Shown: one piece after another, positions 1 through 64,000 of the stretch
Layout of the letters: each line of letters opens with the position of its first letter
Numbering within the stretch: position 1 is the stretch's first letter
Assembly (NCBI GenBank): GCA_963697135.1
Contig: CAVOMZ010000016.1
Location: 19,640 to 83,639, forward strand
Direction of reading: 5' to 3'
Length of the DNA stretch: 64,000 nt
From: an uncultured Chloroflexia bacterium
GTDB taxonomy: Bacteria; Chloroflexota; Limnocylindria; Limnocylindrales; CSP1-4
The notes under the pieces: generated by a model
What the model was told of the DNA's origin: nothing
The model's database searches: none
Seen by the model: only the letters and a program-made list of their open reading frames with translations
Position numbers and translations under genes: made by a program

Positions 1-270
1 AACGATCGTTTGTGTTGGGGCTGACGGTGGGGGAGAGACCGGCGGACTGACGACGCCCTGCTGAGAGCAGCCGACGCAGAACGGGTTACAGCTGCCAGGG
101 TTGTTGGCAGAAATCGGTACGCCCGTAGTACAGCGAGGGTTGCAGGCAGGGATGTTGATGTTCGTGGCGCCGTTGTTGCAGGTGTCCGCGTGAGTTGTAG
201 TCGGCCTGCTGAACGCCATGGACGCGAACATGATGCCCAGGGTGAACACGGCCATCAAGCCGAGCTTCAT
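1..270 (-). CDS. secreted cysteine-rich small protein, N-terminal part (CDS continues past the left edge)
   Basis: ATG at 268-270 (minus) is preceded by the Shine-Dalgarno sequence AAAGAGGAGAA (290-300). Translation MKLGLMAVFTLGIMFASMAFS looks like a signal peptide, followed by a region with 6 Cys and then a Pro-rich tail. The frame is open to position 1. It is missing from the ORF track because it is truncated. Confidence 0.45.
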   Translation of the reverse strand, partial: MKLGLMAVFTLGIMFASMAFSRPTTTHADTCNNGATNINIPACNPRCTTGVPISANNPGSCNPFCVGCSQQGVVSPPVSPPPSAPTQTIV

Positions 271-458
271 GAGCGCAGAAAGCAACTTGTTCTCCTCTTT
301 ATGATCGTTTGTTTTCAATCCAACCTCTCTTCATCCCACGACTGGGCGTTGTGAGCGCCTGGGGATTTGAGAAGAGCTTATGGGACAGATTGTTGCTACG
401 AAGTAAAGGCGGCCGAATGCTACTAACAAAGCCGTCTAAGCGGCTCCCTCTTCTTGCG

Positions 459-798
459 AGGAGGGCAGGAGGCTTCACCACACCCGTGAGCCGATGAAAT
501 TGTCTGCCACACAGTGCAGTTTCAGAAGGAGGGCGGGAGAACTCCACCCCCCGGCCCCTCCTCGCCCGGCGAGGAGGGGTGCTGAGACGCCGTCGGCGCG
601 GCAGCCAGATTGCGAGGTCTCTGACAACCCAGGCCGCACCGACCCTCCTTGCCGGGCGAGGAGGGCGAGTCTCGACGGTCTCTCGTGATTCAGAGGGTGG
701 AGTTTCTCGTGACGACGCCCTGTCGTTCGACTTGAAGCAGGACGAGCACTGTCCCTTATCGCAAAAGGGCTCGCTGGTCCTTATTTTTCATGGGAGAA
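459..798 (-). repeat. family B hairpin-rich element, copy 1 (about 340 bp; strand is relative to copy 2)
   Basis: Homologous over its full length to the reverse complement of 17264-17610. Contains a nested family C module (539-705) with two CCCTCCTCGCC-CGG-GGCGAGGAGGG hairpins (555-579, 643-665). Confidence 0.8.
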
Positions 799-862
799 GA
801 AGCCCTGCACAAAGCGTAAGTTTGGGCTTACAATGAGCCGAAACTGAGGAGGAGGATTACAA

Positions 863-1294
863 ATGGCGGTTTTCAGCGCGGAGACAACGATCCAGAAGTC
901 GCCGGACGAGGTGTTTGCTTACGTATCCGACATGGCGCGGCACGGCGAGTGGGGCGGACACGAGCTGGCGGTTGAGAAGACGTCCAGCGGCCCGGTAGCT
1001 ATGGGTTCCACGTTCTCGAGCGTGGCGAAGCAGTTCGGTACCCAGAAAGAGACTCAGACCGTGACGGAGTTTGTGCCGGGCAAGCGCTTCGCCTTCGAGG
1101 CGACGGGAGCCCTGGGTGTTGCTCGACACGTGTTCGACCTGTCGCCGTCTGGTACGGGTACGCGCGTGACCAAGTCGATGGAGATTATCAAGCCGACGGT
1201 CCTGGCCAAGGTTACGAGCTTCAAGATCAAAGGCGAGCAGCCCAAGTCGATGGCACAGGACCTGCAGAACATCAAGGCAAAGCTCGAAGGCTGA
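863..1294 (+). CDS. SRPBCC (polyketide cyclase/dehydrase-like) family protein
   Basis: 143-aa ORF. GAGGAGGAGG Shine-Dalgarno lies 6 nt upstream of the ATG. The length and sequence pattern (SPDEVFAYVSD...GEW) are typical of the SRPBCC fold. Confidence 0.65.
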   Translation: MAVFSAETTIQKSPDEVFAYVSDMARHGEWGGHELAVEKTSSGPVAMGSTFSSVAKQFGTQKETQTVTEFVPGKRFAFEATGALGVARHVFDLSPSGTGTRVTKSMEIIKPTVLAKVTSFKIKGEQPKSMAQDLQNIKAKLEG

Positions 1295-1466
1295 ATCACC
1301 GCGTCGCATCTGTAGCATCCCAGCATGCTGTGACAGCCGCATCTCGCAGCGTCCTCAGCCTTTCGACCCGAGTGTGATCCATGGCGGGGCTCGAAAGATC
1401 CGTGTGCCTGCGCGCCTCTGGCTCGAATCTCAGCGGCTAACGGCCTCCATTTATAATCGAACCGCG

Positions 1467-1862
1467 ATGGCTGACTTCGAGACGATGATGCTGCCGGGGG
1501 ACGTGACCGTGGTCGCGCCCGACGGTGGCGACGTACGCGTGCTGCTGGCGTTGGCCGGCGGCAGCTTCGCGCACTTTGCCCTCGAACCGGGCAAGACTTC
1601 GATCGCCGTGAAGCACCGGACTGTCGAAGAGATCTGGTATGTCGTGTCGGGTCGCGGCGAGATGTGGCGGCGGCAGGACGGGCGTGAGGAGGTTGTTGTG
1701 CTGGAGCCTGGTGTCTGTTTGACGATCCCACTGGGCACGCACTTCCAGTTCCGCAGTCTGGGTCCCGGCGCGCTCGGCGCGGTTGCGATTACGATGCCGC
1801 CCTGGCCGCTGGACCGAGAAGAAGCGGACCAGGTTGGAGGGCACTGGGAGTCTCATCTTTAG
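1467..1862 (+). CDS. cupin domain protein
   Basis: The C-terminal two thirds of ORF 1374..1862 show cupin-like motifs (HRTVEEIWYVVSGRGEMW ... LTIPLGTHFQF). I chose the start at ATG 1467 (MADFETMML); the start is uncertain. Confidence 0.55.
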   Translation: MADFETMMLPGDVTVVAPDGGDVRVLLALAGGSFAHFALEPGKTSIAVKHRTVEEIWYVVSGRGEMWRRQDGREEVVVLEPGVCLTIPLGTHFQFRSLGPGALGAVAITMPPWPLDREEADQVGGHWESHL

Positions 1863-1905
1863 CAGATGGATGTGTATTCATCATTAGATTGCCGATGCTG
1901 ATCTC

Positions 1906-2433
1906 ATGACGAACGACCTCAACCTCGAAGACCTGATCCGGGCGATTCCCGACTTCCCGGAGCCGGGCATCCTGTTTCGTGACATAACGCCGCTGCTCGC
2001 TAACCCGACCGCGTTTGGCATCGCGATGGACCGGCTGACGGAGTATGCGGCGTCCAGGTCGCCGGACGCGATCGTGGGAATCGAGTCTCGGGGGTTTCTC
2101 TTTGGGACGCCGCTGGCCGCGAGGTTGGGGCTGCCGTTCGTGCCGATCCGCAAGCCAGGTAAGCTGCCGGCCGCGCGAATGTCGGTCGAGTATTCGCTCG
2201 AGTACGGCTCTGGGCAGCTCGACATTCACGCCGATGCTTTGGCGCCGGGACAGAGCGCCCTGGTTGTGGATGACCTGCTGGCGACGGGCGGCACAGCTTC
2301 GGGCGCTGCCAAGCTGGTGGAGCTGCTGCAGGCGCGGGTGGCGGGCGCCGCTTTTCTCATAGAGCTGAGCGCGTTAGGTGGTCGTAAGCACCTGTCGGGC
2401 TACGACGTGTTCAGCGTCATTACGTACGAGTAG
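1906..2433 (+). CDS. apt: adenine phosphoribosyltransferase
   Basis: 175 aa. Carries the IPDFPEPGILFRDITPLL motif, IVGIESRGFLFG, and the PRPP-binding loop VVDDLLATGGT. Confidence 0.9.
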   Translation: MTNDLNLEDLIRAIPDFPEPGILFRDITPLLANPTAFGIAMDRLTEYAASRSPDAIVGIESRGFLFGTPLAARLGLPFVPIRKPGKLPAARMSVEYSLEYGSGQLDIHADALAPGQSALVVDDLLATGGTASGAAKLVELLQARVAGAAFLIELSALGGRKHLSGYDVFSVITYE

Positions 2434-2490
2434 CCAACCAGAATGTCCTGGTAAACCCGGACTTTTGCGCTTTGCTGGATTGCCCCCTCG

Positions 2491-3159
2491 TCAGGCCCAG
2501 GGGACTTTGTTGTCCCAGTGGTCCATGAACACCGTCTCTGAGGTGGGCTTGCGCCGGCTGATGCCGAAAGCTCTTTCGGAGACGGGGTAGCCCATCGGGA
2601 TCAGCAGGTGGAAGGTCGCGGTATCCGGCACGCCGAGGAGGAGGCTGACGCGCTCCATGACATCAGGGTGCAGCGTGGTCGGCAGGGAGCCGATGCCTAG
2701 GGATCGGGCGGCGAGCATGAGGTTCTGCACTGCCGGGACGACGGAGCTGCCATCGAGCTCGGGACGGGAGCCGCGGCGTCCGTAGCAGAGGATGATCGCG
2801 GGGACGCTGCTCATCGAGTTGGCGAGACGGGCAGCGGCGCGGGAGTTGCGGTCTTCGGCTGGAATGTCGTCGATTGTCTTCCAGCCGGTGCCGGCGTCGC
2901 GGCGCTTGGCCCACCAGGCTTCCTTGTAAAGAGCGCCCATCTCCTCCAGGACGTTGCGGTCGGTGATCAAGACAAAGCGGCCGGGTTGGGCGTTGCCGCC
3001 GTTGGGCGCGCGCACTGCTGCTTCCATGATCACGTGCAGGTCGTCTACGGAGATGGGGTCTGGCTTGAAGCGTCGGATGGAGCGCTGGGAGAAGAGGACG
3101 TCGCCGAACTTCATGTTGTTGAGGCGGCTGTAGTCGATGATTGGGCTGTCGGTGGTCAC
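2491..3159 (-). CDS. nitroreductase family protein
   Basis: 222 aa with a GTG start. SIRRFKPDPI near the N-terminus and the overall pattern are typical of the NADH/FMN nitroreductase fold. Confidence 0.7.
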   Translation of the reverse strand: MTTDSPIIDYSRLNNMKFGDVLFSQRSIRRFKPDPISVDDLHVIMEAAVRAPNGGNAQPGRFVLITDRNVLEEMGALYKEAWWAKRRDAGTGWKTIDDIPAEDRNSRAAARLANSMSSVPAIILCYGRRGSRPELDGSSVVPAVQNLMLAARSLGIGSLPTTLHPDVMERVSLLLGVPDTATFHLLIPMGYPVSERAFGISRRKPTSETVFMDHWDNKVPWA

Positions 3160-3432
3160 GAAACCCGTCCTTTCGGGGAGTGGAATGCGTTGTCTTTCGG
3201 CGGACAGGGTAACGCCGATGGGTAGGCGGCGGGAAGTGGCGGTCGTCGGTCCAGCACTGAGACGGTGCTCAGGCCTCGCCCGTTGGGACGGCGAAAATCG
3301 GTCCTCGAAGCTAAAGGCTTACAGCTAATCGCTAGCCGTTCTCAACGCGTGCATCTCATTGCGTTTTCATATAGGCTGAGCATGTCGCGCAGACGGCGGG
3401 GATGAAGAGGCTCAGGTGCCTGGAGGCCGCAC

Positions 3433-4926
3433 GTGACACTAGCTCTACCACTCGTACGTTCAGCTTCGGTTGAACGTGTGTGGCCCCGTATCCGAGCTCT
3501 CAACCTCGACCCGTATCTGCTGCTGATCATGGCGATTGTGGCCGCGGTCCACATACCGTCCATGGGCGCTTACTTTCACGGCGACGACTTCGTGGCTATG
3601 ACCGACCTGGTGTCGAAGCCGCCCTTGCGCCACTTGGCGGACGTTTACACGTTCGGCGACGCGGACTTTTACTGGCGTCCTCTTGGCAAGACCTACGACG
3701 TCTTTATCTACCAGCTATTCGGCCTCAGCCCGGTGGCGTTTCACATCGGCAGCGTGCTCTTCTTTGAGGGCACGATTGTCATGCTCTACTGGCTGACGAG
3801 GCGCATGGGCATGCCTCAGCCGGTGGCTGTGGCCGCTTGCTTGATCTTTGCTTTGTTCCCCAACCACGTGGTCAGTGTCGCCTGGATTACGAACACGTCG
3901 CGACTGATGGCGGTGTTCTTCTTCGTGGCTTCGATGCTGATGATCGAGCAGGCAGCGCGGACGAAACGATTCCCGGACGAGGCCGCCGCCTGGCTCTTGT
4001 TCCTGGCCGCCGCGCTGAGCGACGAAACCTCGCTGGCCCTGGCTCCTCTGCCGATCCTGTTCAGCATTCTTGTGCGCACGAAACGCGAGCATTGGACCTC
4101 CCTTGCGGCGAGAGCGCTGGCCTTCGGCGGGATGGCTGCTGCCCTGGTGCCGTTGCAGTTCATGTACACGCGTGATGACGAGCCAAGGCTTGCCACTTAC
4201 ACTTTCGGCAGCCATATCATCGACCAGACCTGGGCCTTGAGCTCTCAGCTTGTGCTGCCGATCAAGGGCGGACCTCCCATGTCGGAGGCCTTTGCTTCGC
4301 TGGATGCTTTGCAGTGGGCCGCCGGCGCGCTGACGATCCTGGCGGCGGCAGTCCTGCTGCTAGTTGGTAGCTCACGGATGCGGTTCCTGGTGATTTGGGG
4401 CGGGCTGGCTCTTGCCCCCTTTACGCTGTGGGCGGTGCCTTATACTGCGCCACGCTACGTCTATATGACGGCCGTGCCGTTCGCGATTGTGGTTGCCTGG
4501 CTGGCCTACGCCGCCTGGCAGGCTCTGGCGCCGAAGCTAAGCACCGCCCGGCTAAGGCTGGTCCCCGTTGCCGTCGCGGCGACTGCGCTTGTCGTGCTGG
4601 GCAGCTTCGCCAACATCGAGCGCAACGACACCTGGCAGAAGGCGACGGACCCTTACAGGGTGCTGGCGACGGGCCTCAAGCAGTCTTTGCCGACGGTGCC
4701 ACCACACTCGCGCCTGATCATCTATTACGGGGTCTGGGACGGCTTCAATGCCTGGCCTAACGCCGTCGTGCGTACGATCTATAAAGACCCAACGCTGGAC
4801 GCGATCAACGTACCGGCGAAGGCGTCTGAGGACTCTAACCAACCGCGTCGTGCGAACGACATCGTCGTCTTCTACGCGGACGGGCATTTCATCAGCGTGC
4901 CCTACAGCGCTGCATCGGCCCACTAG
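3433..4926 (+). CDS. polytopic membrane protein, ArnT/PMT (GT-C)-like glycosyltransferase
   Basis: 497 aa with many predicted TM segments. The acidic first loop (FHGDDFVAM) and the size resemble GT39/ArnT-type enzymes. GTG start; the family assignment is tentative. Confidence 0.45.
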   Translation: MTLALPLVRSASVERVWPRIRALNLDPYLLLIMAIVAAVHIPSMGAYFHGDDFVAMTDLVSKPPLRHLADVYTFGDADFYWRPLGKTYDVFIYQLFGLSPVAFHIGSVLFFEGTIVMLYWLTRRMGMPQPVAVAACLIFALFPNHVVSVAWITNTSRLMAVFFFVASMLMIEQAARTKRFPDEAAAWLLFLAAALSDETSLALAPLPILFSILVRTKREHWTSLAARALAFGGMAAALVPLQFMYTRDDEPRLATYTFGSHIIDQTWALSSQLVLPIKGGPPMSEAFASLDALQWAAGALTILAAAVLLLVGSSRMRFLVIWGGLALAPFTLWAVPYTAPRYVYMTAVPFAIVVAWLAYAAWQALAPKLSTARLRLVPVAVAATALVVLGSFANIERNDTWQKATDPYRVLATGLKQSLPTVPPHSRLIIYYGVWDGFNAWPNAVVRTIYKDPTLDAINVPAKASEDSNQPRRANDIVVFYADGHFISVPYSAASAH

Positions 4927-5110
4927 CTTAGTAACGGGCAAACGGCTCCAAGCAAGAAGGGATGGGCCTGGCGAGGCTTGAGTTCCCATCCGTTGTTGGA
5001 CTCGCTTTTGTGACCTGTTACTTGGTCCTGGTAACTGCGCCGAATTGACACTGCCCTGACTGGGGCGGGATGATCGCCCCGCCCCCGATGCCAGAACCCA
5101 CGAGGTAGCT

Positions 5111-6178
5111 ATGCAGTTCGGTCTTTTCTTTGAGTGGCCCAACCCCCAGACCAGCGATTGGAAGCGGTTGTTCGAGGAGAGCATCGAGCAGATACAGCTG
5201 GCAGAAGAGCTGGGGTTCGACTTCATCCTCATCGCTGAACACCACTTCTCTAACTACGGCATGTCGCCGGCGCCGTTGCTGCAGGCGCTCGCCATTGCCG
5301 AGCGCACGAAGCGCATCAGGATCGGCACGGCGGTGCTGGTGCTGCCGATGTGGCAACCGCTGCGGCTGGCGGAAGAGATTGCGGTGGTGGATAACCTCAC
5401 CGGCGGGCGCTTCTTCTGTGGCATTGGCCGGGGTTATCAGCCGCACGAGTTCGCCCGTCTCGGTGTCACATCGGAAGAGTCGCGGGGGCGCTTCAACGAG
5501 ACATTCGATGTGCTTCTCAAGGCCTGGAGCAGCGACACGTCCTTCACCTACAACGGCGAGTACGTGAAGATCCCGACCGAGGTCGTGGTCTGGCCGAAGC
5601 CGTTCCAGAAGCCGCATCCACCACTGTGGCTTGCAGGCACCAGCGCCGACTCACTGAGCCTGGCCGCTGAGCGCGACATGACGCTGCTGACCAGCTCCTT
5701 CGCGGGAGCCGACGTTGTGCGCAACACAACGGTCGAGTTCCTGCGACAGCGCCAGGCTGCCGGACGCTCGGTTGAGTCATGGGGATTGGGCGCCCAGACC
5801 TACTGCCACGTGGCGGAGAGCGAGTCTGCGGCGAAAGAAGCGCTGCAGTACGCCAAGTGGCAATTGCGGGCAAATCGCTCCCTGCAGCGCTCCGACGTGA
5901 TCGACGGCCGGGCGAATGCCATCGCCTTCGAGGGCGAGCGAGACGACGACGGCCTCTACGACGGCGCCTTCTACGGCGATCCAAAGCGTCTGATCGCCAA
6001 GTACCAGGGCCTCAATGACGCGGGCTGCACCTTCGCGAGCTGCTGGATGATGGCGGGCGGCATGGAGCACGAGCGCCTGATGCGGTCGGTGCGGCTCATG
6101 GGCCAGGAGGTGATTCCTGCCCTGCGCGATGCTCATCCGCCGTCTGATCTGGCGGAGATGGCGCTCGCCGCGAAGTAG
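5111..6178 (+). CDS. LLM-class (luciferase-like) flavin-dependent oxidoreductase
   Basis: 355 aa. N-terminus MQFGLFFEWPNP...AEELGFDFILIAEHHFSNYG is typical of the luciferase-like monooxygenase family. Confidence 0.85.
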   Translation: MQFGLFFEWPNPQTSDWKRLFEESIEQIQLAEELGFDFILIAEHHFSNYGMSPAPLLQALAIAERTKRIRIGTAVLVLPMWQPLRLAEEIAVVDNLTGGRFFCGIGRGYQPHEFARLGVTSEESRGRFNETFDVLLKAWSSDTSFTYNGEYVKIPTEVVVWPKPFQKPHPPLWLAGTSADSLSLAAERDMTLLTSSFAGADVVRNTTVEFLRQRQAAGRSVESWGLGAQTYCHVAESESAAKEALQYAKWQLRANRSLQRSDVIDGRANAIAFEGERDDDGLYDGAFYGDPKRLIAKYQGLNDAGCTFASCWMMAGGMEHERLMRSVRLMGQEVIPALRDAHPPSDLAEMALAAK

Positions 6179-6256
6179 GACGCACGAGCCGTCGAGAAAG
6201 CAACAGCGTTGCCTCACTCGACGATGCTGCCTCCCGTCGAAGTACAACGAGCGCGA

Positions 6257-6470
6257 CTCTTCCCCTAACCCCTTCTCCCTGCGGGGAGACGGGGACTACT
6301 GCTTCGCGAGTACAACCCAACGCTCTAAGCGGGCGCTGGTCTATCGCTCCAAACAACAAGCTGCAGACTCAATGCACCGCTCCCAGTCCCTTTCTACAAA
6401 GGATGGTGATCGGCCGCCGTTACGGGACCTGTTCCCGTCTCCCCGCAGGGAGAAGGGGTTAGGGGAAGAG
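6257..6470. repeat. MITE-like unit with perfect 37-bp terminal inverted repeats (family D hairpins)
   Basis: 6257-6293 (CTCTTCCCCTAACCCCTTCTCCCTGCGGGGAGACGGG) is the exact reverse complement of 6434-6470. The arms flank 140 bp of non-coding sequence. Confidence 0.7.
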
Positions 6471-6540
6471 GTTGCCCCGCGAGGCGTTAGAATAGGCGCC
6501 GGCCCGCCAGAGTCCGCTCGATAGGTTGAGGAGACTACAG

Positions 6541-7566
6541 ATGATTATCGATATGCACGCCCACGTTACGCCTGAGAACTTCCCGCCGTCTGCCGGTCGC
6601 GGCAAGCTGTGGCCCACGATGGACCACTTCGAGCCCGGGCGGTCCAAGGTGATGATCGACGGCGCCAACTTCAGGACCCTGACTTCCGGCAACTGGGACA
6701 ACAACGTCCGCCTTAAGGACATGGAGTCGCACGGAGTCATCGCGGAGGCGATCACACCGATGCCGGAGCTGCTGTCCTATTGGTTCACGCCTCAGGACGG
6801 GCTGGACTTCTCGCGCCACGTCAATGAGTACATCGTGGGCATGGTCAACAAGTCGCCGGGCCACTTCTTCGGCCTGGGCATGGTGCCGCTGCAGGACCCG
6901 GACATGGCGGCCAAGGAGCTTTCGAACATGAAGGCCGCCGGGCTGTTGGGCGTTGAGCTGGGCTCGAACATCGAGGGCAAGTACCTCGGCGACGCGATGT
7001 TCACGGGCTTCTTCCAGGAGGCAGAGCGGCTGGGCATGTGCATCTTCGTCCACTCGCTGCACCCGACCATGATGGATGACTTCCCAACGCCGGCGCTCTC
7101 CAACCCCGTCGGCTTCCCGAGCGAGACTTGTTTGACCATCGCATCCTTCATTGCCGGCGGTACGGCGGAGAAGGTGCCGAACCTGCGCATTGCGTGGAGC
7201 CACGGCGGCGGTACGTTCCCCTTCCTGCTCGGCCGGTATCAGAACCAGTGGAGCGGCACGTGGAACGAGGAGCCGCCGACGGCCAACCGGGGCACCGCGG
7301 CACCCGGCGCGCAGGCCCACAGCCCGGCGGAGATCGCCCGGCGCTTCTACTGGGACACGCTGCTGTTCGACGGCCGCGCCATTCGCTACCTCATCGACAT
7401 GATGGGCCCGAAGCAGGTGCTCGTGGGTACGGACTATCCTTACCAGCCGCCGGAGCGTCCGGCGGACAAGACGCTGAGCGCACTCGGCCTTTCCAAGGAA
7501 GTCCACGACGATATCACGTGGAACAACACCTTCCGCTTCCTGGGCGTAGACGCCCCGAAGTTCTAA
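6541..7566 (+). CDS. amidohydrolase-2 family protein (ACMSD/LigW/LigJ-like)
   Basis: Begins MIIDMHAHV (metal-binding HxH). Amidohydrolase_2-like pattern ending ...VLVGTDYPY. GAGGAG Shine-Dalgarno lies upstream of ATG 6541. Confidence 0.8.
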   Translation: MIIDMHAHVTPENFPPSAGRGKLWPTMDHFEPGRSKVMIDGANFRTLTSGNWDNNVRLKDMESHGVIAEAITPMPELLSYWFTPQDGLDFSRHVNEYIVGMVNKSPGHFFGLGMVPLQDPDMAAKELSNMKAAGLLGVELGSNIEGKYLGDAMFTGFFQEAERLGMCIFVHSLHPTMMDDFPTPALSNPVGFPSETCLTIASFIAGGTAEKVPNLRIAWSHGGGTFPFLLGRYQNQWSGTWNEEPPTANRGTAAPGAQAHSPAEIARRFYWDTLLFDGRAIRYLIDMMGPKQVLVGTDYPYQPPERPADKTLSALGLSKEVHDDITWNNTFRFLGVDAPKF

Positions 7567-7600
7567 CCCGCGGCGCTCTCGCTTCACTCGGCCAACAAAC

Positions 7601-7629
7601 AAGGGGACTGGCATTGTGCCGGTCCCCTT
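7601..7629. terminator. hairpin between convergent genes
   Basis: AAGGGGACTGGC-attgt-GCCGGTCCCCTT: a 12-bp stem with one G:T pair. It sits 35 nt after the amidohydrolase stop and 50 nt after the stop of the minus-strand gene. There is no strong U-tract. Confidence 0.4.
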
Positions 7630-7679
7630 GCTTCCGCACGTCTTCGGAAGCGCCTAAGCCCAACTCACTAGTTCACGGG

Positions 7680-8084
7680 CTAGAACGAGAAGGTGACGAC
7701 CAGGAAGAGGTGCGTCGATAGATACCAATCGCCGTGCAGCGCCTGGTCGTGGGTGATGTAGCCGTCGTCTGCCCAGTTGTCGAGGATGGTGCGGTTGTGC
7801 TCGACCAGGCCGTTGGTGAACTCGACAGGACCATCGCCGTGCTGTTGAGCCAGCTCGTTGAGGCTAACGCCGTTGAGCAGTGAGTCGCGGACGACGACTG
7901 GGCTGACGCCGATGGTCTCGGCCGCGGCGAGGACGATGCTCTCGCGCAGCCAGGGGCGAGGTCCGAACTCGGACTGCAGGCCGTTGTCCGGGCCGGCGGC
8001 AGAAGCTACACCCGACCCCATGACGGTCATGCCGATGCCGGCGAAGACTGCCATTGCTACGAACCACTTAGCGAACTTTTTCAT
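7680..8084 (-). CDS. small secreted hypothetical protein
   Basis: Start at ATG 8084 (MKKFAKWFVAMAVFAGIGMTVMGSGVASA is signal-peptide-like), with AAAGGAGAGA Shine-Dalgarno upstream. 134 aa. No family recognised. Confidence 0.5.
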   Translation of the reverse strand: MKKFAKWFVAMAVFAGIGMTVMGSGVASAAGPDNGLQSEFGPRPWLRESIVLAAAETIGVSPVVVRDSLLNGVSLNELAQQHGDGPVEFTNGLVEHNRTILDNWADDGYITHDQALHGDWYLSTHLFLVVTFSF

Positions 8085-8235
8085 GACTCTCTCCTTTTTG
8101 CTACTGAGGCCTCTGTGGCCCGTTCGCAGGAGAAATCTGTCGTGGTGTGCCTGAGGTATCGGGCGAAATGTCAAAAGAGCGCTAAAGAACGTCTGGATCT
8201 TGGCACTGAGAAAGAGAGACCAGCTCCAAAAATGC

Positions 8236-8637
8236 CTACGAGGCACTCTCAAGCCGTAGCGATGGAATGTCTTTGTAGTCGCGCACATTGCGGGTGACTA
8301 GAGTCAGGTCGTTTTCGAGAGCCGTGGCGGCGATCAGCAAGTCAAAGGCCCGTCTGTTGGGTCGTTTGCCCTGCCGAAGCAGTTCCTCGCGAAGGTTGGC
8401 GCATCGTTCCGCCACAGCGAGGGTGATGAACAGGATTGGAACTTCCTCGACGAAGGCCCGTAAATTGGCCAACGCGTTATTTGGGTCAGCGGCGCGCAGC
8501 GAGCCCTGGAAGACTTCCATGTAGGTGATGATGCTGACGTAGATAGGTTGTTCCGCTAAGCGAGCAAGGAGTTGAGTGGCTTCAGGCACCTGGTCGAGAT
8601 GATCTATGACCCAGTCGGAATCTACCAGGTAGGCCAT
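8236..8637 (-). CDS. vapC: PIN-domain type II toxin VapC
   Basis: 133 aa. MAYLVDSDWVI (Asp at position 6), a conserved Glu (YMEV) and the C-terminal LVTRNVRDY are typical of VapC. The gene starts 4 nt after the upstream antitoxin gene stop. Confidence 0.85.
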   Translation of the reverse strand: MAYLVDSDWVIDHLDQVPEATQLLARLAEQPIYVSIITYMEVFQGSLRAADPNNALANLRAFVEEVPILFITLAVAERCANLREELLRQGKRPNRRAFDLLIAATALENDLTLVTRNVRDYKDIPSLRLESAS

Positions 8638-8641
8638 TCAA

Positions 8642-8935
8642 TCAGGCCGGAGGGCGTCTGTCGGCCTGTGCCCGGCCGGCATGGATGTCCTTCATGATGG
8701 CCGCGCGGTCGATTCCCTTGAAGCCGCCCGCGGTGCGGGCAAGCATCCTTCTCACGTCTGAAGGATCGTGTGCTGGGGGAGAAGGATCAGCGACTTCCGC
8801 AGTCGGCTCGACGCGATAGAGGCGGCCGCCCTTCTCTACGAGGACCGCTTCGTCCTCGCGTGCCATGAGGTCGAACAAGGCCGGGAGATGAGCGGCGAAG
8901 TCGTCGAAAGTGATCGTGCGCGTTTCTTTGGTCAT
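8642..8935 (-). CDS. type II antitoxin (VapB/Phd-YefM-like)
   Basis: 97 aa from ATG 8935 (MTKETRTITFDDFAAHLPALFDLM...). The assignment rests on small size, position immediately upstream of vapC, and tight spacing. Confidence 0.6.
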   Translation of the reverse strand: MTKETRTITFDDFAAHLPALFDLMAREDEAVLVEKGGRLYRVEPTAEVADPSPPAHDPSDVRRMLARTAGGFKGIDRAAIMKDIHAGRAQADRRPPA

Positions 8936-9040
8936 ATCGTTCTTCGCCCTCCTCCTTCGGATAATACTGCATCTTATCTTGCCCACTCGTTGGTCAAAGA
9001 CGACCCCTTCAGCCAAGGCGACTGCTCAGGCCGACGAAAT

Positions 9041-9075
9041 AAGAGAGGCCGGAGGATTATCCTCCGGCCTCTCTT
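9041..9075 (-). terminator. intrinsic-terminator-like hairpin after the solute-binding protein gene
   Basis: AAGAGAGGCCGGAGG-attat-CCTCCGGCCTCTCTT: a perfect 15-bp stem 30 nt downstream of the stop at 9105. On the minus strand it is followed by ATTTCGT. Confidence 0.6.
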
Positions 9076-9104
9076 AAATCGTGCGCAATCGAAGGCTAGG
9101 CGGG

Positions 9105-10991
9105 CTAAGTATCCTTGGACTTGTCGTACCACCAGTTAGGCATTGTCTCCTGCTGTGCGGTGCCGCCGCCCGCGACGACGTACCAGCCCCAGTTCTGCAG
9201 CCATGGCCAGCCGAGGCTGAAACTGGTGGCGTTGCCTGGGAATGGGACAATGACCATCTCCTTGGCGACCGCGCGCTGCCAGTCGTTCGAGATGGCAATG
9301 CTCTTCTTGGGGTCTAACTCCTGCCGGTGCTTCACCATGAGGTCCTTGAGGACTGGCGTGTCGTGGCCAACGTAGTCGTTGCGGCCGCTGGGCGAGAAGG
9401 TGTTCCACAACGGCAGGTCCCAGTCGACCCAGCCACCGAGGGGGTGAGTACTGAGGTCGGGGTACTGGCCGTGTCCGAAGGTGTACTTCGGCGTGATGAC
9501 GGATGTGTAGTCCGCCGGGTTGAGCTTGATGTTGAAGTGACCGCCTTCGTTCCACATCTGGACGAAGATCGAGAGCTGCTTTTCGTTTCCGAACTGGCCT
9601 TGCTGGGCAAAGGTCAGAGTGTCGCTGGCACCGAAGGCGTTGGCGGCCTTGAGGAGCTTCGCTGCTTCCGTCTTGTTGTAATCGGCGCGTTTGGCGGGAT
9701 CGCTGAGTACAGAGGATCCGGCGGCAGGATCGTAGCCGAGGAACTTTGCGTTGGGGCCGAAGTCTTTGCCGCTCGGGTCCAGCCAGACGCCCGCCCATGT
9801 GGACGGGACGTGGCTATTGATGCCGAGGTCGATGGGCAGACCCTCCTTGCGGAAACCATCGACGTTCTGGATTGCGCCGAGCCAGGCTTCGCGGTCGATG
9901 AGCATCGAAAGGGCCTGCCGCAGACGCACGTCCTTTTCCCACTTGGAGTCCGGCAGCTTGGACATGCCAACGTAGTTCTGGCTGCCGTTGCCGGTAAAGG
10001 GGCTCACCGGCACCATCTGAAGGTTGGTGTTCTCCTTCTTGACGGCGAGCACCGAGTCCGCCGATATGCTGGTGTTCGGCATCCACCACAGTCGTTTGGC
10101 CTTGAGCTGAGCGAGCGACTGTGGCCCCGCGTTCTGATAGTCCGGTATGACGGCGTAGTTGATACCGTCCAGGAAGGGGCGGTCCGCAGCCTTATACCAG
10201 TTGGGGTTGCGCTTGTATTCCCAGCCCACGCTGGGTTCATACTTCGTGAGCATCCAGGTACCGCTGCCGCGCATCTCTTGCTTCAAGTCGAATTTGCCAT
10301 CGGCTTCGATCGGCAGGACGAAGAAGTAGAAGATCGTCGCGAACATTTTGGCGATGGCGGCCATGGGAAAGGCCAGCTTGACGACGACCGTGTTTGCGTC
10401 GGGAAACTCCATCGACTTGACGGGAGCGTCCGGGTGCTTGGTGTTGGATAGAGCCGTTGCGCCGGGCGAAAGGTCCAGATAGCGGTTCCAGCTCCATCTC
10501 ACGTCGTCGCTGTTGACGAGGCGGCTGCTGGTCGGCGGCCTCGGGTCCCATTTGTTTCCCGGCCGCAGCTTCATGGTGAGCTGGGTACCGTCGGGTGCGA
10601 TTTCCCAGGAGGACGCGGCGCCCCCGTCGAGCTCGCCCGTTGGCGCGTCATCAAAGGTCCCCGGCTTGAGGCTCAGGAGCTCCTGATAGGCGTGTCCGGC
10701 ATGGCCGAAGGTGAACTGAGAATTGGTGCTGAGTGGGTCGAAGTGAAGCTGCTCCACGGCGTATGCACTCAGCATCGTGCCGCCCTTGACTGCCGACTTC
10801 GTCTGGTCGGTGGGCTTGAAGACGAGACCGGACTTGTCGGCTGTCCCTTTGCTGGCGTTCTTGCTGCCGCTATCGCTCTTACCGCCACAAGCCGCGAGGA
10901 AGGCAGCGCCCAATGCACCTGCCCCAGTCGTCACGAGGGCGCGACGGCGCGAGATGCGATGGCCGAGAGTATTTGCCCAGTAGCTATCCAT
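9105..10991 (-). CDS. ABC transporter substrate-binding protein, family 5 (peptide/nickel type), Tat-lipoprotein signal
   Basis: Start ATG 10991 with GGAGGAGGGAG Shine-Dalgarno. N-terminus ...SRRRALVTTGAGALGAAFLAACGG combines a twin-arginine motif with a lipobox. Size is about 628 aa and the pattern is SBP_bac_5-like. Confidence 0.8.
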   Translation of the reverse strand: MDSYWANTLGHRISRRRALVTTGAGALGAAFLAACGGKSDSGSKNASKGTADKSGLVFKPTDQTKSAVKGGTMLSAYAVEQLHFDPLSTNSQFTFGHAGHAYQELLSLKPGTFDDAPTGELDGGAASSWEIAPDGTQLTMKLRPGNKWDPRPPTSSRLVNSDDVRWSWNRYLDLSPGATALSNTKHPDAPVKSMEFPDANTVVVKLAFPMAAIAKMFATIFYFFVLPIEADGKFDLKQEMRGSGTWMLTKYEPSVGWEYKRNPNWYKAADRPFLDGINYAVIPDYQNAGPQSLAQLKAKRLWWMPNTSISADSVLAVKKENTNLQMVPVSPFTGNGSQNYVGMSKLPDSKWEKDVRLRQALSMLIDREAWLGAIQNVDGFRKEGLPIDLGINSHVPSTWAGVWLDPSGKDFGPNAKFLGYDPAAGSSVLSDPAKRADYNKTEAAKLLKAANAFGASDTLTFAQQGQFGNEKQLSIFVQMWNEGGHFNIKLNPADYTSVITPKYTFGHGQYPDLSTHPLGGWVDWDLPLWNTFSPSGRNDYVGHDTPVLKDLMVKHRQELDPKKSIAISNDWQRAVAKEMVIVPFPGNATSFSLGWPWLQNWGWYVVAGGGTAQQETMPNWWYDKSKDT

Positions 10992-11195
10992 TGAGAGCTC
11001 CCTCCTCCAGGGATCAGCAACCATGAGGCGCTGCCAGTCACGCCAGGCTGAATCGTGGCGCGATTGTTTCACTGGCTCGCATGCCTGTCAATCATAGGCA
11101 AATCCTTGTCTAATATCGGTAGCCTTAATTTAATCTCCCTAACTTGCTAATGAGTTCTCGTTAGTCAAAGGCCTCATGGTTGACAGGGCAGCATG

Positions 11196-11224
11196 TTGAC
11201 GAGCGTTTCGGGACGTTCTCTAAT
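11196..11224 (+). promoter_or_regulatory. candidate sigma-70-type promoter for the LigB-like gene
   Basis: TTGACG (11196-11201), a 17-nt spacer, then TCTAAT (11219-11224). It lies in the only AT-rich stretch of this intergenic region, 47 nt upstream of ATG 11271. Confidence 0.3.
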
Positions 11225-11270
11225 AGAGCGCAGCCATAGCTCCATTGGCTTCGGAAGAAAGAGGGCAACG

Positions 11271-12389
11271 ATGGGTGAAATATTAGGCATCGGCATGAGC
11301 CACTACCCCGGTATGCGCGCCGCTTCGGGCGCCGGCACCAACCTTTCCCGCATCCTCCAGCGGCCCGATATCCCAGCAGATTGGAAGGACGCCAAGAATT
11401 GGCCCGCGGAGATGCAGAAGCAGTGGTCTAACGATGAGGGCATGGCCCACTCGCTGGAGCATCGGGAAGAGTTCATAAAGCAGTGCAAGATCGCGCGCGA
11501 GGCCCTGGACCGCTTCAACCCTGACTTCGTGCTCTGCTGGGGTGACGACCAGTATGAGAACTTCAAGGAAGACATCATTCCTTCCTTCTGCGTCCTGGCC
11601 TACGACGACATGGACATTCACCCTTACCACCCGGAGCGCGACCGCCTCGATCCCAACGCGGCTGTCTCGGCCCTGGCAGCGCCTATCGACCGCCCTCCGC
11701 CGCCGAATGCGTGGGGTGAATCGCCGGACACGGTGGTCCACATCAACGGCAAGCGCGACGCGGCCAAATACCTGGCGCGGGGCCTGATCAACCAGGGCAT
11801 CGACACGGCCTACGCCTACACGCCGCTGCACTTCGAGGGGCTGGCGCACGCGTTCCTTAACACGGTCATGTTCTTGGACTGGGACCGCAAGGGCTTCGAC
11901 TACCCCTATGTCTCCATGCAGGTCAACTGCTACGGCAGCCACGTCATCGTCAACCGCGGTGGCGCTTTCCCGGTCGGCCGCGTCAACATCCCCGAGGGCG
12001 ACCTGGACCCGCCCGGCCCGACACCCAAGCGCTGCATGGAAGTCGGCGCCGCCGTGGTTCGGGCACTGAAGGAGAGCCCCTGGCGGGTGGCGGTCATCGC
12101 CTCGTCTAGTTGGTCGCACGCCTTCCTGGTACCGAAGAACTATTTCGTCCACCCGGACGTGGTCGCCGACCGCAAGATGTACGACGCACTGATCAAGGGC
12201 GACTACGACACCTGGCGCAACGTCTCCAACGCTTCTGTCGAAGAGAGCGGCTGGCAAGAGCTGCGCAACTGGTGGTGCCTCGTGGGGGCGATGGAGGAGC
12301 TGGGCCACAAGGCTCCCGCTCATCACACTTTCCTGGAGTCATGGCTGATGAACTCCAACAAGACTTTCGCGCTCTACGACCCAGCCTGA
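11271..12389 (+). CDS. class III extradiol ring-cleavage dioxygenase, LigB family
   Basis: Begins MGEILGIGMSHYPG, with ...NPDFVLCWGDDQYENF matching the LigB-type pattern. AGAGGG Shine-Dalgarno upstream. Paralog of 14273..15316. Confidence 0.7.
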   Translation: MGEILGIGMSHYPGMRAASGAGTNLSRILQRPDIPADWKDAKNWPAEMQKQWSNDEGMAHSLEHREEFIKQCKIAREALDRFNPDFVLCWGDDQYENFKEDIIPSFCVLAYDDMDIHPYHPERDRLDPNAAVSALAAPIDRPPPPNAWGESPDTVVHINGKRDAAKYLARGLINQGIDTAYAYTPLHFEGLAHAFLNTVMFLDWDRKGFDYPYVSMQVNCYGSHVIVNRGGAFPVGRVNIPEGDLDPPGPTPKRCMEVGAAVVRALKESPWRVAVIASSSWSHAFLVPKNYFVHPDVVADRKMYDALIKGDYDTWRNVSNASVEESGWQELRNWWCLVGAMEELGHKAPAHHTFLESWLMNSNKTFALYDPA

Positions 12390-12492
12390 CAACGTTAGTA
12401 ACAAGTTTCAGGTAACAAGTTCCGGCAGTTAGCTAGCCGGTTCTGCTGAGTGCGTTCGATGTTATTCGGTCGTGTCGATGCAGAGTCGGAAG

Positions 12493-12673
12493 GAACTCCA
12501 CCCTGGCTTTGCCATCCCTCCTCGCCCGGCGAGGAGGGCGACGACAGGGGTAGTCTGGCAGAAACGAGCTTCCGTACAATCTGAGTAAGAGCAAACGAAG
12601 CAGATAGAGAGACCTCCGGCTGATGCTCAGGTGACCCTCCTCGCCGGGCGAGGAGGGGTTAGGGGTGGAGTTC
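12493..12673. repeat. family C module: two CCCTCCTCGCC hairpins bracketed by 11-bp inverted repeats
   Basis: GAACTCCACCC (12493-12503) is the reverse complement of GGGTGGAGTTC (12663-12673). Internal hairpins at 12516-12538 and 12635-12657. The same architecture is nested in family B copies (539-705; about 17347-17508). Confidence 0.7.
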
Positions 12674-12744
12674 AATCGCTTTTCGAGTCTTGGCCCAAAC
12701 GTCCAATCGCCCGAGGTGACGGTGAGAGCTTGCCGCCTCGCTAG

Positions 12745-13488
12745 TTAGGTCATGCGATTGGCGGTTACAACCTGACGGTTGCTGTATTCGTGGGTCACGG
12801 GGTTGAAGTCGCCTCCGCAAGTGATGATGGTCACCGTTTCGCTGGGTGTTGAAGTAACGACTGATACCCAGTCACCGGTTGTGGCGCTGACGGGCTTGCT
12901 ATCAACGATCGAGTACTTGTAGGTGACTCCGCTGACGCGCACGTCGATTTCGTCGCCCTTGTTGAGTTTGCCGAGGTCCCAGAGGACGGACTCGCAGGGC
13001 GGCTTGACGGTGCCGTTGTGGCAGGGGGCGAAGCCGGAATCGACGTGGCCGGCGAATACCGAGTTGCCACCGAGACCCGGACCGCCGCCAAGGCCGGGGT
13101 AGCCGGAGAAGTCGTAGTAGGCGATGTCGTCCTCGCCTGTGGGGTTGGGCATCTGCCCGTCAGGACCGACCTTGTGGTAGCTCAGCGGTGCATCGACGCC
13201 GATTTTCGGGATTAGCAGGTGGTCGTCCGCGGCCACGCTGGTCAGGCTGGCGATCGGTGGCGGCGGTGGTGGCGTGGGCACCACGGTGGCATCGGGCGGC
13301 GTCTCCGCTGTTGCTTCTGCTGCAGGGCTCGACGATGAAGTCGCTGAGTTCGAGCTGTTGTCGTTGCTCTTGCTGCCACCACCGCCGCCGCCACAGCTGA
13401 CTGCGAGCGCGCTGATGATGAGAGCCACGAATGCGGCGCGAAATGGATCGCGCCAACTACCAGTAGGGTGTGTGATTTTGCCTTGCAT
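12745..13488 (-). CDS. sortase-family transpeptidase with lipoprotein-type signal
   Basis: 247 aa. The N-terminus carries a lipobox (ISALAVSCGG) and a Ser/Pro-rich linker. Sortase-like LIPKIGVDAPL, AGHVD and the catalytic-Cys context TVTIITCGG are present. Confidence 0.65.
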   Translation of the reverse strand: MQGKITHPTGSWRDPFRAAFVALIISALAVSCGGGGGGSKSNDNSSNSATSSSSPAAEATAETPPDATVVPTPPPPPPIASLTSVAADDHLLIPKIGVDAPLSYHKVGPDGQMPNPTGEDDIAYYDFSGYPGLGGGPGLGGNSVFAGHVDSGFAPCHNGTVKPPCESVLWDLGKLNKGDEIDVRVSGVTYKYSIVDSKPVSATTGDWVSVVTSTPSETVTIITCGGDFNPVTHEYSNRQVVTANRMT

Positions 13489-13662
13489 GTGATCGAGTCC
13501 TCGAGTGCTAGACCCGCCCCCCCTTGTTTACATAGCCATTATTGAGGATAAGAGGATAGCCTTCGGGCTTGCAAGCTGAAGGCTGCTTTCTGCTACGGCT
13601 TCGCCATAGGGGAGCTCGCGAAACGGGGCTGAGGTACGGAGACAACGCTCCTTGCGGGCTCC

Positions 13663-14160
13663 CATGAAATGGAGTTGAAGATGGAGCCGGTTTTGCCGCG
13701 GTGCGCTATCGCGACCTTCCGCCCCCACCCTCTTATCGTAAGAGGGACCTGAGGGCACATCCCTCAGACTCCTTGCCAAAGGGGGCTGCGCCGCCCTGGA
13801 CTCCCTGCCGGAGAATTTCATCGCGTCCGGGAAGAACGGTCAGGCCGGGCGTTGGCGTCGTTCTCTGCGCCACATTTTCATTCGCTCGTGGTGTGGCGAA
13901 GCCTCATGTCCTTCCTCCCATGAAAATGGAGTTGAAGATGGAGCCGGTTTTGCCGCGGTGCGCTATCGCGACCCTCCGCCCCCACCCTCTTTAAATAAGC
14001 GGGAGTCTGAGGGCACATCCCTCGGACTCCTTGCTCCTTCGACCTGGCTCAGGACAGGGGCCAGGGCTGCGCCCCTCTGGGACTCCCTGTCTGAGCCTTG
14101 GCATCGCTCTCTGTGCTCACATTTTCATCGGCCCAGGGTGTGGCGAAGCCCCATGCGCTG
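13663..14160 (+). repeat. family A element array (2 units, period 256 bp)
   Basis: Units start at 13663 and 13919 with CATGAAA(A)TGGAGTTGAAG. Each has the core GCCGCGGTGCGCTATCGCGACC, CCGCCCCC, a variable hairpin, and the conserved hairpin CTGAGGGCACATCCCTC(A/G)G (13749-13767, 14007-14025). Confidence 0.85.
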
Positions 14161-14272
14161 CGGGGGCTTCGATCTCTTCGCTGTTTTGCGCGCAACCCTC
14201 TCTCTCCCTGGGGGAGAGGACTTTGATTCGTCTTCTTATCGGACGACTTTGGCTTCCAAAATGCCTCCTTCG

Positions 14273-15316
14273 CTATGACAGCCAGTAGGCGAAAGCGGTG
14301 CCGATGGGCGAGGCGTAGACGGGCACGTAGTCGATGAGGGTGGCGGGCGTGCCGTCCATGGCAGCGGAGGCGGCGATCCAGTTGCAGGTCTCTCGGGTGC
14401 CGCCCTGGGGGCCGCTGAACGCGGGCATGCCGGTGCTTGCCGGACCGCGACCCGTGAGCTGCTGTGAGGTGTCGCCGGCGGGGATGCGGTAGTTGTCGAA
14501 GTACTCCGCCATGGCTCGGATGTCGCCCTTCTCCATGAGCGCTAGTGATTCGCGGTCGAAGGTCTCGTCCAGGTAGGCATTGGTGGCGCCCGGCGTGTGC
14601 CAGAGGCCGCCGGAGCCGATGATGGCGACGCGGAGATCCTCCGGATACTCGTCGATAGCGGCGCGCACGGCCTTGCCAAACTCGTAGGAGCGCTTGCCGG
14701 TGGGCTGCGGTGCGTAATAGCAGTTCATCAGAATCGGGATGATCGGCGTCTTGAGATCGGTCAAAGTCTCCGCCGGGCGCATGAAGGCGTGCCCGAGGCC
14801 GTCCTCCGGCTTCGGCATATCCATCGAGAACGCCGGGTCGAAGCCACGGGCCATGAGCCCGCGCAGGATGCCGGTCGCCAGCGCTGGGTGGCCCATGATG
14901 CGGCCGCGCGTTGGTCCGGTGTGCGCCGGTGCGTTGGCTGCCAGGTCCGGCGCGTCGTCACGGCTGCGGCCGACGGAGTCGAACGCGTCGTGGGCCAGGG
15001 CCTCAGGCGAGGACAGGGCGCCCTCGAACTCCTCGCCGACGTAGACCGCGAAGGCGGGGAAGTTGCGGAAGTCGAAGCACTCCATCTGATCGTCGCCGAA
15101 GATGACGATGACGTCCGGGTCCGCCTCCGACAGCTTGGCCTTTAGCGTATCGAAGGCCGTGGCGATACGCCGTGATTTGTCCCTGCTGGCCTCGAGGTCG
15201 TCCATCGGTACATCGGCGCGGATCGGCCGGGTGGCACGCACGGCGTTCCAGTTCTCCGGCGGCATGAAGCAAAACGGTGTGTGGGCTGTGTTGAAGACGC
15301 CTACGACTTTGGCCAT
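14273..15316 (-). CDS. class III extradiol ring-cleavage dioxygenase, LigB family
   Basis: 347 aa. MAKVVGVFNTAHTPF... and ADPDVIVIFGDDQMECF fit the LigB-type pattern. Confidence 0.75.
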   Translation of the reverse strand: MAKVVGVFNTAHTPFCFMPPENWNAVRATRPIRADVPMDDLEASRDKSRRIATAFDTLKAKLSEADPDVIVIFGDDQMECFDFRNFPAFAVYVGEEFEGALSSPEALAHDAFDSVGRSRDDAPDLAANAPAHTGPTRGRIMGHPALATGILRGLMARGFDPAFSMDMPKPEDGLGHAFMRPAETLTDLKTPIIPILMNCYYAPQPTGKRSYEFGKAVRAAIDEYPEDLRVAIIGSGGLWHTPGATNAYLDETFDRESLALMEKGDIRAMAEYFDNYRIPAGDTSQQLTGRGPASTGMPAFSGPQGGTRETCNWIAASAAMDGTPATLIDYVPVYASPIGTAFAYWLS

Positions 15317-15440
15317 GGTCGTTACCTCCGAGTTTTCAGTTCTAGTTTTCAGTTATCAGTTCTTAGCTTCGCTGACGCCGAGTTTACAAGAACTCAGAAG
15401 GCTTATGCCCGGCGCCGTCTCCATATCTCCGAGTCCCCCC

Positions 15441-15468
15441 GTAGCTGCCCAGCATGCTGGGCAGCTAC
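15441..15468. repeat. family J perfect 28-nt palindrome GTAGCTGCCCAGCATGCTGGGCAGCTAC
   Basis: The sequence is its own reverse complement. It lies 104 nt downstream of the Rieske gene stop. A related copy is at 25098-25125, with weaker ones near 27331 and 35896. Confidence 0.8.
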
Positions 15469-15571
15469 AGGCTCGAGGCACGTGATTAGACAACTCGGTC
15501 CTTGTCAAAGCTCGAGGCGATTAAGCCCTCTCCGCGCACGGAAACGGCCTGGGGAGCGGCAGCCCCCGTCC

Positions 15572-17020
15572 TCAGCCGCCGAGGCAGCCGTCGAAGGTCC
15601 GAAAGTCCTTGCTACGCGCCGCGGGCACCGCGACCGGCACCTTTACGCCGAGTAGCCGCTGCACCATGGGGTCGTCCTCGGTGCCGAGGATGCGCCAGTC
15701 TTCGCCGGGGGCGAGGATTTTCTCGGCGGAGCGAATCGTGCTGAAGGGCAGCGATGGGTCGGTGGCGGGCGGCTCGATGCCCTTGGCGAGGTCCTTCGCG
15801 GCTTTGATCAGGATGGCGCGCAGCTTGATGATCGATTTGTCGGTGGTGCCGAGGTGCTCCTGCGAGCGGTCCCAGATCGGGCCGGCGGACTCGGTGACCA
15901 TGCAGTCCTGGCTGACGAAGTTGTCGATGCCGGTGTAGAGCGTCGTCTTCTGGCGCTCGCGGTCGATCTGGTAGTCGTTCTGGGCACGCCAATCGCGCGG
16001 GCGTTCGCCGCTCATCGCCAGGGCGTTGGTCGCGGGAGCAGGCTGGCCGGGTCTGGCGCCCAGCCCGCCGGCGCCGAAGTAGGGGTAGTTGGCAGGGAAG
16101 CTGGGACCGCCGAGGGAGCCCATGCGCCATTCGTTGCTCTGCTGCATCGGCTTCATCGACGTGGTTGCGAAGTTCCACCGCCAGCAGTTCTCGTCGTCGA
16201 TCGGCACGAAGAGGCCGCTGTTGGTGCCGAAGGGCACGGACGAGACCACGGTGGTGTAAGGGATGCAGAAGGCGCTGATGCGGGCGTGGGTGTGGCCGTT
16301 GGGCGTTGTGCGCATGCCGGCGTACTTGTAGCCGTACCAGGTGTCCTGCACTTCGAGATGCGGGGCGCGGTCGTGGGCCCAGAACTTCCAGGACATGGCG
16401 TTAGTGGGGTAGCCGGGCTGGTCCGAGCCGTCGTCCGGCGTGTCCAGAATGCCGAAGTACTGATGCAGCCAGGAGATGTGGGCGGAATCCATGTTGCCTT
16501 CCATGGACTGGACCCAATTGCAGTTGGAGAACATCTTGGCGGCGCGCTGCTCCTCCGGCGGCACGGTCTCGGTGCCGAAGTCGCGGAAGCCGGTCATCGT
16601 CTCCTGCGGACCCATGTAGGTCCAGATGACGCCGCCGGACTCGTGCGTAGGGTAGGCGCCGACGCGGACTTTGGACTTGAAGTTGCTTTCGGCGGGCTCC
16701 GACGGCATGTCGACGCAGGCGCCGGCGACATCGAACTTCCAGCCGTGGTAGACGCAGCGCAGGCCGCTCTCTTCGTTGCGGCCGAAGAACATCGAGGCGC
16801 CTCGATGCGGGCAGGCGTTGGCGAACAAGCCGACCTGGCCGTCCGTGTCGCGGAAGGCGATGAGGTCTTCGCCGAGCAGTCGCACGCGCACCGGCGGGCT
16901 TTCGGGCTCCGCGACCTCCGTCGAGAGCAAGGCGGGCGTCCAGTAGCGACGCAGCAGGTTGCCCATGAGCGTGCCTGGACCGACGCGGCAGAGGATGTCG
17001 TTGTCTTCTTTAGTCAGCAT
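15572..17020 (-). CDS. Rieske [2Fe-2S] aromatic ring-hydroxylating/demethylating oxygenase, alpha subunit
   Basis: 482 aa. Rieske motif CPHRGASMFFGRNEESGLRCVYHGWKF; mononuclear iron motif NWVQSMEGNMDSAHISWLH. Confidence 0.85.
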   Translation of the reverse strand: MLTKEDNDILCRVGPGTLMGNLLRRYWTPALLSTEVAEPESPPVRVRLLGEDLIAFRDTDGQVGLFANACPHRGASMFFGRNEESGLRCVYHGWKFDVAGACVDMPSEPAESNFKSKVRVGAYPTHESGGVIWTYMGPQETMTGFRDFGTETVPPEEQRAAKMFSNCNWVQSMEGNMDSAHISWLHQYFGILDTPDDGSDQPGYPTNAMSWKFWAHDRAPHLEVQDTWYGYKYAGMRTTPNGHTHARISAFCIPYTTVVSSVPFGTNSGLFVPIDDENCWRWNFATTSMKPMQQSNEWRMGSLGGPSFPANYPYFGAGGLGARPGQPAPATNALAMSGERPRDWRAQNDYQIDRERQKTTLYTGIDNFVSQDCMVTESAGPIWDRSQEHLGTTDKSIIKLRAILIKAAKDLAKGIEPPATDPSLPFSTIRSAEKILAPGEDWRILGTEDDPMVQRLLGVKVPVAVPAARSKDFRTFDGCLGG

Positions 17021-17263
17021 GGTTGGTTACCCTCGGCAGAGCTGCCACTCGATCTGTATCGAGCGTATTTCCAGCGAGCGTACAACGGAGGTGGTGCGTC
17101 GTCCACTTTGGAAGGGGGCGCCTGGGCCGAACTACGGCACGGCTCTCGCGGGAGATGGACGGTTGTGGTCAGGCTGCTTGAGCGCTTGCCTCACCCCAAC
17201 TCCTGTCTCCTTCGACAAGCTCAGCGCATGCTTCCGAGGAGAGGGACTCTCGTGGAGGCTTGG

Positions 17264-17610
17264 CCATCAAGGACCAGCGAGTCCTTTTGCGAGAAGGAAC
17301 ATTGCTCGTCCTGCTTCAAGTCGGACGACAGGGCATCGCCGCGAGAGAAACTCCACCCCGCGTCTCTGAATCACGATCGACCATCAAAACTCGCCCTCCT
17401 CGCCCGGCAAGGAGGGTCAGGGTTGCCTTGGGTTGTTAGAGACCGTGCGACCTGGCTGATGCGCCAACGGCGTCTGAGCTCCACTCGTCGCCGGGGGTTG
17501 AGTCCTCCCGCTCTCCTTCTGAGGCTGCACTGTGTGGCCGGCATTTCATTGGCTCAGCGGTGTGGCGAAGCCTCTCCCTTCCTCGGAGGGAGAGGGGTCA
17601 GGGAGTGAGG
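17264..17610 (+). repeat. family B hairpin-rich element, copy 2
   Basis: Reverse-complement homolog of 459-798. It ends with GGCATTTCATTGGCTCAGCGGTGTGGCGAAGCCTCTCCCTTCCTC (17540-17584), the same 3' module as family A units, followed by a family D hairpin (17571-17610). Confidence 0.8.
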
Positions 17611-17713
17611 TCATCCCCACCCGCTAACCCATCCCTGCGCGAGGACTGGTATCGCGACCGGCACCGCGATACGATGCGGGCGCTAAGAGCAGCTAAATAG
17701 AGAGGGGATCGCG

Positions 17714-18349
17714 ATGATCTACGAGATGCGCACCTACACCATCCAGCCGGCAAAGGTCCCGGCCTGGGAAGAGAACTTCATGGAGGCCTATAACAGCGGC
17801 CGCGCCAACTACTCCAAGTTGGGCGGACTCTGGCACACGGAGCTTGGCCCGCTGAACCAGGTGATCCACATCTGGCCCTACGAGAGCCTGCAGCACCGGG
17901 CCGACGTGCGTGCAAAGGCCTCCAAGGAGCTGGCCGGCAAGTGGCCGCCTTCGTTGTCCGCTACCCTCGTGACGGCGCAGGAGACCGACATCCTGGACCC
18001 GGTTAAGGGCATGAAGGATTGGGACGGCGAGCCGAAGGCATGGGGCGAGGTCTACGAGCTTCGCACTTACACCTACGCTCCCGGCGATGCCGCCAAGGCC
18101 GCGGCGGCCTTCGGTGAGGCGCTGGCGGGACGAGACGCTATCGCGCCGGTCGCGGGTATGTTCGTTACGGGCCAGGCAGGCAACCTCAATAAGCTGCAGC
18201 AGCTCTTCGCTTACAAGAGCTGGGACCATCGCGAAGAGGTCCGCGCCGAGTTCCGCAAGCAGGGCGTATGGCCACCCCACGCGGAAGTGCGCCCAATCAA
18301 CCAGCTCGTCCGCTTCCTGATCCCGGCTAAGGGTTCTCCCATCCACTAG
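17714..18349 (+). CDS. NIPSNAP family protein (two NIPSNAP domains)
   Basis: 211 aa. MIYEMRTYTI... and a second YELRTYTY... repeat, each followed by a HIW/WDHRE-type pattern. Confidence 0.8.
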   Translation: MIYEMRTYTIQPAKVPAWEENFMEAYNSGRANYSKLGGLWHTELGPLNQVIHIWPYESLQHRADVRAKASKELAGKWPPSLSATLVTAQETDILDPVKGMKDWDGEPKAWGEVYELRTYTYAPGDAAKAAAAFGEALAGRDAIAPVAGMFVTGQAGNLNKLQQLFAYKSWDHREEVRAEFRKQGVWPPHAEVRPINQLVRFLIPAKGSPIH

Positions 18350-18395
18350 GGCCGGATCGAACGCCAACGAGGCACGCCGAGTATCGACGAAGAGG

Positions 18396-18419
18396 AGGGT
18401 GCATCGAAAGATGCGCCCT
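18396..18419 (+). terminator. hairpin after the NIPSNAP gene
   Basis: AGGGTGCATC-gaaa-GATGCGCCCT: a 10-bp stem with one G:T pair and a GAAA loop, 47 nt after the stop, followed by TCTTGCGTCC. Confidence 0.4.
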
Positions 18420-18571
18420 TCTTGCGTCCTAGCGATGCTTCCGAAGCCCGGCCAAAAATGGAGCTGCAGGTCCTTCAGACCTGATCGGGCGGGGCGGAGG
18501 TGGAGGCGAGCGAAGGCCGTCTTCGCATCTCCGAGAGGTCTTACACCAACGATGTGCATCGGCCTAGACCG

Positions 18572-18692
18572 GTAGGAGCCCGTTCGAGAACGGCTCCGCG
18601 CTCATCGGCAGGCCCCTAGATGTGATGTCGCTGTCAGCCTGCATCCACCCCGGCCCCACCCCGATCAAGCCTAAAGGCATGCAGCTACATCG
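18572..18692. repeat. family G module (left copy)
   Basis: Starts with GTAGGAGCCCGTTCGAGAACGGCTCCGC (18572-18599), which is exactly the reverse complement of 20289-20316. The rest is homologous to the reverse complement of 20195-20288. Confidence 0.75.
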
Positions 18693-18784
18693 TTTTGGCG
18701 AGTCTCGGCGTTGGCCGGCCAGATCGTCTCCGTTGCTTCGACCGAGCGATTGACGCGTGACCGGAGGCCGCTCGGAGGTCGGAG

Positions 18785-19990
18785 CTAGATGGAGCTGTTG
18801 ATCTCCCACTTGACGCCGTCTAGCTGCTGCTCGCGCCATTTCTGGTGCTGCCGGGTGGCGGTCCTGGAACTCGGGCATGACTTCCTTGGCGAACATCTCC
18901 AGCGTCTCCATGACGTGCTCGTGCTTGCGGTAGGGCATCTGCACGGAGAAGTTGATGATGTCCATGTGCGCCTCTTCGAAGCGGCGCAGGTTCTCGCGCA
19001 CGAAGTCCGGTGAGCCGATGAAGTTGCCGCGGCGGCCGGCCCGGAAGAGCGCCTTTTGGGTCTCGTCCTCCGGCTCTGCTTCGTCGACGCGGGCCTTTTC
19101 GGCGCCTTCCGGGCCGAAGCGCTCGACGAACTCGCGGTCGAGGTGGGTCGCGGCCGTGATGCGAGCTCGCCGTTGCTGCGGGCCAGCGAGTAGCCGAAGA
19201 ACTGGGCGCCGCGCATGCCGCGCGCGATCGCCTCTTCGTTGGTCGTCGCCATCATGAGGTTGCCGCCCGCAGCCAGCGCGGGGTTTATCGCCACGCCGAT
19301 GGGGCGGCGGCAGTTGCGGATCAGCTCGTAGTAGCGGTCGACGCGCTCGTCGGCCTCGTCCGGCGTCTCGAAGCCGACGCCGAGGGCGCCGATGCCGAGG
19401 CGAGCGCCGACCATGACGGTCTCGAGGCGGCTGGCGGCGACCCAGACGGGCGGATGCGGCTTCTGCAGCGGCTTGGGGATGATGTTGCGCTCCGGCATGC
19501 TGAAGTGGATGCCCTCGTAGCCGGGGTAGGGCGTCATGGTCATCATGCGCAGGCACTCGCGCGTCGCTTCTTCCCAGGCTTCTTTCTTGTCCTCGCGCTT
19601 CGTGCCGAAGCCGCCGATCTCGGTGATCGTGGCGCCTTCGCCGGTGCCGAACTCGACGCGGCCGTTGGAGACGAGGTCGAGCGAGGCGATGCGCTCGGCG
19701 ACGCGCGCCGGGTGGTTGTGCTTCGGCGGCATGTGGACGATGCCGTGGCCGAGGCGGATGTTCTTGGTGCGCTGGGAGGCGGCCGCGAGGAAGACCTCCG
19801 GCGCGGAGGAGGTGCTGTACTCCTCCAGGAAGTGGTGCTCGGTCTCCCAGACGTAGTCGAAGCCGAGCTTGTCGGCGAACTCGATCTGCTCCAGGGCTTC
19901 CTGCCAGACCTTGTGCTCATCGTCTTCGTCCCATTGTTCCTGGTCCAGGGGCCGGGCGACGTTGAGCTGGAACTGGATGCCGAACTTCAT
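18785..19990 (-). pseudogene. LLM-class flavin-dependent oxidoreductase, reading frame broken twice
   Basis: The N-terminal 270 aa (MKFGIQFQLN...AQFFGYSLA) are in the frame of ORF 18785..19990. The middle part (ITAATHLDREFVERF...EMFAKEVMPEFQDRHP) is in the frame of ORF 18564..19556. The tail (HQKWREQQLDGVKWEINSSI*) returns to the first frame. Shifts are near 19172 and 18853. Confidence 0.8.
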
Positions 19991-20085
19991 GTTTTCAAGT
20001 CCCTCTCGTGTGGGTAGGTTGTCCGGGCCGATTATAGGTTACAAAGCTTTGATGTCTAGCTAGTTAAGCTTGGGTGCCTGGCGAT

Positions 20086-20316
20086 GATGTAGCTGCAGAT
20101 CTTTCAGACCTGCCTGGGGCGAGGGAGGGTGGATGCGGGCTCGCAGCGGAATCCCATCTCTGGGATGAAGGCAGCGCGAGGACGATTGAGGAGCGATGTA
20201 GCTTGCAGGTTCTTCAGACCTGCTGGAGGTGGTGGATGCCGGCTTGCAGCAGAATCGCATCTCTGGGATTGTCGATGAGGGCTGATCTGCGGAGCCGTTC
20301 TCGAACGGGCTCCTAC
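20086..20316. repeat. family G modules (right copies, inverted relative to 18572-18692)
   Basis: Two direct units (about 20086-20170 and 20195-20275), each with a CAG(A/G)T(C/T)-loop-GACCTG hairpin, followed by the 28-nt block 20289-20316. A further inverted fragment lies at 20415-20440. Confidence 0.7.
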
Positions 20317-20537
20317 GAGGGGCGGGGTACGGGTGGTGCGCTCGTTGGTGGCGGCCGCTCTCGTCGATGTGACGACGCCGTTCGCTCGCACCCGCCCAGC
20401 CCTGCCCGAGCGGGTCTGAAGAACCTGCAGCTACGTGGTGCATTGTCGGATGCACGGGTGTTGGATGATTGCAAGACGTGACGACGTTGTTGGTTTGCAC
20501 CGACCCGTCCCCACCGCGGGCGCGATGATCGCGGCCC

Positions 20538-21032
20538 CTACGGTGACGTCCCTGCCTTCGGCTTTGTGAGACGCGGACCGAGGGTTAGCTCTTCGACCTG
20601 GATGCTGCCGTTGTCGATGCGGAGGATGGTGGCGGTCTGGAGCTTGTGGAAGCCCTGGCGGCCGGCGGCACCCGGGTTGAGGTAGAGGACGCCATCGCGC
20701 CACTGCGAGAGCTGACGATGGCTGTGGCCGAAAGCGACGACCCGGGTCTCGGGTGACGGCCGGGCATGGGGCAGCTCGTGGACCAGATGAATTGCGATGC
20801 TTTCGAGCTCGATGTCGAGGTGCGTCGGCAAGCCGAGGCCGCCCAGAGGTACGTCGTTGTTGCCCTGGACGGCGTAAAGCGGTGCGAGCTGTCGCAGGCC
20901 ATCGAGGACGGCATCGCTGCCAACGTCGCCGGCGTGGAGGATGACATCGACGCCTTCGAATGCGGTGAGGAGCCTCGGGTCGAGGTAGCCGTGGGTGTCA
21001 GAGACGACGCCGATGAGCATGAGTGGCCACAC
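20538..21032 (-). CDS. metallophosphoesterase (YfcE/MJ0936-like)
   Basis: Motifs GVVSDTHG, HAGD, GNND and GHSH are present. The start is either GTG 21032 or ATG 21020. Confidence 0.8.
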   Translation of the reverse strand: MWPLMLIGVVSDTHGYLDPRLLTAFEGVDVILHAGDVGSDAVLDGLRQLAPLYAVQGNNDVPLGGLGLPTHLDIELESIAIHLVHELPHARPSPETRVVAFGHSHRQLSQWRDGVLYLNPGAAGRQGFHKLQTATILRIDNGSIQVEELTLGPRLTKPKAGTSP

Positions 21033-21127
21033 CTCGCCTCTCAGGGATATCCCAGGCGTTGGATGTTGGCCACGGGATTAACACCGGATTATCACGGGAT
21101 TTGGATTGAGTTTTGATCCTAGTCTGC

Positions 21128-21567
21128 CATGAAAATGGATTTCTCCCATCGAAAAACAACGCGTGGAGAATGACGCCCGCTTTGCTGCACGGCGCTGTCG
21201 CGACGTTCCGCCCCCACCCCCTTAAATAAAACGGGATCTGAGGGCACATCCCTCAGACTCCTTGCCAGCTGGGCTGCGCCCCTCTGGACTCCCTGCCAGA
21301 GAATTTTCATCCGCTCACGGGTGTGGCGAAGCCTCATCCCTTCCTCCCATGAAAAATGGATTTCTCCCATCGAAAAACAACGCGTGGAGAATGACGCCCG
21401 CTTTGCTGCACGGCGCTGTCGCGACGCTCCGCCCCCACCCCCTTAAATAAAACGGGGTCTGAGGGCACATCCCTCAGACTCCTTGCCAGCTGGGCTGCGC
21501 CCCTCTGGACTCCCTGCCAGAGAATTGTCATCCGCTCACGGGTGTGGCGAAGCCTCATCCCTTCCTC
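21128..21567 (+). repeat. family A element array (2 head-to-tail units, period 220 bp, about 98% identical)
   Basis: Units start at 21128 and 21348 (CATGAAAA(A)TGGATTTCTCCC). Conserved hairpins at 21238-21256 and 21459-21477. Each unit ends ...GGTGTGGCGAAGCCTCATCCCTTCCTC. Confidence 0.9.
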
Positions 21568-21607
21568 AGAAGAATCTCGTGAAAATCGTGTGTTAATCCC
21601 GTGGCTA

Positions 21608-21937
21608 CTATCGGGCTGCAGCGTTGGGACCGACTCCGGGCGGGGCGGGACCCTCGAAGCGGCCGATGCCGAGGGCCTGCTGGACGTTCCACTCGTAGAT
21701 CTCGCTGACGTCGCGGAGGCCGGCTTTGACCCAGGGGTGCTCGGCGACGAGGGCTCTGGCGGCGTCCATGTTGGCTGCGCGGAGGACCCAGATGCCGACG
21801 CCCTGCTGGGTGGGGCCGCTGAACAGGACGTTGCCGTTGTCGTGGTTCTCTTTCATCCACGCGAGGTTCTGATTCTCGATACCTCGGATCGCCTCGCGCG
21901 GGCCGATTGACTTGCTCATGACTACAAACCAGGCCAT
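21608..21937 (-). CDS. YciI-like protein
   Basis: 109 aa. The size and pattern (GNVLFSGPT...GVGIWVLRAANMDAARALVAEHPW) resemble the YCII domain. Confidence 0.6.
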   Translation of the reverse strand: MAWFVVMSKSIGPREAIRGIENQNLAWMKENHDNGNVLFSGPTQQGVGIWVLRAANMDAARALVAEHPWVKAGLRDVSEIYEWNVQQALGIGRFEGPAPPGVGPNAAAR

Positions 21938-22019
21938 TCATTCCTCCTCATGCTGCGTTAAGGTGCTCCAGCCCACATTGCCAGATTTCGCTTCACATCG
22001 CTATCGTGCTGCTCCGCCC

Positions 22020-22105
22020 TCACTCCCGGTTTAAGAGAAGGAGTCTGAGGGCACATCCCTCAGACTCCTTGGCAGAGTGGGCCCAGCGGCCCCTCTGCAC
22101 TCCCT
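22020..22105 (+). repeat. family A fragment (5'-truncated)
   Basis: Contains GGAGTCTGAGGGCACATCCCTCAGACTCC (hairpin 22045-22063) and the downstream block ...GGCCCCTCTGCACTCCCTGC. The GCTGCRCGGCGCT core is missing. Confidence 0.7.
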
Positions 22106-22117
22106 GCTGGCTGGCCG

Positions 22118-22690
22118 CCAATGTGGCTGCATGCCCTTAGGGTTGCGCGGGGCTGGGTGGCGCGGATGCTGCCGGTGAGCCGAAGCGCATGTCGGGGTTG
22201 GGCAGTGCGGTGTCTTGCTGCAATGGCTTGAGTGGAGGAGGTACGTGGCGCCCTCACCCTGGCCCTCTCCCCTGAGGGGGCGAGGGGATCTGTGCGCCGG
22301 ATCTCGGTTGGAGAATAGGCCATCGCCAATTGACGCCCAACGTGGCTGCTTGCCTTTAGGCTTGCGCGGGGTTGGGGGCGCGGATGCGGCCGGTGAGCCG
22401 AAGCGCCTGTCGGGGTTGAGCAGTGCGGTGTCCGTAGATTCGGACGTGTGCCCTCACCCTGGCCCTCTCCCCTGAGGGGGCGAGGGGATTTGTGCGCCGG
22501 ATCTCGGTTGGAGAATAGGCTATCGCCAATTGACGCCCAACGTGGCTGCTGCCTTTAGGCTTGCGCGGGGTGGGTGGCGCGGATGCGGCCGGTGAGCCGA
22601 AGCGCCTGTCGGGGTTGGGCAGTGCGGTGTCCGTAGATTCGGACGTGTGCCCTCACCCTGGCCCTCTCCCCTGAGGGGCGAGGGGATCTG
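22118..22690 (+). repeat. family E tandem repeat (3 units of about 200 bp)
   Basis: Units begin at 22118, 22326 and 22526 (CCAAT(TGACGCCCAAC)GTGGCTGC...). Each contains a family D hairpin GCCCTCACCCTGGCCCTCTCCCCTGAGGGG(G)CGAGGGGA (22250-22288, 22450-22488, 22649-22686). Confidence 0.85.
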
Positions 22691-22891
22691 CTTGGGTGGC
22701 TGATGAGCGTTTGTTGGCGAAGAGCGCGGAGTTGGCTTGAAGAGCGGACTCCACCTGGCCGCCGACCGCTGGTTCCCCTTGTCGAGCCCTCTCCATTGCA
22801 ATAATGGAGAGGGTTGGGGTGAAGCAAGCCCCGACGCTTTCAGCCTTATCAACGCGTCCGTTGGAGCCGTTCCCGGACAGGCTCCTACGGC

Positions 22892-23257
22892 GGGACAAGC
22901 CAGGGGCCTTCGCGGAGATGTGACTACGATGGTCGGTTGCACCCACCCGGCCCCCTCGGGCGCGATGAATCGGGCCCCTACGGCGAGTTGTTGCACGCGA
23001 CGGAACTTTTGAATCGTGTGGCAGCCGGGATACCGTGGCCGTCGGGGAGATGTGACTACGATGGTCGGTTGCACCCACCCGGCCCCCTCGGGCGCGATGA
23101 ATCGGGCCCCTACGGCGAGTTGTTGCACGCGACGGAACTTCTGAATCGTGTGGCAGCCGGGACAAGCCAGGGGCCTTCGCGGAGATGTGACTACGATGGT
23201 CGGTTGCACCCACCCGGCCCCCTCGGGCGCGATGAATCGGGCCCCTACGGCGAGCTG
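22892..23257 (+). repeat. family F tandem repeat (3 units of about 132-135 bp) abutting the NHL gene stop
   Basis: GAGATGTGACTACGATGGTCGGTTGCACCCACCCGGCCCCCTCGGGCGCGATGAATCGGGCCCCTACGGCGAG starts at 22915, 23047 and 23182. Units 1 and 2 are followed by diverged copies of the last 13 codons of the NHL gene. Confidence 0.85.
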
Positions 23258-24253
23258 CTACACACGGCGGAACTTCTGGATGGTGTGGCAGCCGGGGCGG
23301 AAGATGCCGCCTTCGTAGGAGGTCTTGCTGACTTCGCCGACGTAGATGTCGCCCCGGCTATCGACCCAGATGCCGTGGGGTGACGTGAGGTTGCCGGCGA
23401 TGCAGGGGTCTTCTTTGGGCGGCGCGCCGAAGCGGGAGATCAGCTTGCCGTTCATGTCGCGAATAGTCATGTGGGCCGGCCGCTCGTCGGGCCAGGCAAA
23501 GCCGGCGATGGATACGAGGCCGGGCTGCCAGTACATCTGACCGATGAAGACTTTCTCATCCTTGTCGATGAACAAGTCGCCGGGGCGCTGGACGTTTTCC
23601 CAGCAGTCGAGGAACTGGCCTTCAGGTCCGAAGATCTGGATGCGGTCGTTCTCGCGGTCGCAGACGAAGACGCGGCCGTCCGTGTGCACCCAGACGCTGT
23701 GCGGCAGCATGAACTGGCCGTGCTCCTTGCCGGGGCCGCCCCAGGACTGGAGCAGCTCTCCCGAGGCGGAGAAGCGGTGGATACGAGCGTTGCCATAGCC
23801 GTCGGAGACGTAGCGCTCGCCGTTGGGGGCGACCGAGAGGCGCGTCGGGCGGTTGAAGGGCCCGGCGCCGCGCTCGATGGTTAGCAGGTTGGCGTGCTGG
23901 CGAGTGGCGCTGTAACCGGTGTCGGAGGGCAAGTTGGGTGTGCCGAGGGTCTCCAGAAGCTCGCCTTCGAGGGTGAATTTGCGCACCGTGTGGTCGCCGT
24001 CGTCGGCGAGATAGAGGATGTCGTTGTGGATGGTGATGCCGTGGGGGCGGGTGAAGACGCCTTCGCCCCAGGACTTGATGTAGCTGCCGTCGCGGTTATA
24101 GACGAGCAGCGGGTGTTCGCCGCGGTTGAAGACGTAGGCGCGGTCTTGCGAATCTGTCGCGACGCCGGCGACGTCGCCGTGGCTCCAGCCGTTGGGGATC
24201 TGCTCCCAGTCTGGTACAAGCTCGTATCGGAAGTTGCCCTGGCCTAGCGGCAT
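23258..24253 (-). CDS. NHL-repeat beta-propeller protein (peptidyl-alpha-hydroxyglycine lyase-like)
   Basis: 331 aa. Repeated NHL-type blades (...VCDRENDRIQIFGPEG..., ...HTIQKF...) with GD/DG-rich turns. Confidence 0.65.
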   Translation of the reverse strand: MPLGQGNFRYELVPDWEQIPNGWSHGDVAGVATDSQDRAYVFNRGEHPLLVYNRDGSYIKSWGEGVFTRPHGITIHNDILYLADDGDHTVRKFTLEGELLETLGTPNLPSDTGYSATRQHANLLTIERGAGPFNRPTRLSVAPNGERYVSDGYGNARIHRFSASGELLQSWGGPGKEHGQFMLPHSVWVHTDGRVFVCDRENDRIQIFGPEGQFLDCWENVQRPGDLFIDKDEKVFIGQMYWQPGLVSIAGFAWPDERPAHMTIRDMNGKLISRFGAPPKEDPCIAGNLTSPHGIWVDSRGDIYVGEVSKTSYEGGIFRPGCHTIQKFRRV

Positions 24254-24365
24254 TTGGTTGGCTCTCCTCTGCGCGGCGTTTGTCGGTGCTTGGCTCAGGG
24301 CGGAGTTTACTCGGTTGGGGGGCAGACGGGCAGATGTATGTAGGATTGAATGACGAGAAAGCGTA

Positions 24366-24724
24366 GCCTCACCCCAACGCCTCTCCGTGCGCGGAGAGGG
24401 GCTTTAGCGCGCTCGCTTCGCGAGCGGCGGCCTCGGCGATTGAAAGCTCCTCGGCTTCGAATGCGAATTCTCGTCCTTACAGGGCCGGGTTTCATCAATT
24501 CCCCGAAGCTTCGAAGGGTTCCGCGGCAACTTTGAGTGCAGCACTAACTGTGGATTGATGCAGGAGAATTTCGAAAAGCCGGGTGGCCACGTCAGCGGAT
24601 TGCAACCCCGGCCTGGAAAGACGGGCATGAGCAGTTCTTGGCGAAGCTGTTCGCTATAGTCCCGCTGCTCGCGAAGCTACGGCTCCAAAGCTCCTCTCCG
24701 CGCACGAAGGGGTTGGGATGAGGC
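24366..24724. repeat. pair of inverted family D hairpins flanking about 290 bp
   Basis: GCCTCACCCCAACGCCTCTCCGTGCGCGGAGAGGGGC (24366-24402) is an imperfect inverse of GCTCCTCTCCGCGCACGAAGGGGTTGGGATGAGGC (24690-24724). Confidence 0.55.
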
Positions 24725-24807
24725 AACACGCTTCCTGCCTCGATGCGCGTTCGCCGTGCCCGCCTGCCCTCACCGCCGCCTGTGTGTCCACGAGACTTGG
24801 TTGCGCT

Positions 24808-24853
24808 GGGACTAGATCTCTCGCCTCGGTTGGCGCCGATGGTCGAACGACAG
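24808..24853. repeat. family H element
   Basis: GGGACTAGATCTCTCGCCTCGGTTGGCGCCGATGGTCGAACGACAG. Homologous copies at 28935-28980, 46390-46435 and 57920-57970. Confidence 0.75.
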
Positions 24854-25097
24854 AAGAGTTGGCGGTAGCGGGAGCGAATCGAGGGCTCGATGCTGTTGTT
24901 CCCTCTCCCAGGCAGGGTGAGGGCGAAACCTTCGTCCACTGCCGATCAATGTGCGCAGAGAACACGGTCGTCTCTTCGTCGTCGCGTGCGCCTCCCGTCG
25001 TCGAGAGATGTGACTACGTCGGAAGCCTGCACCCGCCCCTACCCCATGGAAGCCTGAAGGCATCCCCTACAGATGGGTGCGTCTGCGACAGAACGAA

Positions 25098-25125
25098 GTA
25101 GCGGCCCAGCATGCTGGGCCGCTAC
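25098..25125. terminator. family J perfect 28-nt palindrome GTAGCGGCCCAGCATGCTGGGCCGCTAC downstream of the TPP enzyme gene
   Basis: The sequence is its own reverse complement. It sits 26 nt after the stop at 25151. On the minus strand it is followed by TTCGTTCTGTC. It differs from the 15441 copy by a paired T/A to G/C change. Confidence 0.5.
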
Positions 25126-25150
25126 TTATTCGGGCATCTTTGCCGACTGG

Positions 25151-26824
25151 CTAGCCGCCCGCGGGGCGGGGCGGGAGGTTGGTGGCGCCGCGCCGCAGGG
25201 AGTATTCGATCTCTTTTTGGGTGATGAACTCCAGCAGGACGGGCCGGCCGTTCTTGGTCTGCTCAATGCCTCGCTTGAGGGCGGGTATGACCTCGTTCGG
25301 GTCGGTTATGCGCTCGCCGTAGCCGCCGAGGGCGGTTGCGAAGTCGGCGTAGTTGCCGGAGATGTCGGTGCTGTTGAACTTCTGGGTGGAGATCTGCATT
25401 ACGGGCAGCTCCATGGCCATGGAGAAGTTGTTGAACAGGATGGAGAGGATTGGGATGTTGTTGCGGGCAGCCGTCTCGAAGTCCATGCCGGTCATGCCGA
25501 TGGCAGCGTCGCCCCACATGTTGATGCAGGTCTTGTCCGGGTGCGCCATCTTCGAGCCCATGGCCAGGCCCAGGCCGTAACCGAGCTGAGTCGTCTTGCC
25601 CCAGCCGATGTAGCTCTGCGGGGCCGTTGCCTCCCAGAAGGGCGAGAGCTGATCGCGCGGGCTGCCAGCGTCGTGGGTGATGATCGTGTTCGGGATGTCG
25701 AGCGTGTGCATCATGTCCCAGATCACGCGGTAGGGGTTGATGGGCGTGTCGTTGGACGTAAGCTTGGGCATCCACTGCTGCAGCCAGGGGTCCTTCTGGC
25801 TCTTAATCCTGGAGACGACGGCCTCCATGTTGCCGCGGGGCTTGCCGCCGAGCCGGTCGCTGACGGCGGCGGTGAGAGCCTTGAGGGTCAGACCGGCGTC
25901 GCCGAGGGCGGCGTAGCTGGCAGGCACATCCTTGCCGATGTCGAGCGCGTCGGCGGTGGCGTGGACGTAGGTCTTGCCGGTCTGGGGCCACTGGATACCG
26001 AAGCCGGTGCGCGAGAAGCTAACACCGATGCCGAAGACAACGTCGGCGTCCTGCACGTGGTAGGCAACGGGGGCCGGGTTGGCGGCGCCGCCGGAGCCGA
26101 GGGAAAGCGGGTGGTTCTCCGGGAAGGAGCTCTTGCCCTCCAGGCTGGTGGTCACCGGGATCTCGAGCAGCTCTGCCAGCTCTCGCAGCTCGTCCCAGGC
26201 GCGGGCGTAGAGCACACCGGCGCCGGCGTAGATGATGGGGCGCTCGGCTTCGATGAGGACGCGGGCGATCTCATCGATGTCAGAGGGGTTGGGGCCGCTC
26301 TTCACCGCAGGCGTGGGTACGTAGGTGAAGTCCGGGATCTCCTCCTGCATGACATCGCCGGGGATCTCGAGCATCGCCGGTCCGGGGCGGCCGTTGCGGG
26401 CCTGAGCGAAGGCGCGCCGGATTGCCTCCCAGACCATGGCCGGGTTGTTGAGCTGCTCGGCGGACTTGGTGATGTGCTGGAAGTTGAGAAAGGCGTTGAA
26501 GTTGGGGTGGTAGCCGACCTGACCTCGGGGCATTCCGCCGGGCAGGAAGACCAGCGGCACCGATTCGCCGTAGCACTGGGCGATACCACCGAAGGCGTTC
26601 TCAGTACCGGGGCCGTTCTGGCAGGCGAAGACGCCGACCTTCTTGCCGGAGTGCAGACGACTGTACGCGTCCGCCATGTGAATGCCGGTGCGCTCCTGGC
26701 GGACGATGATCGGCTTGATGTCGATCTCCGCGCAGGCTTCGATGATTGGGTTTACCGGATAGGCAAAGATGTACTCGGCGCCTTCCGCTTTCATTGCTTG
26801 GGCAATTGCCTGGACGACTCGCAT
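25151..26824 (-). CDS. thiamine-pyrophosphate-dependent enzyme (acetolactate synthase large-subunit-like)
   Basis: 557 aa. The N-terminal Pyr domain (QNGPGTENAFGGIAQ) and the C-terminal TPP-binding motif (GDAAIGMTGMDFETAARNNIP...NN) are present. Confidence 0.85.
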   Translation of the reverse strand: MRVVQAIAQAMKAEGAEYIFAYPVNPIIEACAEIDIKPIIVRQERTGIHMADAYSRLHSGKKVGVFACQNGPGTENAFGGIAQCYGESVPLVFLPGGMPRGQVGYHPNFNAFLNFQHITKSAEQLNNPAMVWEAIRRAFAQARNGRPGPAMLEIPGDVMQEEIPDFTYVPTPAVKSGPNPSDIDEIARVLIEAERPIIYAGAGVLYARAWDELRELAELLEIPVTTSLEGKSSFPENHPLSLGSGGAANPAPVAYHVQDADVVFGIGVSFSRTGFGIQWPQTGKTYVHATADALDIGKDVPASYAALGDAGLTLKALTAAVSDRLGGKPRGNMEAVVSRIKSQKDPWLQQWMPKLTSNDTPINPYRVIWDMMHTLDIPNTIITHDAGSPRDQLSPFWEATAPQSYIGWGKTTQLGYGLGLAMGSKMAHPDKTCINMWGDAAIGMTGMDFETAARNNIPILSILFNNFSMAMELPVMQISTQKFNSTDISGNYADFATALGGYGERITDPNEVIPALKRGIEQTKNGRPVLLEFITQKEIEYSLRRGATNLPPRPAGG

Positions 26825-27080
26825 TCCTAACTCCTTCGAATTGCTTTTGGGTGTTTACCAGCCGGGGGAATGTCGGCGCTTAGCATAAGCCTTCGAGCCC
26901 TACCCTGGCTCCACCCCCCGAGGGCAATCGGGCAGGGTGGCAAACGGGCAATGGGGTGCGACGCTTGATCGCTTGCGGTTGTGGATTCGCTATCGAGGGG
27001 CGAAGCCGGGCGGCGGACGATGGACGTGCTTCCTTTCGCCGCAGAGCGCTGTCGCGTCTGGGCGTCTATCGCCTGAGCGG

Positions 27081-27180
27081 AAGGGGGATACCCCCTTGGA
27101 CCCCCGGCAGGGTGGCTGCGCTCGCCTTCCCCTGCACTCTACCAGGCGTTGCACCCTGGACCCGCAAAGGTACGTTGCCG
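27081..27180 (+). repeat. family I element (about 100 nt), copy 1
   Basis: AAGGGGGATACCCCCTTGGACCCCCGGCAGGGTGGCTGCGCTCGCC... is about 90% identical by eye to 30719-30820. Confidence 0.75.
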
Positions 27181-27543
27181 GTTCGGATTGGGTATTGTGG
27201 CGGACGAACTCTTCATTAGCGCTCAACCTAAGAGCACTACCGATACGGTCGCGCGGTAACGGCTCGAGCTCTTCTCTCTTCGCGGGGCCGCACGTCACTG
27301 CAGCGTTGGCCGTTATAGCGGCACCGGCCTCTGCCCAGCTTGCTGGGCAGCTACAGGCTGGATGTGCTTAATTCGCCGCCTGGCCGCCACCTGCCTGACT
27401 GACTTGGGCCATTGCCAGCGCGGTTGCGTGGTACATCGGCGGGTGGCCCTGAGGGGTAGCAGGGCGGGCGAGGCAGCCCTATACTCTGCTTGCTTTCTCA
27501 AACCCCGACCAAAATCGGCGAAGCCGGACCGAAAGGACGAATC

Positions 27544-28464
27544 ATGAAGCTACTTTTCTTCGACGACTACAAGTTCGGTGTCATGAAGGGTGACAACGTT
27601 GTCGACTGCAGCGACGTCGTCAACGACATCCCGCACCTGGAGCCTCAGCACATCATCAAGGGCGTAATCGAGCACTTCGACGAGTACCGGCCGAAGCTGG
27701 AGGCCGCTGTCGCCAAGAGCAACGGTGTACCGCTGAGCAGCGTCCGTGTGCGTGCCCCCAACCCCAAGCCGACGCGGGTCGTCTGCATGGCGGTTAATTA
27801 CGACGACGGCATGGCGGTCTCTCGCGGCGCCGACGCCTTCCACAAGTCGCCCGATGCGGTGATCGGCGACGGTGACACGATGGTGCTGGGCGATGTCCCG
27901 GCATCCGTCTTCGAGGGCGAGGCTGAGCTGGCGCTGGTCATCGGCAAGCGCGCCCGTAACGTCGCGCCGGGAGACGCCGAGAGCTACATCTTCGGCTACA
28001 CCAACTTCATCGATGGCTCGGCGCGCGGTATGCCCATCGCCGGCTTCTACTCGATGAAGTCCCGCGCCACCTATGCGCCGATTGGTCCGTTCATCGTCAC
28101 GAAGGACGAGATCAAGGACCCGAACAACATCCAGGTACGTCTGTGGAACAACGAAGAGCTCATGCAGGACTACAGCACGGCCGACATGCACACGAAGATC
28201 CCGGACTGCATCGCGTTCGTGACAAAAGCGCACGAGCTTGAAGCCGGCGACATTCTGGCCCTGGGTACGAACCATCGCGGCCTGCACCCGTTCGAGGACG
28301 GCCACCTGGTCGAGATTGAGGCAGAGGGCCTCGGCCGCCTGCACTTCAAGGTCCAGGACGAGCTCAAGCGAACCTGGCAGCGCCAGACCCGCATTGCGCG
28401 CAAGGAAGCCGGCCTCGAGGGCCTGCCGCCTCAGCTTTCAGGCAAGTACGCGCCGAACTCCTAG
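27544..28464 (+). CDS. fumarylacetoacetate hydrolase (FAH) family protein
   Basis: Start at ATG 27544 (MKLLFFDDYKFG). FAH-type motifs: VVCMAVNY, EGEAELALVIGK, GYTNFIDGSAR, GDILALGT. Confidence 0.85.
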   Translation: MKLLFFDDYKFGVMKGDNVVDCSDVVNDIPHLEPQHIIKGVIEHFDEYRPKLEAAVAKSNGVPLSSVRVRAPNPKPTRVVCMAVNYDDGMAVSRGADAFHKSPDAVIGDGDTMVLGDVPASVFEGEAELALVIGKRARNVAPGDAESYIFGYTNFIDGSARGMPIAGFYSMKSRATYAPIGPFIVTKDEIKDPNNIQVRLWNNEELMQDYSTADMHTKIPDCIAFVTKAHELEAGDILALGTNHRGLHPFEDGHLVEIEAEGLGRLHFKVQDELKRTWQRQTRIARKEAGLEGLPPQLSGKYAPNS

Positions 28465-28485
28465 CGAGGAGCGCTCGCGAGAGTC

Positions 28486-28526
28486 GAAGAGGCCTCGGAC
28501 GCGAATCCGGGGCCTCTTCATATTTT
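28486..28526 (+). terminator. rho-independent terminator after the FAH gene
   Basis: GAAGAGGCC (28486-28494) pairs with GGCCTCTTC (28511-28519), followed by ATATTTT. It begins 22 nt after the stop. Confidence 0.6.
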
Positions 28527-28636
28527 GACGATGAGGCCAAACACCCACCGATGCCCTCGGTCGCTGACGGGCGCTGTGGGGACGGCAGTTGGTCAGCCGT
28601 GGCCTGGATTCTTCGCCGGGCGGGCGCCGCTCCTCC

Positions 28637-28850
28637 CATGAAAATGGATTTCTCCCATCGAAAAACAACGCGTGGAGAATGACGCCCGCTTTGCTGCACG
28701 GCGCTGTCGCGACGTTCCGCCCCCCCTTAAATAAAGCGGGATCTGAGGGCACATCCCTCAGACTGCTTGCCAGCTGGGCTGCGCCCCTCTGGACTCCCTG
28801 CCAGAGAATTTTCATCCGCTCACGGTGTGGCGAAGCCTCATCCCTTCCTC
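28637..28850 (+). repeat. family A element, single unit
   Basis: Near-identical to the 21128 units, apart from a few substitutions and 1-nt indels. Conserved hairpin at 28743-28761. Confidence 0.9.
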
Positions 28851-28934
28851 AGAATGGCAAACGGGTGACGATTGCGGGCTGGTCGTTGTCCGTTTGCCTA
28901 CCCCCTCCCCTGCTCTCTAGCGCAGGTTGCGCGA

Positions 28935-28980
28935 GGCTAGGTCCCTCGCCTCGGCAGGCGCCGATGGGTCGGGACGACAG
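28935..28980. repeat. family H element
   Basis: GGCTAGGTCCCTCGCCTCGGCAGGCGCCGATGGGTCGGGACGACAG. Confidence 0.75.
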
Positions 28981-29145
28981 AGGGGTCGTGCCCTCGGTCG
29001 AGTTGTCTCCGGATGCAGGCGAGCCCGGCCCCGGCAGGTCGGAAGAACCTGCAGTTACACGCCTGCGCCCACCGACGCTTTGAGTGTCTCTGCGCGAAGC
29101 CTGCCCGTCTGCCCGATTGCCCGGGTGTGGTGTGAAAGGGTGGGG

Positions 29146-30296
29146 TTAGCCCCAGACCTTTTGCGCCACTTCGACGACGAGCTCCAGCTTGCGGCGTTGC
29201 TCGTCCCAGGTGAGGAGGTTGCCGAGGGCCGTCGAAGCGAAGCCGCACTGGGGCGAGATCGCGAGGTTCTCGATTGGCACGTATTTCGCGGCTTCGTCGA
29301 TGCGGCGGCGCAGGTCGTCGACGGACTCGAGGGCGGGTTCTTTGGAGCTGATCAGGCCGAGGACGACCATCTTGTTCTTGGGCATGAAGCGCAGGGGCTC
29401 GAAGCCGCCGGCGCGGTCCGTGTCGTATTCGAGCAGGAAGCGGTCAACGTTGAGCTGGTTGAAGGCCTTCTCGGCCATGCCCTCGTAGCGCCCTCGGCGT
29501 GCCAGGCGCTGCGGTTGTTGCCGCGACACATGTGCATGCCGACGGTGACGTTGTCGCGCTGGGCGCCCTCGAGCACCGCGTTGTCGGCGGCGATGAGGTC
29601 ATCGAGGTAGGCATCGGGGTCCTCGCCGTCATCGATCATGCGCTGGCGGATCGTCTTGTCGGTGATGCGCTCGACATAATGCAGCGAATCGAGCTGGATG
29701 TAGGAGCAGCCTTCGTCGATCAGCAGGGCGATCTCGTTCTTGAGCATGCCCGCGATCTCGTTCATAAAGTCTTTCTTGGAGACGTAAGCGCGGTCGGTGA
29801 AACCTTCGCGCCAGAGCTGGCCACCGGCGGAGTAAGGACCGGGCATGGTGATCTTCCACGGGCCGGGCGCGTGCTTGCCGAGGAAGGCGCTCTCGTCACC
29901 CGCCAGGCGTTTGACCTGACGGATCTTGTCCGCGACGACGGCGCCACCCATACTGGTCGTGCCGGTGCCGGTTGCCATGGACTGGTTGGCCAGTTCTCCG
30001 TGAGGGCCCTGCCAGGTGCCCAGGAGACGGTTCGGCGGCAGGCCGGTGGTGGGCGCCAGGTTATCGATGGCGGAGCGGACCGCGCTACTCCAGCCCGCGC
30101 GGCGATACTCGCCCTCGGTGAAGACGCTGATGCCCGCCTGCTTCTGCAGGTCCAGGGCTTGCAGGACGCAGGCGTCTTCGACCTCTTTGAGCTGCTCGGC
30201 CGTGATCTTGCCGTCGAATTGGTCCTGGCGGGCCTGCAAAAGCTCCGGCGGCCGTAGCAGGCTGCCGACGTGGTCCGCTCGATATGCTGATGGCAT
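29146..30296 (-). pseudogene. cobalamin-independent methionine synthase (MetE C-terminal-like / UROD-MetE superfamily) protein, one frameshift
   Basis: ORF 29352..30296 (MPSAYRADHVGSLLRPPELL...HMCRGNNRSAWHAEG) continues in ORF 29146..29529 (YEGMAEKAFNQLNVDRFLLEYD...ISPQCGF). One nucleotide is missing near 29490 (GGCGCTAC, where GGCGGCTAC is expected). Confidence 0.7.
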
Positions 30297-30366
30297 TGCG
30301 ATACCTCTCTCTCGATTGCTGCGCAGTTTACTCTCAGGAGCCGGAGGTTTGAACCGGCTGGGCGAT

Positions 30367-30445
30367 GATCGACAACGGATGGGAGCGGATAAACGGATGA
30401 GTCCCGGAAAGCTTTCCGTTCATCCGTTGCCATCCGTTGTTGATC
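30367..30445. promoter_or_regulatory. long imperfect palindrome with CGGAT(G/A) iterons upstream of the MetE-like gene
   Basis: Left arm GATCGACAACGGATGGGAGCGGATAAACGGATGAG is matched by the reverse complement of the right arm, GATCAACAACGGATGGCAACGGATGAACGGAAAG. It lies 71-149 nt upstream of start 30296. Confidence 0.4.
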
Positions 30446-30718
30446 ACGCTCTCTACCTATGAAGGACAGGGAACATGCTGCTACTCAACGATGGTTTGCC
30501 GACGAATCCGCCGTCTGGCCCGAGCGCTAGTACGTCGCCACGATGGTGTTCATGGGCTGGTTGCCATACCTCCGGCTACTTTATGGTCATTGATCGAATG
30601 GCGGCGCTAAACCTGGAGGGAGGTCTTGCGGTCTCACGGAGAGAGGGCACCGCGGACGGCGCGCGTTTTCCTCACGCAGCGGCGGTCATTCTCCACTGGT
30701 CGCTGCTTTCCTCAGCTT

Positions 30719-30820
30719 AAAGGGGGACACCCCCTTGGACCCCCGGCGGGGTGGCTGCGCTTGCTTTCCCCTGCACCCCTTACCAGGCGTTGCACCCTTG
30801 GACCCGCAAAGGTCAGGTGC
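30719..30820 (+). repeat. family I element, copy 2
   Basis: AAGGGGGACACCCCCTTGGACCCCCGGCGGGGTGGCTGCGCTTGC... is homologous to 27081-27180. Confidence 0.75.
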
Positions 30821-31012
30821 CAGTTGAGCACTGAATGCCCGGAAGCAGCCTACATCGGCCACCCATGCCTATCGCCTGTTATTTACTCAACGACCAGACC
30901 ATAAGACGCCGCTACAGACTCCAAACATGGTCTCTTCCCGCCTTGTAAGCACCACCAATTACACAAAGCCTTAAACACGAGGCATGTAGCCAGAGAAACA
31001 CCGTGGTCATGA

Positions 31013-32356
31013 CTAGTGGGCGATGGGCGTGGTGAGGCGGCTCATCAGATCCGCGTCGCTGATCATCTCAGCGCGGTGGGCGCGATGGTAGATGACCGCG
31101 ACGATGACGCCGATGAGGCAGGCGACTCCGAGCTCGGCTGTGGCGGCCTGCACGCCGTTGATCTCGGCCAGCGCACCGATGACGAGTGCTCCGATGGGCG
31201 TCGAGCCCTGGAAGAGCAGCGAGTTGAGGCTCATGACACGCCCGCGCAGGTGGCCGGGCGATTCTAGCTGGAGACGGGAGTTGTTGGTGGCGCGGTAGAA
31301 GGTGCTCGAGAACCCAAGCCCCACCATCATCGGCAGAGTCAGGATCCACCAGTGCGACACGGAGACGACCAGCAGCATGCAGCTGAAGCTCGTAGCGCCG
31401 AAAATTAGCATCTTGAGGCTGGCCTTGCTGGCGTAGGCGACGGTCAGCGCCGCGATCAACGAGCCCGCGGCCAATGCCGAGGTCACGAGCCCGAAGCCGG
31501 ACGGGCCGGAGTGCAGGACGTATTTGGCGATCAGCGGCAGGAGGACGGTCATGTTGAAGCCGAAGGTGCCGAGCATGACCATCATGATGAGCTCGAAGAC
31601 GATGTTGGGTGTGGCGATGGCATAGCGCAGACCTTCAGCGACCTGACTGAGGACCTTGCCGCCGGCCTTGGTCAGCTCCACGGGGAAGAATCGCTTGGGG
31701 TCCATGAGGAAGAGGGCGCCCAGGACTGCGAGGAAGCTGAAAGCGTTGAGGAAGAAGCAGCCTGCGACGCCGATGAGGGCAATCGCAACGCCGCCGATGG
31801 CAGGGCCGGTGAGCCTGCCGACCTGCATCTGACCCGAGTTGAGGGCAATGGCGTTCGGCAGATCGTCTGGTCCGACCATTTCGAGAATGAATGCCTGGCG
31901 CGTTGGGTTGTCGAGGGCCTGGGCGATGCCCTGGACCGCTGCCAAACCGTAGATTTGCCAGATCTGGATGTGTGTAAAGGCGACAAGGACAGCGAGGGTC
32001 AACGACTGAACCAGCAGCACGCTCTGAGTAATCATTAGCAGGGTCCGTTTGGGGAAGCGGTCCGCCAGCACGCCGCCGAAGAGCGAGAAGAGCAGCACCG
32101 GCGCGAACTGCACCGTCGATACGGAGCCGAGGGCGAGGGCGGAGTTGGTGCGCTGCAGGACGAGCCAGGCAAGCCCAGTGTTCTGCATCCAGGTGCCGAT
32201 GACGGAGATCATCTGGCCCAGCCAGTAGAGGCGGTAGTTGTGGCTATGGAGGGCCCGCCAGGTACGGCCTACGCCTAGAGTGCTCTGTTCCTCCGAGCTT
32301 TCCGGAGTTACAGGGGGTGATTCTTCCGGGCTTTGCGGCCGGACGTGTAGACGCAT
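31013..32356 (-). CDS. MFS transporter (EntS/MFS_3-like)
   Basis: 447 aa with about 12 predicted TM segments. N-terminus ...NYRLYWLGQMISVIGTWMQ is typical of this MFS subfamily. Confidence 0.75.
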   Translation of the reverse strand: MRLHVRPQSPEESPPVTPESSEEQSTLGVGRTWRALHSHNYRLYWLGQMISVIGTWMQNTGLAWLVLQRTNSALALGSVSTVQFAPVLLFSLFGGVLADRFPKRTLLMITQSVLLVQSLTLAVLVAFTHIQIWQIYGLAAVQGIAQALDNPTRQAFILEMVGPDDLPNAIALNSGQMQVGRLTGPAIGGVAIALIGVAGCFFLNAFSFLAVLGALFLMDPKRFFPVELTKAGGKVLSQVAEGLRYAIATPNIVFELIMMVMLGTFGFNMTVLLPLIAKYVLHSGPSGFGLVTSALAAGSLIAALTVAYASKASLKMLIFGATSFSCMLLVVSVSHWWILTLPMMVGLGFSSTFYRATNNSRLQLESPGHLRGRVMSLNSLLFQGSTPIGALVIGALAEINGVQAATAELGVACLIGVIVAVIYHRAHRAEMISDADLMSRLTTPIAH

Positions 32357-32580
32357 TTAGCCCCGTGCCGTACTAAACCAGAGGCTGTAAAGCTCGCTGA
32401 ATACAGCCATGGAGGTTCTACCGAATCGTTGTTGAAGAAGATGGGCGACGGCTCAGCTGAGCAGATGTCCTTAGCAATTGTGCCACGAAGCGGCGCTTAG
32501 CCGCGAAGGATCGCTGTTACGGGAGCATCACGACTTGGCTAGAGTTGAGTCGATGGACCTTGTCCTGGCTGGCGTAACCA

Positions 32581-33226
32581 GGGCTCCGACGCAGGAGCCG
32601 GCTTTGCTGCGCGGCGCTATCGCGACGCTCCGCCCCCGCCCCCATTGGGGATGGGAGGTCTGAGGGCACATCCCTCAGACTCCTTGGCAAAGGGCTAGTC
32701 GCCCTCTGCACTTCCGAAGGAATGAAGGCGTAAGCGAAATGGCAAAACTGAGTGCGCGTCTTATGGGCATTCGCACGTCGAATTCTGGGGGCGCGAGTCC
32801 GGTGTGCGAGGGCTCCGACGCAGGAGCCGGCTTTGCTGCGCGGCGCTGTCGCGATGCTCCGCCCCCGCCCCCATTGGGGATGGGAGGTCTGAGGGCACAT
32901 CCCTCAGACTCCTTGGCAAAGGGCTAGTCGCGCTCTGCACTTCCGAACGAATGAAAGACGTAAGCGAAATGGCAAAATTGAATGCGCGTCTTAGTGGCAT
33001 TCGTCCGTCGAATTCTGGGGCGTGAGTCTGGTGTACGAAGGCTCCGACGCAGGAGCCGGCTTTGCTGTGCGGCGCTATCGCGACGCTCCGCCCCCACCTC
33101 CATTGGGAATGGGAGGTCTGAGGGCACATCCCTCAGACTCCTTGGCATAGGGCTAGTCGCCCTCTGCACTTCCGGCTTGGAGAATTTCATTGCCTCAGGG
33201 TGGGCGAAGCTTCATCCCTTCCTCTC
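32581..33226 (+). repeat. family A-related array (3 units, period about 229 bp, mosaic 3' ends)
   Basis: Units start at 32581, 32810 and 33040 (GGGCTCCGACGCAGGAGCCGGCTTTGCTGCGCGGCGCT...). Conserved hairpins at 32660-32678, 32889-32907 and 33118-33136. Only unit 3 ends with the ...GAGAATTTCATTGCCTCAGGGTGGGCGAAGCTTCATCCCTTCCTC module. Confidence 0.85.
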
Positions 33227-33688
33227 AAAGATACGGGAAGTGGAGCCAGAGCCCTGTCATTGCTAGTGCACTGGTGCGAGCCAAGCGGAAGCAATCCAAC
33301 GGGGTGCATCCACACATCCCTTTTGCTTCGCCCACGCCATTCCCTCAGCGTCAGCCGGCGCGGCATCGTTCGTCCATCAGACAAAACGCCTGCATCATCA
33401 TCTCCGAGGTGCGAGCGCCCGGCCTCGCGCTTTCGCGCAACGACGCTTCGTGCGTCTGCCGCCGAGGGAGCGTGGCCGATTTCGAGAGCGCCTGGCACGA
33501 CACACGCGGCTGCCCGAGGTTGCTTCGCTTGCGCTCGCAAAGACAAACCACACGGAGAGAGCAGGGGTAGGCAGTCCTCGACCGTCCAGCACCTCTGCGA
33601 ACGAGCTGTCGATCCGCCTCGGAGTGCATATTCTCCTCCGCGGAACGGGACTTGCGCCGTCGAGATTGGGCTGGGCTCAATTCCCGGG

Positions 33689-34312
33689 CTAGGGTCTGAC
33701 TTCGTCGACGATTTCGTAGAGCTCGGTGCCCAGGGTCTTGTAGAGGCCGCGGACGTTGCCTTTGCGGTATTCCTCGGCCTGCGCGGACTCGAGGTAGGCG
33801 TTGTAGGCCTCGCGATCGGCGCGCCGGGCGATGCAGAGGTAGGTGTTCTTGGCGTCGCCTTCGGGGTCGTCGCAGCGGAAGGTGTGGAGGTAGACGGTGC
33901 CGGGGATTTGCACCGCGAGGCCATCGTGGCGCTGACGGTTGGCGACAAACTCGTCGCGGCGCTCGGGCTCGACGCCGTACTGGCTGCGCACGATGAAGTC
34001 GCCGCCCGCGCCCGCGGGCGACTCGATGACCGATTCGTAGCGGCGGCCGGACGGTACGCCGTCGAAAAGACCCTCGGGGCGGTTCTTGCCGTAATTGGCG
34101 CCTTCGTCCGTCTTGCGAAAGGTCTCGAAGGCGGCCTCAGACTCCCACATGCGCAGGACGAGGTAGTCGGTTGGGTTGCCGAGGAAGCGTGCGAGCTGGG
34201 CGCCGACGAAGCCGGGGTTAGGCTGCATGAGGCCGTGGATCCAGTGCTGGCGGGCGATCAGCTCGGACTGGCGCCGCTGGTTGACCTTGAGGAGCTCCTG
34301 GAAGAGAAACAT
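33689..34312 (-). CDS. tandem ABM (dimeric alpha-beta barrel) domain protein
   Basis: 207 aa in two halves, each with an ABM-like pattern (PGFVGAQLARFLGNPTDYLVLRMWESEAAFETF; ...TYLCIARRADREAYNAYLES). Tentative. Confidence 0.4.
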   Translation of the reverse strand: MFLFQELLKVNQRRQSELIARQHWIHGLMQPNPGFVGAQLARFLGNPTDYLVLRMWESEAAFETFRKTDEGANYGKNRPEGLFDGVPSGRRYESVIESPAGAGGDFIVRSQYGVEPERRDEFVANRQRHDGLAVQIPGTVYLHTFRCDDPEGDAKNTYLCIARRADREAYNAYLESAQAEEYRKGNVRGLYKTLGTELYEIVDEVRP

Positions 34313-34473
34313 GGCTTCGTCCTTTCGGGGGATGGGTGATGGGGGTTAGGGGTTGGGCTTCGCGGCTACGTCGCTTGCTGTCCAGGCGGTGAGACGGCTG
34401 ATTCTCGCACAAATACTGGGAGTGAGGCGGAGCGAGTTGGGTGAGGTAGCGCTTGGGAAGACGTGGGAGCGCT

Positions 34474-34509
34474 GCCCTCACCCTAACCCTCTCCCGCGGG
34501 GAGAGGGGA
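34474..34509. repeat. family D hairpin
   Basis: GCCCTCACCCTAACCCTCTCCCGCGGGGAGAGGGGA. Confidence 0.7.
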
Positions 34510-34577
34510 CAGCTTTGTGTCTGCGGCGGAAGATTTGTCTGCCCGTCTGCCGTAGCCGAAGGCGGCTCTGCCCGTCG

Positions 34578-35629
34578 TTAGCCGCAGGCGATGGCGTAGA
34601 CGTCGCGGACGTCGGCTGGGAGGCGGTGCTCCTGCCAGGTCTTGCCGCCGTCCAGGGTGCCGAAGATCTGGCCGCTGCGGCTGGCGCAGAAGACCTGGTC
34701 GGGGTCCGTTGGGTGCAGGCCGACGGCCATCATCGTGGTCTCGGCCTTGACGCCGTGGTCGAAGCGATACCAGTTCTGGCCAGGTCCGGGCTGCGGTAGA
34801 GCGAGCCGTCCTGGCTGCGGGCTGCGGGGCTGAAGCAGGCGTAGAGCGTGTTGGGGTCTGAGGGCGAGACGCGGACGTCGCGGCTGTAGGTCAGGGGCGA
34901 GAAGCGGCCGACCTCCATGTCCTGCCAGGTCGGGCCGCGGTCGGCGCTGCGGAAGATGCCCATGCGCACGGCCAGGAAGACGGTGCCGGGCTCGGCGGCG
35001 CTGACGCAGAGCGCGTGGCCGTCCATCATGCCCTCGATCTCGGTGTCGCTCTGGATCTTGCTCTTGAGGTGAGGCGGCTCGGCCAGCTCGACCAGCGGCT
35101 CGCTGCAGTCCTCCCAGCTCTCGCCGCCGTCGAGAGCTGCGCATGACGCCGCCGACCTCGAGGGTGGCGTAGAGGTCGTTGGTGTTGGCTGGGTCGACTG
35201 CCAGACGCATGACGCGGCAGGGGAAGTCCATCTTCACGCGCTCAGGCATCTTGGGGTCGGCGAGCTGACGCCAGTGGTCGCCTCCGTCGTCGCTGCGAAG
35301 ACGCCGACGGGCGCGGTGCCGGCGTAAAGGACACTCGGGTTATGCGGATGTACGGCGATCGACCAGACCTGCGTGCCATCGTCCGGGAAGTCGAGGCGCT
35401 CCCAGCTCTCGCCGCCGTCGAGGCTGCGGTAGGGCCCGCGGTGGGTGCCGATGTAGACGACGTCGGAGTCCGTGGGATGCAGCGTGATCGCCTGGACCTG
35501 GGTGTCTTCGGGCAGTCCTTTGGTGAGCTGCTGCCATCTGCCGCTGCCGGCCTCGCTACGATAGAGGCCGCCTTTGAACCTTGGGCCTGCTTTGGCTGCG
35601 CCGGCGTAGACGTGGGTAGTCTCGTTCAT
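34578..35629 (-). pseudogene. BNR/Asp-box repeat (sialidase-fold / Ycf48-like) protein, three frameshifts
   Basis: Start ATG 35629 with GAGGAG Shine-Dalgarno. Asp-box motifs SxDxGxSW/TW recur (SLDGGESWERL, RSDDGGDHWRQL, DGGESWEDC, SADRGPTWQDM, GQNWYRF, TLDGGKTWQEH) but are spread over three frames. Shifts are near 35298, 35138 and 34790. Confidence 0.7.
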
Positions 35630-35992
35630 GGTGGTATCTCCTCGTGGTCGATTTGAGAGCCGCGGTAGCCGGACTGGGGTCGCGAGTGTAACACCGGAGA
35701 CGGCCGCCTGGGATCTTGCCACGAGATTAACACTGGATTGGCACGGGATTTCTACGGAGGATGGGTGATAGGGGGTGGGGTCCGGGTGTCTGTATGCTCG
35801 ACCGAGGCAGGAATGCCTCGGCTACGGTGTTCGGTGGGTTGGCGATGGTTCGACGGACAAGCTGGAGCGTGGTCGGACGATGCGAGATGCGACTTGCGCA
35901 GCATGCTGCGCGGCTACAGGTGGCCGACGGAGCTTCCCGATGGGAAGCGTGTGTTAGTCGCGTGGCTTAAGGCGGCGAGCTCGAGGGAAGGA

Positions 35993-36033
35993 GAAGAGGC
36001 CGGCTCCCTCTGGTGCCGGCCTCTTTGTTGTTT
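35993..36033 (-). terminator. terminator hairpin after the RRM protein gene (possibly bidirectional)
   Basis: AGAGGCCGGC...GCCGGCCTCT stem. TTTGTTGTTT follows on the plus side and TTCTCCTTCCC on the minus side. It begins about 40 nt downstream of the stop at 36072. Confidence 0.55.
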
Positions 36034-36071
36034 CGCTTGTTAGCGTGCAGCTTGGGCTGTGTCCGGACGGC

Positions 36072-36425
36072 TTACCAGCGGTTGCCGCCGCCACCACCGC
36101 CGCGGCCGCCGGAGCTGTAGCCGCCACCACCACCGCCGCCGTAGCCACCGCCGCGGTTGCCACCGCCGCCGGAGCTGCGCTCTTCACGAGGACGAGCCTC
36201 GTTGACGGTCAGGGTGCGGCCCTGGAGCTGGGTGCCGTTGAGGCCGGCAATTGCTGCCTGCGCCTCGGTCTGGTTCGACATCTCGACGAAGCCGAAGCCG
36301 CGGGCACGCCCGGTGTCGCGGTCGGTTGCGATGCGAGCAGTGGAGACGGCGCCGTAGGTGGCAAATGCCGCCTGGAGGTCGCTCTCGCTGGTGTCAAAGC
36401 TAAGGTTGCCTACATAAATGTTCAA
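36072..36425 (-). CDS. RRM-type RNA-binding protein with Gly/Arg-rich tail
   Basis: RNP2 NIYVGNLSF and RNP1 RGFGFVEM, with a C-terminal GGGNRGGGYGGGGGGGY tail. The likely start is TTG 36425, giving (M)NIYVGNL. ORF 36072..36464 in the track has an implausible N-terminal extension. Confidence 0.85.
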   Translation of the reverse strand: MNIYVGNLSFDTSESDLQAAFATYGAVSTARIATDRDTGRARGFGFVEMSNQTEAQAAIAGLNGTQLQGRTLTVNEARPREERSSGGGGNRGGGYGGGGGGGYSSGGRGGGGGGNRW

Positions 36426-36692
36426 AGATTCTCTTCTCTCACTAGCCCCAACGTTTGGGGGCACTTACCGGTACCGATTTCGGAGACCAGGGGCATCAAC
36501 GAGGTCCCGGGAGAGACGTAAAACAACGACTGAGTCCGGAAAATTCGCGTGGCTTGGGTCTTGTCGGTCAGCAGCTCGCGGGCCTGCAAGAGGGGTGCAA
36601 TCGAGGAGCTACGCTTTCACTCTAACACGAACTGAATCGGCACGCCCGGCGCTAAATGTCGCAGAGACGCATAAATTCAGGCCTTTGGTGTC

Positions 36693-37568
36693 TTAATTAT
36701 GGATCTGTACCGGCGTGCCGGCGTCTGCGAAGAGCCAGAGATACTGCGCTTCGTGCAGCTCCAAGCCGACGCAGCCGTGGCTTGTGGCCATCTTGCCGAA
36801 GACCGAATGCGGACGCCAGTAGTTGAGGTGCAGTGCATCGCCGTGCTGGTCGAAGTACTGCGTGTAGAGCACGCGCTCGACATCGTACTGGGCCTGGGAG
36901 GGGTCGAAGCCGGCCTGGGTGGCCGTCATCTTCTCGACGGCGACGCGGCCATCCGGCTGTACGGCGAAGTCGCCCGTCGGCGTGACAAAGGGTGATTGGC
37001 CGCTGCTCATCGGTGCGGTGAAGACGACCTTGTCGTCGACCATGGCTTTCGCGGTCTGGGTCTTGAGGTTGACATCGATCCACTTCTTGGCGCCGGCGGG
37101 CACGGGGGCAATTGGTGAAGTTTCGCCCGGCTGGAGGATGAAGACGAAGGCGCCGTAGACGTAGGTGCCGTCCGCCAGCTTGAACCATTCGGTGGCCCAG
37201 CTCGGGAAGGCCGTGACCCACGTCTGTGAGCCGACGAGCCAGTTCTCACCTTGGACACGGGCTGCGATCTGGACCTGCTGGCGGTCTGCCAGGAAGCCCT
37301 GCATCTCCGACTGCGACGATGGCCCGCTACGGGTGCGCAGCTCGCCGCCGATGACGATGGCGCTGCCGCTGCTTAGATTCACGATCGGCGTGGCCGTTGG
37401 CACCGGCGTCGGCGTGGGCTTGCCGGGCGTGGCCGTGGGAGGGAATTTGGTCGGCGAAGGGATCGGCGTCTCGGTCTCGGGCGGGACTGGGGGGCCCGGC
37501 GTCAGGTCGCAGGCCGAGACCAGGAGCAGGCAGGTGATCGCGAGCAAGACGGGGACAATGCGATTCAC
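36693..37568 (-). CDS. L,D-transpeptidase (YkuD) with N-terminal lipoprotein signal and SH3-like domain
   Basis: Signal/lipobox LLLVSAC. The YkuD catalytic motif HSVFGKMATSHGCVGL is near the C-terminus. Confidence 0.85.
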   Translation of the reverse strand: MNRIVPVLLAITCLLLVSACDLTPGPPVPPETETPIPSPTKFPPTATPGKPTPTPVPTATPIVNLSSGSAIVIGGELRTRSGPSSQSEMQGFLADRQQVQIAARVQGENWLVGSQTWVTAFPSWATEWFKLADGTYVYGAFVFILQPGETSPIAPVPAGAKKWIDVNLKTQTAKAMVDDKVVFTAPMSSGQSPFVTPTGDFAVQPDGRVAVEKMTATQAGFDPSQAQYDVERVLYTQYFDQHGDALHLNYWRPHSVFGKMATSHGCVGLELHEAQYLWLFADAGTPVQIHN

Positions 37569-37737
37569 ATAACTATGTTACGCAGGTCTGAGGCTGGATG
37601 GGCTATCGCTGCGCCATCGTATTTCTACCGCGGCAGCGATTTCAGGCATCCTGAGCAGCCAGGCGCTGGGCTGGCAAATGGCCTTCGATTGTGTTCCTCT
37701 GGTTACGCCGAAACGGCTAGTCGAAAGAGGGGCAGCG

Positions 37738-38712
37738 ATGAATGAGGTTATGAGGCACTTCGGTGGGGTTTCTTTCGCCACGATCCACGGGTCGAAGGAG
37801 CCGGAGCCACCCGACGTGTTGCAGGCCGACTGGAGCTACCGTCTGGCGCTGGTGGTCAAGAACAAGACGAACCCGGCCTACATCTCCGCCATGAAAGCCG
37901 CGGACGACGTTGCTGCCCGTTTCGGCATCGAGGTTGCTCACTTTGTGCCGGAGGTCGCCGACGACCTGGCGGAGCAGAGCGCGCTCATGCAGTCGATCAT
38001 CGAAAGCGGCGACTATCAGGGCATGGTGTTCACGCCGGTCGACACGGAGGCCCAGGTGCCTCTGATCGAAGCTGCAAACCGAGCCGGGCTGCCGCTGTAC
38101 AACTTCAGCAACCAGATCGCGGGCGGCGAGCTTGTGACCTTCGTCGGTAGCGACGACGTGGCTATCGGCCGCGAGATCATCGGCTGGCTGGCCAACGCCG
38201 CCGGCGGCCGGGCACGGATAATTGTCCTGGACGGCTCTCCCGGCACGCCGACAGCCCGCGACCGGCTGCAGGGCGTCCACGAGGCCCTGCAGCACCACAG
38301 TGGCCTCGAAGTCCTCGCCGAGGCTCCCGCCTTCTACGACCGGGGCCGCGCCGCTGAGATCACGGCGCAGCTGCTTGGCCAGCATTCGGACGCCGATGCC
38401 ATTGTGGCGCTGAACGATGAGATGGCGCTGGGGGCAGCGCAGGCTGTTGCCGCGGCCGGCAGAGCCGGCGCGGTGCGCATTACAGGCGTTAACGGCACGC
38501 CCGCGGGCCTCCTTGCACTGAGGGACGGCGTCATTGCGGCGACGGTCGACTACGCGTTGTACGCCATGGCCGGACTCTCGGTAGAGCTGGCAATCAGGCA
38601 TCTCAACGGCGAGCGCATACCGCACCAATCGCAGCTCTTGCCGGCTCCGGTTATCGATGCGAACAATGTGGCGGCGGTGATTGAGGAGCGGCAGCGCTGG
38701 GGGATCATGTAA
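37738..38712 (+). CDS. periplasmic-binding-protein (sugar-binding/LacI-core type) domain protein without signal peptide or HTH
   Basis: Peripla_BP-like pattern (LALVVKNKTNPAYISAMKAA..., VTFVGSDDVAIGREI, IVALNDEMALGAAQAV). The start is ATG 37738 or 37678. Neither start gives a hydrophobic signal or a DNA-binding domain. Confidence 0.55.
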   Translation: MNEVMRHFGGVSFATIHGSKEPEPPDVLQADWSYRLALVVKNKTNPAYISAMKAADDVAARFGIEVAHFVPEVADDLAEQSALMQSIIESGDYQGMVFTPVDTEAQVPLIEAANRAGLPLYNFSNQIAGGELVTFVGSDDVAIGREIIGWLANAAGGRARIIVLDGSPGTPTARDRLQGVHEALQHHSGLEVLAEAPAFYDRGRAAEITAQLLGQHSDADAIVALNDEMALGAAQAVAAAGRAGAVRITGVNGTPAGLLALRDGVIAATVDYALYAMAGLSVELAIRHLNGERIPHQSQLLPAPVIDANNVAAVIEERQRWGIM

Positions 38713-38837
38713 GGTCTGCTATGGGCTGGCCGTGCAGAGAGCTGGCTCTCTCCCTGTCAACAACTTCCGTGGTAACTACAGCTAGGGTGAGGGCATCCTG
38801 GCGTCCGTTTGTGATTCTCCGGCGGAAGATTTGGCGC

Positions 38838-38885
38838 GCCCTCACCCGCCCTAACGGGCACCCTCTCCCCTGCGGGGAGAGGGGA
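38838..38885. repeat. family D hairpin
   Basis: GCCCTCACCCGCCCTAACGGGCACCCTCTCCCCTGCGGGGAGAGGGGA. Confidence 0.7.
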
Positions 38886-38917
38886 AAGCAGGGTAACTCA
38901 CGTTTTGGGAGGGCAGC

Positions 38918-40465
38918 TTAGCCGGCGGTCTCTGCGTCGGCGGTTTCGCGCACGACGGGGCGGCGTGAGGTAGGTGGCAGGACGGCACTGAGGCGGCCGC
39001 GCGGCACGAAGTTGACGACGGCGAGGCAGAGGCAGGACGCCGCGAAGACGACGAGGAACACCTCGTGAAGTGTCGCCGCAAGGGCATGTTGCATGGCCTG
39101 AAGGACTTCGGCGGGTAGCTGGTCGCGGGTGGAGGCGCGCAGGAGGAGCTCGGCTTTTCGGCCCTCGGGGATGCCGTCGATGCCCTCGAGGCGGCCCTCC
39201 ATGCGCGAGTTGAGCAACGAGCCCATGATCGCGACGCTGATGCTGCCGCCGATGGTGCGGAAGAACTGGCTTGTGGCGGTGGCGACTCCTCGCTGACCCC
39301 ACTCAACCGAGTTCTGGACGGCGATGACCGTCGAGTTGGTTATGAGGCCCATGCCTATGCCCATGATGAGGCCGGCCATAGCAGCGATCAGAATCGTATT
39401 GGCGTCGCTTTGCAAAAGCAGCAGACCGGAGCCGACAAAGAGGAAGATGCCGCCGGCTAGCGATGCCGGGAAGAAGCCAAACCGGATGATTACGCGTCCG
39501 GAGACGATGGAGCCGAGGATCCAGCTAACTGACATCGGTGCGATAACGAGGCCGGCCTCAGTCGCGGAGCCGCCGAAAACACCCTGCTTGAACAACGGCA
39601 CGTAAGCTGAGACGCCGAAAGAGAGCCCGCCGGCGAGGAAAATCGCCAGGTAGGAGACCACGATCACGCGGCTCTTAAACAGGGACAGCGCAATCACCGG
39701 CTCCGGCGCGCGCTGCTCCTGATAGATAAAGACGGCGAGTAGCAGCGCGGATAGGCCCAAAGCGGCGAAGGTCTGGCCACTGGCCCAGCCCGACTGCGGC
39801 CCGAACTGTAGCAACACCAGCAGGAACGAAACCACTGATCCCGCAAGTAGGGCCGCTCCCCAGTAATCGAGGATTGCAGCGCGCTTCTCGGTGCGCTCGA
39901 CATAATGGATCGTGATCAGGAAGAGGCAGGCGATGCCCACGGGCAGGTTGACGTAGAACACCCAGCGCCAGCTCAGGCTGTCGGTGATGATGCCGCCGAG
40001 CAGGGGGCCGGCGATGGCCGTGACGCCCCAGACGCCGCTGAAGAAGCCCTGAATCTTGGCGCGCTGCTCGATCGAGAAAGTGTCGCCGACGATCGTCTGG
40101 GTGATCGGCAGCACGCCGCCGGCGCCGAGGCCCTGGATGGCGCGACAGACGATGAGCATCTCCATGCTCTGAGCTAACCCACAGAGCGCGGAGCCAAAGA
40201 GAAAGAGCGAGATGCCGAAGAGCAGGATGCGCTTGCGGCCGTAGAGGTCCGCCAGCTTGCCGTAGATCGGCACCGTCATGGTCGAGGTCAGCAAGTAGAC
40301 GGAGAAGACCCAGCTAAACAGCCTGAGCCCGCCGAGGCTGCCGACGATGGTGGGCAGCGCGGTATTGACGATGGACGTGTCCATGGCCGTTAGCGAGACG
40401 GCCATCAGCAGTGGAATGACGAGAAGCAGCGTCTTGCGTCGGGAACTCGTGGCTTCCTGGGTCAT
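38918..40465 (-). CDS. MFS transporter, DHA2 (EmrB/QacA, 14-TMS) family
   Basis: 515 aa. MDTSIVNTALPTIV and GKLADLYGRKRILL motifs; about 14 hydrophobic segments. Confidence 0.85.
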   Translation of the reverse strand: MTQEATSSRRKTLLLVIPLLMAVSLTAMDTSIVNTALPTIVGSLGGLRLFSWVFSVYLLTSTMTVPIYGKLADLYGRKRILLFGISLFLFGSALCGLAQSMEMLIVCRAIQGLGAGGVLPITQTIVGDTFSIEQRAKIQGFFSGVWGVTAIAGPLLGGIITDSLSWRWVFYVNLPVGIACLFLITIHYVERTEKRAAILDYWGAALLAGSVVSFLLVLLQFGPQSGWASGQTFAALGLSALLLAVFIYQEQRAPEPVIALSLFKSRVIVVSYLAIFLAGGLSFGVSAYVPLFKQGVFGGSATEAGLVIAPMSVSWILGSIVSGRVIIRFGFFPASLAGGIFLFVGSGLLLLQSDANTILIAAMAGLIMGIGMGLITNSTVIAVQNSVEWGQRGVATATSQFFRTIGGSISVAIMGSLLNSRMEGRLEGIDGIPEGRKAELLLRASTRDQLPAEVLQAMQHALAATLHEVFLVVFAASCLCLAVVNFVPRGRLSAVLPPTSRRPVVRETADAETAG

Positions 40466-40619
40466 GCGCCTGGCCTGGCCGATACGTTCTGCAAATTCAC
40501 GTAGCGGTGATGATAACCCAACCGGATGTGGGATGGGTGGTGGGAATTAGGGGTGAGATCGGCGGGCGCCGAGTGGAGGCAAGGGATGGTCGCATCCGTG
40601 GTAGATGAAAGCGTAGGCC

Positions 40620-40653
40620 GCCTCACCCTGCCCTCTCCATTGTGATGGGAGGG
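40620..40653. repeat. family D hairpin
   Basis: GCCTCACCCTGCCCTCTCCATTGTGATGGGAGGG. An inverted relative lies at 22787-22825. Confidence 0.7.
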
Positions 40654-40731
40654 TTCGAGGTTGCTTGTTGGAATGCCGGCGGCCTTCGTGGAGTCCGCGG
40701 ATGGCCGGAATTGCGTTGCTGTTGTTCGTGC

Positions 40732-42189
40732 TCACCCGCCGCCAGCAGCAACCAGCTCTGCCTCGCGTTCCTGGGCTCTGCGCTCTTGCCGGCGCTGCCA
40801 GGCGGTGTCCGGGACGAGGAAGATCCACAGCGTGGCGAGCACGATAGTGCAGCCGAGGCCGAGGAAGATGTAGTGCATGCCATCCACCTTGTTGCTGAAG
40901 CGGCTGAGGACGAGCGTGACGAGGGTTGTGCCGAGTACGGCGCCGGAGTTGCCGAACATGGCCCGCAGGCCCGCGATACCGGCTATGCGCTCCGGGATCA
41001 GGTCGAGGGCGGCGTTGTTCGAAGGCGGCCCTGAGAGCCCGATGCCAAAGCCGGCGACGCACATTAGTGATGACAGCAGGAGGAAGTTGGGGATGGCCAC
41101 GCCGAGGATGGTGATGTCTGAGAGGCCGAAGCTGGTGGCAAAGACGGCCGCGGCGAAGAGGAGGTTGCCGGTCAGCCAGGGCCGCCGATAGCCCAGCGTG
41201 ACGATGAGGAAGCTGCCGGCGAGCGACACGATGATCGCGGTGAGGGATCGCGGCGTGAGGAAGGCTCCCGCCTGCGTAGCGGTCATGCCATAGGCGATGG
41301 TGGCGTAATAGGGCATGAAGTTGAAGAAGCCGTTGAACGACGCCGATCCCATGAAGATCTGCATGTTGGCCCCGAGCATCGGCTTCCAGCTCAGGAGCCG
41401 CATGTCGATCACCGGCTCCTCGGCATGGAGCTCCTGCCGCACCAGCATCGCCAGCAGGACGACTGCTACCGCAATCGAGAGCCAGGGCATCGGGTTGTCG
41501 AGATGGTCCGGGTGGCTGGCGAGGTAGGTGAGGCCGAAGAGCAGCGTGAAGATGCCGCTCGCGAACAGGGCCATACCGGTGTAGTCGAAGGGCTTGGAGG
41601 GCTCCTGGCTACGAGGCAGATCGCGCGGCAGGAAGCGCAGACCGAGCAGCAGGATCGCCGCGCCAACAGGCAGGTTGACGAAGAAGATCCAGCGCCAGGA
41701 GAGGTGGTCGGTGATCAGGCCACCAACGTTGGGCCCGATGACGCTGCCAAGCTGAAACGTCGTCGCTACAAGACCGATTGGTGTCTGGCGGTTTTCCTTG
41801 AAGACATCGCCGATGACGCCGGCGACGGAGGGGAAGAACATGCCGCCGCCCATGCCCTGCAGGACGCGAAAGACGATCAGCGCATAGATGTTGGGGGAGA
41901 GTCCGGCGCCGACAGAGCCGAGGGTGAAAATCAAGACGGCCATAAGAAAGACGCGCTTGCGGCCCCACTTGTCGGCAAGCTTGCCGGCCAGAGGCAGCGA
42001 GATGGTCTGGGTGAGCTGGTAGCTGGTGATGGTCCAGCTCAGCAGCGCCAGGCCCACGTCGAGCTCGCGCAGCATCGCGGGCAGGGCAACGGCGACGATG
42101 GTGCCGTCTATCGAGGCCATGAGCAGGCCCGCTGCCACGATGGCAAAGATCAAGTAGCTACGGAAGACGCTCAGCCGTTCGCTCGCCAA
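40732..42189 (-). CDS. MFS transporter, DHA2 family
   Basis: MASIDGTIVAVALPAM and GKLADKWGRKRVFL motifs. I place the start at TTG 42189 ((M)ASERLSVFRSYLIF) with AAGGG upstream. The 630-aa ORF in the track extends across repeat DNA. Confidence 0.8.
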   Translation of the reverse strand: MASERLSVFRSYLIFAIVAAGLLMASIDGTIVAVALPAMLRELDVGLALLSWTITSYQLTQTISLPLAGKLADKWGRKRVFLMAVLIFTLGSVGAGLSPNIYALIVFRVLQGMGGGMFFPSVAGVIGDVFKENRQTPIGLVATTFQLGSVIGPNVGGLITDHLSWRWIFFVNLPVGAAILLLGLRFLPRDLPRSQEPSKPFDYTGMALFASGIFTLLFGLTYLASHPDHLDNPMPWLSIAVAVVLLAMLVRQELHAEEPVIDMRLLSWKPMLGANMQIFMGSASFNGFFNFMPYYATIAYGMTATQAGAFLTPRSLTAIIVSLAGSFLIVTLGYRRPWLTGNLLFAAAVFATSFGLSDITILGVAIPNFLLLSSLMCVAGFGIGLSGPPSNNAALDLIPERIAGIAGLRAMFGNSGAVLGTTLVTLVLSRFSNKVDGMHYIFLGLGCTIVLATLWIFLVPDTAWQRRQERRAQEREAELVAAGGG

Positions 42190-42472
42190 ACGGAGACCCT
42201 TGCTCGCTAAAGCCGGCTGCAGTAGCCGGCTTGTACGCAAGACTATGCGCGAAACGGGCGCCGGTGAACAGCCGGGCAAGTTGGCAAGGCGTGTCTCCCG
42301 CGCCAGCCCCCACTCCTGACCAGTGCGGCGTCCTACCGGACGCAAGGCGGTGAAGCATGCGAAGACGGGACTTTGTCCCCGGGGTTGCTTCGCTGGCGCC
42401 CGCAATGACAAAGAGGAGGGACGTTCGGCGTCTTGCTGTATGGCTCTGCGATTGGCGTGAGGAGCTTCGGCG

Positions 42473-43270
42473 TTGCAAGAATCGATGAGTGGAGTCGAAG
42501 GGCGCAGAGGGGTTGAGGACATGGCGGTAGCTCTCGGGGAGGCGGCAGAGGCTCCGCGTCGGGGGATCTGGCGCGCTGTCTCCTTTCTGCTGAACTTCCG
42601 CGTGGCGATAGTCATCGTGACCATCTTCGTGGCGACAAACCTGTTCCTGGCGACGCTGTCCTTCGATGACCAGACATCGATCCATAGGTACGTCGGCTGG
42701 GACCAATCGACGCTCGAAGCGGGGCGCTACTGGCGACAACTGCCGGGCACGCTGATGCAGGGCTACGCGGACATGAAGTGGCACCAGCCCGTGATCATGC
42801 TGTTCTTCCTCTGCCTGCTGGAGTATCAGGCGGGGCATCTGGCGGCGCTGGTGACGTTCTTCCTGTCTGACTGGCTGACGGCGCCCCTCGTAACTCTGGC
42901 GCTCTGGGGCTTGAGCGCGCTGCATTTCGGCGATGCGACTGTAATCCTGCATGACCCCAGCTCAGGAGCTTCGGCGGCGTCCATCGGATGCGGCATCGCT
43001 GCGGCCCTGCTGCTGCCGGGGCGCCTGAAGTGGATTGCGCCGGCGATCATCCTCACGGCCGTGATCCTGACGGCGACGTTGCAGCGCATGGACGCGGCCC
43101 TTGCCCACCCAGCGGCGATCTTCGCCGGCGCGGCGCTAAGCCTTGTGTGGTGGCGGCATCTGCCGGGACGCCGCTGTCTGGTCCCAGCTTCGTTTGGGAG
43201 ATCCGGTGGCGTCTTGGGCTGGCTGATGGGGACGCAAGAGCTGCAGAAGCCAACCATCGGGACGCTGTAG
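42473..43270 (+). CDS. polytopic membrane protein, possibly rhomboid-like
   Basis: 265 aa with 5-6 hydrophobic segments. YWRQLPGTLMQ...H, SSGASAASIGCG and AHPAAIFAGAAL loosely resemble the rhomboid WR, GxSG and AHxxG motifs. Weak call. Confidence 0.3.
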   Translation: MQESMSGVEGRRGVEDMAVALGEAAEAPRRGIWRAVSFLLNFRVAIVIVTIFVATNLFLATLSFDDQTSIHRYVGWDQSTLEAGRYWRQLPGTLMQGYADMKWHQPVIMLFFLCLLEYQAGHLAALVTFFLSDWLTAPLVTLALWGLSALHFGDATVILHDPSSGASAASIGCGIAAALLLPGRLKWIAPAIILTAVILTATLQRMDAALAHPAAIFAGAALSLVWWRHLPGRRCLVPASFGRSGGVLGWLMGTQELQKPTIGTL

Positions 43271-43281
43271 CTGCAGGCCGG

Positions 43282-43312
43282 CACCCACCCAACCTCTCCC
43301 AGAGGGAGAGGA
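43282..43312. repeat. family D hairpin between convergent genes
   Basis: CACCCACCCAACCTCTCCCAGAGGGAGAGGA. It begins 12 nt after stop 43270. Confidence 0.65.
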
Positions 43313-43372
43313 CTCTAGCTCCTTCGGCTTCTCGTTCGATCCTGACTGGAGACAGTAGTTCGGATTTGGTAC

Positions 43373-44281
43373 TTAGTCTTCGTCCTCGGTAGTGCCGCCG
43401 GTGCGGAAGAGGCGCTCGACCTCTTCGAGGATCTCCTGGCCGGTCGGCAGGTCGGCGGGCTCTTCTCCTGGTGCGGTGAGGAAGTCCATGCGGGCGGCGC
43501 TGGCGTCATAGCGCTTTTCGAGCTCCGCGATTGCCGTCTTGGTCTCCGAGTTGCCGGCGACGCCGTCATCGATGGCCCTGACCTGGTCGCGCGCCTCTTT
43601 CTCGAAGCGGGCGCGGCTGGTCTGGATGCCCAGGGCACGGTCGAAGAGCTTGATCAGGGAGAGCGTCGCCTGGGCGTTGGGCATGCGCGGGAAGTAATTA
43701 GGCTGCAGGATGCTGAGGTCGACAATGCGCCAGCGTTGCGACTGCACCTTGGCTGCCAGTACGCCGGCGATGTCAGTGGGACCTTCGTACTTGCGGCCGC
43801 GCGATTGTACGCCGAACTGCAGCTCTAGCTCGATGTCGGAGGAGTTGATCATGACGGGCGCAGGTCTCGTGTGCGGCACATCGCTGGGGAAGGAGCGCAG
43901 GCTGATCAGCGTCTTGACGCCCAATCCCTCCGCGTAGGACGAGATCATGTCGATAAAGCGCGGCCAGAAGAAGTTGGGCTCGAAGCCGATGAGCAGGAGC
44001 AGGTCCTGCTTCGCCCCGGGCGGGCTCGCCAGGTAGATCTTGATCTCGGGCCAGGTCACGGCGAGCTTCTCTCCGCCGATGTTGATGTCAGGACGGCGCA
44101 CAGTCAGGTCCAGATACTCATCGGGGTCGATGGCCGCGACCAGCTCTGCGCCCCAGGCGTCGGCGATGCGGCGCAAGGAGCGGCCGGCGGTCCTGCCACC
44201 CTGGCGGCGAATGCCGATGCCGGTGATGAGGATGGGATCCCTCAGTGGTGGCCGGCTCTTCAGGTCTACGATCTCTCGCAT
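43373..44281 (-). CDS. PAC2 (proteasome assembly chaperone 2-like) family protein
   Basis: 302 aa. The pattern (LRDPILITG..., LLLLIGFEPNFFW, YEGPTDIAGVL) with an acidic coiled C-terminus matches my recollection of bacterial PAC2/PF09754 proteins. Confidence 0.6.
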   Translation of the reverse strand: MREIVDLKSRPPLRDPILITGIGIRRQGGRTAGRSLRRIADAWGAELVAAIDPDEYLDLTVRRPDINIGGEKLAVTWPEIKIYLASPPGAKQDLLLLIGFEPNFFWPRFIDMISSYAEGLGVKTLISLRSFPSDVPHTRPAPVMINSSDIELELQFGVQSRGRKYEGPTDIAGVLAAKVQSQRWRIVDLSILQPNYFPRMPNAQATLSLIKLFDRALGIQTSRARFEKEARDQVRAIDDGVAGNSETKTAIAELEKRYDASAARMDFLTAPGEEPADLPTGQEILEEVERLFRTGGTTEDED

Positions 44282-44350
44282 TGTCTCCTGATTATGACAC
44301 CTTGGACGCTTTGAGGCTGAGAGTCCGTGTGTCAGTTGATGCGATCTGCC

Positions 44351-45522
44351 CTAAGTCGGACGATGGTCGTGGCGGGCGTAGTGCTGGCGCAGGAGGTCCT
44401 GGCCGTAGTCGTTGCCGTTGGGCGTGCGCACCACGGTGTGGATGTGCTCGCGCGACGGCTCGTCCTGCTCGAGGGCGATGCCGCGCAGGTGGTCGAACTC
44501 GATAAGGATGACCGGGCTGTGGACGCGGTAGTAGAAGACGTCGTCGTCGCCGGTGCCGCCGATCCAGGCAAAGTAGGTCTCGTCCAGGTGCTTGTGGACG
44601 GCGTTCAGCCAGGCTTCGTCGTGGCCGGAGCGGAGGCGGCGTACGTAAGTCTCGATCAGCGACGTCGCGAGGTCCTTCTGCCCGGCCGAGAGGCTATCGA
44701 GGCGGAGGCCCTGGTAGTCGAGCTCGAAGTTGTCGCGGAAGGCAGCGCCGAGGACTTCGATGGGCAATTCGGCTCGACAGCACGGCAGAGCTCTTTTGCG
44801 GACGGTGTCAGGGCCTGCGCGAGCGCGAGGCCGCGGGCGTCCTCTTCGCCGAAGACGCTGACGCCGGCGTACTTGGTGCCGCTGGGCGCCGTGGTCGGCT
44901 CCGAGCCCATAAATACGGGCGAGAGCACAACCTGATCGCCGAGGACGAAGCAGTTGACGATGAGGTGGTGGCCATCGATCTGCCAACCCCATGGACCCTC
45001 GGCGGAGGGGTCGCCCATGATGCTGACCCAGTATGGCCACTCGCCGAACTCGATGTCGCGCCGGGTGATCTCGCGGATGGTCTCGTTGAGTTTCATGATG
45101 TTGCGCGCGGTCTCGAACCCGGCGGCGCTGAGGGTCTGACGCATGAGGTCGAGGCCTTTTTCGCGTTGGCCGGCGTTGAGGCCCTCTAGCGATACGCCGT
45201 GGCGCATGAGGAACATATGCACGTTGCTCCAGCGCCGCCAGGCGTCGGTGTCGACAGGGAAGGTAGCGTCTGCTGCCCGCGCGCCCAGCGATGCGAGGAA
45301 GGCACGGGCCGCCGTCACCATCGGCGCTGTCGAGACGCCGGTGCTCTCGATGGGGAAGAGGCCTGGGATGATCTGTCCACCAGCGGTGATGCCACCAAAG
45401 GGCTCCGCCACCGCCTGTTCGCCGGCAACGCGCATGCCGCGCGTACGCTCGTTAGTCTGCGATGAGAGGTCGCGGGCGGAAACAGCTTCTTTGATGCGAG
45501 GTCGAAGCGTTTGGGTGGTCAT
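44351..45522 (-). pseudogene. DUF3500 family protein, one frameshift
   Basis: ORF 44656..45522 (…WGWQIDGHHLIVNCFVLGDQVVLSPVFMGSEP…) continues in ORF 44351..45040 (…LPIEVLGAAFRDNFELDYQGL…YYRVHSPVILIEFDH…). The shift is near 44780. Confidence 0.6.
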
Positions 45523-45672
45523 GGTTGGCCTTCCTTAGTTTGCGAATCGGTAAGCGCGGGTGCGGCAGATGTGGCCGGCTTGCTGCGAGGATTCTACTGC
45601 AATGTCGGGCGCCTCAGGCTGGCCGGGAGAGCGCCCCTGCTGCGACAGAGATATTTGAGTGAGACTCCGAGG

Positions 45673-46287
45673 TTAGTCCGCGCTTGGAGCCTGAGTTGCC
45701 TTGGGTGACGGTGGGCGATGGGGGACGTGACGCGGACGGGGCGGGCGGGCGGCGACGAACTCGAGGCCGGGCAGCAGGTTGACGGTGATGCGGCCGGCGC
45801 GCGGGTCGATGCTTGTGACGACGTCATCGATGGCGGGCAGCAGCAGCTCGCCACGTTCGCCGCGGACGACATAGACATCGTTGGCGCCCGTGGCCATGAC
45901 GTCGAAGAGCTTGCCAAGCACGCTGCCGTCTGCTTCGACGACGTCTAAGCCGATGATCTCGTGTTGGTAGTAGCGGTCTTTTTCGTAGATCGGCTGTGCC
46001 TGGGGTACCTGCAGCTCCTTGCCACGCAGCGTCTCGGCGATGGTGCGGTCGTCGATGCCTTCGAGCTTAAGGTAGACGAGCGACTGCTGGACGCGGCTGC
46101 GCTCGACGACGTGCGGCTTGCCATCGAGCCAGAGGCGGGCGCCCTTATCGAATCGGTTGGGGAAGTCGGTCAGGGATTGGACTTTGAGCTCACCCTGCAG
46201 GCCGTGTACGGACGATACGCGGCCCACGCTGACGGCCGTCTCGGGATCGAAGGCAGGCTCAGGGGTGTTGTTGAAGTTGAAGGTCAT
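45673..46287 (-). CDS. rimM: 16S rRNA processing protein RimM
   Basis: VGRVSSVHGLQGELKV (RimM N-terminal domain) and a PRC-barrel part (YYQHEIIGLDVV...ANDVYVV...LLPAIDDVV). The gene is in operon context with rpsP. Confidence 0.85.
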   Translation of the reverse strand: MTFNFNNTPEPAFDPETAVSVGRVSSVHGLQGELKVQSLTDFPNRFDKGARLWLDGKPHVVERSRVQQSLVYLKLEGIDDRTIAETLRGKELQVPQAQPIYEKDRYYQHEIIGLDVVEADGSVLGKLFDVMATGANDVYVVRGERGELLLPAIDDVVTSIDPRAGRITVNLLPGLEFVAARPPRPRHVPHRPPSPKATQAPSAD

Positions 46288-46389
46288 GGCGAGTTGTCAG
46301 TTATCAGTGGTCAGTTTTCAGTTTTGGTGGCCGTAAACACGAAAGCCTTGTGGCGAACATTGGCAGGCGCCCAAATGTTGGTTGCGCTT

Positions 46390-46435
46390 GGCCAGGTCTC
46401 TCACCGCGGCTGTCGCCGATGGGTCGAGACGACAG
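46390..46435. repeat. family H element inside the rpsP-KH-rimM operon
   Basis: GGCCAGGTCTCTCACCGCGGCTGTCGCCGATGGGTCGAGACGACAG, located between the KH gene stop (46467) and the rimM start (46287). Confidence 0.75.
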
Positions 46436-46466
46436 GATAGACGACAACTGGAAGCTGATTATTGAG

Positions 46467-46697
46467 TTAGTCGCCGATGTCGAGGACGGCGCGGGTGTCT
46501 TGGCGGGCAGCGGCGACCTTCAGCAGCGAGCGCATGGCTTCCGCGACGCGGCCACCACGGCCGATGACTTTGCCCATGTCAGATTCGGCGACATCGAGGT
46601 GGATGACGTGGCGCTGCCCGTCCCACTCTTCCGTTGTTGCGACGTCGTCTGGGTTCTCAACCAGGCCTTTGGCGATGTAGTCAACGAGCTCTTTCAT
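46467..46697 (-). CDS. KH-domain RNA-binding protein (UPF0109/YlqC-like)
   Basis: MKELVDYIAKGLVENPDDV... and GKVIGRGGRVAEAMRSLL (the GxxG KH motif). AGAGG Shine-Dalgarno lies before ATG 46697. Confidence 0.8.
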   Translation of the reverse strand: MKELVDYIAKGLVENPDDVATTEEWDGQRHVIHLDVAESDMGKVIGRGGRVAEAMRSLLKVAAARQDTRAVLDIGD

Positions 46698-46802
46698 AAA
46701 AGCCTCTAGCAATTAGCAGTTAGCTTTTAGCGGTTAGCTTTCGCCGAAGGTCGACCGCGTAGGCGATCAGGAGCCAATGGGCCAAAAGCTAATAGCTAAC
46801 TA

Positions 46803-47060
46803 CTAGCTGCTGGCGACTGCTTCGATTGTGCCGCGCTTGGTGAGCAGCTTCTGGACGCGATCCGTGGGCTGGGCGCCCTTGGAGAGCCACTCGCGGATCT
46901 TCTCGTCGTTGACCTCGAAGGTGGTGGGCTCGGTGCGCGGGTTGTAGTGGCCCACGATCTCGACGAAACGGCCGTCGCGCGCAAAGCGTGACTCGGCAAT
47001 GACGACGCGGTAGCTGGGCTGCTTCTTCTTGCCCACGCGGGAAAGTCTGATTTTCAACAA
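46803..47060 (-). CDS. rpsP: 30S ribosomal protein S16
   Basis: (M)LKIRLSRVGKKKQPSYRVVIAESRFARDGRFVEIVGHYNP with a TTG start. Confidence 0.9.
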   Translation of the reverse strand: MLKIRLSRVGKKKQPSYRVVIAESRFARDGRFVEIVGHYNPRTEPTTFEVNDEKIREWLSKGAQPTDRVQKLLTKRGTIEAVASS

Positions 47061-47129
47061 GTTGCTATCTCCTCATCCTCAGCCGTGACTTTAGCACGGC
47101 GTGTCGTCTTATGTCGTTGGGCGGGGGCG

Positions 47130-47167
47130 CTTCCCTCACCCTAAGCCTCTCCCGCGGGGAGAGGGAA
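47130..47167. repeat. family D hairpin between ffh and rpsP
   Basis: CTTCCCTCACCCTAAGCCTCTCCCGCGGGGAGAGGGAA. Confidence 0.7.
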
Positions 47168-47229
47168 CTCGTTCGATTAGACCTCGGACCATCCAGCCTG
47201 AACCCCAGGCTTCAAATGACGAGGGTTGG

Positions 47230-48548
47230 TTAGCGCATGCCCAGCATCTTGGCGGTGCGTCCGGAAGCCATCATTTGCATGATCTTCTTGGCTTCTTTCC
47301 ACTGCTTGAGAAGCTGGTTCACGTCCTGCGGGGTGGTGCCGAGCCGTTGGCGATGCGCTTTCGGCGGCTGCCGTTGATAACGTCCGGGTTGCGGCGCTCT
47401 TGCGGGGTCATCGAGAAGACGATGGCCTCGGCGCGCCTGAAGAAAGTATCGTCAATCTCTGTCGTCTGCAACTGCTTCTTGATGCCGCCCAAGCCTGGGA
47501 TCATGCCCATGAGCTCGCCGATGGGGCCCATCTTGCGTACCTGCTGTAGCTGCTTGACGAAGTCGTTGAGGTCTAGCTGGTTGGCTTTGGCGCGCTTGCC
47601 GAAGTCCGCCATGTCGTCCTGATCGACGTTCTGCTGGGCGCGCTCGATCAGGGTGAGCACGTCGCCCATGCCGAGGATGCGGGAGGCGAAGCGCTCGGGA
47701 TGGAAGGGCTCCAGGGCGTCGGCGCGCTCGCCGGTGCCGATGAACTTGATCGGCAGGCCGGTCATGGCGCGGATCGAGAGGGCAGCGCCACCTCGGGCAT
47801 CGCCGTCCAGCTTGGTGAGCACGAAGCCGGTGACCTTGGCGACCTTGCCGAACTCCTCGGCGACGTGTACGGCTTCCTGGCCGGTCATCGCGTCGACGAC
47901 CAGCAGCGTTTCGTGCGGTGAGAAGCTCTCTTGCAGCTCAATGAGCTCTTCGGTGACGTCTTCGTCGAGCTGCAGGTAGCCTGCGGAGTCGACGATCATC
48001 GCCGTAGCGCCGGTGCGCTTGGCTTCGGCGATGGCTTCCTTGGCGAGCTTGGGGAAGTCGGTCATGTCGCCGGCGAAGACCGGGATGTCGTGCTGGCGGC
48101 CGAGGGTCTTGAGCTGCTCGGCGGCGGCAACACGGTAGGGGTCGGCCGCGACCATCATGGGGCGGCCGCCGGAGCGTCGCAGATGCACCGCGAGCTTGGA
48201 AGCAAAGGTGGTCTTGCCGGAGCCCTTGAGGCCGAGTAGCAAGACAACGGTCGGCGGCGCCGATACGGCGAGGGTGGACTGTGAGCCGCCGAGCATCTTG
48301 GTCAGCTCTTCGTTAACGATGGCGATGACCTGCTGCGGACCGGTCAGCGACTTGAGCACGTCGACGCCGGAAGCGCGCTCCCGCACGGCGCCGATGAACT
48401 CGCGCACGACGCGGAAGTTGACGTCCGCCTCGAGCAGCGCGACGCGTACCTCACGCAAGGCCTCTTCGAGGTCCTTCTCGGTGACGGTGCCGTGGCTGGA
48501 GAGGCGTCCGAAAACGCGTTGCAGTTTGTCGCTAAGGGCGTCGAACAT
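47230..48548 (-). pseudogene. ffh: signal recognition particle protein Ffh, frame broken 36 codons before the natural stop (probable sequencing indel)
   Basis: N/G domain motifs GLKGSGKTT and TKLDGDARGGAALS, plus the M domain. ORF 47319..48548 ends ...RIANGSAPPRRT*. Shifting by one nucleotide at 47340-47341 (CC, where CCC is expected) restores ...RIANGSGTTPQDVNQLLKQWKEAKKIMQMMASGRTAKMLGMR* with the stop at 47230. Confidence 0.9.
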
Positions 48549-49191
48549 ACGTAACCCTGATTGTAGGCGATAGGCGGCGCCGGCGAAACCTCAGACCCTC
48601 TACCCTGTTGTTGCTCTGAGACTTTAACTGCTCAGTGAAAATGTCCGAGGGCGCTGGTTGGTGACGATGTCCATTCACGGAACGAAAGGACTACGTCAGC
48701 TCGAGCCAGAAGGAGCAGAGACGAACTGATGCTTCATATGGCGCCCAGCCCGATGTGCCCCGTGATTGCGAGTGCCAGTCGCCCAGCGACGCGAAACAAT
48801 CTAAAGCGCGCATCCTGCACGAGATGGACGTACCGCTTCCAGTCGAGCGAGTGGGGGATTCCGTTGGCGGCTTTCCAAGACGATGGAGGCCCTGGCCTTG
48901 TGCCGCACCCGGGCGATCGCCCGCCCATGGCCGGCCGGCTAACAGGCGGCTGTGTGCCGGCTCCAGGTGCCCGGCCCTGGCCGGGAATGACTAAGAACGA
49001 AGAGGCGGACGTAAAGTTGGGCGCGAATTGCGAAGGAGTTATCACGAGATGTCCGTGTGATACGGAGAGTGACCCTGCAGATTCACCGATCGATGAAAGT
49101 CGCGGTTCGGTATCGATGACGCTTTGGCTGCTACGGGATGAATTGGGATGAGGCGCCAGTAAGGCTTATCATGTCCTTCTAGGCACCAATT

Positions 49192-51328
49192 ATGGATATA
49201 GACGAGAAGACGCCGCCCGTCCCCGCGCCGCCTAATGAGGCGGACAACGGACGCACCGTGGTGCGCATTCCCAGGCGCCCTCGCGATGGCAATGGCTATG
49301 GCGAAGTGGGCCATGCGCCTCAGGAGCCTGAGTTCCACGAGACGGTGCAGGGCAGCAAGCCGGGCACGCGCTTCTTGAGGCTGCCGCGCGCCGGCGAGCA
49401 AAAGCTGCGTCGTGTATCCGAGAACGAGTTCGAGGCGACGAAGGTGGTGCTGCGGGCTGCGACGCCGATTGGGCGGACGTGGTCCGGTGTGCGCCACTTC
49501 TTTATCGGCGAGACGCTGCGGTCGTCTGAGCTGAGCGAGCAGCGCCTGAGCAAGATCAAGGCGCTGGCCATCTTCTCTTCGGACGCCCTTTCGTCCTCGG
49601 CATATGCGACCGAGGAAATCCTGCTGGCGCTGTTGATCGCGGGCACGGCGGCGCTGACGACTTCTATCTGGATCGCCCTGAGCATCGCGCTGCTGACGGT
49701 GATCGTCGTCATCTCCTACCGGCAGACGATTCGCGCCTACCCTAACGGCGGCGGCGCTTACATCGTGGCGAAGGAGAACTTGGGAGTGCCCGCCGGACTG
49801 ATGGCAGGCGCTGCACTGATTGTCGACTACATCATGACGGTTGCCGTATCGACCGCCGCGGGCGTGGCGGCGATCACATCCGCGATCCCGGAGCTCTCGC
49901 ATATGAGAGTCGAGCTGGCTTTGGCCTCGGTGGCGTTGATTACGCTCGCCAACCTGCGCGGCATCCGCGAGTCCGGCACGATGTTCGCCATACCGACTTA
50001 CTTCTTCATCTTCAGCTTCGGCGGCATGATCGCCATCGGGCTGATCCGAATTGCTTTTGGCGCTGACCTACACGCCGCTGCCGTCGAGAACGCCATCGAG
50101 CCTGGTATGCAGGCCCTGAGCCTCTTCGTCTTGCTGCGCGCGTTCGCATCTGGTTGTGCCGCTCTGACCGGTATCGAGGCCGTGGCCAACGGCGTGCCGA
50201 GCTTCCAGCCGCCGGAGTCGAAGAACGCGGCGACAACGCAGGTCTGGATGGCGGCGATCCTGATGGCGTTCTTCGTCGGCGTCACGGTGCTGGCGCACGA
50301 GATGGGCATTCAGCCTTCCTCGAGTCAAGACGGTCGTGTCGCAGATTGCCGAGGGCGTGTTCGGCCACAACATCCTCTTCTTCATCATGCAGGGCTCGAC
50401 GACGCTGATCTTGCTGCTGGCGGCCAACACCGCCTTCGCCGGCCTGCCCGTACTTGCGTCGGTTATGGCGCGCGACTCCGCGATGCCAAAGCAGTTCGCC
50501 TTCCGAGGCGACCGGCTGGCCTTCAGCAACGGCATCGTCATGCTGGGCTTCGCTTCCGCCGCGGTGCTGTTCGTCTTTGGGGCCGAGACGCACAAGATCA
50601 TTCCGCTATACGCCTTCGGTGTGTTCATGGCGTTCACGCTCTCGCAGGCCGGCATGGTGATCCACTGGAAGCGCAACCCGGAGCCCGGCTCGAAGCGCTC
50701 AGCGATAGTCAACGGCGTCGGCGCGGTCGTCACGGGCGTCGTTGCGGTCATCGTTGGCGGCACCAAGTTCTCGCACGGCGCCTGGCTATCGATCGCGATC
50801 ATGTTTGCGCTCGCTATCCTCTGCTGGTGGATCCGCCGCCACTACGAGGACGCGGCTGAGCAGCTTGGCACTGGTCTGGCCGGCGCCGACGGTGTGGCGG
50901 AGAGCTTCTACATCGCCTCGGCGGGCAGGCCTCAGACCGTCATCGTGCCGGTGGAGAAGATCGACCGCGCCGTCCTGCGGACGCTGGCCTACGCACGCAC
51001 GCTTTCGCCCAACGCCATCGCCATCCACGTCACGGACGAGCGCGAATCGGCCGAGGAGCTGCGACGGCGCTGGCAAGAGTCGATCCCGGATATGCCGCTG
51101 GTAGTGGTCGAATCGCCCTACCGATCCCTGGTCGAGCCGATCATGGCTTACATCGACGGCGTCGACCGTACCCAGCCCAACCACATGGTGACGGTGGTGC
51201 TGCCGGAGTTCGTGCCGAAGCACTTCTGGCAGAAGTACCTGCACAACCAGCTATCGCTGCGGCTCAAGAAGGCGCTGATCAACCGTCGCAACACGGTCAT
51301 CGTCGACGTGCCCTACCACCTGCGCTAG
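49192..51328 (+). pseudogene. APC-family amino acid/polyamine permease with C-terminal cytoplasmic domain, one frameshift
   Basis: ORF 49192..50859 is permease-like up to ...LAHEMGIQPSS. The sequence then continues in ORF 50336..51328 (SQIAEGVFGHNILFFIMQGSTTLILLLAANTAF...). The shift is near 50320. Confidence 0.7.
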
Positions 51329-51352
51329 CGACTCGCCGCTATACTGGGCCCC

Positions 51353-52183
51353 ATGACGACCGAAGTGACGCTCACCGCCAAACGAGAGCAGCTGCTGGCG
51401 ATCCTGCGTGAGCTCGGTTCCGTCGTGGTTGCCTTTTCCGGCGGCGTCGATAGCACCTTCGTTGCCTCCGCGGCCTTCGATGCGCTGGGCGAGCGAGCGC
51501 TGGCTGTGACGGGCGTTTCGCCTTCGATCCCGGAGGCCGAAGTGGAGGAAGCGAAGGCGCTGGCCGCGTCGATCGGCATCGCCCACCGGCTGATCGAAAC
51601 GCACGAGATGGACCAGCCGGGCTACGTCGAGAACTCGCCCGACCGTTGTTTCTACTGCAAGGACGAGCTCTACACGCTGCTCGGTCAGATGACGCAGATC
51701 GACGGCTACGACTACGTGGTCGACGGCTGCAACCTGGACGACGTCGGCGACTACCGTCCCGGCCGGCGCGCCGCGGCCGACCACGGCGTGCGCAGCCCGC
51801 TGATCGAGGCGCAGCTGACGAAGGACGAGATCAGAGCCCTTTCGAAAGAACGCGGCCTGCCGACATGGGATAAGCCGGCGATGGCCTGCCTCTCGTCGCG
51901 CATACCCTACGGCTCGCCGGTGACGGTGGAGGCGCTGGACCAGATCGAGGCGGCGGAGATGTTCCTGCGCTCGCTGGGCCTGCGACAGCTCCGGGTGCGC
52001 CACCACGGCAGCATCGCCCGCATCGAGCTGGACGAAAGCGGCATGGCGGTATTGATGCGTGGCGGGCGGCGTCAGTCGGTGGTCGAGCGGTTCAAGGAGC
52101 TTGGCTTCGCGTACGTCGCACTCGACCTGGCGGGCTTTCGCTCCGGCAGCATGAACGACGTGCTAAAGCTAAAACAGCCGTAA
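51353..52183 (+). CDS. larE: ATP-dependent sacrificial sulfur transferase LarE (PP-loop ATPase)
   Basis: PP-loop VVAFSGGVDS, CFYCKDELY, and ACLSSRIPYG. Confidence 0.75.
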   Translation: MTTEVTLTAKREQLLAILRELGSVVVAFSGGVDSTFVASAAFDALGERALAVTGVSPSIPEAEVEEAKALAASIGIAHRLIETHEMDQPGYVENSPDRCFYCKDELYTLLGQMTQIDGYDYVVDGCNLDDVGDYRPGRRAAADHGVRSPLIEAQLTKDEIRALSKERGLPTWDKPAMACLSSRIPYGSPVTVEALDQIEAAEMFLRSLGLRQLRVRHHGSIARIELDESGMAVLMRGGRRQSVVERFKELGFAYVALDLAGFRSGSMNDVLKLKQP

Positions 52184-52247
52184 TCCGAGCAGTGCCCGAT
52201 CTGTACAGCAAGGCTCATTGCGTTTTGAGGTTGGAAGCGTGGCGCTA

Positions 52248-52388
52248 CCTCACCCAACCCCCTCTCCTTCCGAGGAGAGGGGCTCGTTCCGCGTCGCTTC
52301 GCGATGCGGTTGGTTGGAGCGCGGCTAAAGCTCGTGGAGCAAGATAAGACTCTTCTCTCTCCCTGCTAGGGAGAGCCGGGGGTGAGGG
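52248..52388. repeat. pair of inverted family D hairpins
   Basis: CCTCACCCAACCCCCTCTCCTTCCGAGGAGAGGGG (52248-52282) and the inverse-oriented CTCTCTCCCTGCTAGGGAGAGCCGGGGGTGAGGG (52355-52388). Confidence 0.6.
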
Positions 52389-52742
52389 TCGACGCATTCG
52401 TCCGCCAGCCCAACTCTGATCAGCCAACGCCGAAGGGCGCGTCCTTTTACGAGATCAGGATGCTGTTGGAAGCTATCTGCAGGGCTCTTGGTTGCTTGCA
52501 AGATGTGTGATGGCGCGAAGAGATCTGCCGCGTTGAGTGGTCCGCAATACAGACTCACGGCATCCTGAGCCTGTCGAAGGACGGGCGCTCTGGCAATTTG
52601 CCGGACAAGCTCTCGTCAGCTCGGCGAGCGCAATCCTTGGTCGCCCGGAGGACCCCGTTCCAGCGGGCGCTCGGCTGAGCGCCCTACATTGTCCGGCGTG
52701 GCGACTTCGACTAAGGCGGCAACCACAACAATGAGGCAGCCG

Positions 52743-52943
52743 TTACTTCTCGATCATGATCTCGGTCGACTTAACGATTGCCGTTACTTGATCGCCTTCC
52801 TTGAGGCCGAGCGCTTCGGCTGAGCTCCTCGTGATCACGGAGACAATCTCCAGGCCGCCGGCTGATACGACGACTTCCGCCATGAGGCCGTCCGTCTTGA
52901 CCGACTTCACGGTGCCTTTGAGCTGATTGCGCGCGCTGAGCAT
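52743..52943 (-). CDS. molybdenum-pterin-binding (Mop/TOBE) protein
   Basis: 66 aa from ATG 52943 with GGAGG Shine-Dalgarno. MLSARNQLKGTVKSVKTDGLMAEVVV...LKEGDQVTAIVKSTEIMI is a typical Mop sequence. The 143-aa ORF in the track is over-extended. Confidence 0.8.
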   Translation of the reverse strand: MLSARNQLKGTVKSVKTDGLMAEVVVSAGGLEIVSVITRSSAEALGLKEGDQVTAIVKSTEIMIEK

Positions 52944-53078
52944 TTTCGAGCCTCCTTCGAGTATTGGTGGGCTAGAGATCGGCGCCTCAATACAGTCTAT
53001 TGAAGCCGGCAGCCTTGCAGGCGCAGATTGGCTAATTACCTTGACGCTAGTCAATAGTTGAGTGATGATTTGCTCGCT

Positions 53079-53648
53079 ATGCCGAAGACCAAGACGTTTC
53101 TCACGCCCGCCGAGTACGCAGTCCTGGGCCTCGTTCGCGAAAAGCCCGCCTACGGCTACGAGCTGCAGCGTCACCTCAGCGGCAAGCGCGGCCTCGGTCG
53201 TGTGTGTCCCGTGGAGCCGGCGATGGTGTACGCCATCCTCAAGTCGCTATCGGGGTTGGAGCTGATCGACGGCGTGTGGGACAACAGCGCCTACCCTCCC
53301 AAAGCCGTCTACACGACGACCGACCAGGGGCAGATCACCTTCGAGCGCTGGCTGCACAGCCCGGTCGGCCGCATGCGCGAGGTGCGTCTCGATTTCCTGG
53401 TCAAGCTCTATTTCGCCATGAAGGCAGACAACGACCTGGCTCGGGAGCTTGTCGCTGCCCAGATTGCCGTGACCACGGATTACGCCGAGGAGATCGCACG
53501 GGAGCAGACGGAGCTCGACATGGGTATGCCGGACTTCGACGCCATCGTCCTCGAATCGAAGGCCTCGGCTGCGCGCATCACGCTGGCCTGGCTACAGCGA
53601 TGCCTGGATAGCCTGTCTGCCGCCTTTGCCTCGCCGCAAGGAAGCTAA
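53079..53648 (+). CDS. PadR family transcriptional regulator
   Basis: LTPAEYAVLGLVREKPAYGYEL...MVYAILKSLSGLELI is a PadR winged-helix pattern. About 190 aa with a C-terminal helical domain. Confidence 0.8.
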   Translation: MPKTKTFLTPAEYAVLGLVREKPAYGYELQRHLSGKRGLGRVCPVEPAMVYAILKSLSGLELIDGVWDNSAYPPKAVYTTTDQGQITFERWLHSPVGRMREVRLDFLVKLYFAMKADNDLARELVAAQIAVTTDYAEEIAREQTELDMGMPDFDAIVLESKASAARITLAWLQRCLDSLSAAFASPQGS

Positions 53649-53668
53649 GAAACACCAGGGGAGATCAA

Positions 53669-54553
53669 TTGAAAAACTGGCTGGGCAAGTCTGTATTCCT
53701 GTCGCTGCTGACGATTGCCACGGTCTTCGGACTGGTCGCTTGTAGCAGCAGCAAGTCGTCCTCGCCGCCATCGACGGCCGCGACCAGCGCGCCGCCGGCC
53801 GCGGCGGCACCGACGACGGCGCCGGCAGCCGCCTCCGGCAAGATCACCGTTTTCGCCGCTTCGTCGCTGACCGATGCCTTCAACGAGATCAAGACCAACT
53901 TCATCAAAGCGAACCCGGGCGCTGACATCGAGTTCCAGTTCGCCGGCACGCCCGCGCTGCGTACTCAGATGGAGCAGGGCGCCAAGGCCGACGTCTTCGC
54001 CAGCGCCGACGTGCCCAACATGACGATGGCGCTGCAGTCCGGCCTCGTCGCCGATGCGGGCAAGACCTTTGCGAAGAACTCACTCGTGATCATCACTCCC
54101 AAAAACAACCCCAAGAAGGTCGCCGGTCCGGCCGACCTGAAGATGCCCGGCCTGAAGCTGGTGCTGGCAGCGCCGGAAGTGCCGGTGGGCAATTACGCTC
54201 GCCAATCATTCATGACCATGGAAAAGGACCCGATGTTCGGCGCGGGCTTTTCGGACGCGGTGCTCAAGAACGTTGTATCCAACGAGAGCAACGTCAAGCA
54301 GGTCGTCGCCAAGGTGCAACTCGGTGAGGCGGATGCCGGCGTGGTCTACGGCACGGACGTGACTGCCGACGTGAAGAACGACCTCACGCAGGTGGCCATC
54401 CCGACGCAGTTCAACGTGATCGCCGAGTATCCCATCGCCCTGACCAAGACGCCGGGCAACCCCAACACGGCCAAGGCGTTCGTGGCATACGTGACAGGCG
54501 CTGACGGCCAGGCGGTCCTGAAGAAGTACGGCTTCGTATCCCCCGGCAGCTAG
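53669..54553 (+). CDS. modA: molybdate ABC transporter substrate-binding protein
   Basis: TTG start and lipobox FGLVACSS. ITVFAASSLTDAF, ADVFASAD and NVKQVVAKVQLGEADAGVVYGTDV are ModA-like. Confidence 0.85.
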   Translation: MKNWLGKSVFLSLLTIATVFGLVACSSSKSSSPPSTAATSAPPAAAAPTTAPAAASGKITVFAASSLTDAFNEIKTNFIKANPGADIEFQFAGTPALRTQMEQGAKADVFASADVPNMTMALQSGLVADAGKTFAKNSLVIITPKNNPKKVAGPADLKMPGLKLVLAAPEVPVGNYARQSFMTMEKDPMFGAGFSDAVLKNVVSNESNVKQVVAKVQLGEADAGVVYGTDVTADVKNDLTQVAIPTQFNVIAEYPIALTKTPGNPNTAKAFVAYVTGADGQAVLKKYGFVSPGS

Positions 54554-54555
54554 AA

Positions 54556-54834
54556 ATGCAGGACGCCGCGGCTCCGAGCGCACCTTTCTTCTGCCCGGTC
54601 TGCGAGCGCGCCATCGTCTTCATCTGGGTCTGGCAAGACCCGGAGAGCCCGCGTATTCGCATGTTTTGCGAGGACTGCTCGCATCTGGACGAGTACCAAC
54701 TGTTGCCGAAGGAACAGCGCACAATCCTCAGCCTCGAAGGGTTTCAGCGCTTCGCGGCCCGCCGGCTTTTGACGCACGTCCTGCAGCGGGAGCGAGGCAA
54801 GAAGGCCGGCGTTACCGAGCACCACGAAGACTAG
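54556..54834 (+). CDS. small zinc-ribbon protein (CPVC...CEDC), unknown function
   Basis: 92-aa ORF starting 3 nt after the modA stop. It has high third-position GC and two CxxC pairs (FFCPVCERA ... MFCEDCSH). No family recognised. Confidence 0.45.
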   Translation: MQDAAAPSAPFFCPVCERAIVFIWVWQDPESPRIRMFCEDCSHLDEYQLLPKEQRTILSLEGFQRFAARRLLTHVLQRERGKKAGVTEHHED

Positions 54835-54847
54835 GAGCGAGCACTAG

Positions 54848-55885
54848 ATGAGGACGGTAGCGCGAAAGCCCCTGTGTCTGCTTCTACCCCTGCTGGCGCT
54901 GCTCATCGGTTGCAGCAGCGGTGGGAAGTCGTCCTCTGCGACCGCAGTGCCGCCGACGACGGCGCCCGCCGCAACGCCGACGCCAGAGGCGTTCGACGGC
55001 GGGCCTTCGACTCAGCTTCAGCTCACGGGTCTGCTCGCCAAGACCGGTGTCTTCAAGCTTGCCGACCTTAAGGTGCTGCCGAAATCGGACGTCACCACCG
55101 ATGCCGCGGCAGGCAACGGCAGGCTAGGCGAGCACAACTACGGCGGGCCGCTGCTCTATGACATGCTGATGGCAGCCCAGCCCAAGATGGACCCCAACCT
55201 CAAGAACGACCTGCTGCGTCGCGCCGTCATCGTCACGGGCAGTGATGGCTACAAGATCGCCATCTCCTGGGGCGAGATCGACCCGAACTTCGCTGCCAAG
55301 AAGATCCTCGTGGCCTACGAGCGCGATGGGCAGCCGCTGCCGGAAGCGGACGGCTTCGCGAGGCTCATCGTCCCCGGCGATGGTGCTGCCGGCCGCTACA
55401 TCTCCAACGTGGTCAAGATCGAGGTCAAAGACTCGCTACCGGCGCAGACGCAGGGCGTCGCCAAGCCAACGACCAGCTTCAACATGGCCGGCGCAGTCGC
55501 CAAGCCCGGCGCTGTGGACCTCACGAAGCTGAACTCGCTGAAGCAGACGAGCGTCAGCATCACTGCCAACGGCACAACGACGGTCTTCGGCGGCGTGCTG
55601 CTGAGCGACCTGCTGCAGGACGCCGGCATCAAGATTGATGTCAACAAGAAGAACGACATGCTGACCAAGGGCATCGTTGGAGTCGGCTCTGACGGCTACG
55701 CAAGCCTGATCGTCGGCGGCGAGATCGATGCTAAGTTCGGCAACCTGCAGATGCTGATCGCGACGTCGAAGGACGGCCAGCCGCTGGCCGATTCGGACGG
55801 CTTTGCGCGTATCGTTGTGCCGGGCGATGGACGGGCCGGGCGCTACGTCAGTAACCTGATGCGCATCGAGGTGGTCGAGCTCTAA
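54848..55885 (+). CDS. lipoprotein with two tandem molybdopterin-oxidoreductase-like (sulfite-oxidase-fold-like) domains
   Basis: Lipobox LLIGCSSGG. There are two halves of about 150 aa, each ending GFAR(L/I)(I/V)VPGDG(A/R)AGRY(I/V)SN...IEV. This resembles the C-terminal signature of Oxidored_molyb (PF00174)-type domains. Confidence 0.45.
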   Translation: MRTVARKPLCLLLPLLALLIGCSSGGKSSSATAVPPTTAPAATPTPEAFDGGPSTQLQLTGLLAKTGVFKLADLKVLPKSDVTTDAAAGNGRLGEHNYGGPLLYDMLMAAQPKMDPNLKNDLLRRAVIVTGSDGYKIAISWGEIDPNFAAKKILVAYERDGQPLPEADGFARLIVPGDGAAGRYISNVVKIEVKDSLPAQTQGVAKPTTSFNMAGAVAKPGAVDLTKLNSLKQTSVSITANGTTTVFGGVLLSDLLQDAGIKIDVNKKNDMLTKGIVGVGSDGYASLIVGGEIDAKFGNLQMLIATSKDGQPLADSDGFARIVVPGDGRAGRYVSNLMRIEVVEL

Positions 55886-55960
55886 GTATTCGACGCGCCG
55901 GAGGCACCCCTGACTGAGGTTGCGGTCCCGATACCAGAAATAAGCCGGCATAGGGCGGGC

Positions 55961-56758
55961 GTGGACGTTGCGGCTGTCTTCGCGCCGATGGCGCTGATCT
56001 TTGTCGCCTTCATGGGCGTGCCGCTGATGGCGATGTTCTGGCGCGCCTTCGATAGCGGCGAGCTGGCAAAGAACCTCACTTCGCACATGGTGCTGCACGC
56101 GATGCGCCTGAGCGCGATCACCAGCACGATCTCGCTGGCGCTGGCGATCATCTTTGGCACGCCCGTTGCTTACTTGCTGGCGCGGCGTAACTTCCCCGGC
56201 AAGTTCCTCGTCGACCTGCTCGTAGACCTGCCTATCGTGTTGCCACCGACGGTGGCGGGTGTGGCGCTGCTGGTGGCTTTCGGCCGGCGCGGCGTATTGG
56301 GCCAGCACCTGGACCATATCGGCATTACCTTCGCGTTTCAGACGTCTGCGGTGGTGCTGGCGCAGCTCTTCGTCTCGGCGCCCTTTTACATACGCACGCT
56401 CAAGGCCGGCTTCGAGAGCGTGAGCCAGGAGTACGAAGGCGTCGCTGCCACGCTGGGCGCCAGCCCGTTGCGCATCTTCCGGACGATCGTGCTGCCGTTG
56501 TGCTGGCCCTCGGTCGTGGCCGGCGCGATCCTCTGCTGGGCCCGCGGCCTCAGCGAGCTGGGCGCCACGCTGATCTTCGCGGGCAACTTCGAGGGCCGTA
56601 CCCAGACAATGCCGCTGGCGATCATCAGCGTCTTCGAGGCGGGCAGGTCGATCAACGTCGCCATTGCCCTGGCCGTGATCCTGGTGATCGTGGCTTCGGT
56701 CTTGCTCCTGGCGCTGAGACTTTTCGCGCGCTCTGCTGCCGGCCGTACTGTGGTTTAG
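55961..56758 (+). CDS. modB: molybdate ABC transporter permease
   Basis: 265 aa with 5-6 TM segments and the EAA loop QEYEGVAATLGASPLRIFRTIVLP. Confidence 0.85.
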   Translation: MDVAAVFAPMALIFVAFMGVPLMAMFWRAFDSGELAKNLTSHMVLHAMRLSAITSTISLALAIIFGTPVAYLLARRNFPGKFLVDLLVDLPIVLPPTVAGVALLVAFGRRGVLGQHLDHIGITFAFQTSAVVLAQLFVSAPFYIRTLKAGFESVSQEYEGVAATLGASPLRIFRTIVLPLCWPSVVAGAILCWARGLSELGATLIFAGNFEGRTQTMPLAIISVFEAGRSINVAIALAVILVIVASVLLLALRLFARSAAGRTVV

Positions 56759-56761
56759 GCC

Positions 56762-57857
56762 ATGCTCTCCGTCGAGTTCGAGAAGACGCTGGGTGGCTTC
56801 CACCTCCGGCCGCGCTTCGTAGCCGAGGATGAGCTGGTGGTGCTGCTGGGGCCGTCCGGCTCCGGCAAGTCCCTGACTCTGCGCGCTATCGCCGGGCTAC
56901 TGCGTCCCGATCGCGGGCGTATCGAGCTGCCGCAGGGTGTTGTCTTCGACTCGCAGGCCCACATCGAGGCACCGCCGCAGGAGCGAGGCGTCGGCTACGT
57001 GGTGCAGAACCTGGCGCTGTTCCCGCACCTCACGGTCGCCGAGAACATCGGCTTTGCAATCGACCGCTGGAAGCGGCCTGAGCGCCAGCAGCGAGTGGCC
57101 GAGCTGGTCGAGCTGCTGGGGCTGCAGGGGCTGGAATCGAGGCTGCCGCGATTTATCTCCGGCGGGCAGCAGCAGCGGGTGGCGCTGGGTCGGGCACTCG
57201 CGGCACGACCGCGCGTCCTGCTCCTGGACGAGCCCTTCACCGCCCTGGATACGCAGGTGCGCCACACGCTGCGCCGGGAGGTCGCGAGGCTACGGCGCCA
57301 GCTAGGGCTGCTGGCGCTGTTCGTGACCCACGACCTGCAGGAGGCCTACGCGCTGGGCGACAGCATCGCTGTCTACGACCAGGGCGAGGTGCTGCAGTTC
57401 GGTCAGCCGCGAGGAGGTCTTCAAGTCGCCGAAAAGCATTCGTGTCGCCCAGCTCCTGGACGCACGCAACATTTTCGAAGGCACCGTCGTCGCCAAGCAC
57501 GAGGCCTTCACGGAGGTCGAGACGCCGTGGTTCCGCGTAAGGGCCCGCGCCGAGGGCGTGCTGGGGCCGGGCATGAAAGCGGCGGTCTCGATCCGGCCGG
57601 AGCACGTAATCATGCTGCGCCGCGATAGGCCTCACTCCAACGAGGTCGAGACGCTGCTGGACGTAGAGGTGGAGGAGGAGATCGCGACGGGCAGCAATCA
57701 CCGCCTCTATCTGCGTGTGATGGGCGCCGGCGGGCCTACCGGTTGCGTGATCGAAGCTGACGTCCCGGCTCATCCCTACGACGTGATGGGCATCGCCTCG
57801 ACGCCTTCGTGGCGTATTGCTCTGACGCTGGAGCAGGCTGTCGCCATTCCGCTCTAG
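56762..57857 (+). pseudogene. modC: molybdate-type ABC transporter ATP-binding protein, one frameshift
   Basis: Walker A GPSGSGKS, signature [11 protein letters not shown], Walker B LLLDEPF. After ...LQFGQP the frame shifts near 57410 and continues REEVFKSPKSIRVAQLLDARN... to the stop at 57857 (the TOBE-like tail, ORF 57558..57857). Confidence 0.8.
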
Positions 57858-57919
57858 GCGGCAACTGGCGACTACGCCGCCCTCCCCCGCGGCCCAGTGT
57901 CACGAGTGTTGGTTGGACT

Positions 57920-57970
57920 GGGACTAGGTCTCTCGCCTCGGCTTGGCGCCGATGGGTCGAGACGACAAAG
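57920..57970. repeat. family H element
   Basis: GGGACTAGGTCTCTCGCCTCGGCTTGGCGCCGATGGGTCGAGACGACAAAG. Confidence 0.75.
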
Positions 57971-58020
57971 GGTGTACCGGACCAGGCAGCCTGGCGGTTA
58001 GGCGATGGCTTTGGAGCCAA

Positions 58021-58758
58021 TCAGGCGTGGACGGGGGTGTGGTCCGCCAGGAACTGCTTCATGCGCGCCGTGGCGTCTACGAGCGGCTGACCTTCTTTCC
58101 AGACCGGGATGAACTCGGCGTTGGGCAGGAGGCGGCCGATCTCCTCGGCGATAGCGAAGGGATGGGCGGCATCGTTGCCGGCGAGCACGAGGCACGGGGT
58201 CTGGCAGTTGCGCACGAAATCGCGGTCGACGCTGTAAGCGAAGCCCGGCGCGTAGAGGTTGGCGTAGAGCGAATCGAGGACCTTTTCGCCGGCTTCCGGG
58301 TGGTCCTTCAGGGTTGCGGCCCAGCCGTCGAAGCTGGCGGAGTGGCCGGGCAGAAACTCACCGACGCGGCCGATGGGTTGGGCGATCACGGCCGATGCGA
58401 CGCGGTCCGGGTGCTCCTTGAGCATGTTGAAGATGAAGGGCCCGCCGATGCACTGCCCGTAGAGGTGGCACTTATCGATGCCGAGGTGGTCGAGCACGGC
58501 GATGTGGTCGGAGGTGAAGCTGTGCCAACCGTCCGCGACGGTAATCGGTGCGACGGAGCGGCCGGGGGCGTTGCGCTGGTCCATGGCGATGACGCGGAAG
58601 TCGGTGGCGAAGACCGTGGTGGGGTCCACGGGCGCCGAGGGGCGGTGCCAGACCTCGATGGCTGAGAGCAGACCGCCGGGCGCGAAGGTGAGGATAGGGA
58701 AGCCGCTACCGAACTCTTCGTAGTAGATGGTGGCGTTTCCGTTCTGGATCGTCGGCAT
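58021..58758 (-). CDS. alpha/beta hydrolase
   Basis: Start ATG 58758 (MPTIQNGNATIYYEEFGSGFPILTFAPGG). Nucleophile elbow LYGQCIGG. About 245 aa. Confidence 0.75.
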   Translation of the reverse strand: MPTIQNGNATIYYEEFGSGFPILTFAPGGLLSAIEVWHRPSAPVDPTTVFATDFRVIAMDQRNAPGRSVAPITVADGWHSFTSDHIAVLDHLGIDKCHLYGQCIGGPFIFNMLKEHPDRVASAVIAQPIGRVGEFLPGHSASFDGWAATLKDHPEAGEKVLDSLYANLYAPGFAYSVDRDFVRNCQTPCLVLAGNDAAHPFAIAEEIGRLLPNAEFIPVWKEGQPLVDATARMKQFLADHTPVHA

Positions 58759-59010
58759 GGGCTTCCGTCCTGTTCTCGTGCCTGATTCGGCAGGTTGTTC
58801 GGGAGTGTCGCCGGCGGTCGATGACGACCATGACACCCGGCTGCTGAGAGTCTAGGCACCCATCCGGAACGAAGGCAAGGCAGTGCTTAGCCTGGTTTGA
58901 AGCGCAAAAGTTCGGATTTGCATGCCTGCATGCGCGGGCACGCGTAAGATTGACGGGATGCAAAACCCGGACAGCGGTAACGCCACGGTCCGACGCTGCA
59001 AGGATGCAGC

Positions 59011-59850
59011 ATGAAACGGCTGTCCCCTGCCAGCCGCGGCGTCTTCGTCGTCATTCTCCTCGTCGTTGGCGTCAGGCTGGGCATGGCAGCGCTGGATTCG
59101 TCGGCAGCTTCATCGCCGCTGGTGACGCAGGCAAACGGCGGCGGCCTGACGATCGCGTCGCAGGCTGAGAAGAGCAGCTCGCCATCGCCACCGGTCGTAA
59201 GGGAGGCTGTAGCCATCGTCCCGCCGGAGGCTTTGCTCCCGGATGCTCTGGCAGCGCTGCCGACGCCGGAGGCCAGCCCGACAGCCGAGGCAGAGGCAGC
59301 CGACACCTCTGATGCCCCGCGCGACGCTGATGCCGCGGCCGCCGACACTGCAATTCCGCCAACTGCCACAGAGGTGCCGCCCACGCCGGTCCCGCCGACA
59401 CCGACCCCAATCCCGCCGACTGCTACGCCCGTCCCTCCAACGGCAACGCCTCGGCCGCCGACGCCGACGCCTCTACCACCCACGACAGCAACGCGCGTCC
59501 CCCTGCTGCCCGTTGCGACGCCCACAGTGCCACTGATCCCAGGGACGTTCACGGGGACGGCGACACCCTACAGCTCGTTGTTGACGGGCAACTCGATGGG
59601 CTGCACCGGCGCCGGCAAGTACGACCCGAACGACATCACGACCATCGCTGTGGCGGCGAGTCTGCACTTGCTGTTCCCGTGCGGTAGCCGGATGGAGGTG
59701 TGCGGCACGTTGGGCTGCATCACCGGCGTCCGCAAGGATTCGTGCCTGGCCTGCGGCGTCCTTTCGATAGATCTGTCGCGCGCCGGTTTTAACGCTACGT
59801 GCGGCCCTAGCGCCAACTCCTGCACGGTGCGCATGCGTCAGGTGCCTTAG
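59011..59850 (+). CDS. secreted protein with Pro/Thr-rich linker and C-terminal RlpA-like double-psi beta-barrel domain
   Basis: Signal-like N-terminus, a PTPxPPT repeat linker, and a C-terminus (GTATPYSSLLTGNSMGCTGAGKYDPNDITTIAVAA...SIDLSRAGF) that resembles the DPBB_1/RlpA fold. Confidence 0.55.
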   Translation: MKRLSPASRGVFVVILLVVGVRLGMAALDSSAASSPLVTQANGGGLTIASQAEKSSSPSPPVVREAVAIVPPEALLPDALAALPTPEASPTAEAEAADTSDAPRDADAAAADTAIPPTATEVPPTPVPPTPTPIPPTATPVPPTATPRPPTPTPLPPTTATRVPLLPVATPTVPLIPGTFTGTATPYSSLLTGNSMGCTGAGKYDPNDITTIAVAASLHLLFPCGSRMEVCGTLGCITGVRKDSCLACGVLSIDLSRAGFNATCGPSANSCTVRMRQVP

Positions 59851-60035
59851 CGGCCAGCGCGCAAACGCCCGTCGAAGCCAGCCGCCCCGGTTGACTTGAG
59901 GATGGTCGAGCAGGCACGGCTGTGTGCTAAGTCGAGGCGACGAAGAAGCGCCTTATCAGGGTGTTGAAAAATCGCTCTTCATGGCTCTGGGAGGGTCGTC
60001 GAAACCGCCGGATGAATCCGGCGGCAAGGCATTGC

Positions 60036-60068
60036 CCACGGCTTTCAGGCCGTGGTTTCCCTTTTTTC
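60036..60068 (+). terminator. rho-independent terminator with no obvious upstream gene end
   Basis: CCACGGC-tttcag-GCCGTGG followed by TTTCCCTTTTTTC. It lies 186 nt downstream of the stop at 59850 and is preceded by a second hairpin, CCGCCGGA-tgaa-TCCGGCGG (60006-60025). Confidence 0.6.
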
Positions 60069-60124
60069 ATCACCTGTCATGGTTGTTGATTAGCTAGCAA
60101 CACGGGGCTGTCTGGAGAGAGAAT

Positions 60125-60275
60125 CGGCTGGGCAAATGGATGCCCGCTTTGCTGCGCGGCGCTATCGCGACGGTCCGCCCCCATCCCTTGAAAACAAATA
60201 ACCCGGGGGACACCGCCTGGAACTCCGGCAGAGAGTGGCTTCGCTTGCGCCGCTCTCTGCACTCTTTGCATGGCA
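60125..60275 (+). repeat. degenerate family A-like element
   Basis: It keeps the core GCCCGCTTTGCTGCGCGGCGCTATCGCGACGGTCCGCCCCC but lacks the GAGGGCACATCCCTC hairpin. Confidence 0.6.
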
Positions 60276-60447
60276 TTCTTTCAGATGTCTCTAAGAGCGA
60301 GACTTGAATCACCAAGGACCATAAGGGTTTGAAAGAGCGAGTCGAGTAAGCGGGCTTTGCGTCCGTATATCGCCTCAGGTGGTGAGCACCGGCACCGCGG
60401 CATTATTGAGCAGCTGCAACTCGTCCAGGGCCCACCGCGGCGTCTCG

Positions 60448-61120
60448 TTACGAATGTCGGCGATGACTGAGCCCGTCACGCATCTGGATGATGCGGCTGG
60501 CATGCTCGGCGATGTCCTGCTCGTGCGTGACGTAGATCACCGTGATGTTGCGCTGGCGGTTCATGACCTGAAAGATCGAGATGATCTCCAGGCTCGTCTT
60601 GCTATCCAGGTTACCCGTCGGCTCGTCGGCCAGGATGATCGAAGGGTTGGTGACCATCGCGCGGGCGATGGCGACGCGCTGCTGCTGGCCGCCGGACATC
60701 TCGGTAGGCTTGTGATGGATGCGGGCGCCGAGCCCCACCGCTTCGAGAGCGCCGATCGCCAGCTCTTTGCGGTCCTTGGTGCCGCGATAGACCAGCGGCA
60801 GCTCCACCTGGCGCACGGCGGGCATGCGCGGCAGCAGGTTGTAGTTCTGGAACACGAAGCCGATGGCCTGGTTGCGGACGATGCGCCAGCTCGTCGTCGG
60901 TCATTTCGCTGACGCGCGTGCCGTCCAGGATGTAGGCGCCAGAGGTCGGTGTGTCCAGGCAGCCGAGGATGTTCATCATCGTCGACTTGCCGGAGCCGGA
61001 CGTACCGACGATCGCGACGAACTCGCCGTCTTCGATGGTGAGGTTGATGCCTGCAAGCGCATGCAGTACACCCTCGCCGGTGTCGTAGGTCTTCCAGAGG
61101 TCGATGAGTTGGATAGGCAT
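60448..61120 (-). pseudogene. ABC transporter ATP-binding protein (MacB/LolD/FtsE-like), one frameshift
   Basis: Start ATG 61120 (MPIQLIDLWKTY...GTSGSGKST). After ...MTDDELA the frame shifts near 60885 and continues ...[15 protein letters not shown]...[14 protein letters not shown]...[11 protein letters not shown]. Confidence 0.8.
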
Positions 61121-61429
61121 TAGAGCCGACCGATTCCCGCGCCGCCGGGGTATGCGTTGCCCGGGCCACAGATGCGGCACGTTCCCGACAGCCTGCGCTG
61201 TGGTCTAAAAGAGTAGATGTGGACGCATAGCGACATAACCGCAGGGTAGGGTACTTACCGTTACGGCGGCGTTACGGTTCTTGCGCGCAATTCGTAGACG
61301 CGAGGTCATTCCTGGCTGGTGTTGGGTTATCGATGCCCAGATACGGCAAGCTAGGGGTCAGCGCGACCTGATCCCAAGGCATCGAGCCGCTCTAGCGTTG
61401 GCCGGTGAAAGGTGGTTTCGGGTTGGAGG

Positions 61430-61723
61430 TCAGTCTCGAGAGCGTCGCGGCAGGCGGGAGGAGAGGCCGTTGTGGATGAGCAGGTAGGGTTGCTGCTTTG
61501 GAGACGGCTTCGGTGTTTTGGAGCCGTTGAGGCCCAACAAAGCGATTGCCGCTGCCAGCGCCTCTGCCTTGGCGCTTCCCAGCCCTTCGTCTTGCTGGGG
61601 CGGCTCGTCAGGCTGGGTCGAGCTCGCTTCGTCCGGCGCTTTTCTCGACCGTCCCGCCGGGAGAGCCGTGGGCACGAAGAGCAGAATCGCCGTCAAGCCG
61701 AGACCGAGGTCAACACCAACCAC
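61430..61723 (-). CDS. hypothetical small membrane protein
   Basis: 97 aa with a GTG start and AGAGAGG Shine-Dalgarno 7 nt upstream. One N-terminal TM segment, an acidic/Pro-rich middle, and an Ala-rich segment. High GC3. It loosely resembles OadG-type subunits, but this is not supported further. Confidence 0.3.
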   Translation of the reverse strand: MVGVDLGLGLTAILLFVPTALPAGRSRKAPDEASSTQPDEPPQQDEGLGSAKAEALAAAIALLGLNGSKTPKPSPKQQPYLLIHNGLSSRLPRRSRD

Positions 61724-61910
61724 TGGCAGCCTCTCTGATCGTTAAGAAAGGCAGGCGGCATACGCCGGCTTGCTCCTGAGTGAATCTAGGCGGGCCACAT
61801 TGCCGGTAGATGAATGGTAGATGACGTTCGTATTAAGAGACGCTGATCGCCGCATGAAAGCCCATGCGATAGGGCGAAAGATCGACCCGAGCCAGAGAAT
61901 CGAACTCAAG

Positions 61911-61976
61911 TCCGTCCGTCCTAAGCTAGCCTGCCCTTCGACCCGGCTCAGGGCAGGCTAGCTCAGGACGGACGGA
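61911..61976. terminator. very long hairpin (26-bp stem, 1 mismatch) downstream of the GNAT gene
   Basis: TCCGTCCGTCCTAAGCTAGCCTGCCC-ttcgacccggctca-GGGCAGGCTAGCTCAGGACGGACGGA, 53 nt after the stop at 62029. Confidence 0.5.
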
Positions 61977-62028
61977 TTGTTGGGGCCCGTCATCGCCACA
62001 TGGGTTGGCTGCGGCGGTAGGAGTGGCG

Positions 62029-62598
62029 CTAAGCGAAGGGGCTTAGGACGGTCTGCAAGGGCATTGGTGTCCGCGCGGCTTTGCGGGCTCTGGCCCGATG
62101 CGATGGGGCTGGTGCTTTGCCCACTTCGACGGTCGGTCTTAGGGCGGCGACATAGAGGGCGGCCGGATTGCCCGGCGGCCACCCGGGCATCGGGTCGATG
62201 GTGTCGATGTGGTGGAAGCCGCGCTGCTGCCAGAAGGCGCGCGTGTTCTCGTAGGGCTCGTAGCCGGCGGACTGGTCCAGCGTCTTGACCTCTACCAGGC
62301 TGACACCATCCGCCGCGAGGCGATCCAGGACGTGGGTCAGGAGCTCTGTGCCGCTGCCGTGGCCACGCTGGTCCAGGGAAACCGCCATCCACAGCAGCTC
62401 AGCCGCCAGGGCAGACCGCCTTTGGGACACGATAAAGCCGATGACGGCGGGCCCATTGCATATTACCCAGGCGCCGAGGCAAGCGAGGTCACGCTCTACC
62501 TGTTCGCACTCGTCGCCGGTGAAGAAGTCGGGAAGGCCCCGGATGATTTCTAAGCAACTGACGAAGTCCTGAGCAGTTGATCGTCTGATCACTCTCAT
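62029..62598 (-). CDS. GNAT family N-acetyltransferase
   Basis: 189 aa. The acetyl-CoA-binding pattern LWMAVSLDQRGHGSGTELL (Q/RxxGxG/A) is present. Confidence 0.8.
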   Translation of the reverse strand: MRVIRRSTAQDFVSCLEIIRGLPDFFTGDECEQVERDLACLGAWVICNGPAVIGFIVSQRRSALAAELLWMAVSLDQRGHGSGTELLTHVLDRLAADGVSLVEVKTLDQSAGYEPYENTRAFWQQRGFHHIDTIDPMPGWPPGNPAALYVAALRPTVEVGKAPAPSHRARARKAARTPMPLQTVLSPFA

Positions 62599-62779
62599 AC
62601 AGTGTCAGCATTATGCCCGGCCTCGTTGGCCTTATCGACCCTATCAACGACAAGACATAAGGACTTTAACCAACTGATAACACGCGCCTGCACTTGCGAT
62701 ATGTTGGCGGTGAAACAAAGCGCTGAGCCGGGACTCCATGTTAAGTCCCGGCCCAGTCGCTCACTAGAAGCGTGCTGCT

Positions 62780-63067
62780 CTAGCTGGCGATGACGGGGAA
62801 GAGGCGGATGTCGGCCGGGCCGCTGGCGTTGGCGCCAAGGTGCTTCATCAGCCGGGGCCCGATAACACCGGAGGCGGCGTCCGCGTGCTCCTGGCTGTCC
62901 CAGAGGACGCAGAGGCCGCTCTCGCCGTCATCGCCGCCACCGAAGAAGGCAGCGCTCATGCAACCGGCCTGCTGCTTGATCGCGGGGATGAGGTCGTCCG
63001 CCATGGATTTGGCCTGAGCGCGGCCGGACGGCGAAAGGGTAAAGCGGACGAGTCGAACGTAAGCCAT
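62780..63067 (-). CDS. small ABM/Dabb-like (alpha-beta barrel) protein
   Basis: 95 aa. The pattern (MAYVRLVRFTL...QQAGCMSAAFF...CVLWDSQEHADAA) resembles antibiotic-biosynthesis-monooxygenase-like folds. Tentative. Confidence 0.4.
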   Translation of the reverse strand: MAYVRLVRFTLSPSGRAQAKSMADDLIPAIKQQAGCMSAAFFGGGDDGESGLCVLWDSQEHADAASGVIGPRLMKHLGANASGPADIRLFPVIAS

Positions 63068-63153
63068 GATTACTGCTCCTGCGCTCTTCTAGCGCTGCTA
63101 AGTCTTTGGGTGATGCCGGCTGGTCTCTCGGCCCTGCCGAAGGAGAGCCGGCG

Positions 63154-63786
<633 letters not shown>

Positions 63787-63840
63787 TTTCGTGCCCTTTC
63801 TTCGCTATGGTTCCGCTGATGGTGGCTGATGATGTGGTGG

Positions 63841-64000
63841 TTAAACGTCCGTCGTGACGACCTGGCCGGAGCCCGTGTCGCAGACGGCGTCCACCTCGAT
63901 GATGGCGTCGTAAGGGAAGCCGAGGCCGGCATAAGCGCTCGCCACCGCGTCCTTGCTTGGGGCGTCGAACTCGCAGACCACGCGCCCTTCGCTAAAGCTG
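63841..64000 (-). CDS. C-terminal part of a small protein, possibly DUF4242-like (continues past the right edge)
   Basis: Open frame on the minus strand ending ...CEFDAPSKDAVASAYAGLGFPYDAIIEVDAVCDTGSGQVVTTDV* with the stop at 63841-63843. The C-x-F/Y-x-APS...A...GLP.D.I.EV pattern resembles DUF4242. Confidence 0.35.
   Translation of the reverse strand, partial: SFSEGRVVCEFDAPSKDAVASAYAGLGFPYDAIIEVDAVCDTGSGQVVTTDV

Follow-up and report, generated by a model that had tools for sequence, protein, structure and literature searches.

The DNA stretch analyzed here (the window, 64 kb in length) carries, in two intergenic regions, an element which is probably a lineage-specific, non-coding, non-autonomous interspersed repeat of mosaic structure and of the REP/BIME/REPIN kind, recently inserted at both sites. 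The comparisons described below indicate that the element is a mosaic of parts occurring separately elsewhere in the window. The positions of its copies are as follows:

446–782, plus strand: copy 1 (A1), flanked by a small Cys-rich gene on the minus strand (start at about 290) and the SRPBCC gene (863–1294, plus strand)
17269–17598, minus strand: copy 2 (A2), inverted, flanked by the Rieske oxygenase gene (15572–17020, minus strand) and the NIPSNAP gene (17714–18349, plus strand)

Both copies are located in divergent intergenic regions. A blastn search of positions 400–860 against the window aligned 446–782 of the plus strand with the reverse complement of 17269–17596 (79.2% identity, 346 columns, E 1.1e-82), and MAFFT alignments of both copies were concordant with this extent. 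An inverted duplicate had been proposed in an earlier note on this DNA and it proved to be real, as did all the identical runs listed there, which were found in both copies; the coordinates given for it (459–798 and 17264–17610) are slightly off. Note that all copy numbers in this text were counted within the 64 kb window, which contains two full copies (n = 2). The best-conserved stretch is formed by the 3′ 78 nt (705–782 and 17269–17346, 90%), and clear homology between the copies ends at 782 and 17269. The 5′ limit is at 446 and 17598 or, should the first hairpin be resident DNA, at approximately 466–473 and 17570. Copy 1 alone contains a 16-nt block, which completes the palindrome 556–578, and the other indels between the copies are 1, 2 and 6 nt long.

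The ORFs of the two copies are out of register because of these indels, in agreement with the earlier statement that no ORF is conserved between them. The codon-position GC content of the element is 0.62/0.71/0.69 vs. a GC3 of 0.8–0.9 in real genes. Thus, the element is non-coding, and a small protein gene was ruled out, with the copies being out of frame and the codon GC not being coding-like. A search of the six-frame translation of both copies (concatenated) against the protein collection returned nothing, even at E values up to 10.

The window is chromosomal, with ffh, rimM and many genes of the aromatic catabolism type, and its nearest named relatives are Dehalococcoidia MAGs. At the locus of copy 2, a related contig (L014) with an 85% identical Rieske protein and an adjacent NIPSNAP gene has a 382-nt spacer that does not contain the element and carries a REP-like doublet, GCGACCTCACC...GGTGAGGTCGC. 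The window spacer minus 17269–17570 is 391 nt long and aligns end to end with these 382 nt. Since deleting 17269–17570 restores the spacer length of the relative, copy 2 has the character of a clean insertion about 300 nt long. Copy 2 is also missing from the contig L023, where the NIPSNAP protein belongs to the same 90% cluster and the DNA is 84% identical. This contig retains the 99 nt adjoining NIPSNAP along with the resident head and hairpin, and in place of the head of copy 2 it continues with unrelated sequence. The insertion point is located just 3′ of the resident hairpin, inside a resident doublet, of which the following parts were recognized:

17571–17612, minus strand: resident REP-like unit consisting of the head GACCTCACTCCC (17601–17612) and the hairpin CCTCTCCCT...AGGGAGAGG (17571–17595), orthologous in L014 and L023
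17188–17242, minus strand: right half of the resident doublet enclosing copy 2, with an imperfect hairpin (17206–17242) and the head complement GGGGTGAGGC (17188–17197)

The body of copy 2 begins right after the resident unit, with CTTCGCCACACC at 17570. The more distant Rieske relatives L017 and L018 were not syntenic and had no repeats in common with the window. Copy 2 is not an artefact of assembly: the independent Logan assembly of the run ERR11563127 (L025) includes a contig, 98.3% identical over 2,090 nt, in which the first 209 nt of this copy are found at the same locus. The Logan contig ends inside copy 2, immediately before the palindrome 17394–17416, as assemblers do at multi-copy sequence.

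Copy 1 is absent from the contigs L020 and L024, whose SRPBCC proteins are at least 90% identical, and from the syntenic contig L021. The homology of these three contigs with the window starts only at 811–817 and the upstream sequences are unrelated. The start of homology falls inside the following site:

806–834, plus strand: promoter-like site TGCACA-17-TACAAT, between copy 1 and the start codon of the SRPBCC gene

Since the homology of the relatives begins inside this promoter-like site, copy 1 is probably located upstream of the SRPBCC gene's own promoter and not in its 5′ UTR. No promoter-like site was found within the element or before it. In addition, a gene encoding an FMN-dependent dehydrogenase lies upstream of the SRPBCC gene in L021 and L024 and a different gene does so in the window; copy 1 is therefore at a synteny breakpoint. 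In all, five related contigs lack the element in their orthologous intergenic regions. As judged from these sequence comparisons, the element arrived in two unrelated divergent intergenic regions later than the split from the nearest sampled relatives; loss instead of gain could in principle give the same distribution. A cis-regulatory leader or riboswitch was rejected, as the element is not conserved with the neighbouring genes (L020, L024 and L021 for copy 1; L014 and L023 for copy 2).

In the 5′ to 3′ direction, copy 1 consists of a CT/GA-rich hairpin, the head module H, a short unique segment, a nested doublet, a two-hairpin tail and, in this copy only, the motif TTTTCATGGGAG. The modules are as follows:

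446–465, plus strand: 5′ hairpin CCCTCTTC-TTGC-GAGGAGGG, whose counterpart in copy 2 (17571–17595) is orthologous to the resident hairpin of the relatives
466–520, plus strand: head module H with the core GAGGCTTCACCACACC at 469–484, common to the 5′ ends of the B-family units in the same relative orientation
539–705, plus strand: nested REPIN-like inverted doublet with the heads GAACTCCACCC (539–549) and GGGTGGAGTTT (695–705) around two 23-nt palindromes
556–578, no strand assigned: palindrome CCCTCCTCGCCCGGCGAGGAGGG with an 11-bp stem, the 5′ arm of which is missing in copy 2 (16-nt indel)
643–665, no strand assigned: second palindrome CCCTCCTTGCCGGGCGAGGAGGG, identical in copy 2 (17394–17416)
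706–782, plus strand: tail module, 90% identical between the copies, with hairpins at 711–727 (GACGAC/GTCGTT) and 739–781
783–796, plus strand: ATTTTTCATGGGAG, directly 3′ of copy 1, the same motif as TTTTCATGGGAG, with which B-family units end, missing after copy 2

The nested doublet has the ends GAACTCCACCC and GGGTGGAGTT, with the 11-nt heads placed around the two palindromes; its counterpart in copy 2 occupies 17348–17505, where the first palindrome is incomplete. The long-range stem GAGAACTCCACCC/GGGTGGAGTTTCTC described earlier (537–549 with 695–708, enclosing two hairpins) is present, and it is the terminal inverted repeats of this doublet. The palindrome CCCTCCTCGCCNGGCGAGGAGGG occurs in five copies in the window vs. 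none expected. Palindromes of 23 nt with 11-bp stems, perfect or with one G:T pair, are located at 556–578, 643–665, 12516–12538, 12635–12657 and 17394–17416. When copy 1 was folded as a single sequence (minimum energy), its two palindromes paired with each other, as the arms of a REPIN would. The tail module is confined within the window to the two A copies; its hairpin at 739–781 has the arms AGGACGAGC...GCTCGCTGGTCCT and an inner CCCTT/AAGGG. The motif ATTTTTCATGGGAG with the preceding hairpin obtained a terminator-like score, in copy 1 only.

Parts of the element were also found on a second repeat family of the window, designated B. The head core GAGGCTTCGCCACACC (16-mer) has seven matches in the window vs. 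1.1 expected, namely the two A copies and five B units, and blastn and alignment showed that 451–510 matches the 5′ ends of B units in the same relative orientation. The 3′ motif TTTTCATGGGAG has six matches vs. 0.15 expected, namely the end of copy 1 and the 3′ ends of five B units. Since the core and TTTTCATGGGAG occur on both families, A and B have a common 5′ head and, in the case of copy 1, a common 3′ end, with different interiors. Ten B cores were found in the window, some of them in tandem: two units 257 nt apart at 13.6–14.2 kb, two 221-nt units at 21.1–21.6 kb and three 229-nt units at 32.5–33.3 kb, together with single or partial units at 22.0, 28.7 and 60.2 kb. The junctions in these head-to-tail arrays are precise. 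A variable hairpin lies between invariant blocks in the B units, which have the same orientation as the neighbouring genes at all four informative loci (4/4). The heads bearing module H, identified by blastn, core match and alignment, and the doublet that was found on its own are as follows:

21294–21353, minus strand: head module H on a B unit (example)
13872–13931, 14119–14159, 21515–21574 and 28799–28850, minus strand: the other H-bearing B heads
12493–12673, no strand assigned: stand-alone doublet with the ends GAACTCCACCC and GGGTGGAGTTC, the palindromes 12516–12538 and 12635–12657, and an unrelated spacer

The inverted heads and palindromes of 539–705 and 12493–12673 enclose spacers of 64–96 nt. 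Doublets of the same design and other sequence are present at 6253–6473 and 24368–24726 and in the relative L014. Repeated sequence makes up about 5.6 kb of the 64 kb window. Palindromes of the CCCTCTCC...GGAGAGGG type were found in relatives as well, and the window contains a distinct palindrome family with GTAG (15441–15468 and 25098–25125).

The outer ends of the element (CCCTCTTCTTGC... and ...CTCGCTGGTCCTT) have no terminal inverted repeats, which are present only at the nested doublet. No target-site duplication was found at the flanks of copy 1 (GCGGCT/ATTTTT) or copy 2 (CCCTGA/GATGGC), nor at the doublets. Hairpins are located near both ends (446–465 and 739–781), and no convincing or clear sub-terminal hairpin was seen in the head. 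The first hairpin is about 74% identical between the copies, yet it is orthologous to the resident hairpin of relatives at the copy 2 locus, and for this reason it may be an insertion target and not a part of the element. Either both insertions landed by a common CT/GA-rich hairpin or this hairpin belongs to the element. The left flanks have no common target motif for a boundary at 446 and 17598. With a start at CTTCGCCACACC (CTTCGCC), GAGG stands before both A copies and before four of the five B heads; a tetranucleotide common to the flanks is seen only if GAGG|CTTC is taken as the 5′ boundary.

The folding of the element was then considered, since compensatory changes between the copies had been taken earlier as evidence for a structured RNA or for a mobile element recognized as ssDNA. 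The individual changes are present: CCCTT/AAGGG corresponds to TCCTT/AAGGA, a C:G to T:A double change (alignment columns 319/335), and GACGAC/GTCGTT vs. GGCGAT/GTCGTC involves three one-sided changes, all of which are G:U-compatible on the copy 1 strand. An additional double-sided change was found in the 5′ hairpin (columns 9/24). Thus the hairpins do retain their pairing through the few changes seen. RNAalifold analysis of the two copies gave 91 pairs, −103.95 kcal/mol, 2 double-sided and about 12 one-sided G:U-compatible changes for the plus strand, and 100 pairs, −102.72 kcal/mol and 4 double-sided changes for the reverse strand; the z-scores of the single-sequence folds were −4.75 (plus) and −5.46 (minus). 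In the column-shuffle control, the observed covariation (2 of 91 pairs with double-sided changes) was reached in 130 of 500 shuffles. In a strand-neutral stem scan, the count of G:T vs. A:C pairs was 24:22 for copy 1 and 8:15 for copy 2, with no bias. Consequently, the argument from G:U pairing on one strand holds for one 6-bp stem and is lost over the element as a whole. It is on the reverse-strand fold, the z-scores, the shuffles and the G:T vs. A:C count that the case for RNA falls: the foldability of the element is that of DNA palindromes and inverted repeats, equal on either strand. Of the two readings originally offered, the repeat or mobile one was borne out by the modular structure and the absence from relatives, and the evidence for a structured RNA did not withstand these controls. 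Recognition of the element as ssDNA is plausible and, as no transposase was seen, is something that we infer.

Searches for known families agreed with the earlier impression that no known RNA was recognizable. Rfam covariance models had no matches at the gathering threshold on either strand of the whole window, the best sub-threshold match on 300–900 was spurious (E 0.7), and a search around both repeat types (A and B) gave nothing. ARAGORN found no tRNA or tmRNA genes in the window. Pfam analysis of 40 window proteins revealed no transposase, RAYT, Y1 transposase, TnpA, TnpB, IscB, reverse transcriptase or integrase. A scan of genome contigs with the 19-mer GACTTGAAGCAGGACGAGC gave 13 matches, all of them chance matches of 19–22 nt; a metagenome scan with GGCTTCRCCACACC-N15-45-CACAGTGCAG gave one, which was attributed to chance because it lies inside a coding region. 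Scans of viral contigs and a distant blastn search against plasmids and phages returned nothing, and no literature match was found for diagnostic sequence strings of the element. Architecture alone was the ground for dismissing an integron attC site, a retron and a CRISPR array; the neighbourhood contains no integrase, reverse transcriptase or cas gene.

Several other explanations were weighed against the mosaic repeat. It is unlikely that A and B are multi-copy small-RNA genes or cassettes that have the 5′ head in common and a 3′ end rich in U, the A element giving an RNA of about 330 nt from the copy 1 strand. The hairpins indeed survive 2 double-sided and about 12 one-sided G:U-compatible changes, but this covariation is not significant (130/500 shuffles), and the opposite strand folds as well, with 4 double-sided changes. 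One 6-bp stem requires G:U on the copy 1 strand only, whereas the G:T vs. A:C count has no strand bias. A terminator-like hairpin with a T-run ends copy 1, but the T-run is missing after copy 2 and no promoter-like site exists in or before the element. The exactly conserved head core, the 4/4 co-orientation of B units with genes and the variable B hairpin between invariant blocks also speak for RNA cassettes; on the other side, the centre of the element is a nested palindromic doublet that is also found alone, the element is absent at the orthologous loci of relatives, no Rfam model matches it and ten B cores per 64 kb would be an implausible density of RNA genes. A bolder version, in which A and B are modular RNA cassettes of Dehalococcoidia-like bacteria with the head GAGGCTTCGCCACACC... 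and the 3′ end UUUUCAUGGGAG around exchangeable bodies, co-transcribed with their neighbours, is more doubtful still. Such cassettes, single or in tandem, might provide an unlinked effector with guide or scaffold RNAs or constitute a new class of multi-copy regulatory RNAs. The 16-nt head core is conserved exactly while the background is more variable, which could reflect a functional RNA or a protein-binding site, and the co-orientation of B units at the 4/4 informative loci would also fit a function at the level of transcription.

A passive origin has a similarly low probability: segmental duplication, gene conversion or template switching between REP-like hairpins would have produced the copies with no mobility machinery, and the shared modules would be recombination debris. 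The sharp boundaries of similarity, with no flanking gene sequence co-duplicated, argue against this, as do the precise junctions in the head-to-tail B arrays and the same head and 3′ motif bounding many independent units at no fewer than five loci, which indicates defined ends. Nevertheless, the modules do occur in shuffled combinations, copy 2 adjoins a resident hairpin, copy 1 lies at a synteny breakpoint (the FMN-dependent dehydrogenase upstream of SRPBCC in relatives), the outer ends lack TIRs and TSDs, and the window proteins scanned include no transposase. Very unlikely is a non-autonomous PATE of the IS200/IS605 type whose right end would be an omega/reRNA-like scaffold for a TnpB or IscB encoded elsewhere in the genome. 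The lack of TIRs and TSD, the hairpins near both ends (446–465; 739–781), the strongly conserved 3′ domain that stops exactly at the similarity boundary and the GAGG before both A copies and 4/5 B heads (start at CTTCGCCACACC) would suit such an element. However, the Pfam scan of 40 window proteins gave no TnpA, TnpB or IscB, neither HEARO nor any other Rfam model was matched, the left flanks share no target motif with the boundary at 446/17598, the head has no convincing sub-terminal hairpin and the centre is an unrelated nested doublet.

For the mosaic repeat that we favour, the mode of mobility was inferred from sequence features. A and B would be non-autonomous cassettes whose common ends are acted upon by one machinery, which is probably a single-strand (HUH-type) transposase or nuclease of the RAYT, IS200/IS605 or rolling-circle kind that is provided in trans. 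HUH-type processing in trans fits best because of the shared asymmetric ends, the lack of TIRs and TSD, the end hairpins, the head-to-tail arrays of B units and the insertion beside hairpins. The machinery probably inserts preferentially next to or within REP-like hairpin doublets that are already in place. Selection or gene conversion that keeps the palindromes foldable, rather than a specific tertiary structure of an RNA, may account for the compensatory changes.

As a mosaic intergenic repeat, the element is mainly of local interest. It illustrates the dense, layered repeats of an uncultured Chloroflexota-type genome, with nested doublets, cassettes with shared ends and tandem arrays. With their positions next to promoters and at a synteny breakpoint, such repeats may promote rearrangement and cause assemblies to break. 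A caution follows for the reading of structure: conserved hairpins with a few compensatory changes between two copies of a repeat are to be expected from palindromic DNA repeats and should not be taken for RNA covariation. The head and tail common to two otherwise unrelated cassettes could lead to the machinery that recognizes them, and they are the sole feature of this sort.

Compared with known systems, the element resembles HEARO/omega RNA, OLE, GOLLD, ROOL and raiA RNAs in size (about 330 nt), number of hairpins and intergenic position, but no model matched it at the gathering threshold or at E values up to 10. In contrast to large structured ncRNAs, it is equally stable on both strands, is not conserved at orthologous loci and has modules in common with other repeats. 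Classical MITEs carry terminal inverted repeats and target-site duplications. Like Correia/NEMIS, ERIC/IRU and RUP sequences, which are placed among MITEs, the element is a small non-coding intergenic repeat in the range of 100–350 nt that folds into long hairpins, and such repeats are often nested and often found beside promoters; unlike MITEs, it has TIRs only at the inner doublet and no duplication at any boundary. With IS200/IS605, PATE and IS91/ISCR elements it shares ends that are asymmetric and lack TIR and TSD, hairpins close to these ends and insertion beside a short conserved sequence or hairpin; for such elements head-to-tail multimers, as seen in the B units, are also possible. It differs from these elements in that no transposase gene was found in the window, the head has no clear sub-terminal hairpin and there is no established target motif.

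The closest likeness is to REP, BIME and REPIN sequences, which are present in more than 100 copies per genome along with a cognate RAYT gene flanked by REPs. The element shares with them extragenic GC-rich palindromes in inverted pairs with a spacer, the combination of palindromes with other short motifs into mosaics, the lack of TSD, pairing maintained through complementary changes, and related families that are vertically present in relatives with a lineage-specific sequence. REPs are short extragenic palindromes that form a stem-loop of 30–40 nt, imperfect in E. coli, and TnpA-REP requires GTAG 5′ of the hairpin foot (PMC3333891, where REPs are also linked to IS200/IS605); REPIN and BIME are defined in PMC3116915, PMC3337134 and PMC2817692. 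In contrast, the palindromes of the element measure 23 nt and are fully or almost perfect, neither GTAG nor CTAC is found next to them and their heads are C-rich 11-mers (GAACTCCACCC). Compared with REPINs, the spacers measure 64–230 nt, and the 40 window proteins scanned included no RAYT. The A element is also far larger than a REP or REPIN, with about 190 nt of non-palindromic head and tail. Since it lacks GTAG and has shorter, almost perfect palindromes, the element is not a canonical REP, and we describe it as working like REP/BIME/REPIN elements without assigning it to that group.

In the window, the B family, which shares its head module with both copies of the A element and its 3' motif with copy 1, is represented by 10 cores at the following loci, all in minus-strand orientation:

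13640-14165, minus strand, B-family repeat
21125-21574, minus strand, B-family repeat
21960-22125, minus strand, B-family repeat
28625-28860, minus strand, B-family repeat
32550-33255, minus strand, B-family repeat
60100-60330, minus strand, B-family repeat

The repeat contains an invariant hairpin, TCTGAGGG-ATGTG-CCCTCAGA, which is followed by a variable hairpin and then by the block GGGGGCGGA..GTCGCGATAGCGCC..GCAGCAAAGC. Some of the units form head-to-tail arrays with a spacing of 221, 229 or 257 nt. A search of the B family against Rfam returned no matches. At all four informative loci, the B units had the same orientation as the flanking genes and a start codon was located 23-194 nt downstream of them.

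The two-unit B array at 21125-21574 is bracketed by a 40-nt inverted repeat (GGCCACGGGATTAACAC...), the arms of which (21062-21101 and 21573-21612) are 83% complementary, and it is therefore enclosed by another inverted doublet. In this it resembles copy 2 of the A element, which also lies within an inverted doublet. Further arrays and doublets were found:

22118-22690, tandem non-coding array, three units of ~200 nt
22891-23296, tandem non-coding array, three units of 132-135 nt
6253-6473, REPIN-like doublet, spacer 134 nt
24368-24726, REPIN-like doublet, spacer 231 nt

Both tandem arrays are located in a single 1.3-kb intergenic region, and the motif GAGATGTGACTACG..GCACCCACCC recurs at positions 18617, 20364, 20473 and 25005. 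In the two doublets, a C-rich head and a CCTCTCC...GGAGAGG palindrome are inverted around the spacer; palindromes of this type are also present in three related contigs (L014, L018 and L021). Altogether, intra-window repeats cover ~5.6 kb (8.7%) of the window, which contains many intergenic regions of 400-1,300 nt. Note that gene packing is unusually loose for a bacterial chromosome segment.

A comparison of window positions 1-862 with the related contigs L021 and L024 revealed that the shared gene order (SRPBCC, cupin, phosphoribosyltransferase and nitroreductase genes) stops at ~811. In the relatives the upstream gene encodes an FMN-dependent dehydrogenase, whereas in the window its place is taken by a divergently transcribed gene for a small Cys-rich, secreted-looking protein. 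Thus, copy 1 of the A element marks a rearrangement breakpoint.

In addition, 28-nt palindromes (GTAGCNGCCCAGCATGCTGGGCNGCTAC) were found:

15441-15468, perfect palindrome
25098-25125, perfect palindrome
27331-27350, partial version

These palindromes contain the GTAG/CTAC signature of canonical REPs and thereby form a distinct candidate for a genuine REP/RAYT system of the bacterium.

Follow-up and report, generated by a model that had tools for sequence, protein, structure and literature searches.

Catalogues of small structured repeats are poor outside the Proteobacteria. The REP super-families carry an unpaired GTAG or CGTC at one end of the palindrome (PMC3733652). Bacterial MITEs such as Correia/NEMIS, ERIC, RUP and Nezha are defined by terminal inverted repeats together with target-site duplications, whereas the PATEs of the IS200/IS605 type are elements of 100-400 bp with asymmetric ends and neither of these features. 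Here we analysed a 64-kb stretch of DNA, referred to as the window, and describe a repeat termed family A. Family A is a genuine, modular, hairpin-rich intergenic repeat of a Dehalococcoidia-like bacterium. With a probability of about 55% we consider it a non-autonomous structured DNA repeat, mobile or recently so, whose general kind is that of REP/BIME/REPIN and the IS200/IS605 PATEs.

Family A repeats in the window

The most constant part of family A is the 19-mer CTGAGGGCACATCCCTCAG, which forms the hairpin P2. Exact copies start at 13749, 21238, 21459, 22045, 28743, 32660, 32889 and 33118, and a copy starting at 14007 has a single A to G mismatch that results in a T:G pair on the plus strand. 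All nine copies (eight exact, one mismatched) lie on the plus strand, and the 19-mer was found in none of 100 dinucleotide-preserving shuffles of the window. The upstream motif GCGCTRTCGCGAYNYTCCGCCC occurs ten times, always on the plus strand, compared to about 0.07 expected occurrences; its copy at 60159 is not accompanied by an intact hairpin. The positions of the 19-mer had been reported in an earlier note on this DNA and were fully reproduced. The same is true for the upstream motif that it described, for the short hairpins that it placed at 13728, 21440 and 32636, for the CCCATGAAAA head and for the GGTGTGGCGAAGCCTCAT...CCTTCCTC tail.

With the covariance model R1, 78 cores were detected in the window and in metagenome contigs from soil and sediment; ten of the family A cores are located in the window, exclusively on the plus strand. 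The copies of the 19-mer lie in units of 221-257 bp at five loci, while the tenth core is degenerate. In the first tandem (13662-14160, period 257) unit A1a of 257 nt (13662..13918, core 13683-13812) comprises the head CCATGAAATGG, P2 at 13749-13767, an extra hairpin insert and a tail ending in TTCCTC. Unit A1b (13919..14160, core 13940-14094) adjoins it with zero spacer, carries the A to G variant in its P2 at 14007-14025 and has a tail that is degenerate at the 3' end; moreover, a module of about 28 nt, CCTTCGACCTGGCTCAGGA, is nested in its P3 hairpin. The second tandem (21127-21567, period 221, 98% identity) starts with the complete unit A2a of 221 nt (21127..21347, core 21172-21300), which consists of the head, the core with P2 at 21238-21256, a P4-like CTCTGG/CCAGAG hairpin followed by AATTTTCAT, and the tail. 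A2b (21348..21567, core 21393-21521) is a head-to-tail copy of A2a with 99% identity, and the two units meet at ...CCCTTCCTC|CCATGAAAAA. A truncated core at 21978..22111 extends from P0 to P3, with P2 at 22045-22063, and has neither head nor tail. Unit A2c (28637..28851, core 28681-28805) is complete and solitary and lies between convergent genes. The A3 array (32580..33224) contains three cores (32594-32722, 32823-32951 and 33052-33180) with a period of 229 nt and 93% identity over 32582-33174; the CCATGAAAA head is missing, and only the last unit has a tail. Finally, the old core at 60139..60273 has retained P0 and P3, while its P2 has decayed to CCCGGGGGACACCGCCTGG with a GACAC-type loop. 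The previously proposed count of ten copies at six loci thus holds if this degenerate copy and the truncated copy at 21978 are included. Unlike the units described in the earlier note, those inside the 229-bp array have neither head nor tail.

Between A2c and the units A2a and A2b, which are 7.3 kb away, the identity amounts to 98-99%, while the flanks are unrelated. Copies are thus found at unrelated intergenic sites. The high identity points to recent spread, but may also result from gene conversion. A coding reading of the minus-strand GGAGGAAGGGATG was rejected, as none of the unit lengths (257, 221 and 229) is divisible by 3, the copy at 459-519 has not retained the ATG and the short ORFs vary between subfamilies.

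Ends of the elements and family B

A complete family A element begins with the short head CCATGAAAA, which includes a mini-hairpin (CCAT-GAAA-ATGG). It is followed by the core of about 129 nt with the three conserved hairpins P0, P2 and P3, where P2 consists of the 19-mer and an unpaired ACTCC tag (GGAGT on the other strand) and P3 is accompanied by a RACYCC tag. Downstream of the core the motif ATTTTCAT precedes a 3' tail of about 35 nt; its imperfect hairpin, GGGTGTGGCGAAGCCTCATCCC, stops 6 nt short of the 3' terminus. The putative ends of the element are CCATGAAAA... on the left and ...GGTGTGGCGAAGCC...CCTC on the right. Every right end reads CCTC, four of six independent left junctions read CTC|CCATG, and tandem units are joined directly as ...CCTC|CCATG... 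without a spacer. The CTC at the left junctions could also simply belong to the element itself, as its initial three bases.

Terminal inverted repeats were not found, since the left terminus, CCATGAAAA..., and the right one, ...CCTTCCTC, do not match in inverted orientation. A target-site duplication was absent at the six junction pairs examined; flank pairs without a direct repeat include GTCTG/AGAAG, CTCCTC/AGAAT, TTCTC/GCAAG and CTTGG/GGAGG. Both results bear on the idea that family A is a classical MITE, i.e. an internally deleted insertion sequence with a DDE transposase that moved by cut-and-paste via terminal inverted repeats. An inverted repeat of 8-10 bp, ATGAAAAT/ATTTTCAT, does lie near both ends in family A, in family B (see below) and in the related loci L017, L099 and L111, and with 215-335 bp the elements have a size that is common among MITEs. 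However, the right arm of this inverted repeat is set back about 40 nt from the end of the element, the tail on its outer side is repeated along with it in all cases, and the actual ends, CCATG... and ...CCTC, are unrelated by inversion. Together with the missing duplications this makes a MITE very improbable.

The junctions are also relevant for a derivation from IS110/IS1111, in which family A would encode a bridge-RNA-like RNA and the CT or CTC at the junctions would be the recombination core. The CTC, which is present at every right end and at the majority of left junctions, would fit, as would the asymmetric ends without target-site duplication, the subterminal inverted repeats and the highly structured interior. 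In contrast, IS110 needs a programmed target of 11-14 nt, while the flanks of A2a/A2b and of A2c have only CTC and AGAA in common, and a search of the window for a DEDD recombinase was negative. We regard this origin as extremely unlikely and rejected it on account of the near-identical copies in unrelated flanks.

The same ends were observed around a different interior. A family B copy on the minus strand (446..782) has the head CCCATGAAAAAT and the tail ATTTCATCGGCTCACGGGTGTGGTGAAGCCTCCTGCCCTCCTC of family A, but its interior is unlike that of family A. A second copy on the plus strand (17269..17596) is 79% identical to the first; its head is degenerate and its tail ends in CCCTTCCTC. The tail modules of these copies are located at 459-503, on the strand opposite to family A, and at 17538-17582. 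Families A and B hence combine different interiors with a common 5' head, CCCATGAAAA, and a common 3' tail of about 45 nt ending in CCTC. This shows that the elements are modular and that one head and tail carries two interiors.

The presence of family B on both strands also affects the interpretation of the uniform orientation of family A. The earlier note had stressed that all copies point the same way, and this is correct for all family A cores. As evidence it is weak, since one strand at six loci has a chance probability of about 0.03 and relatives occur inverted or either way round, and family B weakens the argument from the replication strand.

Conservation of the core structure

In the covariance-model-guided alignment 86% of the cells of the core are paired compared to 73% in shuffles, 22 of the 28 base pairs show double changes, and the covariation score is 0.26 in contrast to about 0.05 in slid controls. 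Indels had hidden P0 and P3 from MAFFT and RNAalifold when these were applied to unaligned cores. P0 is paired in 94-95% and P3 in 88% of the cells, and all pairs of both helices covary; the P3 stems comprise more than 15 unrelated sequences. Accordingly, the proposal that structure is kept while sequence is not applies to P3, which directly follows the 19-mer, and to P0, which lies inside the core motif. It does not apply to the hairpin to which it had originally referred, P1, located between the core motif and the 19-mer, as this hairpin could not be aligned and is often missing in relatives. The suggested GGAGTC/GACTCC extension of P2 was not confirmed either, being paired in only 52% of the cells.

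P2 is conserved in a different way. Its 5-nt loop is invariant in nine of nine window copies, and P2 plus 8 nt is identical at 25-27 of 27 positions between subfamilies, whereas the flanks are 73-91% identical. Among more than 120 metagenome matches, though, GACAC and GAGAC loops predominate, and CACAT was seen in five. Judged from these matches, CACAT is a variant of local occurrence and the invariance of the hairpin, which the earlier note had emphasized, is limited to this lineage.

Covariation of three hairpins is equally expected of a functional RNA. Family A might thus be a multicopy structured ncRNA, either an sRNA or cis-acting, with the core of about 129 nt (P0/P2/P3) acting as RNA, for example with the invariant loop of P2 as a protein-binding site or by means of the repeated CUCC motifs; the arrays would then be gene duplications. 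The compensatory changes in P0 and P3, the constant P2 loop and folding energies lower than those of shuffles (z = -3.0 for the plus and -4.0 for the minus strand) are in line with this assumption. Moreover, T:G variants are found in P2 and P0 on the plus strand, and on this strand a terminator-like hairpin followed by AAUUUUCAU is located 3' of the core. However, no sigma-70 promoter-like site was found within or upstream of the units, and the tail beyond the putative terminator is conserved, yet common to family B with its other interior. The orientation to neighbouring genes varies, inverted pairs exist, close relatives possess the repeat only patchily, and P3 tolerates the 28-nt insertion of A1b. 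The counts of wobble versus A:C pairs are in conflict as well, with 15:4 for P0 and 6:25 for P3. The asymmetry of G:T and A:C thus gives contradictory indications of a strand of function, and the T:G variant at 14007, which the earlier note described as a U:G pair on the plus strand, is not sufficient to define an RNA strand. In Rfam the family has no counterpart: no match was obtained for the whole window at the gathering threshold, and in E-value mode the best hit in 13500-14300 had an E-value of 3.1, which corresponds to noise. We consider an ncRNA unlikely.

Relatives and genomic context

On sequence comparison, family A belongs to a far wider unnamed family that is found in many metagenomes. 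The frame CTGAGGG-N5-CCCTCAGACTCC is present in more than 120 loci, and strings of three to four 'hairpin + GAC(C/T)CC' modules occur in contigs with 40-60% GC (L019, L021, L022 and L083). To our knowledge, no name or mechanism has been published for this class of modules. A scan of a genome collection with the 19-mer gave eight matches compared to about four by chance, and only those in two Dehalococcoidia MAGs (L001 and L005) have common flanks. No family A copy was present in 49 kb of related MAGs, which encode an FAA hydrolase with 83-84% identity; synteny is not conserved around these FAA-hydrolase orthologues. Viral contigs, plasmids and phages did not match family A, and the literature yielded no description of the sequence strings or of such a repeat in Chloroflexi/Dehalococcoidia.

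The copies are strictly intergenic and flanked by ordinary housekeeping genes, and no recurrent neighbour gene was identified beside 128 related loci. Elements lie in both orientations relative to the adjacent genes. The arrangement of neighbouring genes around the element (E) is >E< in 16, <E< in 13, >E> in 8 and <E> in 7 cases, so that convergent gene ends are in excess. Inverted heterodimers occur in relatives (L009, L044, L116, L117 and L026), whereas the window contains direct tandems only. In contigs L026 and L097 nearly every intergenic gap has one copy.

This context may indicate that the elements are BIME-like and maintained by the host, immobile now and serving as bidirectional terminators, stabilisers of mRNA 3' ends or sites for nucleoid or topology proteins. 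The enrichment of convergent gene ends with few copies in divergent (promoter) regions, the position of A2c between convergent genes and the dense occupation of L026 and L097 argue for such a role, and the A2 units have terminator-like hairpins with U-tracts on both strands. Conversely, a U-tract after P2 or P3 is missing in most relatives, three tandem copies exceed the needs of termination, no copies were found in 49 kb of related genomes, and the 98-99% identity of dispersed copies suggests recent spread. In our view host maintenance without present mobility is rather unlikely; it would be compatible with a mobile origin. P2 as a general terminator was rejected because most relatives have no U-tract.

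Proposed mechanism

We favour the reading of family A as a non-autonomous mobile DNA repeat. An enzyme encoded elsewhere in the genome would recognise the ends and mobilise the elements, most plausibly a single-strand transposase of the HUH/Y1 type, because the ends are asymmetric, no target duplication is present and the hairpins have adjacent unpaired tags. Insertion may take place beside a CTC. With CCTC at its own 3' end, a resident element could receive a new copy right behind it, which would give rise to head-to-tail arrays. The near-invariant block of P2 and ACTCCTTG is probably kept by selection for a sequence-specific partner, i.e. protein binding, beyond structure alone. As a secondary effect, transcribed hairpins may act as transcript-end hairpins, and the 221-bp units resemble bidirectional terminators.

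The window yielded no transposase of any type, none recurs beside the 128 related loci, and TnpA/TnpB were found neither in the window nor in 132 loci. Paired copies in L024, L026, L037 and L097 do not enclose a transposase either, and no RAYT (Y1_Tnp) gene flanked by repeats was detected in the window or between these pairs. Because no transposase was found, we only infer the HUH/IS200-like mechanism. The lead towards IS200/IS605 PATEs given in the earlier note was supported by the anatomy, namely asymmetric ends, lack of terminal inverted repeats and target-site duplications, a 3' subterminal hairpin and common termini, but not by TnpA/TnpB, which were missing in the window and at 128 loci. 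Furthermore, the most conserved block, P2, lies in the middle of the unit, whereas an enzyme of the IS200 type would act at the ends; this argues against the favoured reading.

A more far-reaching idea is an undescribed HUH-type non-autonomous system of Dehalococcoidia, IS200/IS605-like or rolling-circle, with families A and B as cargo variants. It would target its own terminal CCTC and thereby generate head-to-tail arrays, its highly conserved multi-hairpin core and 3' tail might be a retained guide-RNA-like scaffold (omega-RNA-type) or a binding platform for the partner protein, and the 'hairpin+ACYCC' module would join GTAG and CGTC as the third REP super-family with a tag, distributed over several phyla. 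We regard this combination as quite improbable.

Comparison with known systems

The present analysis describes a modular family with defined putative ends, for which a covariance model is supplied and which has no database name. It is present in genomes of Dehalococcoidia-like bacteria as well as in 60 or more contigs from metagenomes. Such repeats break up assemblies, yield spurious ORFs and may pass for RNA genes; another contig from the same organism ends inside a repeat copy. If a partner enzyme exists, it would read a tag-plus-hairpin code unlike GTAG/CGTC and provide a mechanism for head-to-tail arrays. If the RNA reading were true, family A would be a widespread unnamed structured RNA.

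Family A resembles REP/BIME/REPIN in its GC-rich imperfect hairpin with an unpaired tag at the foot of the stem (here ACTCC, in REP CTAC, which is GTAG on the other strand). Like these elements it is extragenic and locally dense, has lineage-specific variants, forms mosaics with other motifs and, in some genomes, inverted heterodimers, and most copies have no adjacent transposase. Nevertheless, its tags, ACTCC in P2 and RACYCC in P3, are neither GTAG nor CGTC (PMC3733652). P2 and its tag form a 24-nt stretch that recurs as a module, but the repeated unit is the 129-nt core or 221-257 nt; with 129-257 nt, three different hairpins, head and tail it differs from REP sequences of 20-40 nt. In addition, the window contains copies in direct tandem, while REP families seldom form head-to-tail dimers, and no RAYT was found for family A.

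With PATEs, family A has in common the size of 100-400 bp and the asymmetric ends, which lack terminal inverted repeats as well as target duplication. Further shared traits are the subterminal position of a hairpin on the 3' side, conservation of a short sequence upstream of the left end, the combination of the same ends with more than one interior and, in the window, the bias of family A to one strand. It differs from them in that no TnpA/TnpB was found, the most conserved hairpin is internal and family B occurs on both strands. Similar to bacterial MITEs, family A is small, non-coding, intergenic and foldable, comprises subfamilies and can affect transcript ends, but it has neither of the two features by which MITEs are defined. 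Family A is also comparable to the generic GC-rich 'hairpin + GAC(C/T)CC' modules: P2 and P3 are two such modules, but family A has a P0 half, a head and a tail in addition.

Family A copies and their surroundings

The hairpin 19-mer CTGAGGGCACATCCCTCAG of the intergenic repeat family A is present in eight exact copies in the window (13749, 21238, 21459, 22045, 28743, 32660, 32889 and 33118) and once with an A-to-G change (14007), compared with none in 100 dinucleotide-preserving shuffles. The upstream motif GCGCTRTCGCGAYNYTCCGCCC has ten copies, the one at 60159 with a decayed hairpin, and the head CCCATGAAAATGGA and tail GGTGTGGCGAAGCCTCAT are far more frequent than expected by chance. The earlier note had placed these motifs correctly, and its claim of a single orientation was confirmed by nine of nine 19-mers and ten of ten upstream motifs on the + strand. 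Repeat finders delimited three arrays on this strand: A1 (13662-14160; two 257-nt units), A2a/A2b (21127-21567; two 221-nt units, 98% identity) and A3 (32582-33174; 2.6 units of 229 nt, 93% identity). The lone unit A2c (28637-28851) and a shortened unit near 22045 are also on the + strand.

The window is ordinary chromosome of ~63% GC, with genes including ffh, rimM, transporters, ring-cleavage dioxygenases and luciferase-like monooxygenases; a GC3-based gene call placed 29 genes on the - and 18 on the + strand. One protein has its best named homologues in 'Dehalococcoidia bacterium' MAGs (82-84% identity), and a 1.4-kb contig of run ERR11563127 matches the window at 99.9% identity and ends inside the repeat. 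Every family A copy is in an intergenic gap of unusual length (0.5-1.3 kb); four of the loci are flanked by - strand genes, and the copy at 28637 by convergent ones. The 1.3-kb gap at 21937-23261 is filled with repeats: the shortened core, a 199-bp tandem (22250-22690; 2.2 copies) and a 132-bp tandem (22891-23296; 3 copies). Further observations are seven copies of a 41-nt motif, GAGATGTGACTACGATGGTCGGTTGCACCCACCCGGCCCCC, in 18617-25045, and a small RRM_1 RNA-binding protein gene (36075-36464, -) with a glycine-rich, GGC-repeat tail. The palindrome CTGCCCAGCATGCTGGGCAG near gene ends (15445-15487, 25102-25144 and 27331-27373) may be a terminator-type repeat.

Architecture and conserved hairpins

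A complete unit, such as 21348-21567, consists of the head CCATGAAAA..., a core of ~129 nt, the motif ATTTTCAT and a tail ending in ...CGCTCACGGGTGTGGCGAAGCCTCATCCCTTCCTC. In the core, hairpin P0 (GC(R)xCGC-YNTC-GCGx(Y)GC), whose 7-position stem has a constant mismatch at its centre, is placed immediately 5' of TCCGCCCCC. P1 is a variable C-rich/G-rich hairpin, the second hairpin of the earlier note; P2 is the 19-mer, followed by ACTCCTTG; and P3 opens with G(G/C)CA... and has ACTYCC after the hairpin. Around P2 the subfamilies A1, A2 and A3 share 73-91% identity, and P2 with the next 8 nt is identical at 25-27 of 27 positions in every subfamily pair. Internal units of the 229-nt array have neither head nor tail. 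In the second unit of the 13662 array, P3 is interrupted by a ~28-nt CCTTCGACCTGGCTCAGGA module. A mini-module of ~20 nt, CCTTCGAC(N2-5)GCTCAGG, occurs at 14036, 17209 and 61935 (+) and at 52580 (-), as well as in the outside loci L031, L045, L060, L071, L107 and L111. In unit A1b and several metagenome relatives it lies within the P3 or P0 loop and looks like a nested insertion of a still smaller element.

Since MAFFT and RNAalifold on the raw cores yielded P2 only, a covariance model annotated with P0, P2, the P2 extension and P3 was built from 11 well-aligned cores. A search of the window and the outside loci gave 78 matches at E <= 0.001, ten of them window cores, all on the + strand. In the model-guided alignment, whose fit to the model biases pairing figures toward the annotated structure, standard pairs filled 86% of cells vs 73% in shuffles: 94-95% for P0, 95% for P2 and 88% for P3. 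Both-side changes were seen in 22 of 28 pairs, and the covariation score was 0.26 vs 0.01-0.06 with partners slid by 1-3 columns. All pairs covary in P0 (6/6) and P3 (10/10); P2 is mostly invariant, with one pair showing A-U to U-A and G-C swaps. The GGAGT/ACTCC extension of P2 put forward earlier was not supported, being paired in 52% of cells. RNAalifold run anew on this alignment recovered P0, P2 and inner P3, and folding the P3 region without alignment gave more than 15 unrelated stem sequences at one position. P1 could not be aligned across the family. Both the covariation and the invariant loop would be expected of a structured RNA family. However, such a family does not account for the shared tail, which lies past the putative terminator, for the insertion tolerated within P3 or for the lack of a promoter in the search for one. 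The G:T vs A:C counts of P0 (15:4) and P3 (6:25) conflict. The strand of hairpin function is not readable from sequence.

Relatives outside the window

The 19-mer had eight matches in a 596-Gb genome collection, with ~4 expected by chance. Two in Dehalococcoidia MAGs have flanks in common with family A, P3 included. In L002, L003 and L006 (Acidobacteriaceae MAG) and L004 (Terriglobales MAG), the identical 19-mer forms the tip of a GCCTTTAGGCG/GCCTAAAGGC stem in an acidobacterial repeat of ~200 nt flanked by CTAG, and may be either such a chance match or a common module. When any loop was allowed (CTGAGGGNNNNNCCCTCAGACTCC), a scan of metagenomes found at least 120 loci; among the matches listed, the loops were GACAC (38), GAGAC (16), CTTCG (15), CTCCG (12) and CACAT (5). 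The whole core architecture is common to many matches of 60-72% GC; among these the CACAT loop is present in L017, L078 and L084, the first of which also has the CCATGAAAATG head and ...CCCTCCTC end. In contigs of lower GC, nothing but strings of 'hairpin + GAC(C/T)CC' modules is seen; P2 and P3 are thus two examples of a module that is very widespread. The hairpin described as invariant is so only within the window lineage and is a lineage-specific variant of this module. Two copies of AAGGGGGAYACCCCCTTGGACCCCCGGC... (27081-27137 and 30720-30776; 93% identity) form a further 'hairpin + GACCCC' module, unrelated to P2 in sequence.

Fully resolved contexts outside the window, from crude gene calls, were >E< 16, <E< 13, >E> 8 and <E> 7; the copies thus fall between genes, somewhat more often at gene 3' ends, and face either way relative to adjacent genes. 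Some metagenome contigs have a copy in almost every gap, and the genes separating neighbouring copies are housekeeping genes (FtsA, SDRs, amidohydrolase). Inverted pairs were found at L044:658-802, L116:1732-1855, L009:678-818 and L117:610-724, where the partner has TGTGGGGACACCCCACA in place of CTGAGGGGACACCCCTCAG. Judged by sequence, these are heterodimers with compensatory stem changes, and they recall the Y/Z REP types of BIMEs. At L065:4860-5095 a family A-type core lies between the arms of a perfect 20-bp inverted repeat (CTAGTACACGACCGCAGTGG) and appears nested in another palindromic or MITE-like repeat. In 49 kb from MAGs with an FAA hydrolase of 83-84% identity, no family A copy was present, and searches of plasmids, phages and viral contigs gave no match. 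The free orientation, the inverted pairs and the patchy occurrence are likewise unexplained by a structured RNA.

Ends, junctions and possible mobility

The termini of family A are not inverted repeats of each other; the sole inverted repeat is ATGAAAAT / ATTTTCAT, whose right arm is within the element, ~40 nt from the right end. No target duplication was detected at any flank pair compared. A TIR-type MITE was rejected on both defining tests, there being neither TIR nor TSD. All right ends are CCTC, left junctions read CTC|CCATG in 4 of 6 independent cases, and the tandem junction is ...CCTTCCTC|CCATGAAAA... with zero spacer. Family B, a ~335-nt repeat at 446-782 (-) and 17269-17596 (+) (79% identity), with its hairpin alone at 12500-12541 and 12619-12660, has a wholly different interior organised around CCCTCCTCGCCSGGCRAGGAGGG hairpins. 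Its first bases are nevertheless CCCATGAAAAAT, and it closes with the ~45-nt tail of family A, ATTTCATYGGCTCASGGGTGTGGYGAAGCCTC...CCYTCCTC. One set of termini around unlike interiors resembles non-autonomous elements served by one enzyme. A2c is 98-99% identical to A2a/A2b, 7.3 kb away, in unrelated flanks, which we take as evidence for recent spread; near-identical copies in such flanks also make an IS110-type origin unlikely.

Family A is modular, has conserved hairpins, is dispersed to unrelated sites and forms zero-spacer tandems. It is read most economically as a structured DNA repeat that is non-autonomous and mobile, or was mobile until recently. Asymmetric ends, absent TSDs and hairpins beside unpaired tags, as in REP-RAYT and IS200/IS605, suggest that an HUH/Y1-type single-strand transposase mobilises it in trans. 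Insertion would adjoin CTC, and the element's own CCTC end would become a target, giving head-to-tail arrays. Because its sequence is invariant, loop included, P2+ACTCC would be recognised by a protein. For the 229-nt array, in which inner units have neither head nor tail, growth by unequal recombination is more likely. The main weaknesses of the mobile reading are the failure to find a transposase or an empty site, the internal position of P2, away from the termini, and the presence of family B on both strands. The TnpA/TnpB-type autonomous relative proposed earlier did not emerge: no transposase or recombinase domain was found in the 64-kb window, and no recurrent protein family adjoins the elements across 128 loci. 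A BIME-like role that serves only the host is consistent with a mobile origin. On each strand, the 221-nt units have a terminator-like hairpin with a U-tract, and a transcript-terminator side effect is plausible, with A2c between convergent genes.

Comparison with known families

No Rfam match was found for family A, in line with the earlier note, which named no RNA family with its features, and no published description of it or of the 'hairpin+ACYCC' module was found in the searchable literature, an absence that is not proof. Family A is a real, well-defined family among small non-autonomous structured repeats, notable for its modular ends and its breadth in uncultured Chloroflexota-like genomes. 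Moreover, it leads to a testable prediction, a cognate enzyme whose specificity for a hairpin tag would be new. Family A works like REP/BIME/REPIN elements and PATEs; membership of the PATEs could be decided only with the autonomous element. It stands outside the GTAG and CGTC REP super-families, which are defined by these tags, since its own tag differs (PMC3733652).

What the first reader, a model, noticed from the sequence alone, without database searches (positions are those of the whole stretch)
17264..17610. Families A and B share the same termini, suggesting one superfamily of non-autonomous elements with interchangeable interiors
Three elements end with the same 3' module:
- Family B copy 2 ends with GGCATTTCATTGGCTCAGCGGTGTGGCGAAGCCTCTCCCTTCCTC (17540-17584).
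- Family B copy 1, read on the minus strand, ends with GACAATTTCATCGGCTCACGGGTGTGGTGAAGCCTCCTGCCCTCCTC (complement of 459-505).
- Family A units end with GAGAATTTTCATCCGCTCACGGGTGTGGCGAAGCCTCATCCCTTCCTC (for example 21299-21346).

At the other end, family B copy 1 (complement of 779-798) reads TTCTCCCATGAAAAATAAGG and family A units start CCCATGAAAATGGA. The two ends contain the short inverted pair ATGAAAAT/ATTTTCAT.

Conserved ends with unrelated interiors (about 215 versus 330 nt) are what is expected if a trans-acting transposase or RNA-processing machinery recognises only the termini.

One caveat: the G:U asymmetry in family B favours the strand opposite to the one favoured by the single U:G pair in a family A hairpin. 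The functional strand is therefore unresolved.
Basis: partly seen in the sequence, partly recalled or inferred. Interest (0 to 1): 0.6.

Follow-up and report, generated by a model that had tools for sequence, protein, structure and literature searches.

The report
Shared end-modules of mosaic intergenic repeats
Two unrelated-looking non-coding repeat families in an uncultured soil Dehalococcoidia-like bacterium do carry the same 43-45-base tail and a 12-base head, so they look like one set of modular, probably mobile, intergenic mosaic repeats, a known kind of element in a lineage where it has not been described.

Summary
A 43-45-nt block, (A)TTT(T)CAT..GCTCA..GGTGTGGCGAAGCCTC..CCTTCCTC, occurs exactly 8 times in the window. 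Each time it is the last module of a family A or family B element.

A 12-nt head, CTCCCATGAAAA, occurs 6 times, always at a 5' end. B2 keeps only CCAT of it. A and B interiors are no more alike than shuffled sequence.

The block is conserved as sequence, not as a fold. Near-identical A copies at different loci, in the window and in soil-metagenome contigs, begin and end at these two modules. The conserved flanks are CTC on the left and RSAANRANA on the right.

The modules are also separable:
- a 3-unit array carries one block;
- two A cores have none;
- related MAGs carry only the A hairpin;
- one contig has a half-block chimera.

My best reading is composite mosaic repeats of the BOX/BIME/NIME type, whose end modules are probably recognised in trans and which recombination reshuffles.

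No mobilising enzyme was found. The block is absent from the GTDB representative genomes, JGI metagenome contigs and IMG/VR.

This is a new member of a known kind, of modest interest.

The parts
458..504 (-). 3' terminal block of family B copy 1
Evidence: nhmmer E=5e-16.
785..796 (-). 5' block CTCCCATGAAAA of family B copy 1
   Evidence: Exact match. B1/B2 homology starts just 3' of it.
539..705 (-). Nested double-hairpin module inside B1, bounded by GAACTCCACCC inverted ends. The same module stands free at 12493-12673.
   Evidence: Alignment; sequence.
13659..13670 (+). 5' block of A13k unit 1 (CTCCCATGAAAT)
13871..13916 (+). 3' block of A13k unit 1. A truncated extra GAGAATTTCATCGCG and a ~50-nt linker precede it.
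13915..13926 (+). 5' block of A13k unit 2. It shares CTC with the preceding 3' block, giving a head-to-tail junction.
14118..14155 (+). 3' block of A13k unit 2. The CCTTCCTC end is replaced by a GAAGCCCC..GGGGCTTC hairpin.
17264..17268 (+). CCATC, the only remnant of the 5' block in family B copy 2
   Evidence: B1/B2 alignment
17347..17505 (+). Nested double-hairpin module inside B2, partly degraded
17540..17584 (+). 3' terminal block of family B copy 2. Its CCTCTCCCT pairs with AGGGAGAGG at 17592-17600.
   Evidence: A soil contig's homology stops exactly at 17584.
21124..21135 (+). 5' block of A21k unit 1 (CTGCCATGAAAA)
   Evidence: Soil contigs with other left flanks begin to match at 21127.
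21299..21346 (+). 3' block of A21k unit 1
   Evidence: Soil contigs match only 21303/4-21346.
21344..21355 (+). 5' block of A21k unit 2, overlapping the previous block by CTC
21520..21567 (+). 3' block of A21k unit 2, followed by AGAAGAA
28633..28644 (+). 5' block of the solo A28k element
28804..28850 (+). 3' block of the solo A28k element, followed by AGAATGG
32559..33174 (+). Three tandem 229-nt A-core units without a 5' block. The internal units carry a different joint instead of the 3' block.
33180..33224 (+). Single, degenerate 3' block closing the 33k array
   Evidence: nhmmer E=2e-14
21999..22105 (+). A-core fragment joined to a different repeat family, with no 3' block
60139..60260 (+). 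Diverged A core without the hairpin and without the 3' block

Best explanation
Families A and B are composite, non-coding intergenic mosaic repeats that share end modules. The head is 12 nt (CTCCCATGAAAA). The tail is 43-45 nt (ATTTTCAT..GCTCA..GGTGTGGCGAAGCCTC..CCTTCCTC) and is followed by a short purine-rich stretch (RSAANRANA).

**Shown**
- The tail is always the last module of an element.
- It is conserved as primary sequence without a conserved fold.
- Together with the head it delimits the unit that has recently multiplied.
- Tandem units are joined head to tail through a shared CTC.
- Modules also occur apart from one another.

**Inferred**
- The tail and head are the sites that a trans-acting recombinase or transposase, encoded elsewhere in the genome, binds and cuts.
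- Insertion is orientation-specific, next to a CTC and in front of an RSAA-type sequence. Each inserted copy re-creates such a site at its own 3' end, which would explain how arrays grow.
- Ordinary recombination at short shared motifs swaps interiors and linkers between copies. That would explain why one tail is found on unrelated interiors.
For: **The modules are real and terminal**
- There are 8 blocks and 6 heads, far above chance.
- Every block is followed either by unique DNA or by the next unit's head.

**Boundaries of recently spread copies**
- A21u1, A21u2 and A28k are 95-98% identical, with unrelated flanks.
- Soil-metagenome contigs carry further copies whose homology starts at |CTCCCATG (21127, 28633, 13914) and ends at CCTTCCTC| (21346, 17584).

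**Conserved flanks**
- Left flank: C, T and C at positions -3, -2 and -1 in 7/7, 7/7 and 6/7 loci (P 3e-4, 7e-6, 5e-3).
- Right flank: position 3 is A in 10/10 (P 4e-8), position 4 is A in 9/10 (2e-6), and positions 7 and 9 are A in 7/10.

**Junctions and orientation**
- The same exact junction CCTTCCTC|CCATGAAAA occurs in two diverged subfamilies, A13k and A21k, which are about 61% identical. It also occurs in soil contigs.
- 7 of the 8 blocks lie on the + strand.

**Sequence conservation, not a fold**
- Only a 6-pair mini-hairpin is predicted (-4.1 kcal/mol), with 0 covarying pairs.
- Block identity between A21 and B (84-86%) equals that between B1 and B2 (84%). It exceeds that between A13 and A21 (72-79%).
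- The interiors are unrelated.

**Precedent**
- BOX elements are modular, with terminal boxA and boxC and a variable number of boxB. In S. suis, alternative end modules surround the same interior (PMC3049150).
Against: - No mobilising gene was found. The 30 longest open reading frames scanned show no transposase or recombinase Pfam domain.
- No empty site or presence/absence polymorphism was obtained. The nearest relative locus (81% amino-acid identity) lacks B2 but is too diverged to give a boundary.
- The inverted pair ATGAAAAT/ATTTTCAT is short and is internal on the 3' side.
- There is no variable target-site duplication.
- The head is missing in B2 and in the 33k array.
- Internal array units and two cores lack the tail.
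- One soil contig carries a half-block fused to a TTCGAC..GCTCAG module. Recombination alone could therefore have spread the block.
- The flank statistics rest on only 7 to 10 loci, some of them from the same subfamily.
Confidence: 0.55

Rival explanations
1. Recombination patchwork only. The block is one of many small modules in this repeat-rich genome. Microhomology-mediated recombination or gene conversion joined it to unrelated neighbours, and no enzyme recognises it as an end.
For: - The modules are separable: one block for a 3-unit array, and cores without a block.
- Relatives L130 and L131 carry only the A hairpin sub-module.
- One contig has a half-block chimera, TTCGACAGGCTCAG|GGTGTGGCGAAGCC. 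The TTCGAC..GCTCAG module recurs at 4 intergenic sites.
- Several alternative linkers precede the block.
- Block relatedness does not follow the interior family.
Against: - The block is terminal in every copy seen, and no solo copy was found.
- Near-identical A21-type copies at at least 5 loci are cut off exactly at the head and the tail.
- The CTC left flank and the RSAANRANA right flank are conserved.
- Two diverged subfamilies share the same head-to-tail junction.
Confidence: 0.25
2. Host cis-element. The block is a binding site for a host protein, or another regulatory DNA/RNA signal, kept by selection wherever these repeats sit. It is not a mobility signal.
For: - A 14-nt core, GGTGTGGCGAAGCC, is almost invariant and has no fold, as expected for a protein-binding site.
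- Both B copies point their block at the start of a same-strand gene 130-190 nt away.
Against: - The A copies sit between convergent genes or behind gene ends, so there is no consistent position relative to genes.
- The genes downstream of B1 and B2 are unrelated.
- The block is absent from 185,579 representative genomes and from JGI metagenome contigs. This is unusual for a host regulatory site.
- It always comes attached to a repeat.
Confidence: 0.1
3. Structured RNA families that share a 3' processing or stability signal. A and B would be transcribed, and the common tail would be an RNA-level signal.
For: - The interiors are rich in hairpins, with compensatory-looking changes.
- G:U-compatible changes on the + strand occur in the mini-hairpin.
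- The A core GCTTTGCTGCAC can pair with GTGTGGCGAAGC using three G:U pairs.
Against: - No Rfam match, even at E<=1.
- 0 covarying pairs in the block.
- Block-to-interior duplex energies are not better than shuffled controls in most copies (z -0.5 to -2.5).
- The minus strand folds as well as or better than the plus strand in most copies.
- No RNA run holds the sequence.
- Orientation relative to neighbouring genes is mixed.
Confidence: 0.05

Closest known systems
BOX elements of Streptococcus pneumoniae and S. suis (boxA - boxB(n) - boxC; boxE/boxF ends in S. suis), PMC3049150
   Same: - Non-coding intergenic composite repeats built from discrete modules.
- Fixed terminal modules and an interior that varies or repeats in tandem.
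- Different module combinations coexist in one genome.
- The mobilising enzyme is uncertain.
- Elements are found nested in and next to other repeats.
   Different: - No sequence similarity.
- Here one pair of ends surrounds unrelated interiors. In S. suis, different ends surround the same interior.
- The ends here are strongly asymmetric (12 nt against 45 nt) and are not good inverted repeats.
- Whole elements, not only an inner module, are arrayed head to tail.
- The DNA is GC-rich.
BIMEs (REP-containing mosaic elements) of enterobacteria and Neisserial intergenic mosaic elements (NIMEs)
   Same: A mosaic of short conserved modules in intergenic DNA, in variable order and number, located in spacers between genes.
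   Different: BIMEs are built around palindromic REPs. The shared block here is not a palindrome and shows no conserved hairpin. The description of BIMEs and NIMEs rests on my own knowledge and on the background section of PMC3049150.
MITEs mobilised in trans by an IS with matching ends (e.g. RUP/IS630-Spn1, Nezha/ISNpu3; PMC3049150 background)
   Same: - Small, non-coding, hairpin-rich.
- Multiple near-identical copies with sharp common boundaries.
- Families with the same ends and different interiors are typical of MITE superfamilies.
   Different: - No true terminal inverted repeats.
- No variable target-site duplication; CTC is constant on both sides.
- Not AT-rich.
- No partner IS identified.
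Site-specific, orientation-specific inserters without classical inverted ends: the IS110/IS1111 family (short core repeated at both junctions, subterminal repeats in IS1111) and IS200/IS605-derived PATEs (insertion 3' of a fixed short sequence). Comparison from my own knowledge.
   Same: - The same short sequence (CTC) lies at both junctions.
- One conserved flank motif.
- Asymmetric ends.
- A single orientation and head-to-tail arrays.
- The 3' inverted-repeat arm is subterminal.
   Different: - No DEDD or Y1 transposase gene was seen in the window.
- No IS605-type RNA match in Rfam.
- The two ends do not carry similar subterminal hairpins.

Membership tests
Composite mosaic intergenic repeats (BOX / BIME / NIME type) | Built from discrete modules that recur in different combinations and numbers | tested here: met
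   - The head, A core, hairpin, linkers and tail occur in at least 5 combinations.
- A 3-unit array carries one tail.
- Some cores have no tail.
- One contig has a half-block chimera.

Composite mosaic intergenic repeats (BOX / BIME / NIME type) | Non-coding and confined to intergenic spacers | tested here: met
   No conserved reading frame runs across copies; frames stop at different places (read). All 8 blocks lie between the annotated genes.
Composite mosaic intergenic repeats (BOX / BIME / NIME type) | Dedicated terminal modules that bound the element | tested here: met
   The block is always the last module and the head always the first. Homology between loci stops there.
Classical MITE | Terminal inverted repeats at the very ends | tested here: not met
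   The only inverted pair is the 8-nt ATGAAAAT/ATTTTCAT (up to 12 nt in A13k_u2). The 3' arm lies 35 nt inside the element. The pair forms in 1 of 7 minimum-energy folds.
Classical MITE | Target-site duplication that differs from copy to copy | tested here: not met
   The flanks are constant: CTC on the left, and CTC as the last three bases of the tail. No variable direct repeat was seen.
Classical MITE | A partner IS in the same genome with matching ends | not testable with these tools
REP / REPIN with RAYT | A 20-40-nt imperfect palindrome with a conserved GTAG or CGTC tag, usually as inverted pairs | tested here: not met
   The block has no palindrome and no such tag.
IS200/IS605-derived PATE | Similar subterminal hairpins at both ends | tested here: not met
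   The 5' end folds as CCAT-GAAA-ATGG. The 3' block has only a GUG-GGC/GCC-UAC mini-stem. The two are unrelated.
IS200/IS605-derived PATE | Insertion 3' of a fixed short sequence, without duplication | tested here: inconclusive
   The left flank is CTC in 6 of 7 loci. The right flank is conserved too, which this family does not predict.
IS110/IS1111-type site-specific element (non-autonomous derivative) | The same short core at both junctions, a sequence-specific target and a fixed orientation | tested here: inconclusive
   CTC lies at both junctions, the right flank is RSAANRANA, and 7 of 8 blocks are on one strand. The sample is only 7 to 10 loci.
IS110/IS1111-type site-specific element (non-autonomous derivative) | A DEDD transposase and its guide RNA encoded in the genome | not testable with these tools
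None was seen in the window.
Integron cassette / attC | A 3' recombination site that folds as a long imperfect hairpin with R''/R' core sites, in an array next to intI | tested here: not met
   The junction has ATTTTCAT..37 nt..ATGAAAAT but no extended stem. The arrays are short and dispersed. No integrase domain was found in the window.
Known structured RNA family (Rfam 15) | Match to a covariance model | tested here: not met
   0 matches at gathering thresholds over the whole window, and 0 at E<=1 over 13400-33400.

The most novel reading that the evidence does not exclude
The head and tail are the two halves of one recombination site, CCTTCCTC|CCATGAAAA, which is whole only at head-to-tail junctions or in an excised circle. 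The elements would be cassette-like non-coding modules. An unidentified site-specific enzyme (IS110/IS1111-like or integrase-like) would insert them at a CTC core, in front of a sequence that resembles the head (RSAANRANA against CCATGAAAA). Any interior could then ride between the two halves.
Probability: 0.2. Interest if true: 0.55.

Novelty: new member of a known kind. Interest (0 to 1): 0.3.

Why it matters
It explains why assemblies of this soil lineage break in intergenic DNA. It also gives a concrete handle for finding the mobilising enzyme: a 45-nt tail, a 12-nt head, and a CTC / RSAANRANA insertion context. If insertion proves to be site-specific with a split recognition site, this would be a compact natural example of non-coding cargo carried between two halves of one site. 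As it stands, it adds one more lineage to the list of bacteria with BOX/BIME-like mosaic repeats.

Tried and rejected
**Closed or exhausted tools**

**Searches for the modules elsewhere**
An HMM re-scan of all 137 fetched loci found only the window's own Logan contig.
- A more specific block pattern gave 2 chance hits in genome contigs, 9 chance hits in JGI metagenome contigs and 1 coding-region chance hit in IMG/VR.
- The A hairpin 24-mer found two Dehalococcoidia MAGs that carry only the hairpin sub-module. It had no hit in IMG/VR.
- B-interior and A-core patterns gave 0 hits.

**Empty-site attempts**
- The exact NIPSNAP protein gave only the same sequence.
- The 81%-identical homologue (L132) lacks B2 but is too diverged.
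- The 67%-identical homologues are not syntenic.
- Soil runs hold this organism only at depth 2-5, as 150-300-nt contigs. No skipping joints at the elements were seen, and nothing matched B2's interior or the 33k end.

**RNA-level ideas**
- No RNA runs hold the sequence.
- No Rfam hit.
- A conserved fold of the block is not supported.
- The 5'/3' closing stem forms in 1 of 7 folds.
- Pairing of the block with an interior segment is not better than shuffles.

**Other ideas dropped**
- Extending the shared region to 66 nt is not significant.
- A small ORF on the minus strand (GAGG..ATG) has stops at different places in different copies, so I rejected it.
- A promoter or terminator reading fails: there is no T-run after the hairpins, and the position relative to genes is inconsistent.

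Full report
**Setting.** The window has 63% G+C. Its intergenic spacers are packed with repeats: 39 direct-repeat families and 11 tandem arrays. Protein matches and the only two genome hits to the family A hairpin point to an uncultured Dehalococcoidia-like bacterium. No genome-wide census or search for an autonomous partner was therefore possible.

- The quoted strings are present. The B1 string sits on the complement of 458-504, one base off the stated coordinates.
- The core 16-mer with up to 3 mismatches occurs 7 times against 1.07 expected.
- A profile built from the copies finds exactly 8 blocks (E 1e-13 to 1e-18) and nothing else above E=0.04.
- The head CTCCCATGAAAA occurs 6 times against 0.2 expected. 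It is always at the 5' end of an A unit or of B1.
- B2 keeps only CCAT at that place.
- A and B interiors are as alike as shuffled sequence: 39.9% against 40.7 +/- 1.4.
- The shared tail is 43-45 nt long. My attempt to extend it to 66 nt was not significant.
- Family B also contains a nested double-hairpin module with its own inverted ends. The same module stands free at 12493-12673. This agrees with earlier notes.

**What kind of conservation is it?**
- The block has no conserved secondary structure. RNAalifold gives a 6-pair mini-stem (-4.1 kcal/mol) and no covarying pair.
- Pairing of the block with interior segments is not better than with shuffled interiors.
- Rfam gives nothing, even at E<=1.
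- Block identity between A21-type and B copies (84-86%) equals that between B1 and B2 (84%). It exceeds that between A13 and A21 (72-79%). Block relatedness therefore does not follow the family defined by the interior.
- This is the pattern of a sequence-specific site that is either under common constraint or exchanged between elements.

**Where are the boundaries?** A21u1, A21u2 and the solo A28k are 95-98% identical, with unrelated flanks. Logan contigs of soil metagenomes carry further copies.
- Homology to the window begins at |CTCCCATG (places 21127, 28633, 13914), behind different left flanks.
- Homology ends at CCTTCCTC| (places 21346, 17584), in front of different right flanks.
- The left flank pooled over 7 loci is CTC (P 3e-4, 7e-6, 5e-3 per position).
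- The right flank pooled over 10 loci reads RSAANRANA. Position 3 is A in 10/10 (P 4e-8), position 4 is A in 9/10 (2e-6), and positions 7 and 9 are A in 7/10. This resembles the start of the head (CCATGAAAA).
- Two subfamilies that are only about 61% identical (A13k and A21k) have the same exact head-to-tail junction, CCTTCCTC|CCATGAAAA. Soil contigs show it as well.
The boundaries coincide to within 3 nt on the left and about 4-9 nt on the right.

**Is the block an independent small repeat?** No solo block was seen. All 8 window copies, and the additional soil-contig copies whose upstream sequence was reported, follow an A-type interior, an A13-type linker or a B interior. The modules are nevertheless separable:
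- The 32559-33174 array has three 229-nt core units, a different joint between them, no head, and a single degenerate block at the very end.
- The cores at 21999-22105 and 60139-60260 have no block.
- The two related MAGs carry only the hairpin sub-module.
- A13k_u1 has a truncated extra TTTCAT followed by a 50-nt linker.
- One soil contig has TTCGACAGGCTCAG fused to GGTGTGGCGAAGCC... The first half of the block is replaced there by a different module that also occurs at 14038, 17211, 61937 and 52565(-).
- Recombination between modules is therefore clearly at work.

**Mechanism.**
- My best reading (confidence about 0.55) is that these are composite mosaic repeats whose head and tail are the sites used by a trans-acting recombinase or transposase.
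- Insertion would be orientation-specific, next to CTC and in front of an RSAA-type sequence. Recombination would reshuffle the interiors.
- The anatomy, the boundaries and the flanks are shown. The enzyme and the insertion chemistry are inferred.
- The main rival (0.25) is that recombination alone has pasted the block onto unrelated neighbours.
- A host cis-element (0.1) and an RNA-level signal (0.05) have little support. Positions relative to genes are mixed. The genes downstream of B1 and B2 are unrelated. No RNA data exist.
- The 30 longest open reading frames scanned show no transposase or recombinase domain.

**Distribution.** The block pattern is absent from 185,579 GTDB representative genomes, from JGI metagenome contigs and from IMG/VR. 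The A-core and B-interior patterns are also absent from the representative genomes. The module set is therefore lineage-restricted as far as exact-pattern scans can tell. The window's own genome is evidently not in that collection.

**Comparison with known systems.** The closest analogues are the following.
- Pneumococcal and S. suis BOX elements. These have terminal boxA and boxC and a variable number of boxB. In S. suis, alternative boxE/boxF ends surround the same interior (PMC3049150).
- BIMEs and NIMEs.
- MITE superfamilies that share ends.

The elements fail the defining MITE tests: there are no true terminal inverted repeats and no variable target-site duplication. They also fail the REP/RAYT, PATE-hairpin, attC and Rfam tests. 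A constant CTC at both junctions plus a conserved flank recalls site-specific inserters such as IS110/IS1111, but that could not be tested here.

**Verdict.**
The shared terminal modules and the interchangeable interiors hold up. A dedicated enzyme or RNA processing is unproven, and the 5' end is weak.
- This is a new member of a known kind of element, of modest interest (0.3).
- The most novel reading still open is a split recombination site carried as head and tail. I put it at about 0.2 probability.

Noticed in passing
window 21062-21101 and 21573-21612: A 40-nt inverted repeat (83% complementary) brackets the A21k dimer. The array therefore sits in what would be the ~30-nt loop of a large palindrome, between a metallophosphoesterase gene and a 128-aa ORF (I9).
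   Followed up: no
window 14038-14052, 17211-17224, 61937-61951, 52565-52578(-): A CC-TTCGAC-N2-3-GCTCAG module recurs in intergenic DNA. It resembles the first half of the 3' block (TTTCAT-NN-GCTCAG). One soil contig has it fused directly to the second half of the block.
   Followed up: partly
window 13806-13870: A13k unit 1 carries a truncated GAGAATTTCATCGCG, then a ~50-nt linker (..TTGGCGTCGTTCTCTGCGCCAC), then the full block. This looks like an insertion or duplication at the TTTCAT motif. The same linker type precedes the block in A13k unit 2 and in several soil contigs.
   Followed up: partly
window 21179-21190 with 21322-21333 (also 28688-28699 with 28825-28836): The invariant A-core segment GCTTTGCTGCAC can pair with the invariant block segment GTGTGGCGAAGC over 12 positions, using three G:U pairs, on the + strand only. 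The energy is not significantly better than shuffled controls.
   Followed up: yes
window 17571-17600 and 440-475(-): In both B copies the pyrimidine-rich end of the block pairs with a purine-rich stretch just downstream. In B2 this is CCTCTCCCT / AGGGAGAGG, 9 bp. B homology therefore runs about 15 nt past CCTC, and no T-run follows.
   Followed up: partly
window 21555-21941(-): The longest ORF to the right of the A21k array (128 aa, no Pfam hit) has its stop codon inside the 3' block (21555-21557). If the gene is real, the element supplies its last codons. A 109-aa ORF in another frame (21608-21937) is the alternative.
   Followed up: no
window 1-64000: GC skew is positive in 15 of the 16 4-kb bins, with the remaining bin (52001-56000) at about zero. 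All A units and 7 of the 8 blocks lie on the G-rich strand. This fits a strand-specific process but comes from one replichore segment only.
   Followed up: partly
L132 1-200 (ENA soil contig, NIPSNAP homologue with 81% amino-acid identity): The relative's upstream spacer shares only about 45 nt next to the start codon with the window. Beyond that it carries a different GC-rich hairpin-like sequence in place of B2, so repeat content turns over quickly between close relatives.
   Followed up: partly
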